Shown: positions 1 through 50,154 of the stretch, one piece after another
How the letters are laid out: each line of letters opens with the position of its first letter
Position numbering within the stretch: position 1 is the first letter of the stretch
From: a virus
Taxonomy: Duplodnaviria > Caudoviricetes
IMG/VR virus record: IMGVR_UViG_3300037041_001770
Span: 1 to 50,154 of that record
Direction: 5' to 3' (one strand)
DNA: 50,154 bases
Notes under the pieces: model-generated
The model's database searches: none
Told to the model about the DNA's origin: nothing
The model's input: only the letters and a program-made list of their open reading frames with translations
Program-made: the position numbers and the translations under genes

Positions 1-127
1 ATGATAGAACACAGTTTGCGGGAACAGTACCGTTTGATAACTCAGTAAATTTGTTTTCAGCCGATAATGTTCAGGCAGCAATTGAAGAAGTAAAACAGGC
101 TAATGAAAACATAGCAAGGTTTCTCAC
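1..127. repeat. Terminal direct repeat, left copy (circular assembly overlap)
   Basis: Identical to 50028..50154; 127 is a common assembler k-mer size; an ORF reads through the join. Confidence 0.97.
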
Positions 128-446
128 GATAGCTGGTTTCGATGGTACGGCTTCAACAGGCCGATGGCTTGAAATGACTAAAAGCGTACCGAGTAACACA
201 ACTCCTTTTGTCTTTCCAAAAAATGCTTATCTAACCGAGTTTAGTTATGCTTGCGCGGCTTCAACTACTGTTACATTTGGCGTCTATATCGATGCTATAA
301 AAGTTTTAAATTTAGTTATGACAGCTTCTCAAACTGGCGCTACTGTTCAGCAGGTTACAGTTAACTCACTTGATCAAATGAGCTGGAAAGTTGAAAGCGG
401 CTCTTGTTCCAGGCCAATAGTTGCAACATTTGCGAGGTTTCGATAA
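1..446 (+). CDS. 3' part of the junction-spanning gene 49955..446; putative head-associated beta-sandwich protein with signal peptide
   Basis: The 51..446 frame continues upstream through the terminal repeat to ATG 49955 (MKLIKSLIVGLFLVASNANA-ALYLYDRTQFAG...). Confidence 0.8.
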   Translation, partial: DRTQFAGTVPFDNSVNLFSADNVQAAIEEVKQANENIARFLTIAGFDGTASTGRWLEMTKSVPSNTTPFVFPKNAYLTEFSYACAASTTVTFGVYIDAIKVLNLVMTASQTGATVQQVTVNSLDQMSWKVESGSCSRPIVATFARFR

Positions 447-1234
447 TGATTTTAATTAAAAATAAGACAGCAGAACTTAAAACATGGTGCGGCCAAGAGA
501 TTGCTGCAAATGATACTCATACTATAAGCCAAGAAGAGAGAAACACTTGGGGGTATGACGCTATTTTTCTCGGTGCGGTAATAAATGGCGAGGCTTCTAT
601 AATCTCAGATGGTATTGAAATAACTGATTTGATAGAGGTTGAGATTGTACTACGAAACGAGAACAAGAGAGACGAAGAAGGAAACCCGATTTATCGAAAT
701 ATCATTGCAGAGGCTAACATGCTTTTTCAGCCTCGTTGTATTGATTTTTCAACGGCAACATATAAATCAATATGCAATAAGTCAAGTGATTTGGTTGATA
801 TTGGCGACGCTGAACTTTTATTTTTTGATGAAGAAAAAAATCAAATACTAAAGGGCGAAACTGAAACCGATGAAGAGTATCAGGCGCGGCTAAATTTGGA
901 ATGTGAACATACCTATATGTATTTTACACCAAGTTATAAATACGCGATTAAAAGCGGTGAAATTAGATATAGGGGAACTTTAGGGGAAGAGTCAGATGTT
1001 TGGATTGAGGTAGCGCCGCATATTCCAAAAGAGTATGGCGGCTCGGTTCCCTTTATTAACGGCGGCCTTCCTTTAGATTTTTATGAAGAGAAGAAATCGA
1101 TTTTGATTGACGGCGGTACTTGTACGGTAATTGATGTAGATACGACTTACTACACCCATAGACTTGGCGTAAAAATTGAGCACGGCATAGGTATCAAAAT
1201 TGGATTTTTAGCAATCTTTAACATATATAGGTAA
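446..1234 (+). CDS. Hypothetical protein in the head module
   Basis: TAATG coupling at 444-448 with GAGG upstream, so the likely start is 446 rather than 404. Confidence 0.7.
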   Translation: MILIKNKTAELKTWCGQEIAANDTHTISQEERNTWGYDAIFLGAVINGEASIISDGIEITDLIEVEIVLRNENKRDEEGNPIYRNIIAEANMLFQPRCIDFSTATYKSICNKSSDLVDIGDAELLFFDEEKNQILKGETETDEEYQARLNLECEHTYMYFTPSYKYAIKSGEIRYRGTLGEESDVWIEVAPHIPKEYGGSVPFINGGLPLDFYEEKKSILIDGGTCTVIDVDTTYYTHRLGVKIEHGIGIKIGFLAIFNIYR

Positions 1235-1236
1235 GC

Positions 1237-1785
1237 ATGATAAAGCGGGTTAAAGGTAATCTTATAGGAAGATATCAAGCTATTTTCTGTCAGCATTGCG
1301 GGGTACTTCTTCCCTATGAATATATTAAGAATAATGATGCCTATTTTCTTATGGAAGGAAATAACGTCATAGGTGGATTTATCATTGCTTCGGAAAAGTA
1401 TAGTCGCTGTGAAGCTCAAATACCCGATCATATGGCAATGAGTAGATACAAGCTTAATGTTTACAGACCATTTTCAGAACTAAATGGCTATTTCATTTTG
1501 GTCAAGTCAAAGGGATGGATTCTTGTATCGTTCTGGTTTATACTTATCTTACTTTCTCGATCCAAATACTTCATCTATGCCTACGAAAATACGAATATTT
1601 CATTAAAAAAATATTACGCGGTCGCAAATCCAATAGTCATTTATGACGGGTTAGTAAACAATTTGGAGGGCATGACAGGCGAACATCGCGAGAGAATCGA
1701 ATTGATTTCAAAATGGGGTTTTCTTAAGTTATACTCCAACAGATTAATTAAACGAATGAGGATAAAATTATGGAACTTATACTGA
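1237..1785 (+). CDS. Hypothetical protein, possibly GNAT/acyltransferase-like
   Basis: 182-aa ORF tightly packed in the operon; AYFLMEGNNVIGGFII and ELNGYFI resemble GNAT strands (weak). Confidence 0.5.
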   Translation: MIKRVKGNLIGRYQAIFCQHCGVLLPYEYIKNNDAYFLMEGNNVIGGFIIASEKYSRCEAQIPDHMAMSRYKLNVYRPFSELNGYFILVKSKGWILVSFWFILILLSRSKYFIYAYENTNISLKKYYAVANPIVIYDGLVNNLEGMTGEHRERIELISKWGFLKLYSNRLIKRMRIKLWNLY

Positions 1786-2003
1786 AGGTAAAAGGCGCTC
1801 AAGATGATCGTGACCCGCTTCTTGTTATGCTCGAAGATCAAGAAAAAGGTACTAAAGAAGTAAGAAAGATTGCATTAGGTGAAACCATCACGGTTTCTGA
1901 TGATGTTGGTTACAATCTTCTTGCAAAATATAAAGGCATGTTTGTACAAAAAGCAGCGCCACAAGAAGGTTATGCAACAAAGGTAGTCAAAGCTAAGGAA
2001 TAA
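1770..2003 (+). CDS. Small hypothetical protein preceding the head-tail connector
   Basis: GAGGA RBS; typical position; Lys/Ala-rich tail. Confidence 0.7.
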   Translation: MELILKVKGAQDDRDPLLVMLEDQEKGTKEVRKIALGETITVSDDVGYNLLAKYKGMFVQKAAPQEGYATKVVKAKE

Positions 2004-2007
2004 TCAA

Positions 2008-2610
2008 ATGGCTCTCAATGCGAACGCTCTTACAACTTTAGTCATGGCGAAGGCGTATTTAAAAATCCCAACAGTTGAAACCTCGATGGATTCAATGATT
2101 GAGCTTTTTATCAATGCATCTAGCCAGATGTTAGAGTCAGAGATAGACAGAAAAATTAAGGCTCAAAGTTTTACTGAAGTCCATCATGGTCGCAGCTCAA
2201 ATATAATCATGATGAATGAATGGCCGGTTAACTCTGTAACTGAGCTTCGCATTGGGAATGATTTCACAGATCCCTTGACGATTATAGACCCTTCTGACTA
2301 TTCAATCGGCGATGAATCAAACTGTGTTATTTTAAAAAATAGGCGGTTTTCACGCGGCTATAATAATGTTCAGATTATCTATAACGGCGGCTACTCTGCG
2401 ATTCCTTCAGATATTGAGCACGCTTGTCTTTGGATGGTTTTTTACTATCGCATGATGAGAGAGTCCGGTGATATTGGAAGAACTTCAAAAGGCAAGGGTG
2501 ATGAGTCAATTAGCATTTTGCAGGAAGCCCCGCTTGATGTTAAAAATACGATTAATCGCTATCGGCGAATGGAAATACCCAATAGCGGCCTACCGATGAG
2601 TAACATATAA
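2008..2610 (+). CDS. Head-tail connector/adaptor (HK97 gp6/SPP1 gp15-like)
   Basis: LTTLVMAKAYLKI N-terminus, IIYNGGYSAIPSDIEHACL, INRYRR motifs; position. Confidence 0.85.
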   Translation: MALNANALTTLVMAKAYLKIPTVETSMDSMIELFINASSQMLESEIDRKIKAQSFTEVHHGRSSNIIMMNEWPVNSVTELRIGNDFTDPLTIIDPSDYSIGDESNCVILKNRRFSRGYNNVQIIYNGGYSAIPSDIEHACLWMVFYYRMMRESGDIGRTSKGKGDESISILQEAPLDVKNTINRYRRMEIPNSGLPMSNI

Positions 2611-3072
2611 ATGCCTACCCCAAGCTTCATCATTGGGCGCATGAATATCCTGGCTAAAAATCTAGCGCCAGGAAGCCCACAAATCACTGAAACCTTACTG
2701 CGAATAGCTATGATGGTAATTGCTAAGGCAAAGGTTAACGTAAGGCGTCATAGAATGATCGATACAGGTCGCCTTATCAACTCGCTTCGCTGGGAATTTC
2801 ACCGTCAAGGTGATACCGATGGCGTCTATATTGGTTCGTTCGGTGTGCGCTATGCTGCTATGAACGAGTTTGGGGGCGAGGTTTCAGAAAGACAGCGACG
2901 CGCAATGTTCGCGGCCATGGGCCGAAGAAGAGTTAAGCTACCATCCAAAGGGATCATTACCAAGTCAGGTGCTGGATGGAGATGGAAGCCGAGGCCATAC
3001 CTGCGGCCAGCTCTCAAAGAGTCCCAGCAATATATCGTTGAAACAATCAGAGAATACTTGAGGCTAAAATAA
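2611..3072 (+). CDS. Neck/virion morphogenesis protein (HK97 gp10-like)
   Basis: IDTGRLINSL, YAAMNEFG and PRPYLRPAL motifs. Confidence 0.85.
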   Translation: MPTPSFIIGRMNILAKNLAPGSPQITETLLRIAMMVIAKAKVNVRRHRMIDTGRLINSLRWEFHRQGDTDGVYIGSFGVRYAAMNEFGGEVSERQRRAMFAAMGRRRVKLPSKGIITKSGAGWRWKPRPYLRPALKESQQYIVETIREYLRLK

Positions 3073-3509
3073 TGTCATCTATGAGAACCCAGATTGCTCA
3101 AAATATAATCAGCACGATAGTTGCAAGCGGCCTTTATAAATACGCTAGCTACTCAGTTATCAAGATGCTAGCAAGCGATTTCTCAGATTACGAACTTCCT
3201 GCGGTTCAGTTTATTGACCTTGGCGACGATAACATTCACGAAAGAAGTAGAGCCAAAAAGACATGGAATGTTACCCTGGAACTTGTGATAGGACCAAAAA
3301 CAAACTATATTCCCAAGCAAGAAGATCTTTGGGATTTGATCGAGCTAACCGAACAAGCTCTATTTTTTGATCCAAAATTGAACATCCCCGAAGTTATCCA
3401 CATGAAGCTTTTGGGATCAACTACCGACCTTCACACTCTCCAGCCTCTTTATACCGCACGAATTGACATCCAAATAGACTACTACCAGCCCCTTGTCAGA
3501 CCATGCTAA
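3072..3509 (+). CDS. Tail terminator/completion protein
   Basis: MRTQI...ELPAV pattern; immediately upstream of the tail tube gene. Confidence 0.7.
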   Translation: MSSMRTQIAQNIISTIVASGLYKYASYSVIKMLASDFSDYELPAVQFIDLGDDNIHERSRAKKTWNVTLELVIGPKTNYIPKQEDLWDLIELTEQALFFDPKLNIPEVIHMKLLGSTTDLHTLQPLYTARIDIQIDYYQPLVRPC

Positions 3510-3592
3510 GATAGTAAAAAATCCCCAAGCATCTAGGAAGAAGCCCGCAGGACTTTTGATTTGTTTAATAAACAACACAGGAGTTTGTTATC

Positions 3593-4831
3593 ATGGCGAA
3601 AAATTACAAAAGTATTTATGATTCTGGAAATGTGAGTATTGCGCTCGAGCAACGCTTTTTTGCAAAGCGGGAAACCACACGGGGGGAACTCAAAGCCCCA
3701 ATCGGCGCTGATTTCTTTTACCACACGACAGGAACAATCGAGCACACCCAAGCGGTGGAAAGCTCGCCACACAAATCAGGGCGGCACCACAACAACATTA
3801 TCAAAAAGAAAAAAGAGGCATCCTTTTCGTTCAGCACATTTTTTAACATCAACACGCTTTTACCAGCGGCCTCGGTCAACGAGATTGACCCAGCGGTTAG
3901 AATGCTATGGCACAACATGCTCGGTAGTGAAGATGTAACTGCCGGCGCTAAGTTCATGGCGGCGGTTCCTGCTTTTACATTCTCTCTTTTTGAAGTCTCT
4001 GATAAGTGGGCGCGTCAAGCACGCGGCTGTTTTATGCAGGGCGCTAACATGAGCTTTCCAGGCGATGGTGAGGCTACTATCGAGTGGTCCGGTATGTGCA
4101 AAGATGCTCTTTATGTAGGCATGGGAAAATCTACAACCTCTAACGACGGTGGTCAGACTGTAACACTCCAAGCGGGTGAAGGCGCACTATTCAGCAAAGC
4201 AATTGGCGGCCTCGTCATGCTCATTAAGTCTGATGGTATAACCCGCTCGGCTGATACGGTCGATGGTTCACCGCGTAAGATCGTGTCAGTTTTGGGCGAT
4301 GTTGTGACTCTTGACGGTGCGGTTTTAGCTGATGCTGATGGATCGGGCCTTGCTGATGAAATCTACCTTGTTTACTACGAACCTACTACCCCACTCGCAA
4401 TCGATAATCCTCAGACCGGCCTTGTTGGTTCCTTTGCTGTAACTGGCTTTGGATCTTTTTGCGCTCGCTCAATAGGCGTCAATTTGACCAATGATCATGA
4501 AGCGGCTAACTACTGCTATGGGTCTGACTCGCTATCTGCTCCATTTTTTATTGCGGGAAGCCGGTTAACTGCTGAAGTGACTTTTGAAGCTAACTGGGAC
4601 GAAAAAATGCTTGCTCTCTTCAACTCTGTTCAGTCATTCGAAAGTAAGGAGCTGCAAATAGTCTTGGGTGAAGCTGCTGGGCGAAGGCTTCAAATCGATA
4701 TTCCTACCGCTATTTTTCAGGTTCCCTCTGTTGCTATCCCCGATAGCGGCTCGGTTCCTGTTCCATTCACGGGTACGGCATACCAGTCAACATTTGACGC
4801 CGCCGATGAAATCTCGGTACACTATAAGTAG
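3593..4831 (+). CDS. Major tail tube protein with inserted domain
   Basis: Position before chaperone and tape measure; strong RBS (CAGGAG); followed by a terminator; 412 aa is long for a tube protein. Confidence 0.8.
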   Translation: MAKNYKSIYDSGNVSIALEQRFFAKRETTRGELKAPIGADFFYHTTGTIEHTQAVESSPHKSGRHHNNIIKKKKEASFSFSTFFNINTLLPAASVNEIDPAVRMLWHNMLGSEDVTAGAKFMAAVPAFTFSLFEVSDKWARQARGCFMQGANMSFPGDGEATIEWSGMCKDALYVGMGKSTTSNDGGQTVTLQAGEGALFSKAIGGLVMLIKSDGITRSADTVDGSPRKIVSVLGDVVTLDGAVLADADGSGLADEIYLVYYEPTTPLAIDNPQTGLVGSFAVTGFGSFCARSIGVNLTNDHEAANYCYGSDSLSAPFFIAGSRLTAEVTFEANWDEKMLALFNSVQSFESKELQIVLGEAAGRRLQIDIPTAIFQVPSVAIPDSGSVPVPFTGTAYQSTFDAADEISVHYK

Positions 4832-4864
4832 TCAATCCGAGCACTCAAAGATTTTTTACAATTG

Positions 4865-4897
4865 AACTACCCTCAGCTATGGGGGTAGTTTTTTTTT
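4865..4897 (+). terminator. Rho-independent terminator
   Basis: AACTACCCTCA-gcta-TGGGGGTAGTT stem followed by a T run. Confidence 0.85.
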
Positions 4898-4952
4898 AGG
4901 TTTCGTGGCAATCTTTCGTTAGAGTAAATAGATAAAAAATAAGGATTATTTT

Positions 4953-5423
4953 ATGGGTGTTAAACTTAGTCAAATAAGCGATGGATCGATTGAAGTAATT
5001 GCGAGAATTGATGACTCTCTTGAATACAATGAAGATGATTATCAAGAGTATTTAAAAACTCTCGATGAAAGCAAACTAAAATTTGTTGAGGGAAAGAGTC
5101 CAACAAAATTTATTATGAGAAAAGTATTGCCTTACAAACTTGCTCAGAAAGTTCAAAACAAGCAGATGAGACTAGAAAAGGGTGAGGCTCAGTTTTCTTT
5201 AAGCTTCATGGCTGAAGAGGTTCGTTGTTCTTTGACGGGTGTTAAAAATCCTGATTACCTGCCAGATGATGAAAAGATTAAGTTTGAAAAAAGCCGTGAT
5301 GATGATGGAGCTAGCGATGGACTCATTGAGAAGCTTATTGCTTGCGGCATTGCCTCCGATCTTTATGTTGCTCGCCAGACATTCATGCATGGCAATAAGG
5401 GTGCTGATTTAAAAAAAAGTTGA
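4953..5423 (+). CDS. Tail assembly chaperone (gpG-like)
   Basis: Between tube and tape measure; ends in the slippery sequence T TTA AAA AAA AGT TGA. Confidence 0.85.
   Translation: MGVKLSQISDGSIEVIARIDDSLEYNEDDYQEYLKTLDESKLKFVEGKSPTKFIMRKVLPYKLAQKVQNKQMRLEKGEAQFSLSFMAEEVRCSLTGVKNPDYLPDDEKIKFEKSRDDDGASDGLIEKLIACGIASDLYVARQTFMHGNKGADLKKS
5408..5419 (+). other. Programmed -1 frameshift site (G/GT)
   Basis: TTTAAAAAAAAG; a -1 shift joins 4953..5423 to the 5420..5860 frame. Confidence 0.85.
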
Positions 5424-5860
5424 CAGCACTTGCAGAACTAAGCTTGAGCGACATGAGCAAATTGAAATCAGATGGCCGATCATTTGATTGTCAAACGTGC
5501 AAAGAGTCTGTTAGAAAGCTTAGAAGATGCTCAGAAGATAGAGAAGACTTCACCAAAGATGATGGCCCATTCTGGCCAATTCAGCTATTTCAAGGCGGGG
5601 AACTATACGGATTTTGTCCGGCTAAAGCGGCTTGGGATAGCGAACTAATATCAATATTCAAACTCTTAATTTTATCAGCGGAAACAGGTAATATAAATCT
5701 AGTGGCCGGTGCAATTGAAGATCAACCAAGTTGGTGGCTTGACAATGCTTCTTGGTTCATCCCAAAGTATAAGCAGATTCAATTCATAACCCGCGTTAAG
5801 ATGGTAGTAGGTGACGGAAAAGTCACAAGCAATACAAAAACCCCACAAACAAAAAGGTAA
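5420..5860 (+). CDS. Tail assembly chaperone frameshift extension (gpT-like)
   Basis: Lies in the -1 frame relative to gpG; abuts the tape measure gene. Confidence 0.8.
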   Translation: MTALAELSLSDMSKLKSDGRSFDCQTCKESVRKLRRCSEDREDFTKDDGPFWPIQLFQGGELYGFCPAKAAWDSELISIFKLLILSAETGNINLVAGAIEDQPSWWLDNASWFIPKYKQIQFITRVKMVVGDGKVTSNTKTPQTKR

Positions 5861-5866
5861 AATGCT

Positions 5867-8800
5867 ATGGCTGTTACCGAGAATATGTTGGTCGATATAC
5901 AAGTAAAGTCAGGAGATGCAGAAAAACAAGTAATCAAGCTAGGTCAAGAATTAGAGATATTAAATAAAAAAGTTGTTTCAAATAACGAAGCAATCAAAAG
6001 GTCATCGGCTGAATTCGCTCGAAACTCCAGCGCTATAAACATGGCTGTAAACAACTATGATAGAACACAATCTACAATTAAAAATACTGACACTTCAGTT
6101 AAAAAATTAAATCAGTCATTGGCTACTTCATCACAAACTATGGTTCAGTATAATAGTTCGACAGCTATGGCTAACACAACTGTTATGAAGATGAGTTCTA
6201 ATATTAGAAATTTAGAGATGGCGGTAAATTCTCTAACGATGAATGTTCAGTTTCTAATTAGGTCGATTAAATATTTCACAGATCCAAAAGTATTAAAAAA
6301 TATTTCTGATGTTTCTAACGTTCTTGGGGCGCTAGCATATTCAAAAGGAATGGGTGGAACTGCAAACGCTCTAAGAGAAGTGGGAAAATCATTTGATACA
6401 TTATCAACCAAATCACAAAATTTTAGAGATAATGCAGATAATAATTTAAATGATGTAGTTGAAAGGGCTAGGTTACTTAATGAAGTTGTTGAAAAATCAC
6501 CTTCAGCGTTTAAGGTGTTAAGCGGGGCGATTGCTTTAGCTGCTGGTGATATGGTCTATTCATATTCGAAAGCACAGAAAGCCAATAAGGCATTAGATAG
6601 TCAAATACTCACAACAGGTGAAACCAGTAGAAAAACATTTTCAAAATTAGCTACTGATGTTGAAAAACCTGTGAGTGGTTTTTCAAAGATGACAGCAGGT
6701 ATAAGACACAGTGCCTCTGCTGTAGAGGCGTTATCACTTCTTTCTCCAGTTTTAATTATATTAGGAAATAAACTTAAAGAATCAGAAAACGCCTTTATCC
6801 GTTGGGGAGGCGTGATTATGAAAACTATCGGCATAATTAGCGCCGGACTTATGGGCTTTATCGGATTAGCTTTAGGGGCTTTCGCTGCGTTATCAATTTC
6901 AATTGGTAATAATATTTTAGCTTCTACACAAGAGGCTATGGATAAATTTATAAAGTTTGAATCAGTAATGGCGCAATTTAAATTTACGGTTCAAGGATTT
7001 TCAAAAGTCTTTGGTGTTGATGCTGTTGGTTCCATGGAATACTGGAATAAGACAATGCAACAACTATATAAAACTACTGTTTTCACAAGAGAAGAATTAT
7101 CTAAATCAATCAAGCTTCTAATAGCTGAAGGTCAAGTAATTGGGTTAACTGTTGAAGATAATACGAAGCTTCTTGATCGTGCTGCTGATGTTGCTGCGGC
7201 TACTGGCAGGGATCTATACGAAGTAACACAGATGATAATAAATGGTTTAACTAACAATGCTGATGCTGTTTTAGGTCTTGGCATAGATATTAGAAACACC
7301 TCTTTAGCGCACTCTAAATATGTTGAGGAAAGCGGCCTTGCTGTAGAACAAATGAGCGCACAAGAATTAGCAATGGCTAGATTAAATGCTCTTTATGAAA
7401 AGACGGTTCCCTTGGTTGGAGCAGCTGCTAACCAAACAAAAACTATCGCCGGATCAAATATGATATATCAAAAAACATTAACTGATATATCAGTAGCCAT
7501 AGGTCAAACAGGAACAGCAACAGAATTATATTATGCTTCAATAAATAAATTCTTATCAGTTATCAGGGATCTTCCTAAACCTCTTCTTAGCACTTATGGA
7601 AGTTTAAAAGATATTCTAGGGGTCACATTAGTTATCATTGGGCAAATGCTCAAACTTGGTGCTGTAGTTTTTGCATTAACAACCGTATTCAAACTTCTTA
7701 ACTTTGTTCTTAGTTCTACATGGGGAATAACTGTTTCTCTATCTGCTACTCTTCTTTATCTTGGAACTGTTATTCTTCCAATTACGGCTTTTGTTATAGC
7801 TCTCATAGCTTCAATGAAGGATTTGATTGATACCAGCAAAGGATTTGAAGATACATTAAAATCAGTAACCGGATCTTTATTTGTATTTAGTGAAACTGTA
7901 GATGGTGCTGAAAAATCTACATTCTCATTCGCTTCTGGAATAAATAGGCTAATAAATATAGCACTTCTTCCATTTAAAATTGTTTTAATTGCTATAGCTG
8001 ATACGGTTAATATTTTTGGTATAGCGTTTATAAATATAAAAAAGATTTTTACAAGCAATGATAAAACTATATCTGAATATAATAGTAAATTAAATATTCT
8101 TTGGAGTAGGTTAAGAGATCTATCTAATGCTACCGGAAAAGCATTTAAGGCACTTGACTTTTTTTCTGAATCTTCAGCATTAGCGGCTTCTAAAACAAAA
8201 GAATTAATTGATACACAGGAAAAAGGAGCTAACTTAACTCAAAAATATAAAGAGAGAGTTTTAAAGCTTGCTGCTGCGATTAATGAGGGATTTGATAAGG
8301 GAATCGAAAGGCAAAAGTTTTTAGGTAATGAGTTCGATAAATCAATTGCTACATATAAACAGGCGCAAAATGAGCTTAATAATGTATTTAAAACTAAGTC
8401 AACAGATAAAGATGCTGCACAAAAATATGCAGATAATGAAAGGAAAGTTCTACAAGCTTCTTTAGAGATAGATAAGCTACGACTCGATACACTCAAAAAA
8501 ATAAATGAACAAAGAAAGACTTTAGAAACTGAAATTCTTCGCTCTCAAGGAAGAAATATCGAAGCTATAAATAGAGAAAAAATAGAAAACCTAAAAGCAA
8601 TAGATGAGCAAATAGCAGGTCTAAAATTACTTGAAAACTTTAAGCAGGAAGATTTAAAAACTTTAGAAGAAACAAGAAAACTCATAGAAAAATCAAGTGA
8701 TATTAAAGTTGGTGAGGAAAGATCAAAGAGCTTACAAAAAGCTATTGAAGCTGAAAAATTACTAGCAGATTTGAAGAGAGAAAATGCAAGACTTGATAAA

Positions 8801-11083
8801 AATATTGTCGATGATTTGAAGGGTAGAGTAGAGGGGCGAAGTCAAGAAATCAAGAAAATGGAAGAGGCTCTTAGATTATCCAATGATCTTTATGGCAGAT
8901 CAAAACAAGCAATAGCAGAATCTAAAGTTCAAGTAGATAAAATGTTTGATACTGGACTCGCACGAGTACAGATGGATTTACTTAATGAGCTGAATATAAA
9001 ACGACAAGAGATGCAAGACAATGTAAACAAAGAAACCCTAACCCAATTCGAAAACATAAACCTTGCATACGAAAAAGAAAAAGAGCTTTTAGATATCAAG
9101 CGTCAACAGTACGAAACACAGGGGTTAATGAATGAGTCAATGAAAGCTCAATTCGGTCAAATGGATGAACTTCTTAAGCAACAAAAAGAATTGCAGATAA
9201 AAAAAGCTCCAGGCAAAGAGTCCGAAGCATTAGAAAAAACAGGTTCAAATATTGCGGGATCAATTGCATCTACCTTCTCAACTGGTGCTATGGGAATGGT
9301 AACTGGCGCTATGGGTATGGTATCGGCAATTGCTGATATTGTAGATAAGATATTAGACTTTGTGCCTCAGTTTATAAATAAAATAGCTGGTATATTTGAT
9401 AAGATCACAAACCTTCCTAAAGTCCTTTTAGACTCTGTTAAAAACCTATCTCGCGCTGCTATTGATATGGTTAAAAATGCAATACCTAACCTTATCAATT
9501 ATCTTCCTGATATTGTTGATGAGCTTATTACTCTTCTATTTGAGGGCCTTCCCGATGCTTTCATGAGTCTCATTGATTCTCTTCCTGATATCATAAATAA
9601 ATTCATGGATAGATTACCAGAACTTGTAGAGAGAATCATAACGGGATTAATCGAAAGCGCGCCAAGAATAATGGCTATGATGATTCAAGCTCAAATAACC
9701 TTGATACCAGCACTTTGGAAGGCATGGTATAAATATATGCTTAAAATACCTGGAATAATTGTTAATGGCATTGTTGAAGGGCTAAAGAAAATTGGTAATC
9801 TATTCAAAGGAATTTCAATCAAAGGGCCTAATATTAAAAAGACTGTCGAAGGTCTTAAGCTTGGCATGAAGGCAGCAACTAAAACACTTACGGGAGAAGC
9901 GAGTAAACTATTCCAGGTAATGGATTTAGGGGCAAGCGATACAACAAAAGATGCTTTGAAAGATATTCCTGGAAATATTGAGAAGGGCGCAAAGAAAGCA
10001 GTTGATTACCTGACTATGTGGTGGAGAAAACTTATAAAAGAACTCCAAGCAGTATGGGACGGTATTGTTTCGGTATGGCGAAACCTATGGGATGGTATCA
10101 AAGTTATTTGGAGTGAATTAATTAGGGCCGGTAAAGCTGTTGTGGAATTTCTAAAAAATGTTTGGGATAAAGCCGTAAGTGCTCTTAAATCTGTATTTGA
10201 TTTTCTAAAATCTGTTTGGGATGAAATATGGAAATTTTTCGATGAAAAAATTATACAGCCATTAAAAGATGCGTGGAACGAGGTATGGAAATTTTTCGAT
10301 GAAAAAATCATACAGCCACTTACTGCGGCCTGGAATGCTGTATGGAAATTTTTTGATGAAAATATCATACAACCAATATCTAAAGTTTTTTCATCGATTA
10401 GTGAAATACTATTTAAGGCAGTAGATGGCTTTAGAGATGTTTTCGATTTTTTTATGAAGGGTATAACCTTTATTGTTTCTATTTTTAAGGGAGTAGCTGA
10501 ACTTTTAAAACCAATAGCCGACGTATTTTCTAAAGTTTTTGGAGGAATAGCCGACGTATTTAGCGCGGTAGATTGGTCAAGCATAGGAACAAAAATAGGC
10601 GAAGCATTCAGTAGCGTATTTGACGGGGTAAAAGGCTTCTTTTCAAAATTCTACAATACGCTTGCCGATCTTATAAACGCCATGAAGATACCAGCTTTTG
10701 AATATGGCGTGAGTATCTTAGGCAAAAAATACTCAGGTAAGTTATGGAATGAAATCGACCTTGTTCCAGGCAATATAGCATATCTTGCTGATGGTGGATT
10801 TATTCCAAGGGGAACGGATACTATCCCAGCAATGTTAAGTCCTGGCGAGTTTGTGCTAAACAAAAATGCTACCCAAGGTTTAGGATTAAACTTTCTGAAT
10901 AATCTTAATAGAGGAGGCGGCCAAACTTCTCAGCCTAACATAACGCTAAATATTCAAATCGAAACAACTCAGCCTATCGATGAAACATTCTTTAGAAATA
11001 ACCTTATGCCAAGAATAAAAGACGATATCAGAAGAAGAACTTTAAATGGTGAATTTATCATCTCAAGCAAAGGGGTCCGTTAA
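5867..11083 (+). CDS. Tape measure protein
   Basis: 1738 aa, helical, hydrophobic segments, Trp/Phe repeats, C-terminal LADGG...DTIPAMLSPGEFV motif. Confidence 0.95.
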   Translation: MAVTENMLVDIQVKSGDAEKQVIKLGQELEILNKKVVSNNEAIKRSSAEFARNSSAINMAVNNYDRTQSTIKNTDTSVKKLNQSLATSSQTMVQYNSSTAMANTTVMKMSSNIRNLEMAVNSLTMNVQFLIRSIKYFTDPKVLKNISDVSNVLGALAYSKGMGGTANALREVGKSFDTLSTKSQNFRDNADNNLNDVVERARLLNEVVEKSPSAFKVLSGAIALAAGDMVYSYSKAQKANKALDSQILTTGETSRKTFSKLATDVEKPVSGFSKMTAGIRHSASAVEALSLLSPVLIILGNKLKESENAFIRWGGVIMKTIGIISAGLMGFIGLALGAFAALSISIGNNILASTQEAMDKFIKFESVMAQFKFTVQGFSKVFGVDAVGSMEYWNKTMQQLYKTTVFTREELSKSIKLLIAEGQVIGLTVEDNTKLLDRAADVAAATGRDLYEVTQMIINGLTNNADAVLGLGIDIRNTSLAHSKYVEESGLAVEQMSAQELAMARLNALYEKTVPLVGAAANQTKTIAGSNMIYQKTLTDISVAIGQTGTATELYYASINKFLSVIRDLPKPLLSTYGSLKDILGVTLVIIGQMLKLGAVVFALTTVFKLLNFVLSSTWGITVSLSATLLYLGTVILPITAFVIALIASMKDLIDTSKGFEDTLKSVTGSLFVFSETVDGAEKSTFSFASGINRLINIALLPFKIVLIAIADTVNIFGIAFINIKKIFTSNDKTISEYNSKLNILWSRLRDLSNATGKAFKALDFFSESSALAASKTKELIDTQEKGANLTQKYKERVLKLAAAINEGFDKGIERQKFLGNEFDKSIATYKQAQNELNNVFKTKSTDKDAAQKYADNERKVLQASLEIDKLRLDTLKKINEQRKTLETEILRSQGRNIEAINREKIENLKAIDEQIAGLKLLENFKQEDLKTLEETRKLIEKSSDIKVGEERSKSLQKAIEAEKLLADLKRENARLDKNIVDDLKGRVEGRSQEIKKMEEALRLSNDLYGRSKQAIAESKVQVDKMFDTGLARVQMDLLNELNIKRQEMQDNVNKETLTQFENINLAYEKEKELLDIKRQQYETQGLMNESMKAQFGQMDELLKQQKELQIKKAPGKESEALEKTGSNIAGSIASTFSTGAMGMVTGAMGMVSAIADIVDKILDFVPQFINKIAGIFDKITNLPKVLLDSVKNLSRAAIDMVKNAIPNLINYLPDIVDELITLLFEGLPDAFMSLIDSLPDIINKFMDRLPELVERIITGLIESAPRIMAMMIQAQITLIPALWKAWYKYMLKIPGIIVNGIVEGLKKIGNLFKGISIKGPNIKKTVEGLKLGMKAATKTLTGEASKLFQVMDLGASDTTKDALKDIPGNIEKGAKKAVDYLTMWWRKLIKELQAVWDGIVSVWRNLWDGIKVIWSELIRAGKAVVEFLKNVWDKAVSALKSVFDFLKSVWDEIWKFFDEKIIQPLKDAWNEVWKFFDEKIIQPLTAAWNAVWKFFDENIIQPISKVFSSISEILFKAVDGFRDVFDFFMKGITFIVSIFKGVAELLKPIADVFSKVFGGIADVFSAVDWSSIGTKIGEAFSSVFDGVKGFFSKFYNTLADLINAMKIPAFEYGVSILGKKYSGKLWNEIDLVPGNIAYLADGGFIPRGTDTIPAMLSPGEFVLNKNATQGLGLNFLNNLNRGGGQTSQPNITLNIQIETTQPIDETFFRNNLMPRIKDDIRRRTLNGEFIISSKGVR
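10214..10380 (+). repeat. Three 57-bp (19-aa) tandem repeats in the tape measure gene
   Basis: WKFFDE(K/N)IIQP occurs three times with near-identical DNA (TATGGAAATTTTTYGATGAAAA). Confidence 0.9.
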
Positions 11084-12756
11084 TGACTAACCCAGTAACT
11101 CAAGGCTACCTTGAAAATCCATATTTAGAAGGAAATTACTTAGCTGGAACTGCTCAATTTGCATTTGGCCAGCAAGTTAAAATGATGATTACAAAAAGAG
11201 AATCTTATGGGATGCAAGCCCAGAAGATAATCAAAGACGAGATAAACTCTTTAGGTATGGAGGTATCAAGGTCAATAGCTAATATGCCAAAAGCTTTTGG
11301 TATGGAAATGATCGGGGGATTATTTAAACAGGCGACTATAGGCAAACAAGTTCAAAAAATAATAGAAAACTCTGAATATCTAGCCAATCAAGTTGAAGCT
11401 GTTTTGATTAAAGATTATACAACAGGCATTCAGGTTGAGCTTATCATTGATGCCAGCCATACAATGGGCTATCAGGTCAAAGCCCAAATGCTTGACGAGT
11501 ATGACTTTAAAGCCATGCAAACCGAAGCAAGACTATTCAAAGATAAGTCTCAGGCTTTCGAAGTGAAAAGAATCATTAAGAATTATCTATCTGAAAATGC
11601 ATCACAGTTTAAAGGCTACCTTCTCGATAGGATGGACAGCGCAGGGATGGAGGTAAGGCGAGACAAAAGCTTTCCGCATATATCTTGCTCAGGCTTCGGC
11701 TATCTTAATCAGCCATACCTGACCACGGCATATCTTGCGGCTGGTTACTGTGTTCCTGGTCCTATGCAGATAGAGCTTTTACTAAAGAAAAATGCACCGC
11801 GTGGGATAGAAGTAAATAGGATAGTCGAAACATTTACCCAAGTTGCTGTTGAAGTTAAAAAGGTGATTGCTGATAAGCTCTACTCATTCGGGATGCAAAT
11901 AGAAAGATTCAGGGCAACAAACGCCGGTATGCAAGTTAGGTTTATTCTCTATAATGATTACAATTTGCGCGTTCTTTGTGACTTCCCGTCAAGGGGGGTT
12001 ACAGGGAATAACTGGACATCTTCATCAACAGCGGCGGGTGACTTCTCCGTCAATAATGTCAATACCGATATTGTTGAACAGAGATGGCAATCAGTAACGG
12101 GAGTTAAATTTTCAACGCTGGTATGCGATACCCAAAAAACTCAGGGTATCGGTGTTGATACGCTGGCAATCTTAAACCATAACTTTACGACTTCGGCAGC
12201 GATATCATTAGAAGCTTCAAATCAATCTGACTTTTCAACAGTGGGATTTCAAAAGAATCTAACGATAAACAGAAATGAGGATATCTACTACATAGCTCCA
12301 ACCTACCCGACTCAGCAGTTTAGATATTGGCGTCTTATCTGCAATGATCCAACAAACCCAGATAACTACTTAAGAATTGGGACAATCGTATTTGGTAGCT
12401 CAATTATTATGCAGGGTGAAAGCTTTGTTGATACGGTTCGTAAGAGAAAAATACATTTTTCGGATAAAGTTGAAACAGAAGGCTACACGAATGTAAGCAA
12501 CGATAGATCACTTAAAAGGGCAATCAATATTGACTTTCTAAAGATCGCTTACGCACGGGGGAACTATAACGCGCTAACCAATGTTTTTGACTATTCGCGC
12601 ACAAGCCTAAAATGTCTTTGGATACCCGACCCACTTAAACCCTCTCGCTTTGCTGTGTTCGGAAAGCTTGCGACTATGCCAGAAGAAACCCATTTGAATA
12701 TGGGAACGGGCGCGGATTATGTCGATTTTTCCATGGAGGTCGATGAAAGCTTATGA
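11083..12756 (+). CDS. Distal tail (Dit-like) protein with repetitive N-terminal region
   Basis: Directly after the tape measure; C-terminal LAILNHNF...FRYWRL...LRIGTI pattern; GMQ/GME repeats. Confidence 0.65.
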   Translation: MTNPVTQGYLENPYLEGNYLAGTAQFAFGQQVKMMITKRESYGMQAQKIIKDEINSLGMEVSRSIANMPKAFGMEMIGGLFKQATIGKQVQKIIENSEYLANQVEAVLIKDYTTGIQVELIIDASHTMGYQVKAQMLDEYDFKAMQTEARLFKDKSQAFEVKRIIKNYLSENASQFKGYLLDRMDSAGMEVRRDKSFPHISCSGFGYLNQPYLTTAYLAAGYCVPGPMQIELLLKKNAPRGIEVNRIVETFTQVAVEVKKVIADKLYSFGMQIERFRATNAGMQVRFILYNDYNLRVLCDFPSRGVTGNNWTSSSTAAGDFSVNNVNTDIVEQRWQSVTGVKFSTLVCDTQKTQGIGVDTLAILNHNFTTSAAISLEASNQSDFSTVGFQKNLTINRNEDIYYIAPTYPTQQFRYWRLICNDPTNPDNYLRIGTIVFGSSIIMQGESFVDTVRKRKIHFSDKVETEGYTNVSNDRSLKRAINIDFLKIAYARGNYNALTNVFDYSRTSLKCLWIPDPLKPSRFAVFGKLATMPEETHLNMGTGADYVDFSMEVDESL

Positions 12757-14726
12757 GTAGTTCAGACAGAAAACCTTATTTATCCTCAACGTCAATCGAT
12801 CAAGACTTGCTTGATGATTGCTCAGATAATCTTGAAAATCGTCTTGAGCTGGTTGTTGAAATTCAAACGCCGGACGGGACCATATATGCGAGTGATCGCA
12901 ACAAATATGTTGGCAGCACATTTTATGAAGCTTTACTTAACTTCCCTGTCATCAATCGAACGATTGGCGAGTGGTTAGCTCCAGACCTTCAATTCTCTTC
13001 AATCAATATTGACCTGTCAAATGTGGATGGGAGATTTAATAAATATCTTCCTGGCGGCGCAAACTTCGGCAACTGGATTGGTAAAAGGGTATTGGTGAAG
13101 CTTGGTATTGCCGAGTCTCTGGCTTCATACCGCACCATATTCGAGGGATTCGTAACCGATATAGGCGGCTTCAAACGCTCGGTAAGCTCTATAACAATCA
13201 TAGCGCGTGATAAGTTCGACACAATAAACGCTAGCTTTCCAAAAGTTCTTTTGACAAAAACCAGCTACCCGATGCTTGAAGAAAAAAACATTAACAAGCT
13301 TCTTCCTGTCATTTATGGAAGCTGGAAAGAGGAGTTAGAACCAGACCCTGCAATTGTTCCCTCATACTGTACAAATGGCACAGACCCTCTAGTTGATTTC
13401 AAAGAAAGAATTGTTGAGATATCGATTAGTAGTCCTGCAATTTTTACATGCAATGAGCACCACTTGCAAAATGGCGATAAAGTTCAGCTCAATACAAGCG
13501 GGGCTTTGCCGAGTCCACTTGTGGCCGAGAGTGATTATTATGTCAAAAGCATATCGGGCGATATCACCTTTGAACTTTCAACGACTCCGGGCGGCGGCTC
13601 GATAAACACAAGCGGCGGCCAAAGCGGTGTGCACAAATTTATAGCATCGCCAACAGCAACAGCAAGAAATTCAAAATATGTCATATCTGAAAACAGCCTA
13701 AAGGAGCTTGTTACAACAGAAATCTACATGAAAAGAAGTGAGGTTTATAATCTTGTTCCTATCGGTGAAATCGAGAACATTGGAACAGATAATCGCACGT
13801 TCGAAGTAAAGCAAAGAACAGCCACTCTTTGGGTCGATAATGGCGAGAGCGCCCTAGTCGCTTACGAGTGGGAAAGCGGCGATGAATTTTTTATTAGGTG
13901 TATCGGTTTGGACCTTGATATCTATACCGACAACATAATCAGCCAATGCAAGCATATCCTTCTGACTCATGGGGGAATTGGAATTGGTGATTTTGATAGC
14001 TCTTGGGATTACTATAGAGCAAAGTCATCGCCAGCAGAGAGCGCCATAGCTCAATTCAAATCAAGGATATGGCTACAAGAAGCGCAAGGGGCATTGTCTT
14101 ATGTTCTCTCCATGCTTGAGCAGGTAAGGCTTGAGGCTTTTATTGATGCAAACCTCAAGCTAAAACTTTCATCTCTGCACTTTGACGAATTTGTAAGTAA
14201 TCCGACATTTGTTATAAAAAATTGGGATATCGAAAAAGGTTCATTCACTACCTCAGTGGATGACAAAAACAATTTCAATCGGGCGCAAGCTGTCTTTAAC
14301 TTTTCACCGATTCGAAACGAAAACGCACGCTCTACAAAGATCCATAAAAACCAAGACTCAATAACACAAATTGGTAAAGAGATTTCTAAAAAACTTGTCT
14401 TTCCAAATCTGTATCAAGAAACCGTTGTTTCTTCACAATTAATAGAGATTTTGAAATTAGCATCGGCTACCATCGAAATCATAAGTTGTACAGTGACGTG
14501 GAGAAGTTTACTTAAAGACATTAGCCAATTTGCCCTACTTGATGTTAAAATTGGTTCGAGTGAATTTGAGCTTGTGACATGTCAAATTAGAGAAATTGGG
14601 TATGATCCCCAAGGACTTAAGCTACCGATCAAGCTTTGGTCTTTCCAAATGTGTCCTTATCCAGGCTATGAGCCAGGATATGCGGGTACAGTTGGGGGTT
14701 TTAACGCGAACATAACTTTCGAATAA
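12753..14726 (+). CDS. Baseplate hub/Tal-like protein
   Basis: Position; ITIIARDKF and LLPVIYG motifs; inserted beta domain (HHLQNGDKV...YYVK...FELSTT). Confidence 0.7.
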   Translation: MSSSDRKPYLSSTSIDQDLLDDCSDNLENRLELVVEIQTPDGTIYASDRNKYVGSTFYEALLNFPVINRTIGEWLAPDLQFSSINIDLSNVDGRFNKYLPGGANFGNWIGKRVLVKLGIAESLASYRTIFEGFVTDIGGFKRSVSSITIIARDKFDTINASFPKVLLTKTSYPMLEEKNINKLLPVIYGSWKEELEPDPAIVPSYCTNGTDPLVDFKERIVEISISSPAIFTCNEHHLQNGDKVQLNTSGALPSPLVAESDYYVKSISGDITFELSTTPGGGSINTSGGQSGVHKFIASPTATARNSKYVISENSLKELVTTEIYMKRSEVYNLVPIGEIENIGTDNRTFEVKQRTATLWVDNGESALVAYEWESGDEFFIRCIGLDLDIYTDNIISQCKHILLTHGGIGIGDFDSSWDYYRAKSSPAESAIAQFKSRIWLQEAQGALSYVLSMLEQVRLEAFIDANLKLKLSSLHFDEFVSNPTFVIKNWDIEKGSFTTSVDDKNNFNRAQAVFNFSPIRNENARSTKIHKNQDSITQIGKEISKKLVFPNLYQETVVSSQLIEILKLASATIEIISCTVTWRSLLKDISQFALLDVKIGSSEFELVTCQIREIGYDPQGLKLPIKLWSFQMCPYPGYEPGYAGTVGGFNANITFE

Positions 14727-14738
14727 GGGGTTTAGAAA

Positions 14739-15428
14739 ATGGCGGTACTTTTAACAGTTAGCGAAACACTTAGCGGCGCGGCGTTCAACGATGACCTTGA
14801 AGGGCCTGATGGTATCGGTATTGACCTTGGATCTTGTATCAACGGACAATATGCGCCAATCATTTCTCAGCCAGCGAATACGGGTCACAAGAATGTCTAT
14901 ATTCGGCATGACGCAGTTGTAGACCCGATCACTGATGTTAAAACCTTTCTACAACAATTTGGCGTAGGTACAGGCTTCACATACGGCGGCGCGAATTCAG
15001 CGGCTACCGACCTAACCACAATTCTTAATATGGGTGACGCCTCAGCCTCAGCGAATCCAAACAATGCTGATGGCCTTGCGGGTGGACTTCATATCGATAT
15101 GGATTGGCAGGTATCCACGGCAAACCAGTTTTCACCAACACGGATTGGTAGCCAAGTGAGAATTTATGGCGATGGCGGCGGCGCGGCAAGCGGGGAAGGT
15201 CGCAGCTTACTAACAGCAATTCCCATGCATGTTGATGCAATGAGTTTTGATAGCGCGGGAACTGAGGTAGACGCAACGACTCCTCAAGCTGGAAAAATTG
15301 GAAAAATAGGCGATGCAGTTTTAGGTGATCGTGCTCATTCAAGAATGAGATTTTTCCTCAGAAATGATGAAGTGGACGGCGGCATACTTCAGTGGGAGAT
15401 TGTTTTTGCGTACTCGTATACTGCTTGA
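14739..15428 (+). CDS. Putative minor tail/baseplate protein
   Basis: Gly/Ala/Thr-rich, AGGGGT RBS, within the tail module. Confidence 0.6.
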   Translation: MAVLLTVSETLSGAAFNDDLEGPDGIGIDLGSCINGQYAPIISQPANTGHKNVYIRHDAVVDPITDVKTFLQQFGVGTGFTYGGANSAATDLTTILNMGDASASANPNNADGLAGGLHIDMDWQVSTANQFSPTRIGSQVRIYGDGGGAASGEGRSLLTAIPMHVDAMSFDSAGTEVDATTPQAGKIGKIGDAVLGDRAHSRMRFFLRNDEVDGGILQWEIVFAYSYTA

Positions 15429-15442
15429 TATAAGGTGTTGAT

Positions 15443-15847
15443 ATGTTTGGACAAAATCTATTTGATATGCGCTTTCGGTTCGAATTTTCGGACGGTAAGC
15501 CAACGATGTTTGGTAAATGGAACGACACGAACAAGCACGCAAAAAAACAGGCTTGGAGTGTTAATAGAAACGGTCTTTCCCGTGTGATGATTGAAGCAAG
15601 AAACATAGAAACGGGAGAAATTAAGGTTGTAGTTGATTGCCCTGGTCATGACTATCGCTTCATGCAATGGCGTGCGGTGCGGTCAGTCAATCTTAACGCG
15701 CTATCAAATCAAACTTTGACAAGAAACATCGGGCTAGTCTTATGGACAAGCTCCAAAAAAATATACGTCTATAACTGGGGGAAAGTTGAAATAGAGGAAC
15801 TAAGTATTGATGATAAAAAATATCACTTTGCAGCTTATGGGAGATAA
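15443..15847 (+). CDS. Hypothetical protein in the tail module
   Basis: AAGG RBS; tight packing. Confidence 0.6.
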   Translation: MFGQNLFDMRFRFEFSDGKPTMFGKWNDTNKHAKKQAWSVNRNGLSRVMIEARNIETGEIKVVVDCPGHDYRFMQWRAVRSVNLNALSNQTLTRNIGLVLWTSSKKIYVYNWGKVEIEELSIDDKKYHFAAYGR

Positions 15848-15851
15848 GTAA

Positions 15852-18200
15852 ATGACAGTAGTGTCAAAACTAAAGCTTAACCATCCACCCTTGGGGGATG
15901 AAGGTGGTTCGGCATTGCATACATCAGTAGAGGCTATCTATCAAAAGGTAGGCGACTCTATAAACTCACGCTTTTTTGTTTATGAGAATCTAGCAGATAC
16001 AGCAAGCATTGACTTTGATCACAACTTTATTACCGACTTTGCAAATCTAAGAATCGATCTTTATGCTTACAATGACGTAACTGATGAAATCACGTTAATT
16101 ACTGATTTGTCAGATTGGGTTATTGCTGAAAAAGTAGGTAACGAAACAACGCACGTCAGAGTCACGAACAACACGGGATCGGTTCAGGATATCGGCATTA
16201 TCATCATGCTTGATCCAATCAAGCTTGGTAATCTCAAAAATGTTGATGTTCCAACTCCCGAAGATGGTCAGGCTCTTGTTTTTGATTCTGCTACCGGCAA
16301 ATGGAAGGCGGGGGCCTCTGGTGATGCCTCTTTTAAATTCCAATCGCTGAATGCTGGAATACTTACGGTTAAAAAGGGTTTCTTGTTTCTCTCTTCAAAA
16401 GAGGAGCTTTACGCGGCAAATGATATTCTGATAACTCTCGCAAGTTATATCAGCTCAGATGGTGCGTACTACGGATATATTGATAGGCTTAGACTTGGTC
16501 AACCAGCTATCGTGGGCGGTCGCAAGCTTGTAGCTGTTGATGATACCATGTGGCTTTTTAGCACAACTTCACCGGATAATATCAACTCCTCTCGCTATAT
16601 CGGTGTAGGTATTGTGGTCAGGGCTGGCGGTGTATTTACCACTTTCGCAACTCTCGCGACTCGCCTTCATGATGTTGCTCTTGGGGTAGATGGATCTTTG
16701 GAGCATACTGTTTCATATACTGCGCTTGGTGATATTGGATCGATTGGACAAAGAAAAGCTGGTCATGTTTTAACAAGTAATTCTTTCCCAGTTGCAGCAT
16801 ATGCAGCTACAAGTTTTTTTAATCTTGCAGCGAATCCAAATGATGGCAATACGACCCTAGGCAAAAACCTAACCAACGACAATGCGGCCTTATTCAACGC
16901 GGATGATATTTTAGGCTCAGTTAATGCGGCGGCAACGCTGAATGGGACTAACCAAAGATTTTCAAGCACAAACGCGCATTTTGATCCCCAAGATTTAGGA
17001 AACACAATCGACTTTACAGCTGGCGGTTGGTTCAAAGCTACTAACTGGGCGGCTGCGGCTGGTCTATTTGGGCAATGGGTAGCTGCGGCGCTATCATTTG
17101 CGGTAGGGGTCGATGCTTCGGGTTATCCTTATGTGAAAGCAACAACAGACGGGGCAACAGCAAGCCAAGCAACAAGCGATACAGCACTAACAGGAACGGG
17201 ATGGCACCACTTCGCGGTTAGATACATTGCAGCTTCAAACAAGTTTGAACTGAAGGTGGACGGGGATCTTGTCGCTACTCTCACGCTAGGGGCAAATCTT
17301 TATAACGCGGGGGCTTCGCGGGTCTTTACCCTTGGATCACACCATAGCGCGGCATACTTTGCGGGAGTAGTCAGCAACTTCATGTTCTGCAATGGAACTG
17401 CCTATACTGATTCACAGCTGTCTAAAATTTGGGCAGCAAAGGAAACTCATTACCGCACGATTAGCACAGAATCACAACTTTGGTGGTTGTGGGTGAAGGG
17501 CGAGGGGATTCAGCGCAATGCTTTGGACCGTGTAGTTGATATCAATTCAGATGAGCTTTACTACAATCTTTTTGATATGCCAGCTACCAACGAAATTGCA
17601 ATGAAGCTTTATAATGGCGGGGCCGGTGGAGCTTCAAAGCCTTCAAAGCCAAGGGAACTTGAGCTAACTGTTGATCAACTCGATGCTATGCTGCCTCTTT
17701 CTCATGGCCTCGGAGCGGTTCCAGTCATTCAGTTTAAGGTCAAAAATATCGATGGTGACTATGAGACTTTAAATTCTGGTTCCTACTTTCTTTTGACAGC
17801 AACACAGATAAAGCTTGCGGGGGCTTCGCTGGTTTCGCTGTTCGGTACGGGTGTTACAGTGCTGCTTAATTATTCAACAGGGAACTTGTCGCAGTTTGTG
17901 CCGAACAGGTTTTGGAATAGTTATGTGACATCTTCGAATCAGGGTGTAGCTGTTAATGATCAGGCAATTTTTAACACAACTGGAGGAGCTAAAACGGCAA
18001 CTCTTCCCGCGTCTCCCGCGTGCGGTGATAAGGTTTTATTAGTCGATGGCCGTAGTAATTTTGGTGTTAATGCTTTGACACTCGATAGAAACGGCAAGCT
18101 AATAAATGGGGCGGCCTCTAACTTTGATTGTGATGTTTCCGGTGCGGTTTACACGGCAACTTTTATTGATGACACTTTTGGCTGGTTAATCAGCTTTTAA
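15852..18200 (+). CDS. Tail fibre/receptor-binding protein with LamG (ConA-like) domain and C-terminal T4 gp9/10-like domain
   Basis: FTAGGWFK...WHHFAV...LKVDG (LamG); NTTGGAKTATLPASP...GD...LTLDRNGKLING. Confidence 0.8.
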   Translation: MTVVSKLKLNHPPLGDEGGSALHTSVEAIYQKVGDSINSRFFVYENLADTASIDFDHNFITDFANLRIDLYAYNDVTDEITLITDLSDWVIAEKVGNETTHVRVTNNTGSVQDIGIIIMLDPIKLGNLKNVDVPTPEDGQALVFDSATGKWKAGASGDASFKFQSLNAGILTVKKGFLFLSSKEELYAANDILITLASYISSDGAYYGYIDRLRLGQPAIVGGRKLVAVDDTMWLFSTTSPDNINSSRYIGVGIVVRAGGVFTTFATLATRLHDVALGVDGSLEHTVSYTALGDIGSIGQRKAGHVLTSNSFPVAAYAATSFFNLAANPNDGNTTLGKNLTNDNAALFNADDILGSVNAAATLNGTNQRFSSTNAHFDPQDLGNTIDFTAGGWFKATNWAAAAGLFGQWVAAALSFAVGVDASGYPYVKATTDGATASQATSDTALTGTGWHHFAVRYIAASNKFELKVDGDLVATLTLGANLYNAGASRVFTLGSHHSAAYFAGVVSNFMFCNGTAYTDSQLSKIWAAKETHYRTISTESQLWWLWVKGEGIQRNALDRVVDINSDELYYNLFDMPATNEIAMKLYNGGAGGASKPSKPRELELTVDQLDAMLPLSHGLGAVPVIQFKVKNIDGDYETLNSGSYFLLTATQIKLAGASLVSLFGTGVTVLLNYSTGNLSQFVPNRFWNSYVTSSNQGVAVNDQAIFNTTGGAKTATLPASPACGDKVLLVDGRSNFGVNALTLDRNGKLINGAASNFDCDVSGAVYTATFIDDTFGWLISF

Positions 18201-18211
18201 CGGGGGTTAAA

Positions 18212-19042
18212 ATGAAATTTTTATTTGGTATTTTTCTTTTATCTTTGGGTATAGGTATTGGGCCTCTCATGGCTCAGAATCAGAAGGCAAGCGATAAGGC
18301 TAGCGAAATGGGCATGATAATTCCATCGGGAACCATCATGCCATATGCTGGCGCAACAGCTCCAGCCGGTTGGGTCTTTGCAGCGGGTCAGGAATATAAC
18401 ACCACGGGAACATATGCGAAGCTTTTTGCTGCGATTGGTTCGGCCTATTGTACGAATGACCACGGCGCGGGAGGCTCATGTACCACGGGAGTTTTTAGAC
18501 TTCCTGATTTGCGCGGTAGATTTGTGGGCGGTCGCGATAATATGAACGGCATTGCTGCGAATCGAATCACAGCAGCTAAAACACTTGATGGAACTATCCT
18601 TGGAAAAGCTGGCGGCTCACAAAATGTTGCTGGTCATTATCATGGCCACACTTTAAACATTACTTCGAGCGGTAGCGGTACGGTAACAGGAACAGTTGGA
18701 GGCGCTGATGGAACTCATAACCATACAATAACTGACCCTGGTCATGCTCATAATCAACTAGCAACATATGCAGGGACGGGTGGAGGTGGTTTTGCTGGAA
18801 TTAGTGGAGGAGGTAATACAAATACACAGATTACATCTTCACTGACTTCGATATCTATTAATTCAACTAATTCAGGTCATGGCCATGGATTTTCTTTAAC
18901 AGCTCCAAACCATGCACATGCAAACGGAAACTTTGCGGGAACGGTCGGCCTCGCATCAGGATCAGGCGGCTGTGATGGCAATAGCGATTCATGCAACAAC
19001 CTTTCACCAACAATTATTCTAAATTACATTATCAAACTTTAA
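18212..19042 (+). CDS. Tail-collar fibre 1 with N-terminal signal peptide and HxH needle
   Basis: IPSGTIMPYAG...PAGW...LFAAIG...FRLPDLRGRF collar; HYH/HNH/HAH motifs; LNYIIKL end; MKFLFGIFLLSLGIGIGPLMA leader. Confidence 0.9.
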   Translation: MKFLFGIFLLSLGIGIGPLMAQNQKASDKASEMGMIIPSGTIMPYAGATAPAGWVFAAGQEYNTTGTYAKLFAAIGSAYCTNDHGAGGSCTTGVFRLPDLRGRFVGGRDNMNGIAANRITAAKTLDGTILGKAGGSQNVAGHYHGHTLNITSSGSGTVTGTVGGADGTHNHTITDPGHAHNQLATYAGTGGGGFAGISGGGNTNTQITSSLTSISINSTNSGHGHGFSLTAPNHAHANGNFAGTVGLASGSGGCDGNSDSCNNLSPTIILNYIIKL

Positions 19043-19051
19043 GGGGTAAAA

Positions 19052-19291
19052 ATGAAAGCAAGACACTTCGCAGCATTATCAACATTTATTATTTTCGTTC
19101 TTTCGATTGCGGTTTTACTCGTGGTCAAGGGACTTAAAGACGATCCAAAGCCAACAGAAATTGGTGAATTTGAATTTGAAGGGGCGAGAACTAAAGTTTT
19201 TAAAACTGGCGATTGCCAAGTTTTCGTTACAAAATGGAAGTCAAACGAAAATCCTAACTTTTTCTTTTCGTGCGGCGAGAGGGGTAAATAA
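19052..19291 (+). CDS. Small membrane-anchored protein
   Basis: N-terminal TM helix; two Cys in the soluble part; AGGGGT RBS. Confidence 0.7.
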   Translation: MKARHFAALSTFIIFVLSIAVLLVVKGLKDDPKPTEIGEFEFEGARTKVFKTGDCQVFVTKWKSNENPNFFFSCGERGK

Positions 19292-20103
19292 TGAAAAAAA
19301 TACTTTTACTTTTATCTTTGTTTAGTTCGCTGGCATTTGGCGCGGATCACTTGCTATATGCTCCAAGCGGCAACTTAATTTTAGATGCTAAGGTCGGTTC
19401 TGTTATCAAAGTGAATAAAACTTTGCGGGTCGATAACATCACAAACTTAGCGGGAACAAGCGGCGCGCCTGGAATGGTTCCAATTGGGGGTATGGTCGCG
19501 GTCATGCCTAACACTCATGCGAATGCATGGCAACCACCGGCAACTGGAGTCATTAAAGATGGTTTTATGCGTGCTGATGGCGCTGTTGTTCCTACTTGTG
19601 CTGATTGTGTGATTCCAGCAGGAACCACAATGCCTAATATGGTTTCAAGGTTTCCAAAGGGATCAACGACAAGCGGGACAACGGCGGGAAGCGCAACAAA
19701 GAACCTACCAGGGCATTATCATAGCAATGGAAGTGGTACTAATGCACAAACTTCTGTTGATGTTACTGGTGGAACAGCATCTTTAACAGGAACAACAACT
19801 TTTGCAGCACACCCCCATACACATAGTGTAGTCGTTAATTTTTCAAGTGCTTATATTACATCGAATGGTTATAAATATACAGAAGGTGATACTATAGCTA
19901 GTAATCCACCTGGAACAAGTAATAATAATCTTTCTGCTTCTGTTGGTATTTCATCTGTACCTGCTTCAAGAACTGGTTCAAACTCTGTTACAGGTAATTT
20001 TGGCCTTGTAACAGGCGGCTGCGATGGTAACAGCGGGGCTAGCTGCTCGATAAACGTCGAACCCGCATACATGGAAACAGTTTGGATAATCAGAGTAAAA
20101 TAA
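19291..20103 (+). CDS. Collar-like fibre 2 with signal peptide
   Basis: MKKILLLLSLFSSLAFG-A leader; VPIGGMV...GFMRADG...PNM collar variant; HxH motifs; WIIRVK end. Confidence 0.85.
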   Translation: MKKILLLLSLFSSLAFGADHLLYAPSGNLILDAKVGSVIKVNKTLRVDNITNLAGTSGAPGMVPIGGMVAVMPNTHANAWQPPATGVIKDGFMRADGAVVPTCADCVIPAGTTMPNMVSRFPKGSTTSGTTAGSATKNLPGHYHSNGSGTNAQTSVDVTGGTASLTGTTTFAAHPHTHSVVVNFSSAYITSNGYKYTEGDTIASNPPGTSNNNLSASVGISSVPASRTGSNSVTGNFGLVTGGCDGNSGASCSINVEPAYMETVWIIRVK

Positions 20104-20113
20104 GGGGTAAAAA

Positions 20114-20881
20114 ATGAGTAAGTATATTTTAGCGATACTTTTGTTTTTTAGCGCAGAATTCGCGCTAGCAGGTAAACACAAAATTGCTGTTCCTGGTAAA
20201 GCTGATGTTTATGTGCCGACATTTGAAAGCGATGGAAGAACTTTAAACGTAGAGTCTCTTAATGGTCCTGGTACGGTTCCAATCGGCGGCATGGTCGCAG
20301 TTATGCCAGCGATTCAGTCAACTGATGCATGGCAACCACCGGCAACTGGCGTCATCAAAGATGGTTTCATGCGTGCCGATGGTCACACTATTACGACTCA
20401 AAACGTAGCGAGTGGCAGCAAGCTAAGGCAAGGAACAGTATTACCGAATATGACGGCAAAATATTTGAGGGGTAATACAACAAGCGGGACAACTGGCGGG
20501 GCGAATACTCAGGGTCTTATTGCTGCAAATATTCCACAAATGAGCGGGGCATTTACTTCTGGTAACAACAGTGTAGATCACTCGCATACTTGGTCAACAG
20601 CTTCAACAGGTGGTCATACAAATCATTCTTTTGGATTCAGAACACAATCAGGTTTAACATTTGGCGGTCAAGATGGTAGGTATATGATGCTTGGTAATGA
20701 TGCACCAATGGGAGCTACGCCAACGCAATCTGGTGGAGAGCATTCACATTCTGGCACTTCAAGCGGTATTTCAGTTAATCATACTCATAGTACAACAGTA
20801 ACACTTGGATCAGGCACACCAACAGCAGTAAACAATGAACCAGCTTATATAGAAACAATTTGGGTTATAAGGGTGAAGTAA
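20114..20881 (+). CDS. Collar-like fibre 3 with signal peptide
   Basis: MSKYILAILLFFSAEFALA-G leader; paralogous to fibre 2; HSH/HTH motifs. Confidence 0.85.
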   Translation: MSKYILAILLFFSAEFALAGKHKIAVPGKADVYVPTFESDGRTLNVESLNGPGTVPIGGMVAVMPAIQSTDAWQPPATGVIKDGFMRADGHTITTQNVASGSKLRQGTVLPNMTAKYLRGNTTSGTTGGANTQGLIAANIPQMSGAFTSGNNSVDHSHTWSTASTGGHTNHSFGFRTQSGLTFGGQDGRYMMLGNDAPMGATPTQSGGEHSHSGTSSGISVNHTHSTTVTLGSGTPTAVNNEPAYIETIWVIRVK

Positions 20882-21198
20882 TGCTAAAAAAGCAAACTGA
20901 AATGATTTGTGCTTATAGGAAGCTAGATATAGATGATTTCATAATTTTATCATTTTTATCAAATGATGCTTCGTTCAAAAAAATTTCAGATAAGCTTATG
21001 ATTAGCAGGTCAGCAATCACACACAGGATAAACAAATATAAAGATTTGTTTGAAGGTTTCGATGTTGAGATAAAGAGGTACGGTAAAAAAGTTTGTAGTC
21101 CGGTAGCAATGGAGCTAGCGGATAAAGCTAAAATGTTTCTAGAAATATTATTAACAATGGGAGAGAAAAATGTCACGTCTTGTCATCAAGAAGAATAA
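20881..21198 (+). CDS. LysR-type winged-HTH DNA-binding protein (HTH only)
   Basis: LDIDDFIIL...SFKKISDKLMISRSAITHRINKY; TAATG coupling gives start 20881. Confidence 0.7.
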   Translation: MLKKQTEMICAYRKLDIDDFIILSFLSNDASFKKISDKLMISRSAITHRINKYKDLFEGFDVEIKRYGKKVCSPVAMELADKAKMFLEILLTMGEKNVTSCHQEE

Positions 21199-21565
21199 TC
21201 CTATCGACGGCGGCGAAGCTAACTTAGTTTATGATCCAAACAGTGAACAGCTTCATTATCATGGTTGGGTTAAACTAAAGATCGGACCATTCAAAAAGAA
21301 ATTCCCTTTCAACGGGAATGAAAAAGTTGCTAAAGAGCTGATGCGCTCGGACTCTTTAGAAGCTGGAAAAGTAATCGATATCGAAGGAGTCAAAATAACT
21401 GTTATGGCGATCCATGAGGGATCGGCTACGGTTTCCTTTGACTCTGAAGATTTTGATGGCTTTGCAGAACTCGACACAAAGGGCGAATATCTCGATGTTA
21501 TGAGTGTTAAAGCCGAGGGAAAATTCCAAGGAATTAAACTCAAAGTTGAAGCTTACAGGGTTTAA
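21170..21565 (+). CDS. Hypothetical beta-rich protein, last gene of the late operon
   Basis: GGGAG RBS; followed by a hairpin. Confidence 0.7.
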   Translation: MSRLVIKKNNPIDGGEANLVYDPNSEQLHYHGWVKLKIGPFKKKFPFNGNEKVAKELMRSDSLEAGKVIDIEGVKITVMAIHEGSATVSFDSEDFDGFAELDTKGEYLDVMSVKAEGKFQGIKLKVEAYRV

Positions 21566-21587
21566 AACCTTGTAAGTCTCTTCTTTT
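21551..21587 (+). terminator. Probable late-operon terminator
   Basis: GCTTACAGGGTT/AACCTTGTAAGT stem then a pyrimidine tract. Confidence 0.6.
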
Positions 21588-21606
21588 CCTACCTCAAAAA
21601 AAATAA

Positions 21607-21704
21607 TTACAAATGTAAATTTTTATGTTGACCTTTTTTTGCGAATAGGCGATAACTGCTTTGTCACCACTAACGGTAACAAAGCACAAGAAAAGAGTTA
21701 AAAC
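21607..21704 (+). promoter_or_regulatory. Early promoter-hairpin-leader cassette 1
   Basis: TTACAAATGTAA, TTGACC-N17-GATAAC, hairpin GCTTTGTCACC/GGTAACAAAGC, AGCACAAGA, RBS. Confidence 0.8.
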
Positions 21705-21890
21705 ATGAAAAAATTTATAGCATCACAAAAATATATCTCTGAAGAAAAATCATATTGCTGGTGTGTTTGTAGGTATGATGGCCGATCCTTCAGAGATGGG
21801 GTTTTATCTTATAATTTCCCATATACAGAACAAGGCGCAATCGACGCCATTGCTTGTGCTAAAAAGCTCGACGAAGAGCACGAATTTTAA
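21705..21890 (+). CDS. Small early hypothetical protein
   Basis: Directly downstream of cassette 1. Confidence 0.7.
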   Translation: MKKFIASQKYISEEKSYCWCVCRYDGRSFRDGVLSYNFPYTEQGAIDAIACAKKLDEEHEF

Positions 21891-21896
21891 AAATAA

Positions 21897-21992
21897 TTAC
21901 AAAAGAGAATTTATTTTCTTGCATTATCTACCTGCTACTGTATAACTATCTTTGTCACCACTAACGGTAACAAAGCACAAGAAGGAAAAAAT
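21897..21992 (+). promoter_or_regulatory. Early promoter-hairpin-leader cassette 2
   Basis: TTGCAT...TATAAC; 34 bp identical to cassette 1 (21950..21983 = 21659..21692). Confidence 0.8.
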
Positions 21993-22241
21993 ATGAGAGT
22001 AGTAAACTGGAACGAAGTAGCACAAAAAGCGGTACTTATGAGCACCGAAAGCCTTATCTTCACAATCAATGATTGCAGAGAAGCGGCGAAGGTTTCGCGC
22101 GGTTGGAATCCTGAGAATGAAGGTTACTACGATGATGAAGCTTCGGTATATGCTTCAGAACTCAGAAGAAGAGAGAGATGTAATACAGTTGCATCTATAA
22201 GAAAAAGTTGGAGCGATTTACCAGCTAGAAAAAAAAGTTAA
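21993..22241 (+). CDS. Small early hypothetical protein
   Basis: AAGGA RBS in cassette 2. Confidence 0.75.
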   Translation: MRVVNWNEVAQKAVLMSTESLIFTINDCREAAKVSRGWNPENEGYYDDEASVYASELRRRERCNTVASIRKSWSDLPARKKS

Positions 22242-22267
22242 TTCTTCAAATAAATAAGAGGTTAAAA

Positions 22268-22549
22268 ATGGAATGCATGGGATTAGATAGAAATGGGTGT
22301 AGGCATAAGAATTTAAAATCAAAAGTTTGGTATGTATGCGATGCTTGCGATGCTGATTTTAGAGAACAGGTTAAACAGCAAAATAAAAGTATTGCTAGGG
22401 CGAAAGAATTAGCTGGTTTAGCAATCGTAAGGGCCTCTCAAGGTTTGAAGTATGGCGATGATATGAGATGGTCAACAAAGGTATGCTTACAAGATGCTGC
22501 TAAATTATTGCGAGATGCATTAGAAGATTTAGAAAACAATAGGATTTAA
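22268..22549 (+). CDS. Hypothetical protein with Cys motifs
   Basis: GAGG RBS; CxxC. Confidence 0.7.
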   Translation: MECMGLDRNGCRHKNLKSKVWYVCDACDADFREQVKQQNKSIARAKELAGLAIVRASQGLKYGDDMRWSTKVCLQDAAKLLRDALEDLENNRI

Positions 22550-22550
22550 T

Positions 22551-22847
22551 ATGGAAAATGTACTTAAAAAACAATCTGAAATAATGTGTAAATTTGCTTT
22601 AACACTTAAACCCGGTTCAGCTCGCGCTCAATGCTATACGATTGCAAATTATAAGTTAGATCATGGTGAAACTATCGCCGAAAGAATTATGAGGGATCAC
22701 TATAGTTTAGGTCATGCATTAAGAGCAGCACGGCTCATGTTTGATGCTGGGTGTGCAACTGAAATTCCAAACAAAAAACCGCATCTATTTGGGACTTTTA
22801 TTTTTCTCGATGGTTCAGAATTAGGTGTAAAAAAGGTTGAAGCATGA
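22551..22847 (+). CDS. Hypothetical protein
   Basis: AGGA RBS; operon packing. Confidence 0.7.
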   Translation: MENVLKKQSEIMCKFALTLKPGSARAQCYTIANYKLDHGETIAERIMRDHYSLGHALRAARLMFDAGCATEIPNKKPHLFGTFIFLDGSELGVKKVEA

Positions 22848-23080
22848 CAACACTAGCTAACGGTTTAAACGCTGTTGTCTTACTTTCTGGAGGATTTCAT
22901 AATCGGCCTGAAATGTGGATACGGGTTAACAAGAAATATTTAATCGAGTACGATGAAAGCTATTTGACAGAACATCATATAAAACGACTAGAAAAACATT
23001 TTTGTGGAATTAAAGGTTGTAATTGCGGGTCATATCACAAAGCAACCATAAAAATACATCATGGTAAAAAATGGAAATGA
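22844..23080 (+). CDS. Hypothetical protein (CGxxGCxCG)
   Basis: ATGA overlap with the previous gene. Confidence 0.7.
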   Translation: MTTLANGLNAVVLLSGGFHNRPEMWIRVNKKYLIEYDESYLTEHHIKRLEKHFCGIKGCNCGSYHKATIKIHHGKKWK

Positions 23081-23086
23081 GGTTAT

Positions 23087-23284
23087 ATGAATAATAATGA
23101 GATCCCAAAAAGGCAAGATGCAATAAGTTGTTATTTTTGTAAGCACTATTTTTTAATAGAAAAAGATGATGAACAATTATCGAGCTGCTCAAAACATGAC
23201 TTCGTTTTTAGTTTAATTACAAATGGTTTCTCTACTCTTTTCAGTAAATGTGAATCTTTTGAAGAAAGCGGTAGTAAGAGATGA
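23087..23284 (+). CDS. Small Cys-rich (CxxCxH...C...C) protein
   Basis: GAGG RBS; Zn-finger-like spacing. Confidence 0.65.
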   Translation: MNNNEIPKRQDAISCYFCKHYFLIEKDDEQLSSCSKHDFVFSLITNGFSTLFSKCESFEESGSKR

Positions 23285-23517
23285 AAGAACTAATGAAAAA
23301 TCCACCGAACTACCGACACATAGAAGATAGGTCATGCTTTTCTTGTATTCATTTAAGAGAAAAAGAAAAATCAATTTTACCGCCATTTAAAAGCTATTAC
23401 TGCCATATGTTCCTAAACAATTTATCAGCAGTTGAATCATGTTATTATGTATGTGACGATTATTTTCGTGCGGGATCTTATGCATTGGAACAAAGATACC
23501 AGCTACCCCATAAATAA
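23281..23517 (+). CDS. Small Cys-rich (CxxCxH...C...C) protein
   Basis: ATGA overlap; same Cys pattern as the previous gene. Confidence 0.65.
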   Translation: MKELMKNPPNYRHIEDRSCFSCIHLREKEKSILPPFKSYYCHMFLNNLSAVESCYYVCDDYFRAGSYALEQRYQLPHK

Positions 23518-23519
23518 AA

Positions 23520-23614
23520 TTACATTTGTAAATTAATGCTTGCATTATCTTTCCACTACTGTATAACTATCTTTGTCACCAATAACGATGACAAGCACAA
23601 GAAAGAAGAAAAAA
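23520..23614 (+). promoter_or_regulatory. Early promoter-hairpin-leader cassette 3
   Basis: TTACATTTGTAA, TTGCATTATCT...CTACTGTATAACTATCTTTGTCACC, hairpin TTGTCA/TGACAA, AGCACAAGA. Confidence 0.8.
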
Positions 23615-23848
23615 ATGAAGCACGAAACACTAATCAAAAGAATCGAAAAAACAGGCATTAAAGTTGAAAATCATGACGATAGAAGATTTGTAGCAAGGGG
23701 AAAAACAAATAATGTTTCTTGGTACAAGCAAGGTGATAGGGCGGTATGTGTTTCGACAGCTTCGCCATATACAGATAGTTCAACAGATTGTTTTTGCGAT
23801 ATCTGGCATAGAACAATCAAATCAGCGGTTACCTACTTGAGCAAATAA
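23615..23848 (+). CDS. Small early hypothetical protein
   Basis: The ATG after cassette 3 is the likely start; hairpin TACTTGAGC/GCTCAAGTA spans the stop. Confidence 0.7.
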   Translation: MKHETLIKRIEKTGIKVENHDDRRFVARGKTNNVSWYKQGDRAVCVSTASPYTDSSTDCFCDIWHRTIKSAVTYLSK

Positions 23849-23907
23849 GCTCAAGTATTTACTTTAATTTCCATCATATCGGTGGATTTTTTTATACAGG
23901 AGTATTT

Positions 23908-24168
23908 ATGAATAAGTTGTTTTTGATCGGTTTAGTTATGTCGTCTGTATCATTCGGAGAATCGCGAGTCATTGAAGTAAATAGGGATTACCCTAACGTC
24001 CCTGGCGCAAATGAAGCAACAGGGTCAAGAGAGGTTGTAAGAATTGCTAATGGTAACAGAGATATTATTGGCGCTGTTGCCGGTAACATCATTGGTCGTG
24101 GGGGCTGGGCTTCTGGCGTGGGCGCTGTTGCCGGTGCTATCATTTCAAGAGATCCAAACAAAAAATGA
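23908..24168 (+). CDS. Secreted glycine-zipper protein
   Basis: CAGGAG RBS; signal MNKLFLIGLVMSSVSFG; GAVAGNIIG...GVGAVAGAII. Confidence 0.75.
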   Translation: MNKLFLIGLVMSSVSFGESRVIEVNRDYPNVPGANEATGSREVVRIANGNRDIIGAVAGNIIGRGGWASGVGAVAGAIISRDPNKK

Positions 24169-24341
24169 TAAATCATGAGTTAAAAAAGAACTTGAGAATC
24201 GGCGCTGCGATGTTTGTAGCTATGTTTATAGCTACCAGCTCGCTAAAAAGATCGTTAATTTTTATTATTGTTTATGCAATAATAATTTTAGCAATTAGCG
24301 CGATAACGATAGTAATCAGAAAATTAACAAAAAAGGTTTAA
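24165..24341 (+). CDS. 58-aa two-TM membrane protein (not in the ORF track)
   Basis: ATGA overlap; MINHELKKNLRIGAAMFVAMFIATSSLKRSLIFIIVYAIIILAISAITIVIRKLTKKV. Confidence 0.65.
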   Translation: MINHELKKNLRIGAAMFVAMFIATSSLKRSLIFIIVYAIIILAISAITIVIRKLTKKV

Positions 24342-24342
24342 C

Positions 24343-24618
24343 ATGAACACCCTGATAGTTTTAACTCGCTTCGATGAATCTAGGAATTACTTAATAGTAA
24401 CAAGTGGAGACTATAGACATCTGAATGGGTTAACTCTATCAGTTGAAACCATAAATGAGCACTACCCAAAGAATTTAGAACTATATAATCTACTGTTTGA
24501 CGAAGAAGGTTTACTTAAGATGAACGGCTATAATTTATCAACAAATCATCATTTATCTATGGAGCTTCTTGAAGCTAATAAGATTAAATTTATTATTTTT
24601 TGCCGAGGTGATTTTTGA
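24343..24618 (+). CDS. Hypothetical protein
   Basis: AAGG RBS; packing. Confidence 0.6.
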   Translation: MNTLIVLTRFDESRNYLIVTSGDYRHLNGLTLSVETINEHYPKNLELYNLLFDEEGLLKMNGYNLSTNHHLSMELLEANKIKFIIFCRGDF

Positions 24619-24821
24619 GTATAGATACAAAGGAGAGTATCAAAGAAGCTATTTTGATAGCGGGGTCACAAACGGCGCTATCAAATCATATGGATGTTAC
24701 AAGGCAGATGGTCAGCAGATGGCTTAAAACTGGAAAGATTTCTCTGCAACATTATCTCAAGCTTAATCAGTACATAAATTATAACTCAATTAAAAAAGAT
24801 GTTAATTTGCGAAATTCCTAA
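24615..24821 (+). CDS. Cro/YdaS-like HTH repressor
   Basis: AILIAGSQTALSNHMDVTRQMVSRWLKTGKIS. Confidence 0.8.
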   Translation: MSIDTKESIKEAILIAGSQTALSNHMDVTRQMVSRWLKTGKISLQHYLKLNQYINYNSIKKDVNLRNS

Positions 24822-24861
24822 AATAATATAAACTAGAATAACAACCAAAAAAGGGAGAGAT

Positions 24862-25389
24862 ATGAAAATTATAATACCGTTTTTATTGTTGTTTTCTAGT
24901 AGCGCATTTGGTCAGTATTTATATAATGGTGAAACCTTTCCATTTTCTAAAGGGGTCAAATGGGATGGGAACAACTCCATTATTGAAGAGTCCACTAAGC
25001 TACCATTTAGCAAACCGAGACATATTAGGGCGAACATAGTTAGCGTAAATTATTGGGGCGCGGTCGGATATGCTTTTGACAACTGGATGCCAATAGATTT
25101 TTCTAATCATATCACGCTATCTTTCGCACTAAGGTCAAGCGAAAAGGAAACGCTTTTAGGGGTTCAGCTCCACGATGTAAATGGTAAAACAAGTACATTT
25201 GCAAGAGTGGAAACAAAATATAACTATGAACAAATAGTCATACCAATATCTATGTTTAATGATGTTGACCTAAAGAATATAACAGCTGTTATATTTTCAT
25301 TGAGCAAACCAGGGACAACAATACAGCTTATCGATATTGATGATATTGAGCTTTTTGGTAAAAAAAAAGTGAACCAATATCTGGAGTAA
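24862..25389 (+). CDS. Signal peptide plus carbohydrate-binding module (N-terminal part of a frameshifted CBM-GH5 gene)
   Basis: MKIIIPFLLLFSSSAFG-Q; DFSNHITLSF...IVIPISMF...IDIDDIEL galactose-binding-like pattern; ends just after an A9 run. Confidence 0.7.
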   Translation: MKIIIPFLLLFSSSAFGQYLYNGETFPFSKGVKWDGNNSIIEESTKLPFSKPRHIRANIVSVNYWGAVGYAFDNWMPIDFSNHITLSFALRSSEKETLLGVQLHDVNGKTSTFARVETKYNYEQIVIPISMFNDVDLKNITAVIFSLSKPGTTIQLIDIDDIELFGKKKVNQYLE

Positions 25390-26291
25390 TAACCACAAAC
25401 GGTAGAGCAATATTTGATTCATGCGGGAAAGAGATAATACCAATCGGCGTCAATCATATGACAGTTTACACGGATTGGATCGGTACGCCTCGCGATGGCC
25501 TACCCATGTATGAAGAAATAGCGAAAACCGGCGCTAATACTGTCAGGATAGTTTGGAGCTACAAAGAAAACACCACAGCCAAAGAGCTTGATAATGCTAT
25601 TACAAACGCAGCAAATAACAAACTTTTTCCTATGGTTGAGGTTTTAGATAGAACATGTCAATGGTCAAGAGAGGCTTTTGACGAGATTTTATCTTTTTGG
25701 CTTCGAACTGATATCCTTGCGGTACTTAAAAAGCATGAGAAATATTTACTTTTGAACTTTGCTAATGAGCTTGGTAATAATGTAACTACTCTTGAGACAT
25801 ATAAAAGCGAGTACAAAAGAGCTGTTGAGAAGCTTCGCGCCGCTGGAATAAAAAGCCCAATAGTTATCGATGCTCCAGGATGCGGCCAAGATGAAACAAC
25901 TATGTTACAAGCGGGAAACTATCTTATTAATTCTGATCCTCTGCATAATATCATCATGAGCCTTCATTTATGGTGGGTTCCTCAGAATAATGAGAGAATC
26001 ACAAAGCTATTTACCGAAGCGGTAAGGCTAAATATTCCTCTTATCATTGGGGAATTTAGCGGTTTAGCGGTTGATTGTAAAACAAGCACAAATGTTGATC
26101 ATATTTTAAAAATGGCGCGTGATAATAAAGTTGGATGGCTTCCATGGTCATGGGATTCAGCAAATGGTTGTAAGCCTCATTCAATGACAACAGACAATAC
26201 ATTTAACGGGCTATTTGGATATGGAAAAGAGGTCGCCGTAACTCATTCCTATTCAATCAAAAACACCGCCGTTAGATCGCAATGCTTTTAG
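25368..26291 (+). CDS. GH5 glycoside hydrolase (mannanase/cellulase-like), -1 frame continuation
   Basis: GANTVRIV, NFANE (acid/base), IIGEF (nucleophile), WSW; the frame upstream of ATG 25458 encodes the typical TNGRAIFDSCGKEIIPIGVNH. Confidence 0.9.
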   Translation, partial: SEPISGVITTNGRAIFDSCGKEIIPIGVNHMTVYTDWIGTPRDGLPMYEEIAKTGANTVRIVWSYKENTTAKELDNAITNAANNKLFPMVEVLDRTCQWSREAFDEILSFWLRTDILAVLKKHEKYLLLNFANELGNNVTTLETYKSEYKRAVEKLRAAGIKSPIVIDAPGCGQDETTMLQAGNYLINSDPLHNIIMSLHLWWVPQNNERITKLFTEAVRLNIPLIIGEFSGLAVDCKTSTNVDHILKMARDNKVGWLPWSWDSANGCKPHSMTTDNTFNGLFGYGKEVAVTHSYSIKNTAVRSQCF

Positions 26292-26521
26292 ATGAAAAGA
26301 AAAGAATAAAAGAGATATTTAAACTCATAGGCGCTTCGGCAACGCTCGATGAAATAAAATATCTCTATGCTGAGTTTGTTTTAGAATCTTTAAACTGGAA
26401 CCGAACACATGCAGCTAAATCTCTTAAGGTTCCTATTAAAACTTTTAGGCAATGGTATAATTTAAAAGAGTTTATAAAAATACCAGAGGAAAAAAAATGG
26501 AAGAAAAAGAGTTCTGGATAG
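26282..26521 (+). CDS. Fis-like HTH protein
   Basis: TLDEIKYLYAEFVLESLNWNRTHAAKSLKVPIKTF. Confidence 0.75.
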   Translation: MLLDEKKRIKEIFKLIGASATLDEIKYLYAEFVLESLNWNRTHAAKSLKVPIKTFRQWYNLKEFIKIPEEKKWKKKSSG

Positions 26522-26646
26522 GAACAATTATTACCACCTTATACTTGGGTTTTTTAACTTTCATTGCTATGTTGTTTTTGTCTTGTTATAAAATTATCAT
26601 ATTGTCGTTATGGAGGTTTGCAAAATGGCTAACAGCGAAAAAGTAA
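26497..26646 (+). CDS. 49-aa membrane protein (not in the ORF track)
   Basis: GAGGA RBS; MEEKEFWIGTIITTLYLGFLTFIAMLFLSCYKIIILSLWRFAKWLTAKK. Confidence 0.55.
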   Translation: MEEKEFWIGTIITTLYLGFLTFIAMLFLSCYKIIILSLWRFAKWLTAKK

Positions 26647-26843
26647 TAGGGCGAAGATTTGGGAGGCTAGTAGCTATAGAAATTTTAGGCCAAAAAAACG
26701 GCAAGACGATGATAAAGGTTCAGTGCGATTGTGGTAATTCGAAAGAAATTGTATTAGGCAATTTCACCTCTTCAGGTTCAAAAAGTTGTGGATGTTTAAA
26801 TCTCGAAAACATTAAAAGAAGAAAAAAAAGCTGGCAATTCTAA
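26625..26843 (+). CDS. Stand-alone CDCG/SCGC domain of the kind found N-terminal in phage HNH/AP2 proteins
   Basis: GRRFGRLVAIE...VQCDCGN...SKSCGCL; GGAGG RBS. Confidence 0.75.
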   Translation: MANSEKVIGRRFGRLVAIEILGQKNGKTMIKVQCDCGNSKEIVLGNFTSSGSKSCGCLNLENIKRRKKSWQF

Positions 26844-26859
26844 AAACAAGTGGGGAAGT

Positions 26860-27237
26860 ATGAAAAGTCTATTTGAAGCTCTCAAGGGTGAATTTAACAA
26901 CGACATCACTAAAGCAGAGGCTGCTTTAGAAAAGTCAATTAGCGAAACCCTAACCAATTTCACGGCAAATCTATCTCAAGTTGCTGCGATATCTGAAAAT
27001 GATAAACAGGCGCTTATACTCGTCAACAGCTATACGTTAAGCCTTATTGTTAATATGGCTTTTTGGAAACTCGCCAATGAGCTAAGAATGTCAAAGGAGG
27101 CAAACGAAACGAAAGAAACCATGATTAATATTTGTAGAATGAACATTCAACTTTTCAGCCAAACGCATGAACAAATTTTAACTAAGCTCGATGATATCAT
27201 TAAAAAAGAGATTGGTGAAAATATTGCGCTTATATAG
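26860..27237 (+). CDS. Hypothetical helical protein
   Basis: GGGGA RBS. Confidence 0.65.
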   Translation: MKSLFEALKGEFNNDITKAEAALEKSISETLTNFTANLSQVAAISENDKQALILVNSYTLSLIVNMAFWKLANELRMSKEANETKETMINICRMNIQLFSQTHEQILTKLDDIIKKEIGENIALI

Positions 27238-27472
27238 GAATTCTTTTGTTTTTAAACTCAATTGGTAGGTCGTATATTTTATCTGTTCCTATGAATATTG
27301 CGCTAGAAAAGTGAATATTTTTTTTCTTGATATATCCTATATCTTCCAAATCAAGAGCGTCAATCCATAGTTTACTTTTAAAATCTTTAGTAATTGTTGC
27401 ATACCCGTAGTAATCAATTGAAGATATGATGTACACCTGTTCACGGCTTAATTTTAATCCACAATTACTCAT
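27230..27472 (-). CDS. Hypothetical protein
   Basis: AAGG upstream of ATG; convergent with the previous gene. Confidence 0.5.
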   Translation of the reverse strand: MSNCGLKLSREQVYIISSIDYYGYATITKDFKSKLWIDALDLEDIGYIKKKNIHFSSAIFIGTDKIYDLPIEFKNKRIPI

Positions 27473-27616
27473 GTAAAACCTTGCTAATAGAGAAAAGATT
27501 TATTAGAATCTTTTTTCCCTCGAATGTTGTCCAAATTTCCTATGAATAATCTATACTATCATATCGATTTCTTCCAAATGCAACCAAAAAATCTCAAAGC
27601 AACTTTCGGGGGATTT

Positions 27617-27868
27617 ATGCGATTACACGAACAGACCGGCTATAAAATATTTGATGATAATAATCAGATGCTTCCAATTTCTACTGAGTCCATGACAGTT
27701 TCTGACGTTGTGGCATTTATGTCCGAGATATCAGGATTTAAGCTATTCACGCAGGTTAAGACCGAAAAAGAAATCCTTCTTTGGTCGCACTATGAACTTG
27801 ATAAAAATGAAAATTCTAGGGTGTTATTCAGACTCGTAGGCAATCCCGCCCCTTGTTGTGGTAGATAG
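27617..27868 (+). CDS. Hypothetical protein
   Basis: GGGGGA RBS before ATG 27617. Confidence 0.6.
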   Translation: MRLHEQTGYKIFDDNNQMLPISTESMTVSDVVAFMSEISGFKLFTQVKTEKEILLWSHYELDKNENSRVLFRLVGNPAPCCGR

Positions 27869-27919
27869 TGCGAACTGCTATAATACATAATAGTAATCAT
27901 TTTTTTAGGGGGCAAATTT

Positions 27920-29104
27920 ATGAAATGGTTTTTGAGTATTTTTCTAGCATTAATTTTCAATGTGGGATGCTCTCACTTAGAGAGCGATGGCGTAACAGTT
28001 TTGAAATCAGAAACGGGAGAGAAGTTTTATAGTGGTTTAATCGTTCCCAAGGATTTTAAACCAACAAATGTAAGATCGGCGAAAGACGGGCTGCAAGGAA
28101 CCCTTCCCGCAGAGTTCGACGCAAGGACAAAAGGATATAAGGCACCAGAATCTCAGGGGAATTGCGGCAGTTGCTGGGCCTACGCCATGTCGGCCACTGT
28201 ACAAGATGCATACAAGTATCAGATGGGAAAAGACTTCGATACTTCGGAGCAACATGTACTCTCGTGCACAAAACCAGGGGAATACACTTGTAACGGTGGT
28301 TTCTTCGATTACAACAGACATCAGAATCCTTTTGGTGGCGTAACAGGCGCATCGTGGCCCTACTCTGGGACTGATGAAGCTTGCAGAACGGGACTCAATC
28401 ACCAGCTTAAGATTAAGCAATGGGCATACCTTCCAGGCGGTGAAAACCCTCCAATTGATGAAATCAAATCAGCTATCTATCGGTGGGGAATCGTCTCTGT
28501 TGGGGTCGCGGCCACAGATGGAATGTCTAATTATAAAAGTGGAATTTGGGAAGGAGACGGTTCAACTGCGCTTAATCATGCTGTTACCCTGGTAGGCTGG
28601 TCAGACGCCGGTCAATATTGGATAATGAAAAACTCATGGGGGACATCGTGGGGCCAAAATGGCTATATGTATATTCGGTACGGTGCTAACGGAATAGGCA
28701 CTTGGGCAAACTATGTCGTTTTTGACGATAACCCAACGCCAAATCCAGACCCAACTCCGGACCCTAAACCAACGCCCGATCCAGACCCAACGCCTCCACC
28801 ACCACCGCCTTGCACACCACAGCCATACGCGGATACTGGCTACGGTGATGAAATCCAGGTGTATGCTAATGCAAGTATAAGGGTAGGAACAAGAGGCCAA
28901 AGAGGTCATCGCTATTATTGGACAGCAGAACCAGCTTTTGATAATCAAGCGGTTCCTCAGTCAGCACAGATAAACTACCGCCCACGTATTACAAAGCGGC
29001 TTACGATTCACGCGGTCACCCAATGCGGCGAAGCTACCGACTCTGTGAATGTAAAATTAATTGGATATTATAAGCAGAAAATAGAGCAAGAAGTTGAAGA
29101 ATAA
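27920..29104 (+). CDS. Papain-family (C1A) cysteine protease lipoprotein with Pro-rich linker and C-terminal Ig-like domain
   Basis: Lipobox-like NVGC; QGNCGSCWAY, NHAV and KNSWG catalytic motifs; PDPTP linker. Confidence 0.92.
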   Translation: MKWFLSIFLALIFNVGCSHLESDGVTVLKSETGEKFYSGLIVPKDFKPTNVRSAKDGLQGTLPAEFDARTKGYKAPESQGNCGSCWAYAMSATVQDAYKYQMGKDFDTSEQHVLSCTKPGEYTCNGGFFDYNRHQNPFGGVTGASWPYSGTDEACRTGLNHQLKIKQWAYLPGGENPPIDEIKSAIYRWGIVSVGVAATDGMSNYKSGIWEGDGSTALNHAVTLVGWSDAGQYWIMKNSWGTSWGQNGYMYIRYGANGIGTWANYVVFDDNPTPNPDPTPDPKPTPDPDPTPPPPPPCTPQPYADTGYGDEIQVYANASIRVGTRGQRGHRYYWTAEPAFDNQAVPQSAQINYRPRITKRLTIHAVTQCGEATDSVNVKLIGYYKQKIEQEVEE

Positions 29105-29124
29105 ACCTCTCATATAATATAAAA

Positions 29125-29154
29125 TTCCCCCGTAAGCTCGACTTTACGGGGGAA
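29125..29154 (+). promoter_or_regulatory. RBS-occluding hairpin
   Basis: Perfect 11-bp stem TTCCCCCGTAA/TTACGGGGGAA ending 2 nt before ATG 29157; TATAAT at 29115. Confidence 0.65.
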
Positions 29155-29156
29155 CC

Positions 29157-29735
29157 ATGAAAAACTTCAGCACTAAACTAATAGCATTCGTTCTTTTTAC
29201 CTCAACGGGTGCATTATCACAACCAATTTATAATGTAGATGAGAAGGAATTTCGCTTAATTGTGTCAGAAATAGTTAAAATCTATTCACCTATTTTTGAT
29301 AAAAAAGGCGTCGATTTCTGGATGGAACCTAATTGGGGGTCTAATGATGTTCATTTGTATGCTAAAAAGTTCGATGATTTATCCTGGAAAATTGTAGTAT
29401 CGGGGGGCTTTGCTCGCCAGCCTGAAATCTCCAATGAGGGGCTGATACTCGCCATATGCCACCAAATCGGTCATCTCATGAGCGGTAAGCTATCGGACTA
29501 TTCGACAGAAGAAAAATCATGGCAGTACGCTTATAACATATGTTCAGAGAAAATATTCCTTGAGTGGTCAAAAAGGTATAATCTCAAAAAACTCGGTGTA
29601 AAGATTGATGAATGCGAAAAGCTAAAAACAAGCAGCGATGTTTGCTATTATAAAGCATTCGCAAAAAAATCAATCGAGTTTTTAAATGAGAGGCTTTGCT
29701 ATGGACCACAGCGCGCGGGTCAAACGGGTCATTGA
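29157..29735 (+). CDS. Secreted zincin-like protein with degenerate HExxH (HQIGH)
   Basis: Signal peptide; VSGGFARQPEISNEGLILAICHQIGH. Confidence 0.75.
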   Translation: MKNFSTKLIAFVLFTSTGALSQPIYNVDEKEFRLIVSEIVKIYSPIFDKKGVDFWMEPNWGSNDVHLYAKKFDDLSWKIVVSGGFARQPEISNEGLILAICHQIGHLMSGKLSDYSTEEKSWQYAYNICSEKIFLEWSKRYNLKKLGVKIDECEKLKTSSDVCYYKAFAKKSIEFLNERLCYGPQRAGQTGH

Positions 29736-30039
29736 TGGCGACACATTTGAATGCATTGTGATGCTAGATTTTTGCCTATCAATTGAGGTTACTGTTAGGC
29801 TTTTGGATGTTGATACCTGGGAGATGACAGGACCGCAAAAAGAACTAGGATTAGCTGCAAAGCTGTTTTTGAAGGATAAAATAGAGAATAAGAAGATTAT
29901 TTTAGACCCGCTTAAAAAAGATTCATTTGGCAGATGGCTTTCCCTAGCATATTTTAGGGGTGAAAATCTAAGTGAAATGATGCAAATCTACCAAAAGAAG
30001 ATTATAAAATCCTTAGAAACAAAAAACCTTATAGTTTAG
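29701..30039 (+). CDS. Thermonuclease (SNase-like)
   Basis: RVIDGDT, VRLLDVDTWE and DSFGRWL motifs. Confidence 0.9.
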   Translation: MDHSARVKRVIDGDTFECIVMLDFCLSIEVTVRLLDVDTWEMTGPQKELGLAAKLFLKDKIENKKIILDPLKKDSFGRWLSLAYFRGENLSEMMQIYQKKIIKSLETKNLIV

Positions 30040-30048
30040 GAAAACTCC

Positions 30049-30858
30049 ATGTTAACAATTGAAGCCGTTGTAGTTTGTTATAATTACTCTGATTTCCTTG
30101 AGGCGACCCTACCGCACAATATCCAAATGGTAGATAGGCTAGTCGTTGTTACTCACCCAAGCGATAAAATGACGGGAAAACTCTGTGATAAATATTCAGT
30201 TGATTGCATAAAAACTGAGATATTTCACGATGATAACGACAGATTCAATAAGGGTCGCGCAATCAATCTAGGGCTTCAAAATCTAAGGCATGACGGTTGG
30301 CTGATGCATCTCGATGCTGATATCCTTCTACCGCACCGCTTCCACAATGCTTTAAAAATGGCAAAGCTCGATACGACTTGTCTGTATGGTGCTGATCGGC
30401 TTAACACGGTCACCTATGAAAACTGGGAGAGACACAAAAATAGAAGCATCCCTCAGCACTCATGGAGATTCATGGTTAACCCACAAAAAGAATTCCCGCT
30501 TGGCTCACGGCTTCTTCACTTAGAGTATGGATATTGTCCTATAGGCTACTTCCAACTTTGGTCATCAAAAGCACGGCGACAATACCCGATAGTATGCGGT
30601 AGCGCCGAGCATTCCGATGTTTTATTTGCTACCCAATGGCCGAGAGAAAAGAGAGTTTTACTACCTGAATTTTTCGTTTATCACCTGGAAAGCGAGGATG
30701 TAAAAATGGGGGCAAACTGGGACGGGAGAAAAACCAAGGCTTTTGGCCCTGCTGGAACCCCGAATCCTGGCGAAATCCAGAATCCAGGGGGAAAAAAAAT
30801 CATTCATCCTTTCGGGAGTAATGGACTAGCCAAAGACTTTGGTAATCCAACTTATTAG
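30049..30858 (+). CDS. GT-A (GT2-like) glycosyltransferase
   Basis: VVCYNYSDFL, FNKGRAIN, HLDADI (DxD), GYFQL. Confidence 0.85.
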   Translation: MLTIEAVVVCYNYSDFLEATLPHNIQMVDRLVVVTHPSDKMTGKLCDKYSVDCIKTEIFHDDNDRFNKGRAINLGLQNLRHDGWLMHLDADILLPHRFHNALKMAKLDTTCLYGADRLNTVTYENWERHKNRSIPQHSWRFMVNPQKEFPLGSRLLHLEYGYCPIGYFQLWSSKARRQYPIVCGSAEHSDVLFATQWPREKRVLLPEFFVYHLESEDVKMGANWDGRKTKAFGPAGTPNPGEIQNPGGKKIIHPFGSNGLAKDFGNPTY

Positions 30859-31112
30859 ATAACCTTGAAGAGCTTTAGAAGCTTAAAGATGCTTCCAAGT
30901 GGCCCCGCTGTTAATTTCAAAGCTGCAATGATTTGCATGATTGCAGATAGTGCTTCAATCACTAAGTCTTTCACTTCGATAGGGTCCGCGTCTTTAAGCT
31001 CCTCAACTACTTCATGCCAGTTGATATTAACAAGCTCTACAACATTTTCTTTAATTGCTCTTAAAACCTTAAGAGTCTCAGAAATTCCTTTCTTTACTTG
31101 TACTTCTTCCAT
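30855..31112 (-). CDS. Hypothetical protein with hydrophobic C-terminus
   Basis: AGGAGG RBS. Confidence 0.7.
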   Translation of the reverse strand: MEEVQVKKGISETLKVLRAIKENVVELVNINWHEVVEELKDADPIEVKDLVIEALSAIMQIIAALKLTAGPLGSIFKLLKLFKVI

Positions 31113-31329
31113 GTATGCATCCTCCTTTTAAAAACGTGTCGATAATGGTCGAATTGACTGCTAGCCTCTTATCAATCTCAATCAATGAGCTGGTAAGCTT
31201 ATCGATGGTAATTGTAAAAGTTGTTTCAAGTTTGGTGATGCGAGAAAAGAATATTTTAGACAGAACAATAGTCGTTGTAACCACTCCAGAACTTGCCGTG
31301 ATAATATCCCGAATTGGTATATCTTCCAT
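31078..31329 (-). CDS. Putative holin-like/membrane protein (TM helix plus coiled coil)
   Basis: One N-terminal hydrophobic helix then a heptad pattern. Confidence 0.5.
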   Translation of the reverse strand: MEDIPIRDIITASSGVVTTTIVLSKIFFSRITKLETTFTITIDKLTSSLIEIDKRLAVNSTIIDTFLKGGCIHGRSTSKERNF

Positions 31330-31339
31330 TTTTTTAGCC

Positions 31340-32215
31340 TTATGAGTAGGACTCTATTTGATTTGCTAGAATCAATTTTCCCATAAAAAAAAGATCCCAA
31401 CCACAACAGCTTTCTAAGTGGCTCTCGATGCTCGACTTCTCCCATATCCAGCTATGGCCAAAATTGTTGAAATCAACTCGGTTTGATATTTCTATGAATC
31501 TTTCAATCATATCTAAGGTGAAACATCTTTTTGCAACAAACTCATAAAATATATTATCAGGCAATCTTTGGTGGGCTATTTCTGCAATCTTTTGGCTATA
31601 CTCACGGCTTTGATTTATTAAAAATTTTATGTAGGCTGCTACAACTTTTAAATGGAGCTGATAACCGAGGTCGGTTGTTTTTGCTTCTATGACGCTAAAA
31701 TCCCCGTCAAATCCGTTGAATTTTTTCATTTGATCATGTTTTTTCCAAAGCCGATATCCCCAAACTCTACCCATGAGCGCCCAATTCGCGGGGGTAATAG
31801 CCGAGCGAGAATCGGGGGCAAATTTATAAAGCAGCCAATGCCACTCTTTAAGGTTGTCGATGTAGTTCAGCCAGGAAATGGCGGCGCTTTCGGGGAACAA
31901 AACATTTGTCATCGCGCATAAAACGCCGTGCGACATATCGCGGGAGAAAAAAGCCTCATGACCTTCATTGTTTGTTTCCTTTCGGTGTGGTGAACGGTAG
32001 AACATACCATTTTCGCCCTGGGAGTCTAACACCGCATCAAGCGCCCAGTTATCATAGGAATGAATCACAGTTGATAAAAGCCCATTGAACAGCATGGCGT
32101 CACCGTCAGATTCTCCGAGGATTGCAAACTTTTTTCCATTTTTTGAGATGAGATAAGGCGCTTTTTCTTCGGCCTCTTTGACGATTTCTTTTACTTTATC
32201 GATGAGAACTTGCAT
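31340..32215 (-). CDS. Hypothetical helical protein, possibly host-derived
   Basis: GDAMLFNGLL...FYRSP...FSRDMSHG; AGGA RBS. Confidence 0.7.
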   Translation of the reverse strand: MQVLIDKVKEIVKEAEEKAPYLISKNGKKFAILGESDGDAMLFNGLLSTVIHSYDNWALDAVLDSQGENGMFYRSPHRKETNNEGHEAFFSRDMSHGVLCAMTNVLFPESAAISWLNYIDNLKEWHWLLYKFAPDSRSAITPANWALMGRVWGYRLWKKHDQMKKFNGFDGDFSVIEAKTTDLGYQLHLKVVAAYIKFLINQSREYSQKIAEIAHQRLPDNIFYEFVAKRCFTLDMIERFIEISNRVDFNNFGHSWIWEKSSIESHLESCCGWDLFFMGKLILANQIESYS

Positions 32216-32246
32216 GGCATTCCTTTACTACCATGCAGGGGCATGG

Positions 32247-32570
32247 TTAAAAATCGCAGTTTAATTTGTACCAGAACCATGGACCCATTTTACAATACCA
32301 CTGCTTAGGTTTCCACTGGTCGCAGATATGCACCGGCTCACCTTCGAAATACATTTTGAACTTTGTAGCTGTTTCAAATTGATAAGTCCCTTCGGTTTCA
32401 GCATCGCCAGGGTTAGGACCAAAGTAAAGAAGGGTTCCCGCAGCTCCAGCGGCTCCAATATCGCCCTCAAATTTTGTTTCAGCGTTCCACTTCGGGGCCT
32501 CACAGTAGTAAGTTGCTGAATACGAGTAAGAAGCCATGAGTAGAAACATAAACCCTATTAATTTTTTCAT
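32247..32570 (-). CDS. Secreted Cys-containing protein
   Basis: MKKLIGFMFLLMASYSYS-A signal; four Cys. Confidence 0.75.
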   Translation of the reverse strand: MKKLIGFMFLLMASYSYSATYYCEAPKWNAETKFEGDIGAAGAAGTLLYFGPNPGDAETEGTYQFETATKFKMYFEGEPVHICDQWKPKQWYCKMGPWFWYKLNCDF

Positions 32571-32733
32571 TGCACCATCTCCTTAAACAAAATAGATTGA
32601 ACATTCAGGGTACTAAAAAAACTTAACAAGCCATTGCCATGTTGATATTTTCAGCGTGGCATTTTACTATGATTAATTCACGTTACTCCATGTTTTCTAT
32701 TTATTGCTTTTCTTTTTTCAAAGGAAGGCATTT

Positions 32734-33033
32734 TTATTCTAAATCGGTTAGGCGCATCTCTAACATTAGATGATCGATATATTTTTGCTCGGTTTCAGCA
32801 ATTGGGTATTTTAGAACGATTGAAGCATTGGCTTGCATCATGACAGATGAGAGAAGAGTCAAAGCGGTATTTTTTTCTCTAGCATTTGGGCATAACGATT
32901 CAATTGTGATCGCTAGCCTTCTTACTTCCTGCCTTATAAGCTGCATTCTTTTAACAGCCTCCTCGTCACAATCATGATAAGAAAATCTATCGACAATCTC
33001 ATTTAACTTTTCTTTGCTTAGTTCTTTTTTCAT
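32734..33033 (-). CDS. Acb2/Tad1-hairpin family protein (putative cyclic-nucleotide sponge)
   Basis: DRFSYH...IESLCPNAREKNTALTLL..VMMQANASI matches the FxYH...CPxSRExSLA...MWANAxI family pattern. Confidence 0.75.
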   Translation of the reverse strand: MKKELSKEKLNEIVDRFSYHDCDEEAVKRMQLIRQEVRRLAITIESLCPNAREKNTALTLLSSVMMQANASIVLKYPIAETEQKYIDHLMLEMRLTDLE

Positions 33034-33313
33034 TTTTTGTTTCCTTTGAATATTCGATACCAATTAATAGATCAACGTCGGCTGGCGATTCTATAAAATA
33101 AAAAGGTCTATGACCATCAAGGTACATTTCAGTAAGCATGATTGAACCGTCATCATTGTCATAGTAGTACATTATTTTGTTGACGTTGACTCTTACATAC
33201 TTGTTTCCCTGCGCCTCAAGAATGATGAATTTATCTTTATTAGAGGGGCTTGGTTCCTGCGCGTGTAAAGATCCAACAAATGCTAAGGATAAAGTTAAAA
33301 TGAGTCTTTTCAT
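32999..33313 (-). CDS. Secreted hypothetical protein
   Basis: ATGA overlap with tad1; MKRLILTLSLAFVGSLHA-Q signal. Confidence 0.7.
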   Translation of the reverse strand: MKRLILTLSLAFVGSLHAQEPSPSNKDKFIILEAQGNKYVRVNVNKIMYYYDNDDGSIMLTEMYLDGHRPFYFIESPADVDLLIGIEYSKETKNEKRTKQRKVK

Positions 33314-33678
33314 TTGTTGCTTGTCCCTTCTACTTGTCGTCTTTCCCTGCTTTTTTTTCTTTGGTCTAACCAAAATAGGGCATTTTGAAGTCCTATAATC
33401 GCGTGAAAGTTTTCAATGCAAGGGAATTCTTCATTTAGTTCTGAAATTATCATCCTTGCTGCTTCTATCATGGTATCGATTTGACATCCATTTTTTCCAA
33501 ACTCTTTGATGGGGCCTTTTTGAATCTTGAATGAAATCATATTTAGATGTTCAGTAATAAAAATAGGAACCTCTTTTCGATACTGGTCGAATTCTTCCCA
33601 GCTCATACCGTCGGGAACTTTTCTAATAACCTTAAACCCGCCAATTTCTTCAATTCCTTCTAATACCTCTAAAGCCAT
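33310..33678 (-). CDS. tad1: Tad1-family anti-Thoeris sponge
   Basis: FKIQKGPIKEFGKNG...FPCIEN..AI..LQNALFWLDQR..SRERRQVEGT matches the Tad1 FQxG...G...REN...ALxWL..R...R..RxVxGT signature. Confidence 0.85.
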   Translation of the reverse strand: MALEVLEGIEEIGGFKVIRKVPDGMSWEEFDQYRKEVPIFITEHLNMISFKIQKGPIKEFGKNGCQIDTMIEAARMIISELNEEFPCIENFHAIIGLQNALFWLDQRKKSRERRQVEGTSNK

Positions 33679-33774
33679 TTTTTACCCTTTCTATCTCATA
33701 CGATGATTGTCAAAAAGCCCCCAAATGAGGAGCGCAACAATAATGATGCCAATTATATGAAGTATAATAATTTT

Positions 33775-34140
33775 TTAGCCTCTTTCATTTTTGAGAGTCA
33801 TTTGCTTTTCAATTCTGTTATCAAGGCGACTGATTTTAAATTTGATACGATCGGCTACTTCATCCATCCCGATGATCTTTGCTGCTTGAATTGCTGTGAT
33901 AAGCACGTCGGCAATTTCATCAGCTACAACCTGGTTATTTTCATTTTTGACGTAGTCAGGCGATGGCTGGTTGAGGTTATGGATAGCTGTTAAAAGCTCT
34001 AAACATTCCTCTTTACATTTATTGAGCTGGTGTTTGGTTCCATACCAGAAGATAGCCTTTTCCATAATGTCTAAAGTTGCTGGGTCGAATAGCGTTGATT
34101 GCAGCATTTCAGACCAAATAAAAGCTTTTTTTTCATTCAT
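33775..34140 (-). CDS. MazG-like NTP pyrophosphohydrolase
   Basis: KCKEECLEL and ADEIADVLI (EExxE/ExxD). Confidence 0.85.
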   Translation of the reverse strand: MNEKKAFIWSEMLQSTLFDPATLDIMEKAIFWYGTKHQLNKCKEECLELLTAIHNLNQPSPDYVKNENNQVVADEIADVLITAIQAAKIIGMDEVADRIKFKISRLDNRIEKQMTLKNERG

Positions 34141-34152
34141 AATTTTTTCCTT

Positions 34153-34338
34153 TTAAATCTCTTGAACATCAGCGTCATATGAGTCATTGGCTTCGCCAAT
34201 TTCTATTTCATCTGAACACTGATGACATAAGTTTGGGAAACAAGTATCAGCTTTTCTAATAGCTTGTTCCTTATTTTCAGCCTCTACTTTAACTAAAAAA
34301 GCACAATGATAGGGTATTGATACTAAATATTTAGGCAT
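34153..34338 (-). CDS. Small hypothetical protein
   Basis: GGAGG RBS before MPKYLVSI; VKVEAENKEQAI; CxxC. Confidence 0.65.
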   Translation of the reverse strand: MPKYLVSIPYHCAFLVKVEAENKEQAIRKADTCFPNLCHQCSDEIEIGEANDSYDADVQEI

Positions 34339-34444
34339 AAAACCTCCATAAATTAAACGCAAAAACTATCACAATTGTAAATATATGACATCTATTATTT
34401 TTAAGCCTACAATGCTATAATTATTAAAAAATGGAGGCTAATCG

Positions 34445-34999
34445 ATGGTAATTTATTTTACGACTAATGAAAAGTTTTACGCAAAGCTGTTAAGATGGAT
34501 CTTTTTAGAGCCAGTTAGTCATGTGGGTATGTGCCTTTATCCTACTGGTGTAACTCCCATAGTTATTGATTGCACCAAGCCTTATGGCAAAATTTATGCT
34601 TATAATGCTTGGAAAAAGAAACACAGCCCAATTTTTGCGGCTCAAATACCTATGTCCCTGGAAGATGAAATCAAATGCTTTGATACCGTCGCCCTTCGTT
34701 CTGTTATGCGCCCCTATGATTTCTCGGCCTATTTTCATGGCTTTTACCATGGCCTTAAATGGCGTCTATTTGGTACAAAGCTTCCTAAAAGAAACACTAA
34801 ATCGGACCATGAAAAGGATCTTTGTACAGAAATTTTCAATCCTATTAAGCAGCTTCTTCAAAAATATGGAATCGATCTTTATGGAGTTGATTTAGCAGCT
34901 ATGACGCCTCATATGCTGGCAAAAGAAATCTATAGGCAAACTGTCGGAAATGAAAATGTCACCTGGATAGGTGAGAAATTAGATACTCTTTCCCTTTAA
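34445..34999 (+). CDS. Permuted papain-like NlpC/P60 (YiiX-like) enzyme
   Basis: SHVG near the N-terminus, PYDF, LCTE later (His before Cys); own TATAAT and GGAGG. Confidence 0.75.
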   Translation: MVIYFTTNEKFYAKLLRWIFLEPVSHVGMCLYPTGVTPIVIDCTKPYGKIYAYNAWKKKHSPIFAAQIPMSLEDEIKCFDTVALRSVMRPYDFSAYFHGFYHGLKWRLFGTKLPKRNTKSDHEKDLCTEIFNPIKQLLQKYGIDLYGVDLAAMTPHMLAKEIYRQTVGNENVTWIGEKLDTLSL

Positions 35000-35114
35000 C
35001 TCTGATTGTGACGCCGGTATTTGATTTATATCTGAAGTGAGAAACCCAGTTGATTTGAGAAATCTTATAGCCAAGCGTCAATCCGATAATAAAAAGAAAA
35101 AGTGACATAAAACC

Positions 35115-35330
35115 TCACAAGTCTATTTCATAAAAATAACCATGGTCATCCTCTTCAAATCCTAAATCATCAATATCGCATACAATTTTTTGGCTACCAG
35201 TATCGAGCTGAACCGCGTTGTTTTTAAATGTTACGCAAGCCTCTTTGCAGCTTAGTTTATTTTCTCTTGAAAAACTGGTATCGCCGAACCTAATTAACGA
35301 GTTATTGTTGAGGTAGATTTTAGTGATCAT
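35115..35330 (-). CDS. Hypothetical protein
   Basis: GGAGG RBS. Confidence 0.6.
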   Translation of the reverse strand: MITKIYLNNNSLIRFGDTSFSRENKLSCKEACVTFKNNAVQLDTGSQKIVCDIDDLGFEEDDHGYFYEIDL

Positions 35331-35361
35331 TGTATAACCTCCAACTAAAAATTACGAACAT

Positions 35362-35391
35362 AAAAGTATGGACAAAATTATTTATCCATAC
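35362..35391 (-). terminator. Terminator after the amidase
   Basis: Minus strand GTATGGATAAA-taat-TTTGTCCATAC then TTTT. Confidence 0.6.
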
Positions 35392-35413
35392 CTCTATATT
35401 AAGTAAAATTTAA

Positions 35414-35848
35414 CTAAATGGAAATTAAATCTCTAATTACAGACATTTCAAAACCTGGACATTCGGTTTTAGCGAAGTCACGATGGGCAAACCATCGATT
35501 TATCGAAATGTTGTAGCGGTCAAAAATTACTTTATAAAGTTTTTTAAGTGACTTTATTTGTGCGGTAGTGGGTATTTTTGTTCCAATGTAACAAATCCCG
35601 ATTGAGTAGGAATTGGTCGGTTTACAGTGTGCGCCTTTTTCAACTTTGGGCGGTATTAAAGCTCTCCCATACTCAATAGCTCCACTTCTTCTTATGACGA
35701 TATGGTATCCAATCTTGTCAAAGCCCCGCTGCTTATGCCACTCATTGATTTCATCAGCTCCAAAGAAGTCAAAAAGCTCATTATTGGCGCTATAGTCGGG
35801 TGTAGCCGAACAGTGAAGAATGACAGCAGTTGGGGTTATAAGATCCAA
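35414..35848 (-). CDS. N-acetylmuramoyl-L-alanine amidase (T7 lysozyme-like endolysin)
   Basis: ILHCSAT, IGYH, GAHC, SIGICYIG and AHRD...ECPGF zinc-amidase motifs. Confidence 0.92.
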   Translation of the reverse strand: MDLITPTAVILHCSATPDYSANNELFDFFGADEINEWHKQRGFDKIGYHIVIRRSGAIEYGRALIPPKVEKGAHCKPTNSYSIGICYIGTKIPTTAQIKSLKKLYKVIFDRYNISINRWFAHRDFAKTECPGFEMSVIRDLISI

Positions 35849-35849
35849 T

Positions 35850-36140
35850 TTACCACTCCTTTGGCCCGATCATGCGCTTAAGGGCTTTTCTGGTATCGGC
35901 GTTTTTTACAAAATTTATCTGAATTGAACACTTATCGGGATCAACTTTAGCAATCCCAAAATACACTAGCGCCCTAACCCAAGATTCGGCTGGCCAACGC
36001 CTTTCACCGCGAAAGTAAAACCATGTGCTTGTAAGTTTGACGCCGCTATCTTCTGAGAAGTGGGCTAAATTAAATTTCTTCTCATTCTTTTTGCACCACT
36101 CTTTTTTGCATTCATCGATCAAAATATTAGGTGATTCCAT
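35850..36140 (-). CDS. HTH-like protein
   Basis: LAHFSEDSGVKLTSTWFYFRGERRWP resembles XRE-type HTH. Confidence 0.55.
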   Translation of the reverse strand: MESPNILIDECKKEWCKKNEKKFNLAHFSEDSGVKLTSTWFYFRGERRWPAESWVRALVYFGIAKVDPDKCSIQINFVKNADTRKALKRMIGPKEW

Positions 36141-36143
36141 GTA

Positions 36144-37043
36144 TTACGCTCCTATCTTATCTTTAACGCTAGATATCTTTTCATTCAGGCTATCTAGTGT
36201 GTTTTTTATATTATCTATGTATCCCTTATCAAGCTGCTCATAGCGTGAATTGAGTAGAAGTTCATTTAGCATGATTTCAGCTTCTGAGCACGCCCTAATC
36301 ACCCTTTGAGTTGTGATTATAGCTTCCAATAGTCTTTTATCGTCAACTTGCGGAGCGTGTTCTTTTTCTTTTTTAGATTTTTTAATCTGCTCCTTATTTT
36401 TAATCGCGTTCACATAATCTTTAATGATCATTTTTGTTTCTGCAATTGAAGTCCCTTTAACTTTTTCGAGTATTCGATTCTGTTCGTCAACTGGTAGCTT
36501 GACGATTTCATCAATTTGGCTAGAAGTGATTTCATCAGACTCATAAGAAAGCCTGACCTCTTCGCTCGCGCCTTCAACCCGCTTTGTAAGCTTCCTAACT
36601 TTATCCTCCGATATTCCTGTCTTTTCTGCTGTATCAGTTGCAAATGATTTAGGCTCTTCGTCATCTTTCGGCCCTCTTTTAGTGGATTGTGGATGAAGTA
36701 GCTCATAAATTCTGCGCCTTTCGGCTAGTGCTTTTTCAAAGTCCTTTTCATTCAGATTTTTAGCTTCAATATTTTCGTCGATATGCGCCAGTCTTTCATG
36801 CATCTCAGAATCAAATATTGTGATAAGAGCGGGGATTTTATCCCAACCAAGGTCTTTACAGGCTTGAAGCCTACGATGGCCGGAAACTATCTGAAATTCG
36901 CTGTTGACGGTAATAGGGTGATGAAGTCCAGTCATCAAAATACTTGCCTTGAGGGAATTGATATCGGCCTTGATGATAGAATTTCTTATATTCCAATTTT
37001 CTCTGATTTTAATATCACAGATGTTTATTTTTATGATTTCCAA
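36144..37043 (-). CDS. ParB-like protein (ParB N-terminal domain plus HTH)
   Basis: LKASI..GLHHPITV...IVSGHRRLQA...DEN; TAEKTGISEDKVR HTH. Confidence 0.88.
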   Translation of the reverse strand: MEIIKINICDIKIRENWNIRNSIIKADINSLKASILMTGLHHPITVNSEFQIVSGHRRLQACKDLGWDKIPALITIFDSEMHERLAHIDENIEAKNLNEKDFEKALAERRRIYELLHPQSTKRGPKDDEEPKSFATDTAEKTGISEDKVRKLTKRVEGASEEVRLSYESDEITSSQIDEIVKLPVDEQNRILEKVKGTSIAETKMIIKDYVNAIKNKEQIKKSKKEKEHAPQVDDKRLLEAIITTQRVIRACSEAEIMLNELLLNSRYEQLDKGYIDNIKNTLDSLNEKISSVKDKIGA

Positions 37044-37045
37044 CT

Positions 37046-37372
37046 TTATCCTCCAAATGCTTCAATGACAGTTTTTAAATCCCTTGCGATCACAACAAAT
37101 ACGCCAAACTTTTCTAGCTCTCTTATTTCATTTTTCTGGCCGTCCGATAGCCTCCCGATTTCTGTCTTAACTTCTATCGCAAAAAGCTTGCCTGATTTGT
37201 CGTTATAGATCCCGAAAATATCAGGTTGACCGGCGTTAGGGTTTTTTGCGAAATAACCACCCTTAATTAATTTTGGGCCTAGGTAGTTTTTCCAAACTTT
37301 ATGACCCTTGAGGGAGAGCCAGTCTAAGATTTCTTTTTGTATTTCCGACTCTTTTTGATGATTGATCGACAT
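37046..37372 (-). CDS. VRR-NUC domain nuclease/resolvase
   Basis: ESEIQ..I, GQPDI, AIEVKT..GRLS..Q. Confidence 0.88.
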   Translation of the reverse strand: MSINHQKESEIQKEILDWLSLKGHKVWKNYLGPKLIKGGYFAKNPNAGQPDIFGIYNDKSGKLFAIEVKTEIGRLSDGQKNEIRELEKFGVFVVIARDLKTVIEAFGG

Positions 37373-37886
37373 CTCGACTAAGTCCCTCGATAAGCTGTTG
37401 AGTTTTTCCACTAGGCAAAGCTTGGGTGAAATCATAGTTTGACCTCAAAAGACTTGCTGCATTGTCTTTGATCGTGTTTTGCATGTAAGATAGATTGGCG
37501 TCTGATATTGCATCAGAAAGATGTTGCCAGCCTCCCATAAGATTTACAACCTTCTCGCCTTCTGGTCCGATGTAGGCCATAGCTTCCTTATAGTTGTTCC
37601 AACCAAATTTGCGAATAGCGGCAATGATATTCATCGCAATGATACTTGAGCGCGTGGAGTCATCGATTTGACCTTTCCCAGCGACAAGATGAATTTCTCT
37701 GAGAGAGGGGAAGTGATCCGCTTTTTTAATGTGCCGATCAAGAGCAATCTTTAATTCGTCAAAAGAGTAATTTTTTAGCTCTTGAAAATAATACCAAGCT
37801 ACCTCTGGCTTTGTGAAATCCGGCGCTCTCCATGGCTGAATTGCTGCGTACGCTCGCATAAGTCCCATGAACTTTTCCCTGTCCAT
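37299..37886 (-). CDS. Helicase loader/inhibitor (G39P-like)
   Basis: WYYFQELKNY...ALDRHI...HFPSLREI; VVNLMGGW; downstream of the initiator. Confidence 0.7.
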   Translation of the reverse strand: MDREKFMGLMRAYAAIQPWRAPDFTKPEVAWYYFQELKNYSFDELKIALDRHIKKADHFPSLREIHLVAGKGQIDDSTRSSIIAMNIIAAIRKFGWNNYKEAMAYIGPEGEKVVNLMGGWQHLSDAISDANLSYMQNTIKDNAASLLRSNYDFTQALPSGKTQQLIEGLSRDVDQSSKRVGNTKRNLRLALPQGS

Positions 37887-37910
37887 AGCATCCTTTCAAC
37901 AGTGAAAAAA

Positions 37911-38861
37911 TCATTCGAAAGGATTTACCCAATCAGATGATTCAACTTCGTAAAATGGATTGTCTGAGTTAATTCTCTTTTTCAATTGCAATAGTATATT
38001 ATCAATTTTACGAAGTCCATTCTTACTTACGTTCAAAAGACTCATGGGTGAAATTGCGTTCTCTTTCCAAAAATCATTATTTTTTACGAACTGAAATAGG
38101 TTTTCTATCCCGCTTTCATTGAGAGAAACTGATTTAGCAATTTTCAATAGCCCCTGATAAAATTTTTCTGGTGAAATATTCTCTTTGAGCCATGGTGCTT
38201 TTACGAGTGTCCATTCATGCCAATTAATAGCCGTGCTCATAATTTGATCATTGATATTTTTCTCATGGGGAATTTTCTTCTTTGTAATAGTTGGGCTTTT
38301 TCGTTTTCGCTTGACAGGGGTATTTGATAGGTCTAGATCATGCATTACTTCTTCGAAGCTAGAACCTTCGGTTGGGTTTGAATCCGCTGCTGAAACTGAT
38401 ACTCGCTGCAAATCTTCGGAGTCTAAATCGCATTCCCCCAAGCTCGCTAGCGCGAGTAAATCGCTTCGCAAGCTACGCGATTTAGGGGCCCTCCTTGATA
38501 GGAAATAATCAAACAGTGAAATTAAAGATTCGAGCATTAAGATTTGGCTCGGCTTAGATACAGACTCACGGGCATGGCTGAGATAGTTCAAGAGTGGATC
38601 AAGGGAATCAGATACAGACTCTCGGCCTACAGGAAGGCCGATAGATTCATTGCACTCTGATGATGGTGACAGGGTAGAGATGAAAGAAGGATTCAATGAC
38701 TTATCGCGCATGGCGTCTGAATTGCTCAAAAAAACATCACTTTGAATCATCCTCACAAAGCCGCAATCTGATAAAAATTCTAAATATAAAAGTTCATGCT
38801 CTTCGAGTTTAAGTTCAATTCCATCGAAAGTTACGACGGTTTTTTTGCTTGTAGCTCTCAT
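37911..38861 (-). CDS. Putative replication initiator
   Basis: C-terminal DFWKENAISPMSL motif; upstream of the loader; Ser-rich middle with DNA repeats. Confidence 0.65.
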   Translation of the reverse strand: MRATSKKTVVTFDGIELKLEEHELLYLEFLSDCGFVRMIQSDVFLSNSDAMRDKSLNPSFISTLSPSSECNESIGLPVGRESVSDSLDPLLNYLSHARESVSKPSQILMLESLISLFDYFLSRRAPKSRSLRSDLLALASLGECDLDSEDLQRVSVSAADSNPTEGSSFEEVMHDLDLSNTPVKRKRKSPTITKKKIPHEKNINDQIMSTAINWHEWTLVKAPWLKENISPEKFYQGLLKIAKSVSLNESGIENLFQFVKNNDFWKENAISPMSLLNVSKNGLRKIDNILLQLKKRINSDNPFYEVESSDWVNPFE

Positions 38862-38901
38862 TTTTTCCTCAAATGTTTGTAATTATTGATAAATATTTTG
38901 G

Positions 38902-38942
38902 TATGCCATAGTTTCGCGTGATTCACGCGAAACTATGGCATA
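38902..38942. repeat. Perfect 41-bp palindrome (20-bp arms, 1-nt centre)
   Basis: TATGCCATAGTTTCGCGTGA-T-TCACGCGAAACTATGGCATA. Confidence 0.95.
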
Positions 38943-38988
38943 GTTGAAAGAATTCATTTTTACATTTGTAATTTAAAAAAGTAATTTA

Positions 38989-39753
38989 TTATTTTTCTGG
39001 TTCATTTTCTGATGGGATTGCTTCGGGAAGTTCAAAAAGAAGTTTTTGCAGAACTTTCCATCGACCTTTTAATCTTTCTTCCCTAGTCTCTGCACTTATT
39101 ATAGTTATGATCTGATCAAGCGGCTTTCCGGTGAGCGCAATCCAATCGACGTTCTCAGTTGTCGAAACGAGATTTATCATCTCTTCTTTCATTTTTGTAA
39201 CTTTTTGCTGCTCGGCTTCACTGATTATTTCTTGAGCATGTTGTTGCTCTTGATTCGGTCGCTGCTTACCTTGATTTGGTCGCTGTTGCTGCTGTTGTCT
39301 CTGCTGATTATCGTGGTAGACCATATCATCATGCAAGGGTGAATCCTTGTCGGGATCTTCAATTTCAGAAACGGGAATCATGAACACTTGAAAGAGCGCG
39401 TATTTGTGGGCAATGCTCATGCACTTGTTTGTCGTTTTATCGCTTCCATAATCCGCGCTCTCGCCCCAAACGGTACATTCAACGAATGATCCATCGGGCG
39501 CACAAAACTTGTAAGAAATTTCTAAAATCTGATGCCAACCCTCTTGGCCCTTCGCACTCTTTATTTTTTCCCGAAAAATGATCTTTTTGATTTCAGGAAG
39601 GCAAAAAATCCCGTGCTTCTTTACTGCACTATGAACCGCGTTGTAAACGTCATCAACTCCCCTAAACTTATATCCCTGTGAATTATTTTTTTGCATCTTA
39701 TCCACAGCGCCGATATCAGCCAAAACCGCACCCATTAACTTGTAAATTTCCAT
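38989..39753 (-). CDS. erf: ERF-family single-strand annealing recombinase
   Basis: GYKFRGVDDV, GESADYGSDKTTNKCMSIAHKYAL...F.IP...DPD. Confidence 0.9.
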   Translation of the reverse strand: MEIYKLMGAVLADIGAVDKMQKNNSQGYKFRGVDDVYNAVHSAVKKHGIFCLPEIKKIIFREKIKSAKGQEGWHQILEISYKFCAPDGSFVECTVWGESADYGSDKTTNKCMSIAHKYALFQVFMIPVSEIEDPDKDSPLHDDMVYHDNQQRQQQQQRPNQGKQRPNQEQQHAQEIISEAEQQKVTKMKEEMINLVSTTENVDWIALTGKPLDQIITIISAETREERLKGRWKVLQKLLFELPEAIPSENEPEK

Positions 39754-39784
39754 TTTTTCTCCTAATTTTGATTGTCTTAAGCTT

Positions 39785-39818
39785 TTACAAATGTAATTTT
39801 ATGTAGCTATTTTGTCAA
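39785..39818 (-). promoter_or_regulatory. Sigma70 promoter of the ERF/replication operon with an operator over -10
   Basis: Minus strand TTGACA-N17-TACATT; the TTACATTTGTAA palindrome (39785..39796) overlaps -10. Confidence 0.75.
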
Positions 39819-39914
39819 CACAAATGATAACAAACAGCCAAAACCTAAAATACTTTTCAGCACATATATTTTTATCTCTATTGACTCCGATAGATTTATA
39901 ATTGTAAAACACCA

Positions 39915-39987
39915 ATGAACTAAAAAATTTCCTGGTTTTAGTCTTGTGCTGAGGTTCGATTGTTTTACAACAATCGGGCCTTTTTTT
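39915..39987 (+). ncRNA. Candidate small RNA ending in an intrinsic terminator
   Basis: TTGACT and TATAAT/TAAAAC upstream; no ORF; UCUUGUGCU then hairpin AGGTTCGATTGTT/AACAATCGGGCCT plus T run. Confidence 0.4.
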
Positions 39988-40057
39988 ATAATTGCAAATG
40001 GCGCAAGACTCGCATAGAAAGAGCATGATATTATTTAATCTGAAAAGAGGTAAAAAA

Positions 40058-40381
40058 ATGACCGCCAACGATATTAAAAATGAATTTCAAACTATGCAAA
40101 TAATTGCAAAAAAACTGCTTAATTTATCTGATGAACAAAGGGCGCGGGTTATCAACTTCCTTCTTCAGTCAGTTTCTGAAGAAAGCAGCGACGCTCAAAA
40201 TGAAATCAAGACAATTGGGTTTTGCCTTTCCAAACTTGAGAAGCTTGGCAAAGACGAAAGCAACGCCGTTGTTAAATTTCTGGTTGATCGGTTCATGGCG
40301 ACACGCTGCGAAAAATCAGAAGTAGAGACAAGTGAGCCAGAAGCAGAAACCGAGCTTTGGGAAGACTTAGAGGCAAAATGA
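40058..40381 (+). CDS. Hypothetical protein with an internal duplication
   Basis: GAGG RBS; two similar helical units (LLNLSDEQRARVINFL / LEKLGKDESNAVVKFL). Confidence 0.7.
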   Translation: MTANDIKNEFQTMQIIAKKLLNLSDEQRARVINFLLQSVSEESSDAQNEIKTIGFCLSKLEKLGKDESNAVVKFLVDRFMATRCEKSEVETSEPEAETELWEDLEAK

Positions 40382-40845
40382 GCGAAGTAAAAGCTGCAAC
40401 TCTGCAACAATTCATTGCAGCAAAAACCCTCGATAATCTTGACAGGGTTCTCCTTAAGTATTCAGTAGAATATCCCAGCCTTGACGCGGTCAAACTTTCA
40501 AAAATGCTTAACATCGGTGTGAAAGTTATTCGTTCAAGGCGAGGTGATCCCCTTTTCCAGTTAGAGCTTCAAAGACTATCGCGTACAACTGACTCACTTC
40601 TTGAAGAAGCTGCAAAAAAAGCAACGCTCAGACTTATTGAGCTGATTGACTCCTCAGACCCAGACATCGCCCTTGCCGCGTGCAAGCTGGCACTTACTCG
40701 TAAGATGCAAGAACTTCCCGAAAACACTCAGCGCCGCATCATTGCATATCAAACAAGCATCAGCCCCGACGGAACTTTGTTACAAGAGATTGTACAAGAA
40801 GAGCTTTCTGGGCATATTATTGATGTTGAGTGTTCATCCAAATAA
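40378..40845 (+). CDS. terS: Putative terminase small subunit
   Basis: N-terminal HTH and helical core; upstream of terL; ATGA overlap. Confidence 0.65.
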   Translation: MSEVKAATLQQFIAAKTLDNLDRVLLKYSVEYPSLDAVKLSKMLNIGVKVIRSRRGDPLFQLELQRLSRTTDSLLEEAAKKATLRLIELIDSSDPDIALAACKLALTRKMQELPENTQRRIIAYQTSISPDGTLLQEIVQEELSGHIIDVECSSK

Positions 40846-40863
40846 AAACAAAAGGGGGTTTTC

Positions 40864-41076
40864 TTGCCTCTACACATGCTTGTAGCAATCGGCGATACCA
40901 TCAATATTGGCGATGAAATCACTATCAAATATGTCAAGCGCATGGGTAACAATGTTGGGCTTGCGATAACCGCACCAATATCTATAAAAATCAATCGTAT
41001 CAAAGGGGATCAAAATGCCAGAAAGCAAGACAGAACTAACGGCGATAGTGGGGGAGTTAATCGAGGTAGGGATTAG
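40864..41076 (+). CDS. csrA: CsrA/RsmA-like RNA-binding protein
   Basis: GDTINIGDEITIKYVKRMGNNVGLAITAPISIKINR follows the CsrA pattern GExIxIGDxIxI...VxLxIxAPxxxxIxR. Confidence 0.8.
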   Translation: MPLHMLVAIGDTINIGDEITIKYVKRMGNNVGLAITAPISIKINRIKGDQNARKQDRTNGDSGGVNRGRD

Positions 41077-41290
41077 CTATTTCAGCCGGTGCGGTAACAA
41101 AGCAAAGATTTTGGAGTACAAGGAAGTAGTTGTCAGTGGCAAAATTGTTTATCAGTACAAGGGTCAAATCATCGCGGTGATTCCTGGACATGAAATTTTG
41201 CTCTATAAAATGCATTGGTATGATGCCAAAGGAAAATGGCTTAAAAATCCTGGAGGGATTCACGACCTTGTCAGAAAAGCAAACAGCTAA
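41015..41290 (+). CDS. Hypothetical protein
   Basis: AGGGG RBS; YxTRxGxKA-like small phage domain. Confidence 0.6.
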   Translation: MPESKTELTAIVGELIEVGISYFSRCGNKAKILEYKEVVVSGKIVYQYKGQIIAVIPGHEILLYKMHWYDAKGKWLKNPGGIHDLVRKANS

Positions 41291-42650
41291 ACCAATTATC
41301 GTCACACCACCCAAGGCTCATAGTAAAAAGCAGCAATTTATCTATTCTGCTTTCGGATACCCAAGCATTAGAGAAGTTTGGGTATGCGCGGGAACCAAAT
41401 TTGGTAAAACGCTAGCGGCCTCCGCTTGCCAAATCAATTACGCACTCCCGCGCCCCAATACCAAACATCGATGGGTCGCCCCTATTTACGCTCAGACTCG
41501 CCAGCCAATGGAATATTTTGAAAGGATTCTGCCAAGCGGGGATCACAGAAAGATTAACAAAGGCGAGAATGTTATCTATCTCCCGCACACCAATAGCCGA
41601 ATCGAATTCTGGCACTCGCAAAGCCCAAGCTCCTTAGAGGGTGATGGTATCCACTCGTATGTTTTCGATGAAGCGGCGCGGCAACCTCCCGACATAAAAT
41701 CATCGGCGCGAACGACTACCACAAAAACCAAAGGGCCGATGATATTCATCTCATACCCGTATGGTAAAAACTGGTTTTATGATGGATGCATGGAAGCTCA
41801 AGACCATATGCTTTGGGCCTTCAAAAATAATAAACCCTATGAAAAAATCTTCCTTCACGCCCGTACCGCAGATAATCCAACAATCGACCCGCAGGTCATC
41901 GAAAACGCAAAAAAAGAACTTCCTTGGAGGCTTTTTAGGCAATTTTATCTTGCCGAATTTGTGGATGATGGTGCGGTATTCACCAATATTGATGGCTGTA
42001 CCTTCGGCGAAAAGTTCATCTTAACCGGCGAAATTCATCAGTGGTTCGATCCATCATTCAAGGAATACTCGGTTGTCATTGGGGCCGACTGGGCTAAAAA
42101 ACAGGACTTCACGGTTTTCATTGCTATCGATATGGCAAGCGGTAGGGTAGTTGGAATCATGAGATTTCACCGAAAGCCTTATACCGAGCAAGTAAGAATT
42201 TTGGCATTTTTTGCGAGAAAGTTTAAATATGTCGAAATGATACTTCACGATAAGACGGGAGTAGGCGAAGCGATTGATGACAATCTGGCTTATATCAATC
42301 AACCCTATCGTGGTATAATTCAAACAAATAGCCTTAAAGCAGAACTGATGATGAAACTCATTACCGGATTTGAGCAGGGGCAAATAAAAATACCATTTTG
42401 GTCAGAAATGATTGGTGAACTAAGAGCATATGAAGTTAAGGTAAATGCACTCGGTACTACACAATACGGCGCTCCTTCTGGTAAGCATGACGATATTGTT
42501 TCAAGTCTCGCCTTTGCTTGGTATGGGTATGAAACGTATTCAGAACACGACATGCAGGTTAAGTTTTTAGATGATTTGCAAAGCGAATCTCAAAACGATA
42601 AAACAGAGTTAGAGCAATACTATAATGATATGATGGAAGATGATTTTTAA
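41268..42650 (+). CDS. terL: Terminase large subunit
   Basis: Walker A AGTKFGKT, WVAPIY, Walker B VFDEAA, nuclease GADWA...DFTV, HDD; likely TTG start at 41268 after GGAGG. Confidence 0.95.
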   Translation: MSEKQTAKPIIVTPPKAHSKKQQFIYSAFGYPSIREVWVCAGTKFGKTLAASACQINYALPRPNTKHRWVAPIYAQTRQPMEYFERILPSGDHRKINKGENVIYLPHTNSRIEFWHSQSPSSLEGDGIHSYVFDEAARQPPDIKSSARTTTTKTKGPMIFISYPYGKNWFYDGCMEAQDHMLWAFKNNKPYEKIFLHARTADNPTIDPQVIENAKKELPWRLFRQFYLAEFVDDGAVFTNIDGCTFGEKFILTGEIHQWFDPSFKEYSVVIGADWAKKQDFTVFIAIDMASGRVVGIMRFHRKPYTEQVRILAFFARKFKYVEMILHDKTGVGEAIDDNLAYINQPYRGIIQTNSLKAELMMKLITGFEQGQIKIPFWSEMIGELRAYEVKVNALGTTQYGAPSGKHDDIVSSLAFAWYGYETYSEHDMQVKFLDDLQSESQNDKTELEQYYNDMMEDDF

Positions 42651-42664
42651 AAAAAGGGTATCAC

Positions 42665-44938
42665 ATGGACGAAACCCCAGTAACTCGCAAAATTGACAAA
42701 ACCGCTAGCCTTGTCGCAAGCTATCAAAAGCTTGCTAAAACCATATCAGACATGGAATCCAAGGCGTACGATATCGTAAACGATTTTGAAAAAACGGGTG
42801 GAGTTTGGAACGAAGAAGAAAAAGCCTTTTTAGACATGATGACACTCAAGGGGCTTTTCACTTCTGAACACTGGGTTTTCATCATTGTCGATTTGATAGC
42901 AATGAAAATCTGTAATCAAAAGCTTCAGGTTTTTAGGAAAACGGTTACAGATGGAAGCGAAAAAATAGAGCCAGCTTTAAATCATCCCCTTCAAAAAGTT
43001 ATCGATAATCCAAACCCCATGATGAGCTACGCTGATATGATGTATAGTCATACGGTTGATTTAACTCTTCTTGGTAATGCTCTACTTTGGAAAGGGCCTC
43101 TTAGTTCAAGCTTGTGGCCAATTCCCGCTGATACGGTGATGCTCAGTTTCGATAAAATGGAAACGCTCATAGGATATAATCGCTATAATTTTAGGGGATA
43201 TCTTGAGCCTCTTCAGCTTGTAAAATACTTCCCGCTCAATGAAATCATTCACAACAAAAAACCAAATCCATCTAATTACTATTGGGGCCTCTCTCCTTTT
43301 ATTCCAGGCAGGAAACCAATTTTATTTAACCGCTTTACAAGCGAGTATTTGAACAACTACTATTTAAAAGGCGCGACCCCTGGGCTGTCATTAGAAATGT
43401 CTAACGAAGCCAACGAAAAAAACGCAACGAGACTTTTACGTTCCTTTGAAGCAGCCTATACGGGTCGCGCCAACCAAAGAAGAACCCTTGTTTTACCAAA
43501 GGGTGTAACAGCAAAGCAGATAGCACACACCCTAGCCGACCAGCAACTAAAAGATTACCTCATAGCCAATAAGGAAGATATTTTAGCACTTCTTAAGGTT
43601 CCCAAGCATGAAGTAGGGCTTCAAACCGGCGGCTCACTTGGTTCTGAAGAGTATAAAACAGCTCTCAAAAACTTCTGGGCTTCAACTCTTGTGCCGACCC
43701 AAAACCTTATAGCAAGCGGATTTAACCGAGCCTACAAAGACCTTTTAGGGGATAGTTATTTTTGTGCGTTTAATAACGATAATGTTGAGATTTTGAAGGA
43801 AAACGAAGTTGAAAAGTCCAATATTGCGGTAGGACTTTTAAAGACTCATACCATCAACGAAGTAAGGGCAAAGCTCTATCAGCTTACCCCACTTCCTGGC
43901 GGTGATGAGATTCCAGGCGCTTCAACGCAGCAATACCCGACTTTCAATCTTCATAGTCAGGCCGAAGCGATAAAATCAAATGATGAGATAACCGCACCAA
44001 TCGAAAAAAAAATAGAAAACGCTGCTGATGTTGTCATCAAAGCCAATGGCGACTGGTTTGAAGGTCATAAGCAAAAAATCAAAGAGGCAATAGAGAAACC
44101 AGAAATTGAGCTGCAAAAAGCGGCTATCAAACTATTTGCCGATCAATCGGTTAGTGTTATAAAAAAGCTAAATAAAATACTTGGAAAATCAAAAGCAAAC
44201 TACGAAATAAAAAACGATACCTTTATAAAACAACTGATATCAAAAGAAGTTGGTGCTTACTTAGCTGATTGGGTTAGTCATTATAAAGATATTGGTGACG
44301 GTATTGCTGTTTCTGGATGGGTTTTAGCGGGTGACTCTCCCGTCAAAGTTGACGAACTTAACATTGAAATCAGCGATAAATATAAAAAAGAGCTAAATAA
44401 TGAACTTGAGCAAAGAGCTAAAAACAGTTTTGCTTATATGTCTCAGACAACCACAAATGATATTTTTAGCATCATAAAAAGAGGTATCGACGACTCAAGC
44501 ACGGGCCAGCAAATAGCCGAAAAAATCAGCGGTATCTTTGCAAATCCCGAAAAAATGCTAGGCAGGGCGCAAACTATCGCAAGAACCGAATCTCTATCAG
44601 CTCTTTCAATGGGAAAAGCAAAGCAGTTTCAGCAAGCTTCAAAAGTCATTCTAGACTTAAAAAAACTTTGGATGAGCACAAACGACAATCGCACGCGGGG
44701 CAACCCGTCCGGATTATATCCCGATAGTGATTCAGACCATTGGGATCTTCACGGTCAAGTGGTTGATCATGACAAAAAGTTTGTTGACCCTCGCTCAAAG
44801 GAACAACTATCTTTTCCTCGTGATCCAGCGGGTTCGGCTAGTGCGGTGATAAATTGCCGGTGTACTTGGATCACTTTACCGGCCAAAGAGATGGATCAAT
44901 TAATTAAAAGCGAAGCAGAGGTAAAACCGAATGACTAA
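42665..44938 (+). CDS. HK97-family portal fused to a MuF/SPP1 gp7 head morphogenesis domain
   Basis: PNP..., GNA, YWGLSP, LKVP portal motifs; C-terminal RAQTIARTE...KLW...D.RTR...H...INCRC. Confidence 0.9.
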   Translation: MDETPVTRKIDKTASLVASYQKLAKTISDMESKAYDIVNDFEKTGGVWNEEEKAFLDMMTLKGLFTSEHWVFIIVDLIAMKICNQKLQVFRKTVTDGSEKIEPALNHPLQKVIDNPNPMMSYADMMYSHTVDLTLLGNALLWKGPLSSSLWPIPADTVMLSFDKMETLIGYNRYNFRGYLEPLQLVKYFPLNEIIHNKKPNPSNYYWGLSPFIPGRKPILFNRFTSEYLNNYYLKGATPGLSLEMSNEANEKNATRLLRSFEAAYTGRANQRRTLVLPKGVTAKQIAHTLADQQLKDYLIANKEDILALLKVPKHEVGLQTGGSLGSEEYKTALKNFWASTLVPTQNLIASGFNRAYKDLLGDSYFCAFNNDNVEILKENEVEKSNIAVGLLKTHTINEVRAKLYQLTPLPGGDEIPGASTQQYPTFNLHSQAEAIKSNDEITAPIEKKIENAADVVIKANGDWFEGHKQKIKEAIEKPEIELQKAAIKLFADQSVSVIKKLNKILGKSKANYEIKNDTFIKQLISKEVGAYLADWVSHYKDIGDGIAVSGWVLAGDSPVKVDELNIEISDKYKKELNNELEQRAKNSFAYMSQTTTNDIFSIIKRGIDDSSTGQQIAEKISGIFANPEKMLGRAQTIARTESLSALSMGKAKQFQQASKVILDLKKLWMSTNDNRTRGNPSGLYPDSDSDHWDLHGQVVDHDKKFVDPRSKEQLSFPRDPAGSASAVINCRCTWITLPAKEMDQLIKSEAEVKPND

Positions 44939-46436
44939 TAGACTTAGTTTTGATTTCAAAATAAAAGCAAAAGAGCAAAACGGTAGGATTGTTATTGCTG
45001 GTTTTGCTAATGCTAATACAGTGGATCGGGGGATTGAACGAATCGACCCAAAAGCCTGGAAGCTCGCGAACTATATCAAAAACCCTGTTGTTCTCTTTGA
45101 TCATGGGATTGATTCATCATTCGGGGCAATGCCAATCGGTAGGGCAACGAAGGTCGAAGCTCGCGATGGTGGGTTATTTGCTGAAATAGAAATCAGCAAT
45201 AGCAAAACTGAAAAAATAACAGCAATTAGGGATTTGATTGAAGAAGGCATATTAAAAACTTTTTCAGTTGGATTTGATCCAAAAAACGCTAACCGCGATG
45301 GTGAGACAAAAATAATAACAGATGCTGAACTTTTAGAAATTTCTGTTGTTCCTATCCCGATGAACCAAGATTCTACTTTCTCGCTTCTTTCGAAGTCTTT
45401 GGGCGAAAACCGCACCAAAATAGCTAAAAAATGGCTAGCTAAGTATCAAAAAGGCATTAGACAGAAAGTCATTGATAGCACAAAGAAAGAGCTTGGTTGT
45501 AGTAGTTTAATTTTGCTTAACCTTAAACTCGCCAAAGAAGGCTTCAAAGACTTAGAAGCGGCTCAAAAACTTGCTAAACAATTTGGCTATGCTGTTGATA
45601 AGGTTAGCGAGGATGAAAAACATTTCATTTTCAAGCAATCAGATGCAGAGTATCAGGATAGCATTTTAATAAATTTGGCTAACAATGTTCAAGCCGAGGT
45701 TAAGGGGCAAAAGATGGAAGTCAATGAAGAAGAAAAACCCAAGGAAGGCGAAGAAAAACTACCCTCTGAAGATGCTGAAACCAAACCTATCGTTACAGAT
45801 GAAGAGCTACCCAAAGAGGGTGAGGAAGAGCCAGAGATAAAAGCAGAACTCACCAAGGAAGATATCGACGCCTCCGTATCAGCTTGGCATGATGAAGCGA
45901 TGGCTTGCGCGGCTAATGAGGGTGAAACGCCTTCATGGGTTACTGATGCGGCGGCTTGGGATAAAGCAAAGGAAGCGGCTGATTTATCCTACTCGCGGGA
46001 TGATCCAGAAAAATATCTGGCGGTAGTATCTTGGCTCTATCTCAATAAATTTAAAAATGATGAAATAGAGCCTTTACCTTTAGATGATCAAAAAGGGTGC
46101 GGTAATAAAGAAGATGAAAAAGAAATCAAATCGGCACCAATTCCAACAGGTTCAAATGCGGTCGATAACAACACGTCGCCAGCTCTTGACCTTAGTCGTC
46201 AAACCAATGTACTTTTGGGGGCATTAATATCAGAAGTTCAGCGACTCAATCAGGCTATGGAAAAATTAGTTGTAAAACCGATGGAGTCAGGCGAAACTGA
46301 AACTATGACAAATGAGTCAGAAGAGTCAGAAGAAGGGGCCGAAACTCCTCAAGACGACGAAGAAATGAAGTCATTCATTGCGCGTATCAGAAAAAATCAG
46401 GATGATTTAAATATGAGATTAAAAAGTTTTCAATAA
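44931..46436 (+). CDS. HK97-type prohead protease with long acidic C-terminal extension
   Basis: VLFDH, PIG, FSVGF, LLEISVVPIPMN. Confidence 0.92.
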   Translation: MTNRLSFDFKIKAKEQNGRIVIAGFANANTVDRGIERIDPKAWKLANYIKNPVVLFDHGIDSSFGAMPIGRATKVEARDGGLFAEIEISNSKTEKITAIRDLIEEGILKTFSVGFDPKNANRDGETKIITDAELLEISVVPIPMNQDSTFSLLSKSLGENRTKIAKKWLAKYQKGIRQKVIDSTKKELGCSSLILLNLKLAKEGFKDLEAAQKLAKQFGYAVDKVSEDEKHFIFKQSDAEYQDSILINLANNVQAEVKGQKMEVNEEEKPKEGEEKLPSEDAETKPIVTDEELPKEGEEEPEIKAELTKEDIDASVSAWHDEAMACAANEGETPSWVTDAAAWDKAKEAADLSYSRDDPEKYLAVVSWLYLNKFKNDEIEPLPLDDQKGCGNKEDEKEIKSAPIPTGSNAVDNNTSPALDLSRQTNVLLGALISEVQRLNQAMEKLVVKPMESGETETMTNESEESEEGAETPQDDEEMKSFIARIRKNQDDLNMRLKSFQ

Positions 46437-46450
46437 TTTGGGGGATACAA

Positions 46451-47845
46451 ATGTATACGAAAGAACAGTTAGAAGCGATGTTGAAAGAAACCGAAACTCT
46501 GAAGAGTCGGGTCGATGCTGCCGAAATGAAGTCAAAAGAGCTTGAAACAGAAAATCTTAAGCTTCAAACAAGCATGAAAACAATCGGAAATCGTTCTGAT
46601 TCAGACGAAGCAAGAGCAATGCGTTATTTTGGTGTATCTCACCCCAAGCAGCTTCTTTCTGTCAATGTTGCATCACCTGCTTTTAGAATGGTTCCTGATG
46701 AGCTAAAGCATCTCGTTCTTAACTTCAAAAAATCTGTTGATGTTGCTCGATTCACGGCTCAAATGTTTCACGGTGCGGCTCTTGATGATGTTCGCGGTGA
46801 CTCTGAATCACCTGCAAAAATCAAAGGACTTCTTGAAACCCGTTATGGCAGAGAAATCCTTGTTCCTGCACTCAAGGCTTTTGGTTCAACTGTTGTTGGC
46901 GGCGGTGACGAGTGGGTTCCTACTGCTACCGCATCGAGCTATATTGATGAATACTCTTTGGAGCGCGTACTTGAGCAGCGTTTTAAAGTTGTAAACATGC
47001 CAACAAACCCATTTGATCAGCCAGTTGTTAAGCAAGGCACAAAGGCAAGAAAATCAACAGAAGGTACAATCATGACAGCTGGTCAGTTTCAAACTGATAA
47101 GCTCACCATGTCTGCTGTTAAACTTGCTGAATACTATGAGATTCCAGAAGAACTTAACGAAGATTCCGCGCCAGATTTCTTGGCTGCTGGACGTGATCAT
47201 GTGGTTAAAGCTCAGAAGGATGCTGTTGAAGCAGCTCTTTTAAACGGTGATGACGATGGTGCTCACATTGATAGTGATACCCAAGCTTTGGGCGCTGATA
47301 TTGCCGAGAAAATTTGGAAGGGACTTCGCCGCGAAGCTCTTTCGAACTCTGCAAACGGTGCAACTTTTGACTTTACAAACGCCGTAGCCGATGAAACTAA
47401 GCTGCGTACTCTTCGCGCACGCATGGGCAAGTTTGGCAAAAACGAGAAAGAACTTTGCTGGATTGTTGGAACCAATGTTTATACCCAAATGTTGGGCTTT
47501 GACACTGTTGCAACTCTTGACAAGTTTGGCCCCAATGCTACCGTACTTCAGGGCGCACTTGCTGCATACCAAGGCATTCCAATCATTTGTAGCGAGTACA
47601 TGCGCGAAGATTTGAACGCTAACGGTGTATTTGATGGCATTGTGTCCACAAAAGCGGCAATGCTTCTTGTGAACCTAACCCGTTGGTACATCGGCAACAG
47701 AAGGCCGATCCAAGTTAAGCTCATGATGGATCTTCCTTACCACGACAGATGGCTCCTTGCTTCTTATCGCCGCGTAGCTTTCAAAGGGTTCGCGCAGTCA
47801 GCGACAGAAACAAGCGTTGTTTACGGTTACAATATCGCTAAATAA
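46451..47845 (+). CDS. Major capsid protein (HK97 fold with delta domain)
   Basis: Coiled-coil N-terminus, GGDEWVP, IPEELNEDS, LLNGD, GIPII; followed by a terminator. Confidence 0.92.
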   Translation: MYTKEQLEAMLKETETLKSRVDAAEMKSKELETENLKLQTSMKTIGNRSDSDEARAMRYFGVSHPKQLLSVNVASPAFRMVPDELKHLVLNFKKSVDVARFTAQMFHGAALDDVRGDSESPAKIKGLLETRYGREILVPALKAFGSTVVGGGDEWVPTATASSYIDEYSLERVLEQRFKVVNMPTNPFDQPVVKQGTKARKSTEGTIMTAGQFQTDKLTMSAVKLAEYYEIPEELNEDSAPDFLAAGRDHVVKAQKDAVEAALLNGDDDGAHIDSDTQALGADIAEKIWKGLRREALSNSANGATFDFTNAVADETKLRTLRARMGKFGKNEKELCWIVGTNVYTQMLGFDTVATLDKFGPNATVLQGALAAYQGIPIICSEYMREDLNANGVFDGIVSTKAAMLLVNLTRWYIGNRRPIQVKLMMDLPYHDRWLLASYRRVAFKGFAQSATETSVVYGYNIAK

Positions 47846-47865
47846 CCCGTTGTTGTCGTAAAAAG

Positions 47866-47900
47866 GACCGGCTGCTATAAAAAGTAGTCGGTTTTTTTTT
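47866..47900 (+). terminator. Rho-independent terminator
   Basis: GACCGGCTGCT/AGTAGTCGGTT stem plus T run. Confidence 0.85.
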
Positions 47901-47923
47901 GCAAAAATTAAGGATAAATTTTT

Positions 47924-48781
47924 ATGAGCGCACAACAACTAACGCGACTCAATCTATATGAGTCCATGCCTGTTATTCCGGTTCAGGTGTTCGATATCGG
48001 CTCAGAAATTACACAAATTGCATCATACGGCAATAGTTTGTTGGCTACTCTTTGGGTCAAAGAACTCGACCCAGGTGCTTCGGTTTTGGTCAGATGGTAC
48101 GATATTGGGCCAGGGTCGGGAGATTTTCCGGGCGAAAAAATATATGTGGCGCAGCACGCCGTAGTAGCAACCGCAGACACAAGCGATAGGCGGCTTGTGC
48201 CTGGAATCCATAACAAAGTATGGTGCGAAATTATTGTAACAGGCGGTCAGGTTACACTTGGGATTTATGCAACAAGCGTCTCAGCTTTTCCGCAGCAATC
48301 ACCTTTTAAAGATCAAGATGATGCTAATCTTGGTAACGATGCTGGAAACTCTTTTGTTTTACTCGATAGGGATTTGAATAAATATTTTTTAGCAACAGGA
48401 AAAGAGGGAGCAACAAACGTCAATATCGTTGGGGGATCAATAGCGGCTGAAATTGCTGGTGATCCCCTTATTTTAATAAATAGATCAATAACAGATGGGA
48501 CACTTCAAACACTTATAAGTCAAGCAGTACCAACAAATAAGCTTTGGAAATTAAGAAAAGTAGATATTTGTTCAAGGTGCTATGGCGAATTTTATTTGAA
48601 AGCCAATAGTGTTATAATTGGGGAAGGTAAGACTTCTCCAGCTCAATCTAATGTTTCATTTACGCTCGCTCCATATATGAAACTTGATGAGAATTTAATG
48701 GTAGAGGTTGATTTTAAAATGAACTACGGGCCTCAACTGGATGTTTCGGCCTATTTACATTTAACAGAGGAACCTAATTAA
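47924..48781 (+). CDS. Putative head decoration/virion protein
   Basis: Beta-rich; follows the capsid gene; AAGGA RBS. Confidence 0.6.
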   Translation: MSAQQLTRLNLYESMPVIPVQVFDIGSEITQIASYGNSLLATLWVKELDPGASVLVRWYDIGPGSGDFPGEKIYVAQHAVVATADTSDRRLVPGIHNKVWCEIIVTGGQVTLGIYATSVSAFPQQSPFKDQDDANLGNDAGNSFVLLDRDLNKYFLATGKEGATNVNIVGGSIAAEIAGDPLILINRSITDGTLQTLISQAVPTNKLWKLRKVDICSRCYGEFYLKANSVIIGEGKTSPAQSNVSFTLAPYMKLDENLMVEVDFKMNYGPQLDVSAYLHLTEEPN

Positions 48782-48794
48782 AAGGGGTTAAAAA

Positions 48795-49343
48795 ATGGCT
48801 GATTTAAGAACAAGTTTTACAGTGCTCGAAGATGCTACAACACAAGCAGGACTCCCATTGCACAAAGTTGCACAGGGTGACGCACTAGCTGGAAAAAATG
48901 CAATTGCTGCACTAATTGCAAAAGATCCCGCTGGAAACCTCGTTTATCCCGTTACTAACTCGCTGGGTGAGCTTGTTGTATCTACCGAGTCATCAACAGC
49001 AGCGGCTCTTTTGTCAGAAGATGGAACAAGCGCAGGTAGTGCAAGCGATGCTGATATTGTGACTCTCACTCTACAAAATGATATGACCTACCGTGAACTT
49101 GAAGCAGTTGTATCTTGCTTTAGAGATGCAGTTTTCAAAATCGTTCATGTTGACGATGCTGTTACAAACATCTTGGTTCCTGGTGTTCGTTGTGGTGCTG
49201 GCTCTCTTAACTCTGTTTTAAATTTTAAAACTCTTGAGTTTGTTACTGGCGCAACTGGCACACAAGAGCTAAAAATCATTGGAAAGAACCTTAATGCACT
49301 AGCCACAATGGATGGTGTTCTTTCGGTAAAAGAAATCCAGTAA
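48795..49343 (+). CDS. Putative head decoration/virion protein
   Basis: Ala/Thr-rich; C-terminal beta domain resembles the previous gene. Confidence 0.6.
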   Translation: MADLRTSFTVLEDATTQAGLPLHKVAQGDALAGKNAIAALIAKDPAGNLVYPVTNSLGELVVSTESSTAAALLSEDGTSAGSASDADIVTLTLQNDMTYRELEAVVSCFRDAVFKIVHVDDAVTNILVPGVRCGAGSLNSVLNFKTLEFVTGATGTQELKIIGKNLNALATMDGVLSVKEIQ

Positions 49344-49415
49344 TTAACTTTCACGGTATAGCGATTCATCTTTTATAAGCTGTATCGCTTTTAATTTATG
49401 AAAATGAGGTAAATA

Positions 49416-49604
49416 ATGCTTAAATTCTATAGAAAAAGTTTTAAATCGGGTGTTACAATCGTGAGGGAAAAAATAATCACGGGTGGAGTAGAGTCATGGA
49501 AAAACCACCAATTTTATCCGCGCGATAATGGGAAGGTAGCAATTTATGAAAATGAGCCATACCTGCTTGAGAGGTATTCGACCCTTTTCACTGAAGTTGA
49601 TTAA
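49416..49604 (+). CDS. Small hypothetical protein
   Basis: GAGG RBS. Confidence 0.55.
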   Translation: MLKFYRKSFKSGVTIVREKIITGGVESWKNHQFYPRDNGKVAIYENEPYLLERYSTLFTEVD

Positions 49605-49968
49605 GGTTTTACCCCTGATACTTCTCAGTATCGGGGGGTTTTGTTTTGCCGCAGATGAAGAATCATCAATGGAAACACAAGATTTAGCTGGCTCAACTTC
49701 TCACTTTTCAGGAACAGCAAATACAACTTCTGTAACCATTCCAGCGGTAGCAAATAAAGTCATCTCTGAAGTTTTCTTCAAATGCGACAATCAAACACCA
49801 ATCGCGAAACAGTGCCTAATATCGTTTGATGCTGGCGTATCGTGGCTTTCTCTTGGAATTGGGGAAGCTATCGCATGGTCAGCTAAAGGAAGAATCAAGC
49901 AAATTAGAGTTAAGGCTTCAACGGCGGGAGTAACTTACCAGGGGCTAATAAATTATGAAGCTTATTAA
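49546..49968 (+). CDS. Putative exported beta-sandwich protein in the head module
   Basis: IKVLPLILLSIGGFCFA-A signal-like segment (alternative TTG start at 49597); Cys pair in the mature part. Confidence 0.7.
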   Translation: MKMSHTCLRGIRPFSLKLIKVLPLILLSIGGFCFAADEESSMETQDLAGSTSHFSGTANTTSVTIPAVANKVISEVFFKCDNQTPIAKQCLISFDAGVSWLSLGIGEAIAWSAKGRIKQIRVKASTAGVTYQGLINYEAY

Positions 49969-50154
49969 ATCTTTAATTGTCGGGCTTTTTTTGGTAGCTT
50001 CAAATGCCAACGCAGCTCTCTATCTCTATGATAGAACACAGTTTGCGGGAACAGTACCGTTTGATAACTCAGTAAATTTGTTTTCAGCCGATAATGTTCA
50101 GGCAGCAATTGAAGAAGTAAAACAGGCTAATGAAAACATAGCAAGGTTTCTCAC
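49955..50154 (+). CDS. 5' part of the junction-spanning gene (signal peptide)
   Basis: ATG 49955 after GGGG; MKLIKSLIVGLFLVASNANA; continues to 446. Confidence 0.8.
   Translation, partial: MKLIKSLIVGLFLVASNANAALYLYDRTQFAGTVPFDNSVNLFSADNVQAAIEEVKQANENIARFL
50028..50154. repeat. Terminal direct repeat, right copy
   Basis: Identical to 1..127. Confidence 0.97.

Follow-up and report, generated by a model that had tools for sequence, protein, structure and literature searches.

Tailed-phage virions are taken to assemble wholly in the cytoplasm, and receptor-binding proteins are predicted and engineered on that basis. The T4 fibre proteins gp12 and gp37 are assembled there with chaperones. T5 Llp and phi80 Cor have signal peptides, and their genes lie within or next to the tail-fibre region; lipoproteins of the Llp/Cor type carry a lipobox with an invariant Cys at +1. 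Lambda Lom is described as a signal-peptide protein with a gene likewise placed in or beside this region (PMC12309495). The mosaic adhesive trimer (MAT) fibres of Bdellovibrio bacteriovorus are phage-fibre-like trimers with a signal peptide and variable tips; they are chromosomally encoded proteins of ∼1000 aa with a conserved β-rich domain of ∼130 aa right after the signal peptide, many of them ending in an S74 domain (PMC10769870). Here we describe a phage tail module in which three short fibre-like proteins begin with Sec-type leaders. The sequence-only reading that drew attention to them knew of no such phage system, and our search of the openly accessible literature, main texts only, likewise found no description of leader-bearing phage fibres; exported attachment-fibre-like proteins seem to be new for tailed phages and are absent from the literature searched.

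The window analyzed, 50,154 bp, is a complete phage genome with a 127-bp terminal repeat. Three plus-strand ORFs at 18212..19042 (fibre 1, 276 aa), 19291..20103 (fibre 2, 270 aa), and 20114..20881 (fibre 3, 255 aa) had been read as tail-fibre genes with n/h/c leaders, and their coordinates and N-termini were verified in the sequence. They stand at the 3′ end of the phage tail operon and are tightly coupled to it. Directly upstream of fibre 1, a leaderless 782-aa tail fibre with a ConA-like lectin domain is encoded at 15852..18200 (+) (Pfam Laminin_G_3, E 2.9e-10; PHROG phrog_31104, with tail protein phrog_5939 on residues 684 to 781). Syntenic homologues of this protein occur in loci L005, L012, L015, and L017, its C-terminal ∼100 aa are conserved among sister phages, and it is a candidate docking platform for fibres 1 to 3. 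Between fibres 1 and 2 lies the gene for a 79-aa bitopic membrane protein (19052..19291, +). The intergenic gaps for fibre 1, the 79-aa gene, fibre 2, and fibre 3 are 11, 9, −1, and 10 nt, the start codon of fibre 2 overlapping the stop codon of the 79-aa gene (TAATG). All four module genes are preceded by a GGGG(T) Shine-Dalgarno sequence, which stands 5 to 6 nt upstream of the three fibre starts and was read before fibre 1 as GGGGG at 18202..18206 (+), 5 nt from the start codon. A consensus scan, whose site count was no higher than in shuffled sequences, placed the first strong terminator-like hairpin 3′ of the tail module at 21551..21577 (+; 12-bp stem plus T run) and found no comparable site within 15852 to 20881. 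The related loci are likewise tail modules of phages. L017 shares the whole gene order, from the big fibre through fibre 1, the 79-aa gene, and fibres 2 and 3 to an HTH gene; L012 shares it up to fibre 3, and the HTH gene was not found there.

Fibre 1 consists of a leader, a QNQKAS linker, and a Collar domain (Pfam PF07484, residues 40 to 105, E 5.8e-14, 52.2 bits with the cut-off at 24), and it carries six HxH motifs and two pairs of Cys; its only match among PDB sequences was 9cuy_c, a "short tail fibre" chain (E 6.7e-4). In fibre 2, the leader is followed by a shaft-repeat N-peptide and a collar-like core; its middle is hypervariable, and it carries three HxH motifs together with one CxxC and one C-x7-C. 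Fibre 3, 41% identical to fibre 2, has a leader, a conserved "GQPDVYVP"-type N-peptide, three HxH motifs, and no Cys. The view that each of the three carries a tail-collar-type domain held for fibre 1; fibres 2 and 3 matched no Pfam family at E ≤ 0.01, PF07484 included, and are tied to the collar type only by weaker results. By hhalign they match fibre 1 over the C-terminal two thirds (probability 92%, E 6.6e-7), fibre 3 matches PHROG tail fibre phrog_8469 (E 6.1e-6), their nearest Atlas clusters are Collar/Gp10_C (score 0.92), and two homologues, P0107 and P0116, carry PF07484. The AF2 model of fibre 2 (mean pLDDT 63.6, below 55 in the middle region) gave weak VIA-align matches to 1ocy (T4 gp12; Z 5.0, rmsd 3.7, 64 residues aligned) and 2xgf (gp37 tip; Z 4.1), and a fold scan of 48,161 chains reached Z ≥ 2 in nine, seven of them phage or eCIS tail fibres. 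Foldseek returned no match for fibre 2 at E ≤ 0.001 (all E ≥ 0.9), and profile A1 met only an unrelated entry among PDB sequences (E 0.67). Fibres 2 and 3 may be remote collar/T4 gp12-like tips, a reading for which the fold evidence is weak.

Over the family alignment, identity to fibre 2 is 0.66 in the collar, 0.55 at the C-terminus, and 0.20 in the middle, and the same tip terminates long classical fibres of 440 to 1951 aa. The HxH motifs noticed earlier in each fibre proved enriched: their counts of 6, 3, and 3 in fibres 1, 2, and 3 compare with shuffle means of 0.47, 0.15, and 0.35 and were reached in 0, 0, and 9 of 5000 shuffles. Two HxH positions are retained in the family consensus, and the motifs are putative metal-binding needle motifs. 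The N-peptides fall into three conserved types whose order is fixed across phages. From the predicted cut to the collar core there are 17 to 45 residues (∼17 before the Collar domain in fibre 1), and over this span a virion-attachment N-terminal domain is absent from all three proteins. The Collar domain of fibre 1, the weak fold matches of fibre 2, and the HxH enrichment recall the T4 gp12/gp37 tip; unlike gp12 and gp37, fibres 1 to 3 are only 255 to 276 aa long, lack a long shaft and a baseplate-binding N-terminal domain, and have a Sec-type leader. With MAT fibres they share the phage-fibre-like character, the signal peptide, and the variable tip, but they are phage borne and ∼260 aa long and have 17 to 45 residues from leader to collar in place of the ∼130-aa domain (PMC10769870).

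The predicted leaders span residues 1 to 21 of fibre 1 (nt 18212 to 18274; cut after L-M-A), 1 to 17 of fibre 2 (nt 19291 to 19341; cut after A-F-G), and 1 to 19 of fibre 3 (nt 20114 to 20170; cut after A-L-A). Their n-regions read MK-, MKK-, and MSK-; the best 10-residue Kyte-Doolittle windows of the h-regions, beginning at residues 3 to 5, score 2.69, 2.39, and 2.88; and small residues occupy −3 and −1 of the predicted site in all three. The AF2 model of fibre 2 has a helix at residues 2 to 15. In fibre 3 and proteins of its type, positions +2 and +4 of the predicted mature end are Lys, an arrangement that is unfavourable for Sec export in E. coli. The same phage encodes at least six further leader-bearing ORFs; unrelated ORFs end their leaders alike (SSSAFG, SSVSFG), and one further ORF has a lipobox.

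That homologues would share the leader was borne out. Under a strict rule that includes a K/R before the core and has ∼12% false positives on reversed controls, 100 of 118 fibre-2 homologues pass against 14 of 118 reversed controls; judged by eye from the N-termini, 98 of the 118 have leaders. The commonest tripeptides at −3 to −1 are AFG, AFA, GAG, and AYA. When a leader-free query was run against 1.84 billion representatives and the best 150 of 159 clusters at 50% identity were scored, 99 passed (17 of 18 with E ≤ 1e-30, 66 of 88 between 1e-30 and 1e-10, and 16 of the 44 still weaker matches). All 26 closest homologues of fibre 1 pass and have the leader, a QNQKAS-type linker, and Gln directly after the site; 15 of 94 more distant rows pass, and by eye about four of the 94 have real leaders. 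Most of these 94 belong to the leaderless "tail collar/microcystin-dependent protein" (MdpB-like) type, and many are so named in their sources. MdpB-like proteins resemble fibres 1 to 3 in Collar domain and size range but begin either with the collar itself or with N-termini of the classical fibre type. Fifteen of 19 proteins with a fibre-3-type N-peptide have a leader, and the other four begin with Met exactly at the predicted mature end. Because leaderless forms sit at the same locus in L014, L016, and L026, export would not be obligatory for the family; in the L009 homologue the cut site is less clear. The leader sequence varies freely among homologues, with the K/R start, the uncharged core, and small −3/−1 residues kept, and the leader-like feature persists down to ∼30% identity. 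About a hundred relatives in other uncultured phages also begin with predicted secretion signals, and the leaders go beyond chance because they recur with different sequences in most homologues. By these comparisons, they are real, selected N-terminal modules of the Sec/signal-peptidase-I type, which makes export the most economical reading, as had been proposed from the sequence; periplasmic export of fibres 1 to 3 is well supported on this basis.

The Cys pairs of fibre 1 (C80 and C90, C254 and C261) and fibre 2 (C103 and C106, C244 and C252) are positioned as first described. In the predicted mature parts of 100 leader-bearing homologues, the Cys count is even in 86 and odd in 14, and for the 71 that contain any Cys the split is 57 even to 14 odd, the even counts being inflated by relatedness of the homologues. 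Mostly even numbers fit the proposed periplasmic disulfides. As a general reason for export, however, disulfides fail, because Cys is lacking from fibre 3 and from 29 of the 100 homologues with a leader.

The 79-aa protein has a transmembrane helix at residues 3 to 29 followed by a four-stranded β-meander (AF2, pLDDT 85.9), and its C55 and C74 are invariant in alignment A2. Its homologues form 30 clusters (59 to 100% identity), and in 14 of 17 metagenome loci, as well as in one 157-kb viral contig, its gene adjoins an ORF of the fibre family. We conclude from this linkage that it is a conserved partner of the predicted exported fibres. Neither this gene nor the leaderless sister forms figured in the sequence-only reading. 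No family was found for it in Pfam, PHROGs, NCBIfam, or PADLOC; for the four module proteins together, PADLOC defence profiles gave 0 families at E ≤ 0.01 and NCBIfam gave no match. The only Foldseek matches were generic β-meanders (WRKY domains, E ≥ 0.09) and pilins at low probability. Prepilins are marked by G(−1)/E(+5), and a type IV pilin-like identity was dropped when these features were found to be absent from alignment A2. In the same alignment, none of the first 30 positions of the 79-aa protein is a conserved Cys, and so there is no lipobox of the Llp/Cor type; a lipobox is conserved neither there nor in fibres 1 to 3. Llp, Cor, and Lom are small lipoproteins or β-barrels unrelated to fibres, whereas here the predicted exported proteins are the fibre tips themselves. 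A complex prediction with three copies each of fibre 2 residues 18 to 270 and 79-aa protein residues 27 to 79 returned "no answer" (score 0.00), which speaks neither for nor against an interaction.

The phage had no DNA match among 50,697 phage records, and the best relative of its large terminase is 30.7% identical. Among 185,579 species genomes there was one confirmed locus, a 10.7-kb phage fragment in an Ignavibacteriaceae MAG; a second matching contig of the same MAG (18.5 kb) has a portal homologue and tightly packed ORFs. The fibre family was absent from 300 other genomes of that MAG's class (1 of 301, the same MAG), and close-relative scans of viral_contigs found one locus with fibre 1, two with profile A1, and none with fibre 2. 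To judge from these searches, the fibres are not lysogenic cargo genes, because the one locus in 185,579 species genomes is itself a phage fragment. A link to Bdellovibrio or to prey binding, suggested at first, found no support, the only genome match being that fragment in an Ignavibacteriaceae MAG. The endolysin is a single-domain Amidase_2, and we infer a host periplasm only from this enzyme, the short leaders, and a lipoprotein ORF. Separately, the Atlas neighbours of a papain-like lipoprotein of the phage include Bdellovibrionota clusters only at 0.82 to 0.83, which is a lead and not evidence.

The sequence-only reading offered three possible fates after export: addition to virions at lysis, soluble decoys, or display on the host surface. 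We propose that the tail operon encodes fibres 1 to 3 as late receptor-binding proteins of the collar/T4 gp12 fibre type, with a cleavable Sec/signal-peptidase-I leader where a virion-attachment domain would otherwise be. In each, a short N-peptide or a set of shaft repeats would come first, then a conserved collar scaffold and a middle that is hypervariable and rich in HxH, with a conserved strand at the end. Sec would export the precursors, with cuts after residues 21, 17, and 19, a step we regard as likely. Folding and trimerization would follow in the periplasm, the host being a diderm; any Cys pairs would be oxidized there, and the 79-aa protein might help or tether. The fibres would meet cytoplasmic virions only once the holin opens the inner membrane at lysis, and, as accessory receptor-binding proteins, would attach by their conserved N-peptides, probably to the 782-aa fibre. 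This last step is without precedent, because we know of no tailed phage that exports a virion part and met none in the literature searched, and the ∼17 residues between cut and collar leave fibre 1 little room for a docking module. The whole chain, from export through late virion loading, falls somewhat short of an even chance in our judgment.

The same evidence for export would also fit tips that never enter the virion. Soluble or membrane-held copies would then bind receptor molecules or their precursors, either from the periplasmic side or once released, and so mask receptors late, block superinfection, or keep progeny off debris, an effect analogous to that of T5 Llp or to retroviral envelope interference, with the 79-aa protein as tether or co-factor. 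The lack of a virion-attachment domain, with the collar 17 to 45 residues past the cut, argues for this account; the leaderless, lectin-bearing 782-aa fibre could already be the receptor-binding protein, exported copies of a tip also found on classical long fibres would bind the same kind of ligand, and the at least six further leader-bearing ORFs indicate that the phage invests in envelope proteins. However, translational coupling ties these genes to the late tail genes and they do not form an early or moron-like unit, the three N-peptide types in fixed order look like docking modules of a multi-fibre virion, and the precise leaderless sisters would be cytoplasmic and unable to mask before lysis. 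We also know of no precedent for a fibre tip that masks receptors from within the periplasm, which counts against the account, and we consider this account rather unlikely. A variant in which the fibres are exported but uncleaved, or cleaved and then held, so that their own leader or the 79-aa protein tethers them to the inner membrane, would give them an envelope function such as the timing of lysis or the sensing of phage that arrive. The tight linkage to a bitopic membrane protein and the less clear cut sites of some homologues (e.g., L009) fit such a tether, but AxA-type sites are common in the family, and a hypervariable tip with an HxH needle is a receptor-binding feature and not one of a lysis regulator; this variant strikes us as highly improbable.

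The hydrophobic N-termini might instead be no export signals at all. In that case the fibres would be cytoplasmic virion components whose N-terminal helix packs into the baseplate or a trimeric bundle, as the tail-operon position, the fibre architecture, and leaderless sisters that work from the cytoplasm would allow. Yet a structural helix would keep its sequence, and here only the K/R start, the uncharged core, and the small −3/−1 residues are kept; the segment is deletable precisely at the predicted cut, Gln directly follows the site in all the closest fibre-1 homologues, and mature-part Cys counts are mostly even. We judge a purely structural role improbable. Mis-called starts would dispose of the leaders altogether, since internal Met codons just before the collar core (M33/M35 in fibre 1, ∼M62 in fibre 2, ∼M60 in fibre 3) could serve for initiation and leave the leaders untranslated. 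Downstream true starts are nevertheless unlikely, because the residues upstream of these codons are conserved as protein in homologues, with the leader-like feature traceable to ∼30% identity. Strong Shine-Dalgarno sequences and 10-nt spacing mark the upstream starts, the fibre 2 start overlaps the preceding stop codon, and initiation at the internal codons appears scarcely credible.

In its most specific form, the proposal of two-compartment tailed-phage assembly, with Sec export and cleavage of the accessory fibres, their folding and the oxidation of any Cys pairs in the periplasm, a 79-aa partner that holds the fibres there, and virion loading seconds after holin opening, is offered tentatively and as more doubtful than not. 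Its near-equal alternative is envelope-type receptor interference, with exported tips masking the receptor. What is at issue is a fibre-tip family that comprises 159 clusters at 50% identity; roughly two thirds of the best 150 have leaders, and a dedicated membrane partner accompanies the family. Host-range prediction pipelines would label such genes tail fibres and overlook the leader, and to be produced recombinantly, such fibres would probably have to be targeted to the periplasm. Possibly, part of the virion matures outside the cytoplasm, which would be a new step in phage assembly; or these phages may export their own receptor-binding tips to manipulate the envelope, which would be a new kind of receptor interference. 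If two-compartment assembly is true, the infected cell would never contain adsorption-competent particles, and the fibres would gain the folding chemistry of the periplasm.

The window (record class, direct terminal repeats; 100% complete at 50,154 bp; an exact 127-bp terminal repeat confirmed at its ends) is the genome of a siphovirus-like tailed phage, with genes for a large terminase, portal, protease, major head protein, head-tail adaptor, and a 1738-aa tape measure; no tRNA genes were found in it. There are no DNA relatives among 50,697 deposited phages, and its terminase reaches no more than 30.7% identity with those of cultured phages. The fibre genes (fibre 1, 18212-19042; fibre 2, 19291-20103; fibre 3, 20114-20881) form the 3' end of the tail module, downstream of distal-tail and hub proteins and then a 782-aa fibre (ORF at 15852) that bears a lectin domain of ConA type (Laminin_G_3; E 2.9e-10). 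A gene for a 112-aa helix-turn-helix protein (20860-21198, + strand; UPF0122/Mga HTH; E about 1e-4) shares 22 nt with the end of the fibre 3 ORF and keeps this position in the related locus L017; its product may be a regulator with which the tail operon ends. Beyond the tail module lie a leaderless GH5 cellulase-family protein (25458-26291, + strand; E 9.6e-16) and a family-2 glycosyltransferase (30049-30858, + strand; E 7.7e-8), by which envelope glycan may be degraded or modified.

The three fibre ORFs and N-termini picked out in a sequence-only reading were present as stated. Their upstream start codons are well supported because the gaps from the preceding gene are 11, -1, and 10 nt, a GGGG(T) Shine-Dalgarno motif, common to other structural genes of this phage, stands 5 to 6 nt before each start, and a consensus scan found no terminator-like hairpin within 15852-20881. 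By that consensus scan, the first strong hairpin of this kind after the tail module is at 21551-21577. It is hardly credible that wrong start codons were called.

Evidence on the leaders (predicted N-terminal Sec/signal peptidase I signals) was comparative, with a rule and reading of N-termini by eye in place of a trained predictor. Across 118 fibre 2 homologue clusters (90% identity), the N-termini vary freely in sequence yet retain K or R at the start, a hydrophobic core free of charges, and small residues at -3 and -1; AFG, AFA, GAG, and AYA are the commonest -3 to -1 tripeptides. A strict leader rule was passed by 100/118 homologues versus 14/118 reversed controls, and 98/118 leaders were counted by eye. 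Because the leader itself could bias the search, the mature part (the protein after the predicted cut) was used alone as the query against 1.84 billion representatives, giving 159 matches at E ≤ 0.001. Among the best 150 of these 159, the rule was passed by 17/18 at E ≤ 1e-30, 66/88 from 1e-30 down to 1e-10, and 16/44 of the weaker matches. Rule failures fell into three groups: fragments, short leaderless forms, and long classical tail fibres (440 to 1951 aa) whose C-terminus is the fibre tip. In the fibre 1 search, a leader and then a QNQKAS-type linker occurred in all 26 best rows of 120; the other 94 rows, more distant, consist of ordinary Collar or "microcystin-dependent" proteins, 15 of which pass the rule and about 4 of those appear real by eye.

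The sharpest result on leaders came from the fibre-3-type N-peptide (the start of the mature part): 15 of the 19 proteins bearing it have a leader, and 4 start at a Met exactly at the predicted cut. This shows the leader to be a separate module that ends where the cut was predicted. Leaders on unrelated ORFs of the window phage end in the same style, one with a lipobox. Being conserved, deletable, and site-bearing, the fibre leaders are best read as sequences that probably direct Sec export and signal peptidase I cleavage. The export proposed earlier is thus well supported as a prediction by the comparative evidence; that the fibres are not exported is quite unlikely, and that they are membrane-tethered with envelope functions is less likely still.

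The observation of leader-bearing fibres was confirmed and now extends across the family, together with a dedicated partner gene that the sequence-only reading overlooked. This fourth gene inside the fibre cluster (19052-19291, + strand) encodes a 79-aa protein in which a transmembrane helix precedes a small beta-domain, confidently modeled (pLDDT 85.9) as a helix at residues 3 to 29 followed by four strands. Its 30 homologue clusters are 59 to 100% identical to it (the best-matching of them is the window sequence itself), a conservation much higher than that of the fibres, with C55 and C74 invariant, and none of the family libraries searched (Pfam, PHROGs, NCBIfam, PADLOC) names it. A metagenome scan placed the gene at 17 loci, directly adjoining a fibre-family ORF in 14; fibre neighbours with an intact N-terminus carried a leader in 8 loci and were leaderless in 3 (L014, L016, L026). 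The full order of big fibre, fibre 1, partner, fibre 2, fibre 3, and HTH gene was found again in L017, and up to fibre 3 in L012, where no HTH gene was found. The fibre and partner pair also occurs among the tail-module genes of a 157-kb viral contig and in L005.

In L014 (1397-2605) and L016 (598-1653), a leaderless 402-aa fibre-3-type protein, encoded directly after the 79-aa gene, begins where its relatives' cut is predicted and is a natural leader-deletion variant. On the related viral contig L004, a leader-bearing fibre 1 homologue (5902-6366; 72% identical) stops after 154 aa, perhaps through truncation or a frameshift; after it come two leaderless collar proteins (6581-7444 and 7457-8107), both present again in L026, that have the collar domain almost at the start. 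In L027 (1881-2282), a 133-aa ORF has the partner as its C-terminal part, behind an N-terminal extension with a zinc-ribbon-like CxxC...CxxC; its start may have been called wrongly, or this may be a fusion.

The tail-collar-type domain ascribed to each fibre holds for fibre 1, a Pfam Collar protein with matches to ten PHROG tail families, but fibres 2 and 3 (41% identical) have no Pfam match. Over the C-terminal two thirds, both align with fibre 1 (hhalign probability 92%), whose GGCDGN...C motif they share. HxH motifs occur as described and far above shuffled expectation (6, 3, and 3 in fibres 1, 2, and 3 versus means of 0.47, 0.15, and 0.35). In a 34-row alignment, mean identity to fibre 2 is 0.66 in the collar-like core, 0.55 in the last strand, and 0.20 in the hypervariable middle, a pattern typical of receptor-binding tips. 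In the AF2 model of fibre 2, confidence is high in the core alone (pLDDT 80 to 94 there; mean, 63.6). Foldseek with this model gave no significant match; an exhaustive structural scan returned 9 of 48,161 chains at Z ≥ 2, 7 of them phage or eCIS tail fibres, with T4 gp12 at the top (Z 5.0) and the gp37 tip also among them (Z 4.1). The likeness of the model to tail fibres appears weak but coherent. The fibre N-peptides fall into discrete types, one being a shaft repeat that is tandem in some homologues.

Cysteine positions were likewise as described, and predicted mature parts of 100 leader-bearing homologues have even Cys counts in 86 cases versus odd in 14, which would fit periplasmic disulfides in fibres 1 and 2. 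Fibre 3 and 29 of those 100 homologues contain no Cys; therefore, oxidation is not the general reason for export, and the disulfide claim applies only to some members.

At least six further window ORFs have signal-peptide-like leaders (23908-24168, 24862-25389, 29157-29735, and 49546-49968 on the + strand; 32247-32570 and 32999-33373 on the - strand). Two of these leaders end S-x-x-F-G, as in fibre 2, and ORF 49546-49968 stands within the head/connector gene block. ORFs 23908-24168, 24862-25389, and 29157-29735 have no NCBIfam match, and the latter two have no Pfam match. A 394-aa papain-like protein (27920-29104, + strand; Peptidase_C1; E 8.8e-42) has a lipoprotein-type leader with a lipobox ending in Cys17, and its nearest Atlas cluster is viral (score 0.96); such a protease, predicted to be exported, is unusual phage cargo.

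The fibre family is essentially confined to phages. Across one genome each of 185,579 species, one locus was confirmed, a syntenic phage tail fragment (L005; 10.7-kb contig C47) binned in an Ignavibacteriaceae MAG; a masked stretch reads as X in two of its ORFs. Contig C6 of this MAG (L007; 18.5 kb) has a portal homologue among tightly packed ORFs. No flanking host gene was identified on C47 or C6 (the ORFs around the portal homologue lack annotation), and the family occurs in 0/300 other genomes of the MAG's class. These phage-related contigs may hint at the host or may have been misbinned. We infer a diderm host for the window phage because its leaders are short, one ORF encodes a predicted lipoprotein, and its endolysin has Amidase_2 as the single domain.

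T4 gp12 and gp37, whose tips are the closest solved relatives of the window fibres, are parts of the virion made in the cytoplasm, with long shafts at the N-terminus. Llp and Cor are exported proteins encoded beside fibre genes. So is lambda Lom (PMC12309495). Unlike the window proteins, all three are unrelated to fibres. Bdellovibrio MAT fibres (PMC10769870) have a signal peptide first and then the conserved roughly 130-aa domain that defines them, and are about 1000 aa long and chromosomal. The window fibres likewise start with a (predicted) signal peptide; having neither that domain nor that length nor a chromosomal location, they are not MATs. The earlier interpretation is supported in part: export is well supported, disulfides would apply to some members only, and the Bdellovibrio and prey-binding ideas found no support. 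Its statement that no such phage system is described agrees with full-text searches of freely accessible main articles, in which we found no description of a leader-bearing phage fibre.

What the fibres would do after export has two close readings. In the main rival to late loading, exported copies of the receptor-binding tip would never be in the virion and would mask receptors, which we consider slightly less likely than late loading. In the other reading, fibres 1 to 3 would be exported by Sec, cut by signal peptidase I, and then loaded late onto virions. The total lack of a known precedent and the very short N-terminus of fibre 1 argue against late loading. In its favour are the late tail-operon position of the fibre genes, the leaderless sisters that occupy the same locus, the classical fibres that bear the same tip, and three conserved N-peptide types in fixed order, which resemble the docking peptides of multi-fibre phages. 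The full late-loading chain is tentatively preferred, as a plausible course by which these fibres may join the virion.

Follow-up and report, generated by a model that had tools for sequence, protein, structure and literature searches.

A probable short RNA with a conserved promoter and a strong terminator upstream of the packaging genes of a phage

Introduction

What does the junction between two divergent operons of a phage genome specify: an RNA that acts on genes elsewhere, a control element for the operon that follows it, or both? The window, i.e., the whole stretch of 50,154 bp analyzed here, is a complete phage genome with direct terminal repeats, and the junction in question separates the leftward ERF gene from a rightward operon whose identity as packaging/structural (late) comes from its large terminase subunit and portal genes. 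The original prediction placed on the + strand of this junction a transcription unit of about 70 nt whose RNA would silence several early operons in trans; the promoter and terminator of such a unit are backed by relatives of the phage, but the silencing of early leaders is unsupported. The genes bordering the junction are:

38989-39753, - strand: gene for the ERF protein, left neighbor of the junction
40058..40381, + strand: opening gene of the rightward packaging/structural operon; product of 107 aa, without a family match
40378-40845, + strand: next gene of the rightward operon
41190: large terminase subunit, in the rightward operon
42665: portal, in the rightward operon

The source phage is uncultivated and comes from sediment, and its lineage is apparently non-lambdoid. 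In isolated phages its portal protein has distant matches only (21.6-27% identity among the matches listed).

Results

The junction and its relatives

The junction had been described as an intergenic region free of open reading frames, and effectively it is: its sole long frame, an 89-aa ORF with a TTG start (39799-40068, - strand), is without a counterpart in L005, a relative that is 78% identical. Relatives L003 and L004 were found in IMG/VR by their large terminase subunit, and L005-L009 in metagenome contigs. Only L005, L008, L009 and L003 cover the junction, the last two being distant relatives, and none of the four extends to the early leaders; the form that combines RNA and terminator is confined to three sequences (window, L008 and L005). 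Blastn of positions 39400-40400 against INPHARED returned no relatives, nor did searches of IMG/VR with the ERF protein and the proteins of 20114-20881 and 25458-26291. DNA patterns for elements described below (the leader with its 9-mer, the leader operator alone, the seed region and the conserved block) had no match in IMG/VR, and the large terminase subunit query and the block pattern had none in GTDB genome contigs. The 15 sequencing runs listed for the phage included none of RNA. Where contigs of X3, X8, X10 and X11 cover 21550-40060, none of the best-supported letter differences falls in the leaders or the seed; as 1,217 further differences lie outside that subset, this has no bearing on how conserved leaders and seed are.

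A promoter shared with relatives

The features of the small + strand unit, in order, are:

39881..39886, + strand: -35 element TTGACT; ATTGAC(T/A) is invariant in the window, L008, L005, L009 and L003, and the spacer after it diverges
39903..39910, + strand: TGTAAAAC, with the -10 element read as TAAAAC (39905-39910), 18 nt after the -35
39917..39987, + strand: predicted RNA of ~71 nt, its start placed 7 nt after the -10 and its end within the T run
39928..39933, + strand: TTTCCT, an unpaired motif resembling an anti-Shine-Dalgarno sequence; TTCCT is kept in L005 and L008
39940..39950, + strand: conserved island AGTCTTG(T/G)GC, which includes the seed and is unpaired in the predicted fold
39951..39987, + strand: intrinsic terminator (stem 39951-39982; core 39953-39964 / 39969-39980; loop TTAC; T7 at 39981-39987)

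Promoter-like hexamers had been noticed here, and TTGACT is indeed one, but the nearby TATAAT (39897-39902) cannot be its partner because the spacing between them is just 10 nt; the conserved partner is TAAAAC. Every one of the five sequences spanning the junction (window, L008, L005, L009 at 182-210 and L003 at 1602-1631) has the arrangement ATTGAC(T/A)-N15/16-(T/C)GTAAAA, and within the window TTGAC-N16-18-GTAAAA has a single occurrence. Retention of both hexamers in 5/5 junctions across diverged spacers suggests a promoter of the unit's own, as would be expected of a trans-encoded small RNA. Since the conserved -10 is without its final T, it went unlisted in our consensus promoter scan; and because the -10 (TAAAAC/G/A) never ends in the usual T, the strength of this putative promoter is uncertain, and the promoter rules of the host may differ.

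In L003 and L009, only 35-40 nt separate the same promoter from the opening ORF of the corresponding rightward operon, which includes homologues of the 40378 gene, the 41015 gene and the large terminase subunit. Neither relative has a + strand terminator in the region searched (0 sites in L003 1400-2200 and 0 in L009 1-1800, where there is 1 on the - strand). By its position, the unit appears to sit on the very promoter that drives the packaging operon in relatives, a circumstance that the original prediction had missed. Two features of a late leader are thus found: a promoter directly upstream of the late operon, as in L003 and L009, and, in the window, a terminator between that promoter and the 40058 gene. 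The body of the RNA might have been the decayed 5' end of the small membrane-protein ORF located after the promoter in L003 and L009, but we rejected this origin, alignments being at null level (116-374 of 500 shuffles equal).

A strand-specific terminator

The hairpin stabilized by G-U pairs and the U run that had been read from the window were borne out: the stem has 14 pairs, is followed by T7 and is the longest + strand stem among 24 terminator-like sites in 20500-40400. The segment 39925-39990 folds at -17.7 kcal/mol, and the 76-nt RNA at -20.0 kcal/mol (z = -3.86), with an equally good fold in only 1/200 shuffles. Because the G.U pairs of the hairpin turn into C.A mismatches on the opposite strand, the direction of the element can be read from its fold. 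A continuous stem forms only on the + strand in the window, L008 and L005, and the - strand folds, mismatched internally, are weaker (-16.1 vs. -20.0 kcal/mol in the window, and -19.3 vs. -26.8 kcal/mol in L005). In L008 one G.U pair has become G-C, and L005 has at the same place an unrelated hairpin of 12 pairs with T5, only 16/50 aligned hairpin columns being identical to the window. An intrinsic terminator, another hallmark of a trans-encoded small RNA, has thus been kept as a structure, and on the + strand specifically, in 3/3 members of this clade.

From the positions of promoter and terminator we infer both that an RNA is produced and where it starts and ends; a short RNA of ~70 bases is probably made upstream of the packaging genes. 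Its body is identical to that of L005 in 23/41 columns. The seed, TCTTGTGCT (39942-39950, + strand), is identical in L008, and the island of L005 reads AGTCTTGGGCC, with 7/9 seed positions kept and 2/9 changed. No Rfam family reached its gathering score with the predicted RNA, and a search by E-value gave five matches that were all far below threshold (E 0.72-4.3; 10.9-20 bits vs. 54-140).

Sequence between the terminator and the late genes

The 70 or so bases that follow the terminator contain or adjoin several promoter-like elements:

39964..39992, + strand: TTTACA-17-TATAAT, overlapping the hairpin and T run; 11/12 consensus matches in the window
39990..40040, no strand assigned: strongly conserved non-coding block with three candidate promoters
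39992-40020, + strand: candidate promoter TTGCAA-17-TAGAAA, read by eye; kept in the window, L008 and L005
40005-40034, + strand: candidate promoter AAGACT-18-TATTAT, read by eye; kept in the window, L008 and L005
40054-40025, - strand: candidate promoter TTTACC-18-TATCAT, 9/12 match; same place in L005

The first of these is probably not the ancestral late promoter, being unconserved (TGTAAT in L008, CTGTTT in L005). The block at 39990-40040 is the best-conserved non-coding stretch, with 44/51 columns identical in L005 and 49/51 in L008. A long-range helix between AGTCTTGTGC (39940-39949) and GCGCAAGACT (40001-40010) was rejected; it is predicted in the read-through RNA of the window and L008, but not of L005.

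Discussion

A proposed termination checkpoint before the late operon

We tentatively prefer, at somewhat less than an even chance, a reading in which the ancestral promoter of the packaging operon now makes a terminated leader RNA of ~71 nt and forms a termination checkpoint like those associated with lambda 6S RNA and StxS. A sigma-70-type promoter (TTGACT, 18 nt, TAAAAC; 39881-39910) would start transcription near 39917, and most transcripts would end at the intrinsic terminator (39951-39987), at a length of about 71 nt and with about 70 nt still to go to the first late gene (40058). Because promoter and terminator stand before the late genes, the unit would act on the late operon in cis, either as a checkpoint close to the promoter or as an insulator, and the small leader RNA would be its by-product. 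Late expression might then be reached by either of two routes, suppression of the terminator or a second, regulator-dependent promoter in the block 39990-40040. This reading is favored by the facts that the promoter has been kept, that the terminator has been rebuilt from unrelated sequence, and that in L003 and L009 the same promoter would feed the operon directly. The relatives thereby appear to record a change, with the promoter directly before the operon in some and a leader and terminator added in others.

Suppression of the terminator would presumably amount to regulated read-through. A scan of 41 distinct proteins of 21705-44938 against Pfam and/or PHROGs gave no match to an antitermination family, whether of the Q type or another; most of these proteins are without any family, and a novel antitermination factor among the family-less small ORFs is possible. 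The sole hint of DNA binding among the scanned proteins is a weak HTH match in the protein of 26282-26521 (79 aa).

According to a recent preprint, lambda 6S RNA derives from the late operon, ends at a terminator except when Q intervenes, binds Hfq, and has a few partners, one of them in a lambda early operon; StxS is there given a length of 74 nt (bioRxiv 10.1101/2024.10.31.621285). As described in another report, StxS is a regulatory sRNA that arises by early termination of the transcript from the always-active late promoter, PR' (PMC7547250). The junction resembles the PR'-tR'/6S region of lambda in having a promoter directly before the late operon, a short non-coding leader, a strong intrinsic terminator and a small RNA, the release of which is predicted here. 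It differs in that the predicted RNA is ~71 nt, against 194 nt in lambda, and has neither sequence nor Rfam similarity to 6S; that no Q-family protein occurs among the 41 scanned; that the unit lies in a divergent junction beside the ERF operon, not downstream of a Q gene; and that conserved sequence after the terminator may hold a second promoter. StxS is close in size to the RNA predicted here, but its targets are stx1AB and rpoS, its source is a temperate lambdoid phage of E. coli, and the two are without sequence similarity. If the unit is transcribed as predicted, an apparently non-lambdoid lineage also places a terminated leader RNA between a promoter and its late genes.

A possible free-standing small RNA gene

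Since the conserved block holds plausible promoters, the late operon may bypass read-through altogether, in which case the unit would be a free-standing sRNA gene with other targets, i.e., host or phage mRNAs such as the ERF start region, and the late promoter would lie in 39990-40040. We consider this unlikely. Its promoter and terminator are conserved, the unpaired UUCCU and AGUCUUG have been kept, and the block after the terminator exceeds its neighbors in conservation and has both TTGCAA-17-TAGAAA and AAGACT-18-TATTAT in all three phages. Among the predicted partners of the RNA, the ERF start region ranks second (-20.6 kcal/mol), and action on host mRNAs has a precedent in PreS of lambda (bioRxiv 10.1101/2024.10.31.621285). 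Against this, no target stands out clearly enough to be named, conservation of the RNA body is poor (the 23/41 columns shared with L005), and the ancestral promoter would need to have been retained just for the RNA while a new late promoter arose.

Complementarity to the early leaders

The original claim is that the seed, UCUUGUGCU, aided by GUUUUAG or UUUCCU, pairs with AGCACAAGA beside the ribosome-binding sites of the three early leaders and so silences several early operons at once. If true, it would matter more than a checkpoint, with one small RNA shutting off several early operons; we regard it as quite improbable. The elements involved are:

21659..21692, + strand: leader module 1, an operator-like palindrome plus AGCACAAGA (21683-21691), upstream of the ATG at 21705
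21950..21983, + strand: leader module 2, with AGCACAAGA at 21974-21982, upstream of the ATG at 21993
23571..23604, + strand: leader module 3, with AGCACAAGA at 23594-23602, upstream of the ATG at 23615
39818-39790, - strand: ERF-operon promoter TTGACA-17-TACATT, 10/12 match; conserved in L005
39785..39833, no strand assigned: ERF promoter region with the palindromes TTACAAATGTAA (39785-39796) and TTTGTCA-N10-TAACAA (39811-39833), both operator-like and overlapping the promoter

The complementarity itself is as described. The seed (39942-39950) is the exact complement of AGCACAAGA at 21683, 21974 and 23594, it is unpaired and directly 5' of the terminator hairpin, and the additional pairs noted beside it are present (GTTTTAG with TTAAAAC in leader 1, and TTTCCT with AGGAAA in leader 2). 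The genome has four matches to AGCACAAGA, three on the + strand and the one on the - strand at 39942-39950, where 0.46 are expected, and four were reached in 0/100 shuffles. However, leaders 1 and 2 are 100% identical over 34 nt and leaders 2 and 3 are 88% identical over 56 nt. The three are copies of one duplicated promoter/operator module, and the three 9-mer matches therefore count as a single independent one: the fourfold count beats chance through leader duplication only, and the antisense copy itself does not. All three leaders have six 9-mers in common, and the + strand has exactly one antisense copy of any of these, where chance predicts 1.35 in the whole genome, 0.10 within its 3,828 non-coding bases and 0.008 for 39754-40057.

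Other comparisons point the same way. Local alignments of either strand with each leader scored no better than the null, being equaled by 35 to 159 of 300 shuffles, and when targets were ranked genome-wide with RNAduplex, the leaders fell at 356-684 of 12,530 windows. Among 67 start regions, the leaders did rank 4, 5 and 8 (-18.0, -17.9 and -16.5 kcal/mol), but the start regions of the amidase, ERF and 31329 genes score better; and although only 1/200 shuffled seeds matched or beat their rank sum, that figure concerns a site that had been picked for its match. In L005, no part of the RNA body is better conserved than AGTCTTG(T/G)GC, but the seed there is TCTTGGGCC, its 3' part lies inside the terminator stem, and with window-type leaders the L005 RNA has a complement of just 5-6 nt (-9.4 to -11.4 kcal/mol). 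A precedent exists in that 6S RNA has one partner in a lambda early operon by RIL-seq (bioRxiv 10.1101/2024.10.31.621285). Once duplication and the genome-wide search are taken into account, the 9-nt match is within chance, so that target complementarity beyond chance is lacking, and at present trans-silencing rests on this single match.

Control of the early genes may have another basis. The leftward ERF-operon promoter had been placed correctly, and it and the early promoters share highly significant operator-like palindromes, i.e., a putative DNA operator, which had been overlooked and which would already offer protein-based control. For understanding how this phage controls its early genes, the two operator-like palindromes offer a better-supported starting point than trans-silencing does.

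The precedents cited with the prediction are the P1 c4 and P4 CI RNAs, which arise by processing of longer transcripts and form part of immunity systems in temperate elements. Each of these RNAs uses a short seed to bind sites that recur in phage leaders, thereby controlling several downstream genes, and seed and target co-vary among relatives. The phage analyzed here is alike in that three leaders have the complementary 9-mer, though as copies of one module. It differs in that the RNA would be a primary promoter-to-terminator transcript, and that no lysogeny or immunity genes, whether of integrase or repressor families, were recognized among the 41 proteins scanned.

Both roles could be combined, the RNA gating the packaging genes in cis and also silencing the three early leaders, in which case an L005-type pair would have co-varied, UCUUGGGCC with GGCCCAAGA. 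This would make an RNA-based early-to-late switch in a phage that has no recognizable lysogeny module or antiterminator; as it takes in the trans-silencing discussed above, we hold it to be a similarly doubtful prospect.

Possible antisense transcription or an inverted leader

The sar RNA of P22 and the oop RNA of lambda are primary transcripts of ~70 nt that lie in regulatory intergenic regions, run from a promoter of their own to an intrinsic terminator, and regulate in cis an overlapping mRNA to which they are fully complementary. The predicted RNA is like them in size, in having its own promoter and terminator and in its regulatory intergenic site; the difference is that an overlapping leftward transcript is here only a weak possibility (9/12 promoter match). 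Such a transcript would start from the distal leftward promoter at 40054-40025 and give the ERF operon a long leader fully complementary to the RNA. The element (TTTACC-18-TATCAT) is found at the same place in L005; it would converge with the + strand promoter across a distance of ~100 nt, and the hairpin between them is a terminator on the + strand only. We nevertheless think this very unlikely: the proximal ERF promoter (39818-39790) is better, at 10/12, and conserved, 9/12 matches are no commoner than in shuffles (7 vs. 4.2 expected; 65 vs. 58.4), and the -10 of L008 reads TAACAT.

The alternative offered with the original prediction is that AGCACAAGA on the - strand marks a fourth, inverted leader copy, as part of a leftward leader; it might also be a site that protein binds in double-stranded DNA. 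We hold this to be the least probable of all. The leaders' order of hairpin and then 9-mer does recur on the - strand, where AGCACAAGA comes 2 nt after a hairpin, and a related GCGCAAGA lies at 40001-40008, but local alignment finds nothing similar past the 9-mer, GCRCAAGA is not significant as a DNA motif (7 vs. 3.58 expected; 7 reached in 8/100 shuffles), L005 has an altered motif, the leader operator has its true fourth copy elsewhere (39811-39833), and the wobble pairs and T run indicate the + strand in all three phages.

Anatomy of the candidate RNA unit

The window record is a complete 50,154-bp virus genome with direct terminal repeats, and DNA nearly identical to it derives from sediment metagenomes. 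Querying phage records by blastn with positions 39400-40400 returned no match, the portal protein has 21.6-27% identity to phage proteins among the matches listed, and, on sequence comparison, the window phage is without a close isolated relative.

Layout of the window genome
40058, across the record end, to 21565 (+): packaging/structural operon, with the large terminase subunit at 41190 and the portal at 42665
21.7-30.9 kb (+): block of mostly small unknown genes
30.9-39.75 kb (-): leftward block, its last genes being ParB-like, VRR-NUC and ERF (38989-39753)

A 304-nt gap separates the divergent ERF gene and first gene of the packaging operon, and it contains the candidate unit, a predicted RNA at 39917-39987 (+). 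The original prediction described this gap as ORF-free, and its single long frame (89 aa, - strand) is indeed without counterpart in L005, a contig from a related phage. As also predicted, AGCACAAGA occurs in the leaders of three early genes, L1, L2 and L3 (21683, 21974 and 23594, +), and at 39942-39950 (-), a count of 4 against 0.46 expected that was reached in 0 of 100 shuffles. On the + strand its complement, the seed, is followed by a 14-pair hairpin (-17.7 kcal/mol) and T7, a 76-nt RNA having z = -3.86 in a shuffle comparison, and the additional leader pairings that had been named are all present. The -35 hexamer stands, but TATAAT at 39897 cannot serve as its -10, the spacing being only 10 nt. 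Overall, the sequence facts were right while their significance was overstated.

Promoter and terminator in related phages

Seven contigs of relatives were found with the large terminase subunit, among them L008 (93% DNA identity) and L005 (78%), which span the gap, and L009 and L003 (61% identity, large terminase subunit), which reach the equivalent junction. The pattern ATTGAC(T/A)-15-16 nt-(T/C)GTAAAA, which has a single occurrence in the window, is present with differing spacers in 5/5 sequences (window, L008, L005, L009 and L003). By alignment, the terminator is conserved in structure, not in sequence: one G.U pair becomes G-C in L008, and the L005 region, although identical at only 16/50 aligned columns, forms a hairpin of 12 pairs, two of them G.U, and then T5. 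In the window, L008 and L005 alike the stem is continuous on the + strand only, and this strand-specific rebuilding is the strongest evidence for a + strand transcript that would end at the terminator. Comparison of promoter and terminator thus makes a small + strand RNA unit in the gap likely, as originally proposed.

L003 and L009 share this promoter and the rightward operon, whose first ORF lies 35-40 nt downstream of the promoter. This ORF (L003 from 1669 onward, MDQIDKK; L009 from 248 onward, MDKIDKR) encodes a small hydrophobic membrane protein conserved in both, and it occupies the place of the window's non-coding RNA after the conserved promoter; the operon carries on with a homologue of the 40378 gene and with the large terminase subunit. 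A terminator scan of these two contigs found no + strand terminator between promoter and operon. Because they have the same promoter and operon without it, the RNA-plus-terminator segment is best read as a window-clade addition to an ancestral packaging-operon promoter. Their divergent operon has a nuclease-like gene first and ERF after it.

Positions 39990-40040 (51 nt) are the best-conserved non-coding stretch (44/51 columns in L005 and 49/51 in L008); for comparison, 23/41 columns of the RNA body are identical in L005. TTTACA-17-TATAAT over the hairpin (11/12 consensus) is not conserved, reading TGTAAT in L008 and CTGTTT in L005.

Candidate promoters in the conserved block
Within 39990-40040 (+): TTGCAA-17-TAGAAA and AAGACT-18-TATTAT, read by eye
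Conserved block (-): TTTACC-18-TATCAT, from a consensus scan of the window and L005

Since the block contains such candidates, the late operon may have its own regulator-dependent promoter there, or the block may have a different role. An inverted repeat, AGTCTTGTGC / GCGCAAGACT (39940-39949 / 40001-40010), lies on both sides of the terminator; for the read-through RNAs of the window and L008, not for that of L005, it is predicted to extend the hairpin, giving a long helix.

A possible termination checkpoint for late genes

The explanation that we favour, tentatively, is that the ancestral packaging-operon promoter would start transcription near 39917 and that the majority of transcripts would end at 39981-39988, making the unit a promoter-proximal termination checkpoint for late genes from which a ~71-nt leader RNA is released. 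Small phage RNAs and terminated late leaders of this kind are already known, the closest systems being lambda PR'-tR' with 6S RNA, and StxS. Lambda 6S RNA is terminated without Q action, is bound by Hfq and has one lambda early-operon partner by RIL-seq (bioRxiv 10.1101/2024.10.31.621285), and StxS arises when the PR' transcript terminates early (PMC7547250). We do not claim membership of the Q-dependent family, because no Q-type protein was found (antiterminator, integrase and repressor families were not found among 41 proteins scanned) and the late genes may have an independent promoter downstream.

The leader match and its alternatives

The three leaders are copies of one module: L1 matches L2 at every position over 34 nt, and identity between L2 and L3 is 88% across 56 nt. 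Natural variants recombine at these modules: a contig from sequencing run X10 joins 21659 to 21951 via a 33-nt repeat, deleting module 1 and its gene, and one from run X8 has the gene between 21707 and 21889 swapped for 266 other letters, both leaders being retained.

All three leaders have just six 9-mers in common, of which a single antisense copy in total is found on the + strand, where 1.35 would be expected in the genome, 0.10 in its non-coding DNA (3,828 bases) and 0.008 in the gap. Local alignments of the candidate, on either strand, with each leader score 17-21, which between 35 and 159 shuffles out of 300 match or exceed, and the null means are 16.8-18.7. Genome-wide target ranking with RNAduplex (the 36-nt unpaired RNA part against 12,530 windows, both strands) went against the leaders, whose best windows rank only 382 (L1), 356 (L2) and 684 (L3). 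Among 67 start regions they rank 5, 4 and 8, with the amidase, ERF and 31329 genes ahead; a rank sum equalled by only 1/200 shuffled seeds restates the 9-nt match, the site having been picked for it. A free-standing sRNA with other targets is unlikely. The best non-self hit of the RNAduplex scan (-33.5 vs -27.1 kcal/mol for the next) is the complement of a portal-gene stretch at about 43660-43698 (+) that contains TCTTGTGC at 43687 and is similar to the predicted RNA's 5' part; the similarity may be chance.

Because the leaders are copies of one module, and given the chance expectations, null-level alignments and scan ranks, the 9-nt match is suggestive at best, which leaves the silencing role first assigned to the RNA unproven. 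The L008 seed is identical to the window's, and the L005 region, AGTCTTGGGCC, keeps 7/9 seed positions, the last bases lying inside the terminator stem. With window-type leaders, exact complementarity of the L005 RNA covers only 5-6 nt and the energy is -9.4 to -11.4 kcal/mol, the window RNA reaching -16.5 to -18.2; silencing in trans would therefore require that leaders have co-varied in L005-type phages, and scans of sequence collections yielded no leader from a relative.

DNA sites offer another, protein-based means of control. The palindrome TTTGTCA-N10-TRAYAA has exactly four copies (21660-21682, 21951-21973, 23572-23594 and 39811-39833; expected 0.00), three of them placed shortly after the rightward early promoters and the fourth covering the -35 of the leftward ERF promoter; kept in L005 with one change, the palindrome is a likely binding site of one regulator for all four promoters. 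TTACA-N2-TGTAA likewise has four exact copies (0.07 expected), two upstream of the L1 and L3 promoters (21607-21618, 23520-23531), one overlapping the ERF promoter -10 and start (39785-39796) and one in the gap that precedes the 37911-38861 gene (38960-38971). By their motifs, the early and ERF promoters have operator-like sites in common, which would make an RNA silencer less needed; weak HTH matches are seen in a 79-aa protein encoded at 26282-26521. Silencing of the early leaders in trans is a bold reading and an improbable one. A cis-antisense RNA directed at a distal leftward transcript is more doubtful still, and an inverted leader copy or DNA site, given alignments at null level, is hardly credible.

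Other features of the genome

Strong terminator-like hairpins also occur at 21551-21577 (+; 12 pairs), at the structural operon end just before leader 1, and at 29156-29123 (-; 13 pairs), within the rightward block, separating the protease gene from its downstream neighbour. This 'early' block carries genes for a GH5 cellulase-family protein (25458-26291), a papain-family cysteine protease (27920-29104; E 8.8e-42) and a family-2 glycosyltransferase (30049-30858), all on the + strand, an unusual cargo in a 50-kb phage. At 32734-33063 (-) a 109-aa protein with an Acb2/Tad1 hairpin domain (Pfam PF24729, E 1.3e-10) is a candidate sponge of cyclic-nucleotide defence signals, and a MazG-like protein is encoded nearby at 33775-34140.
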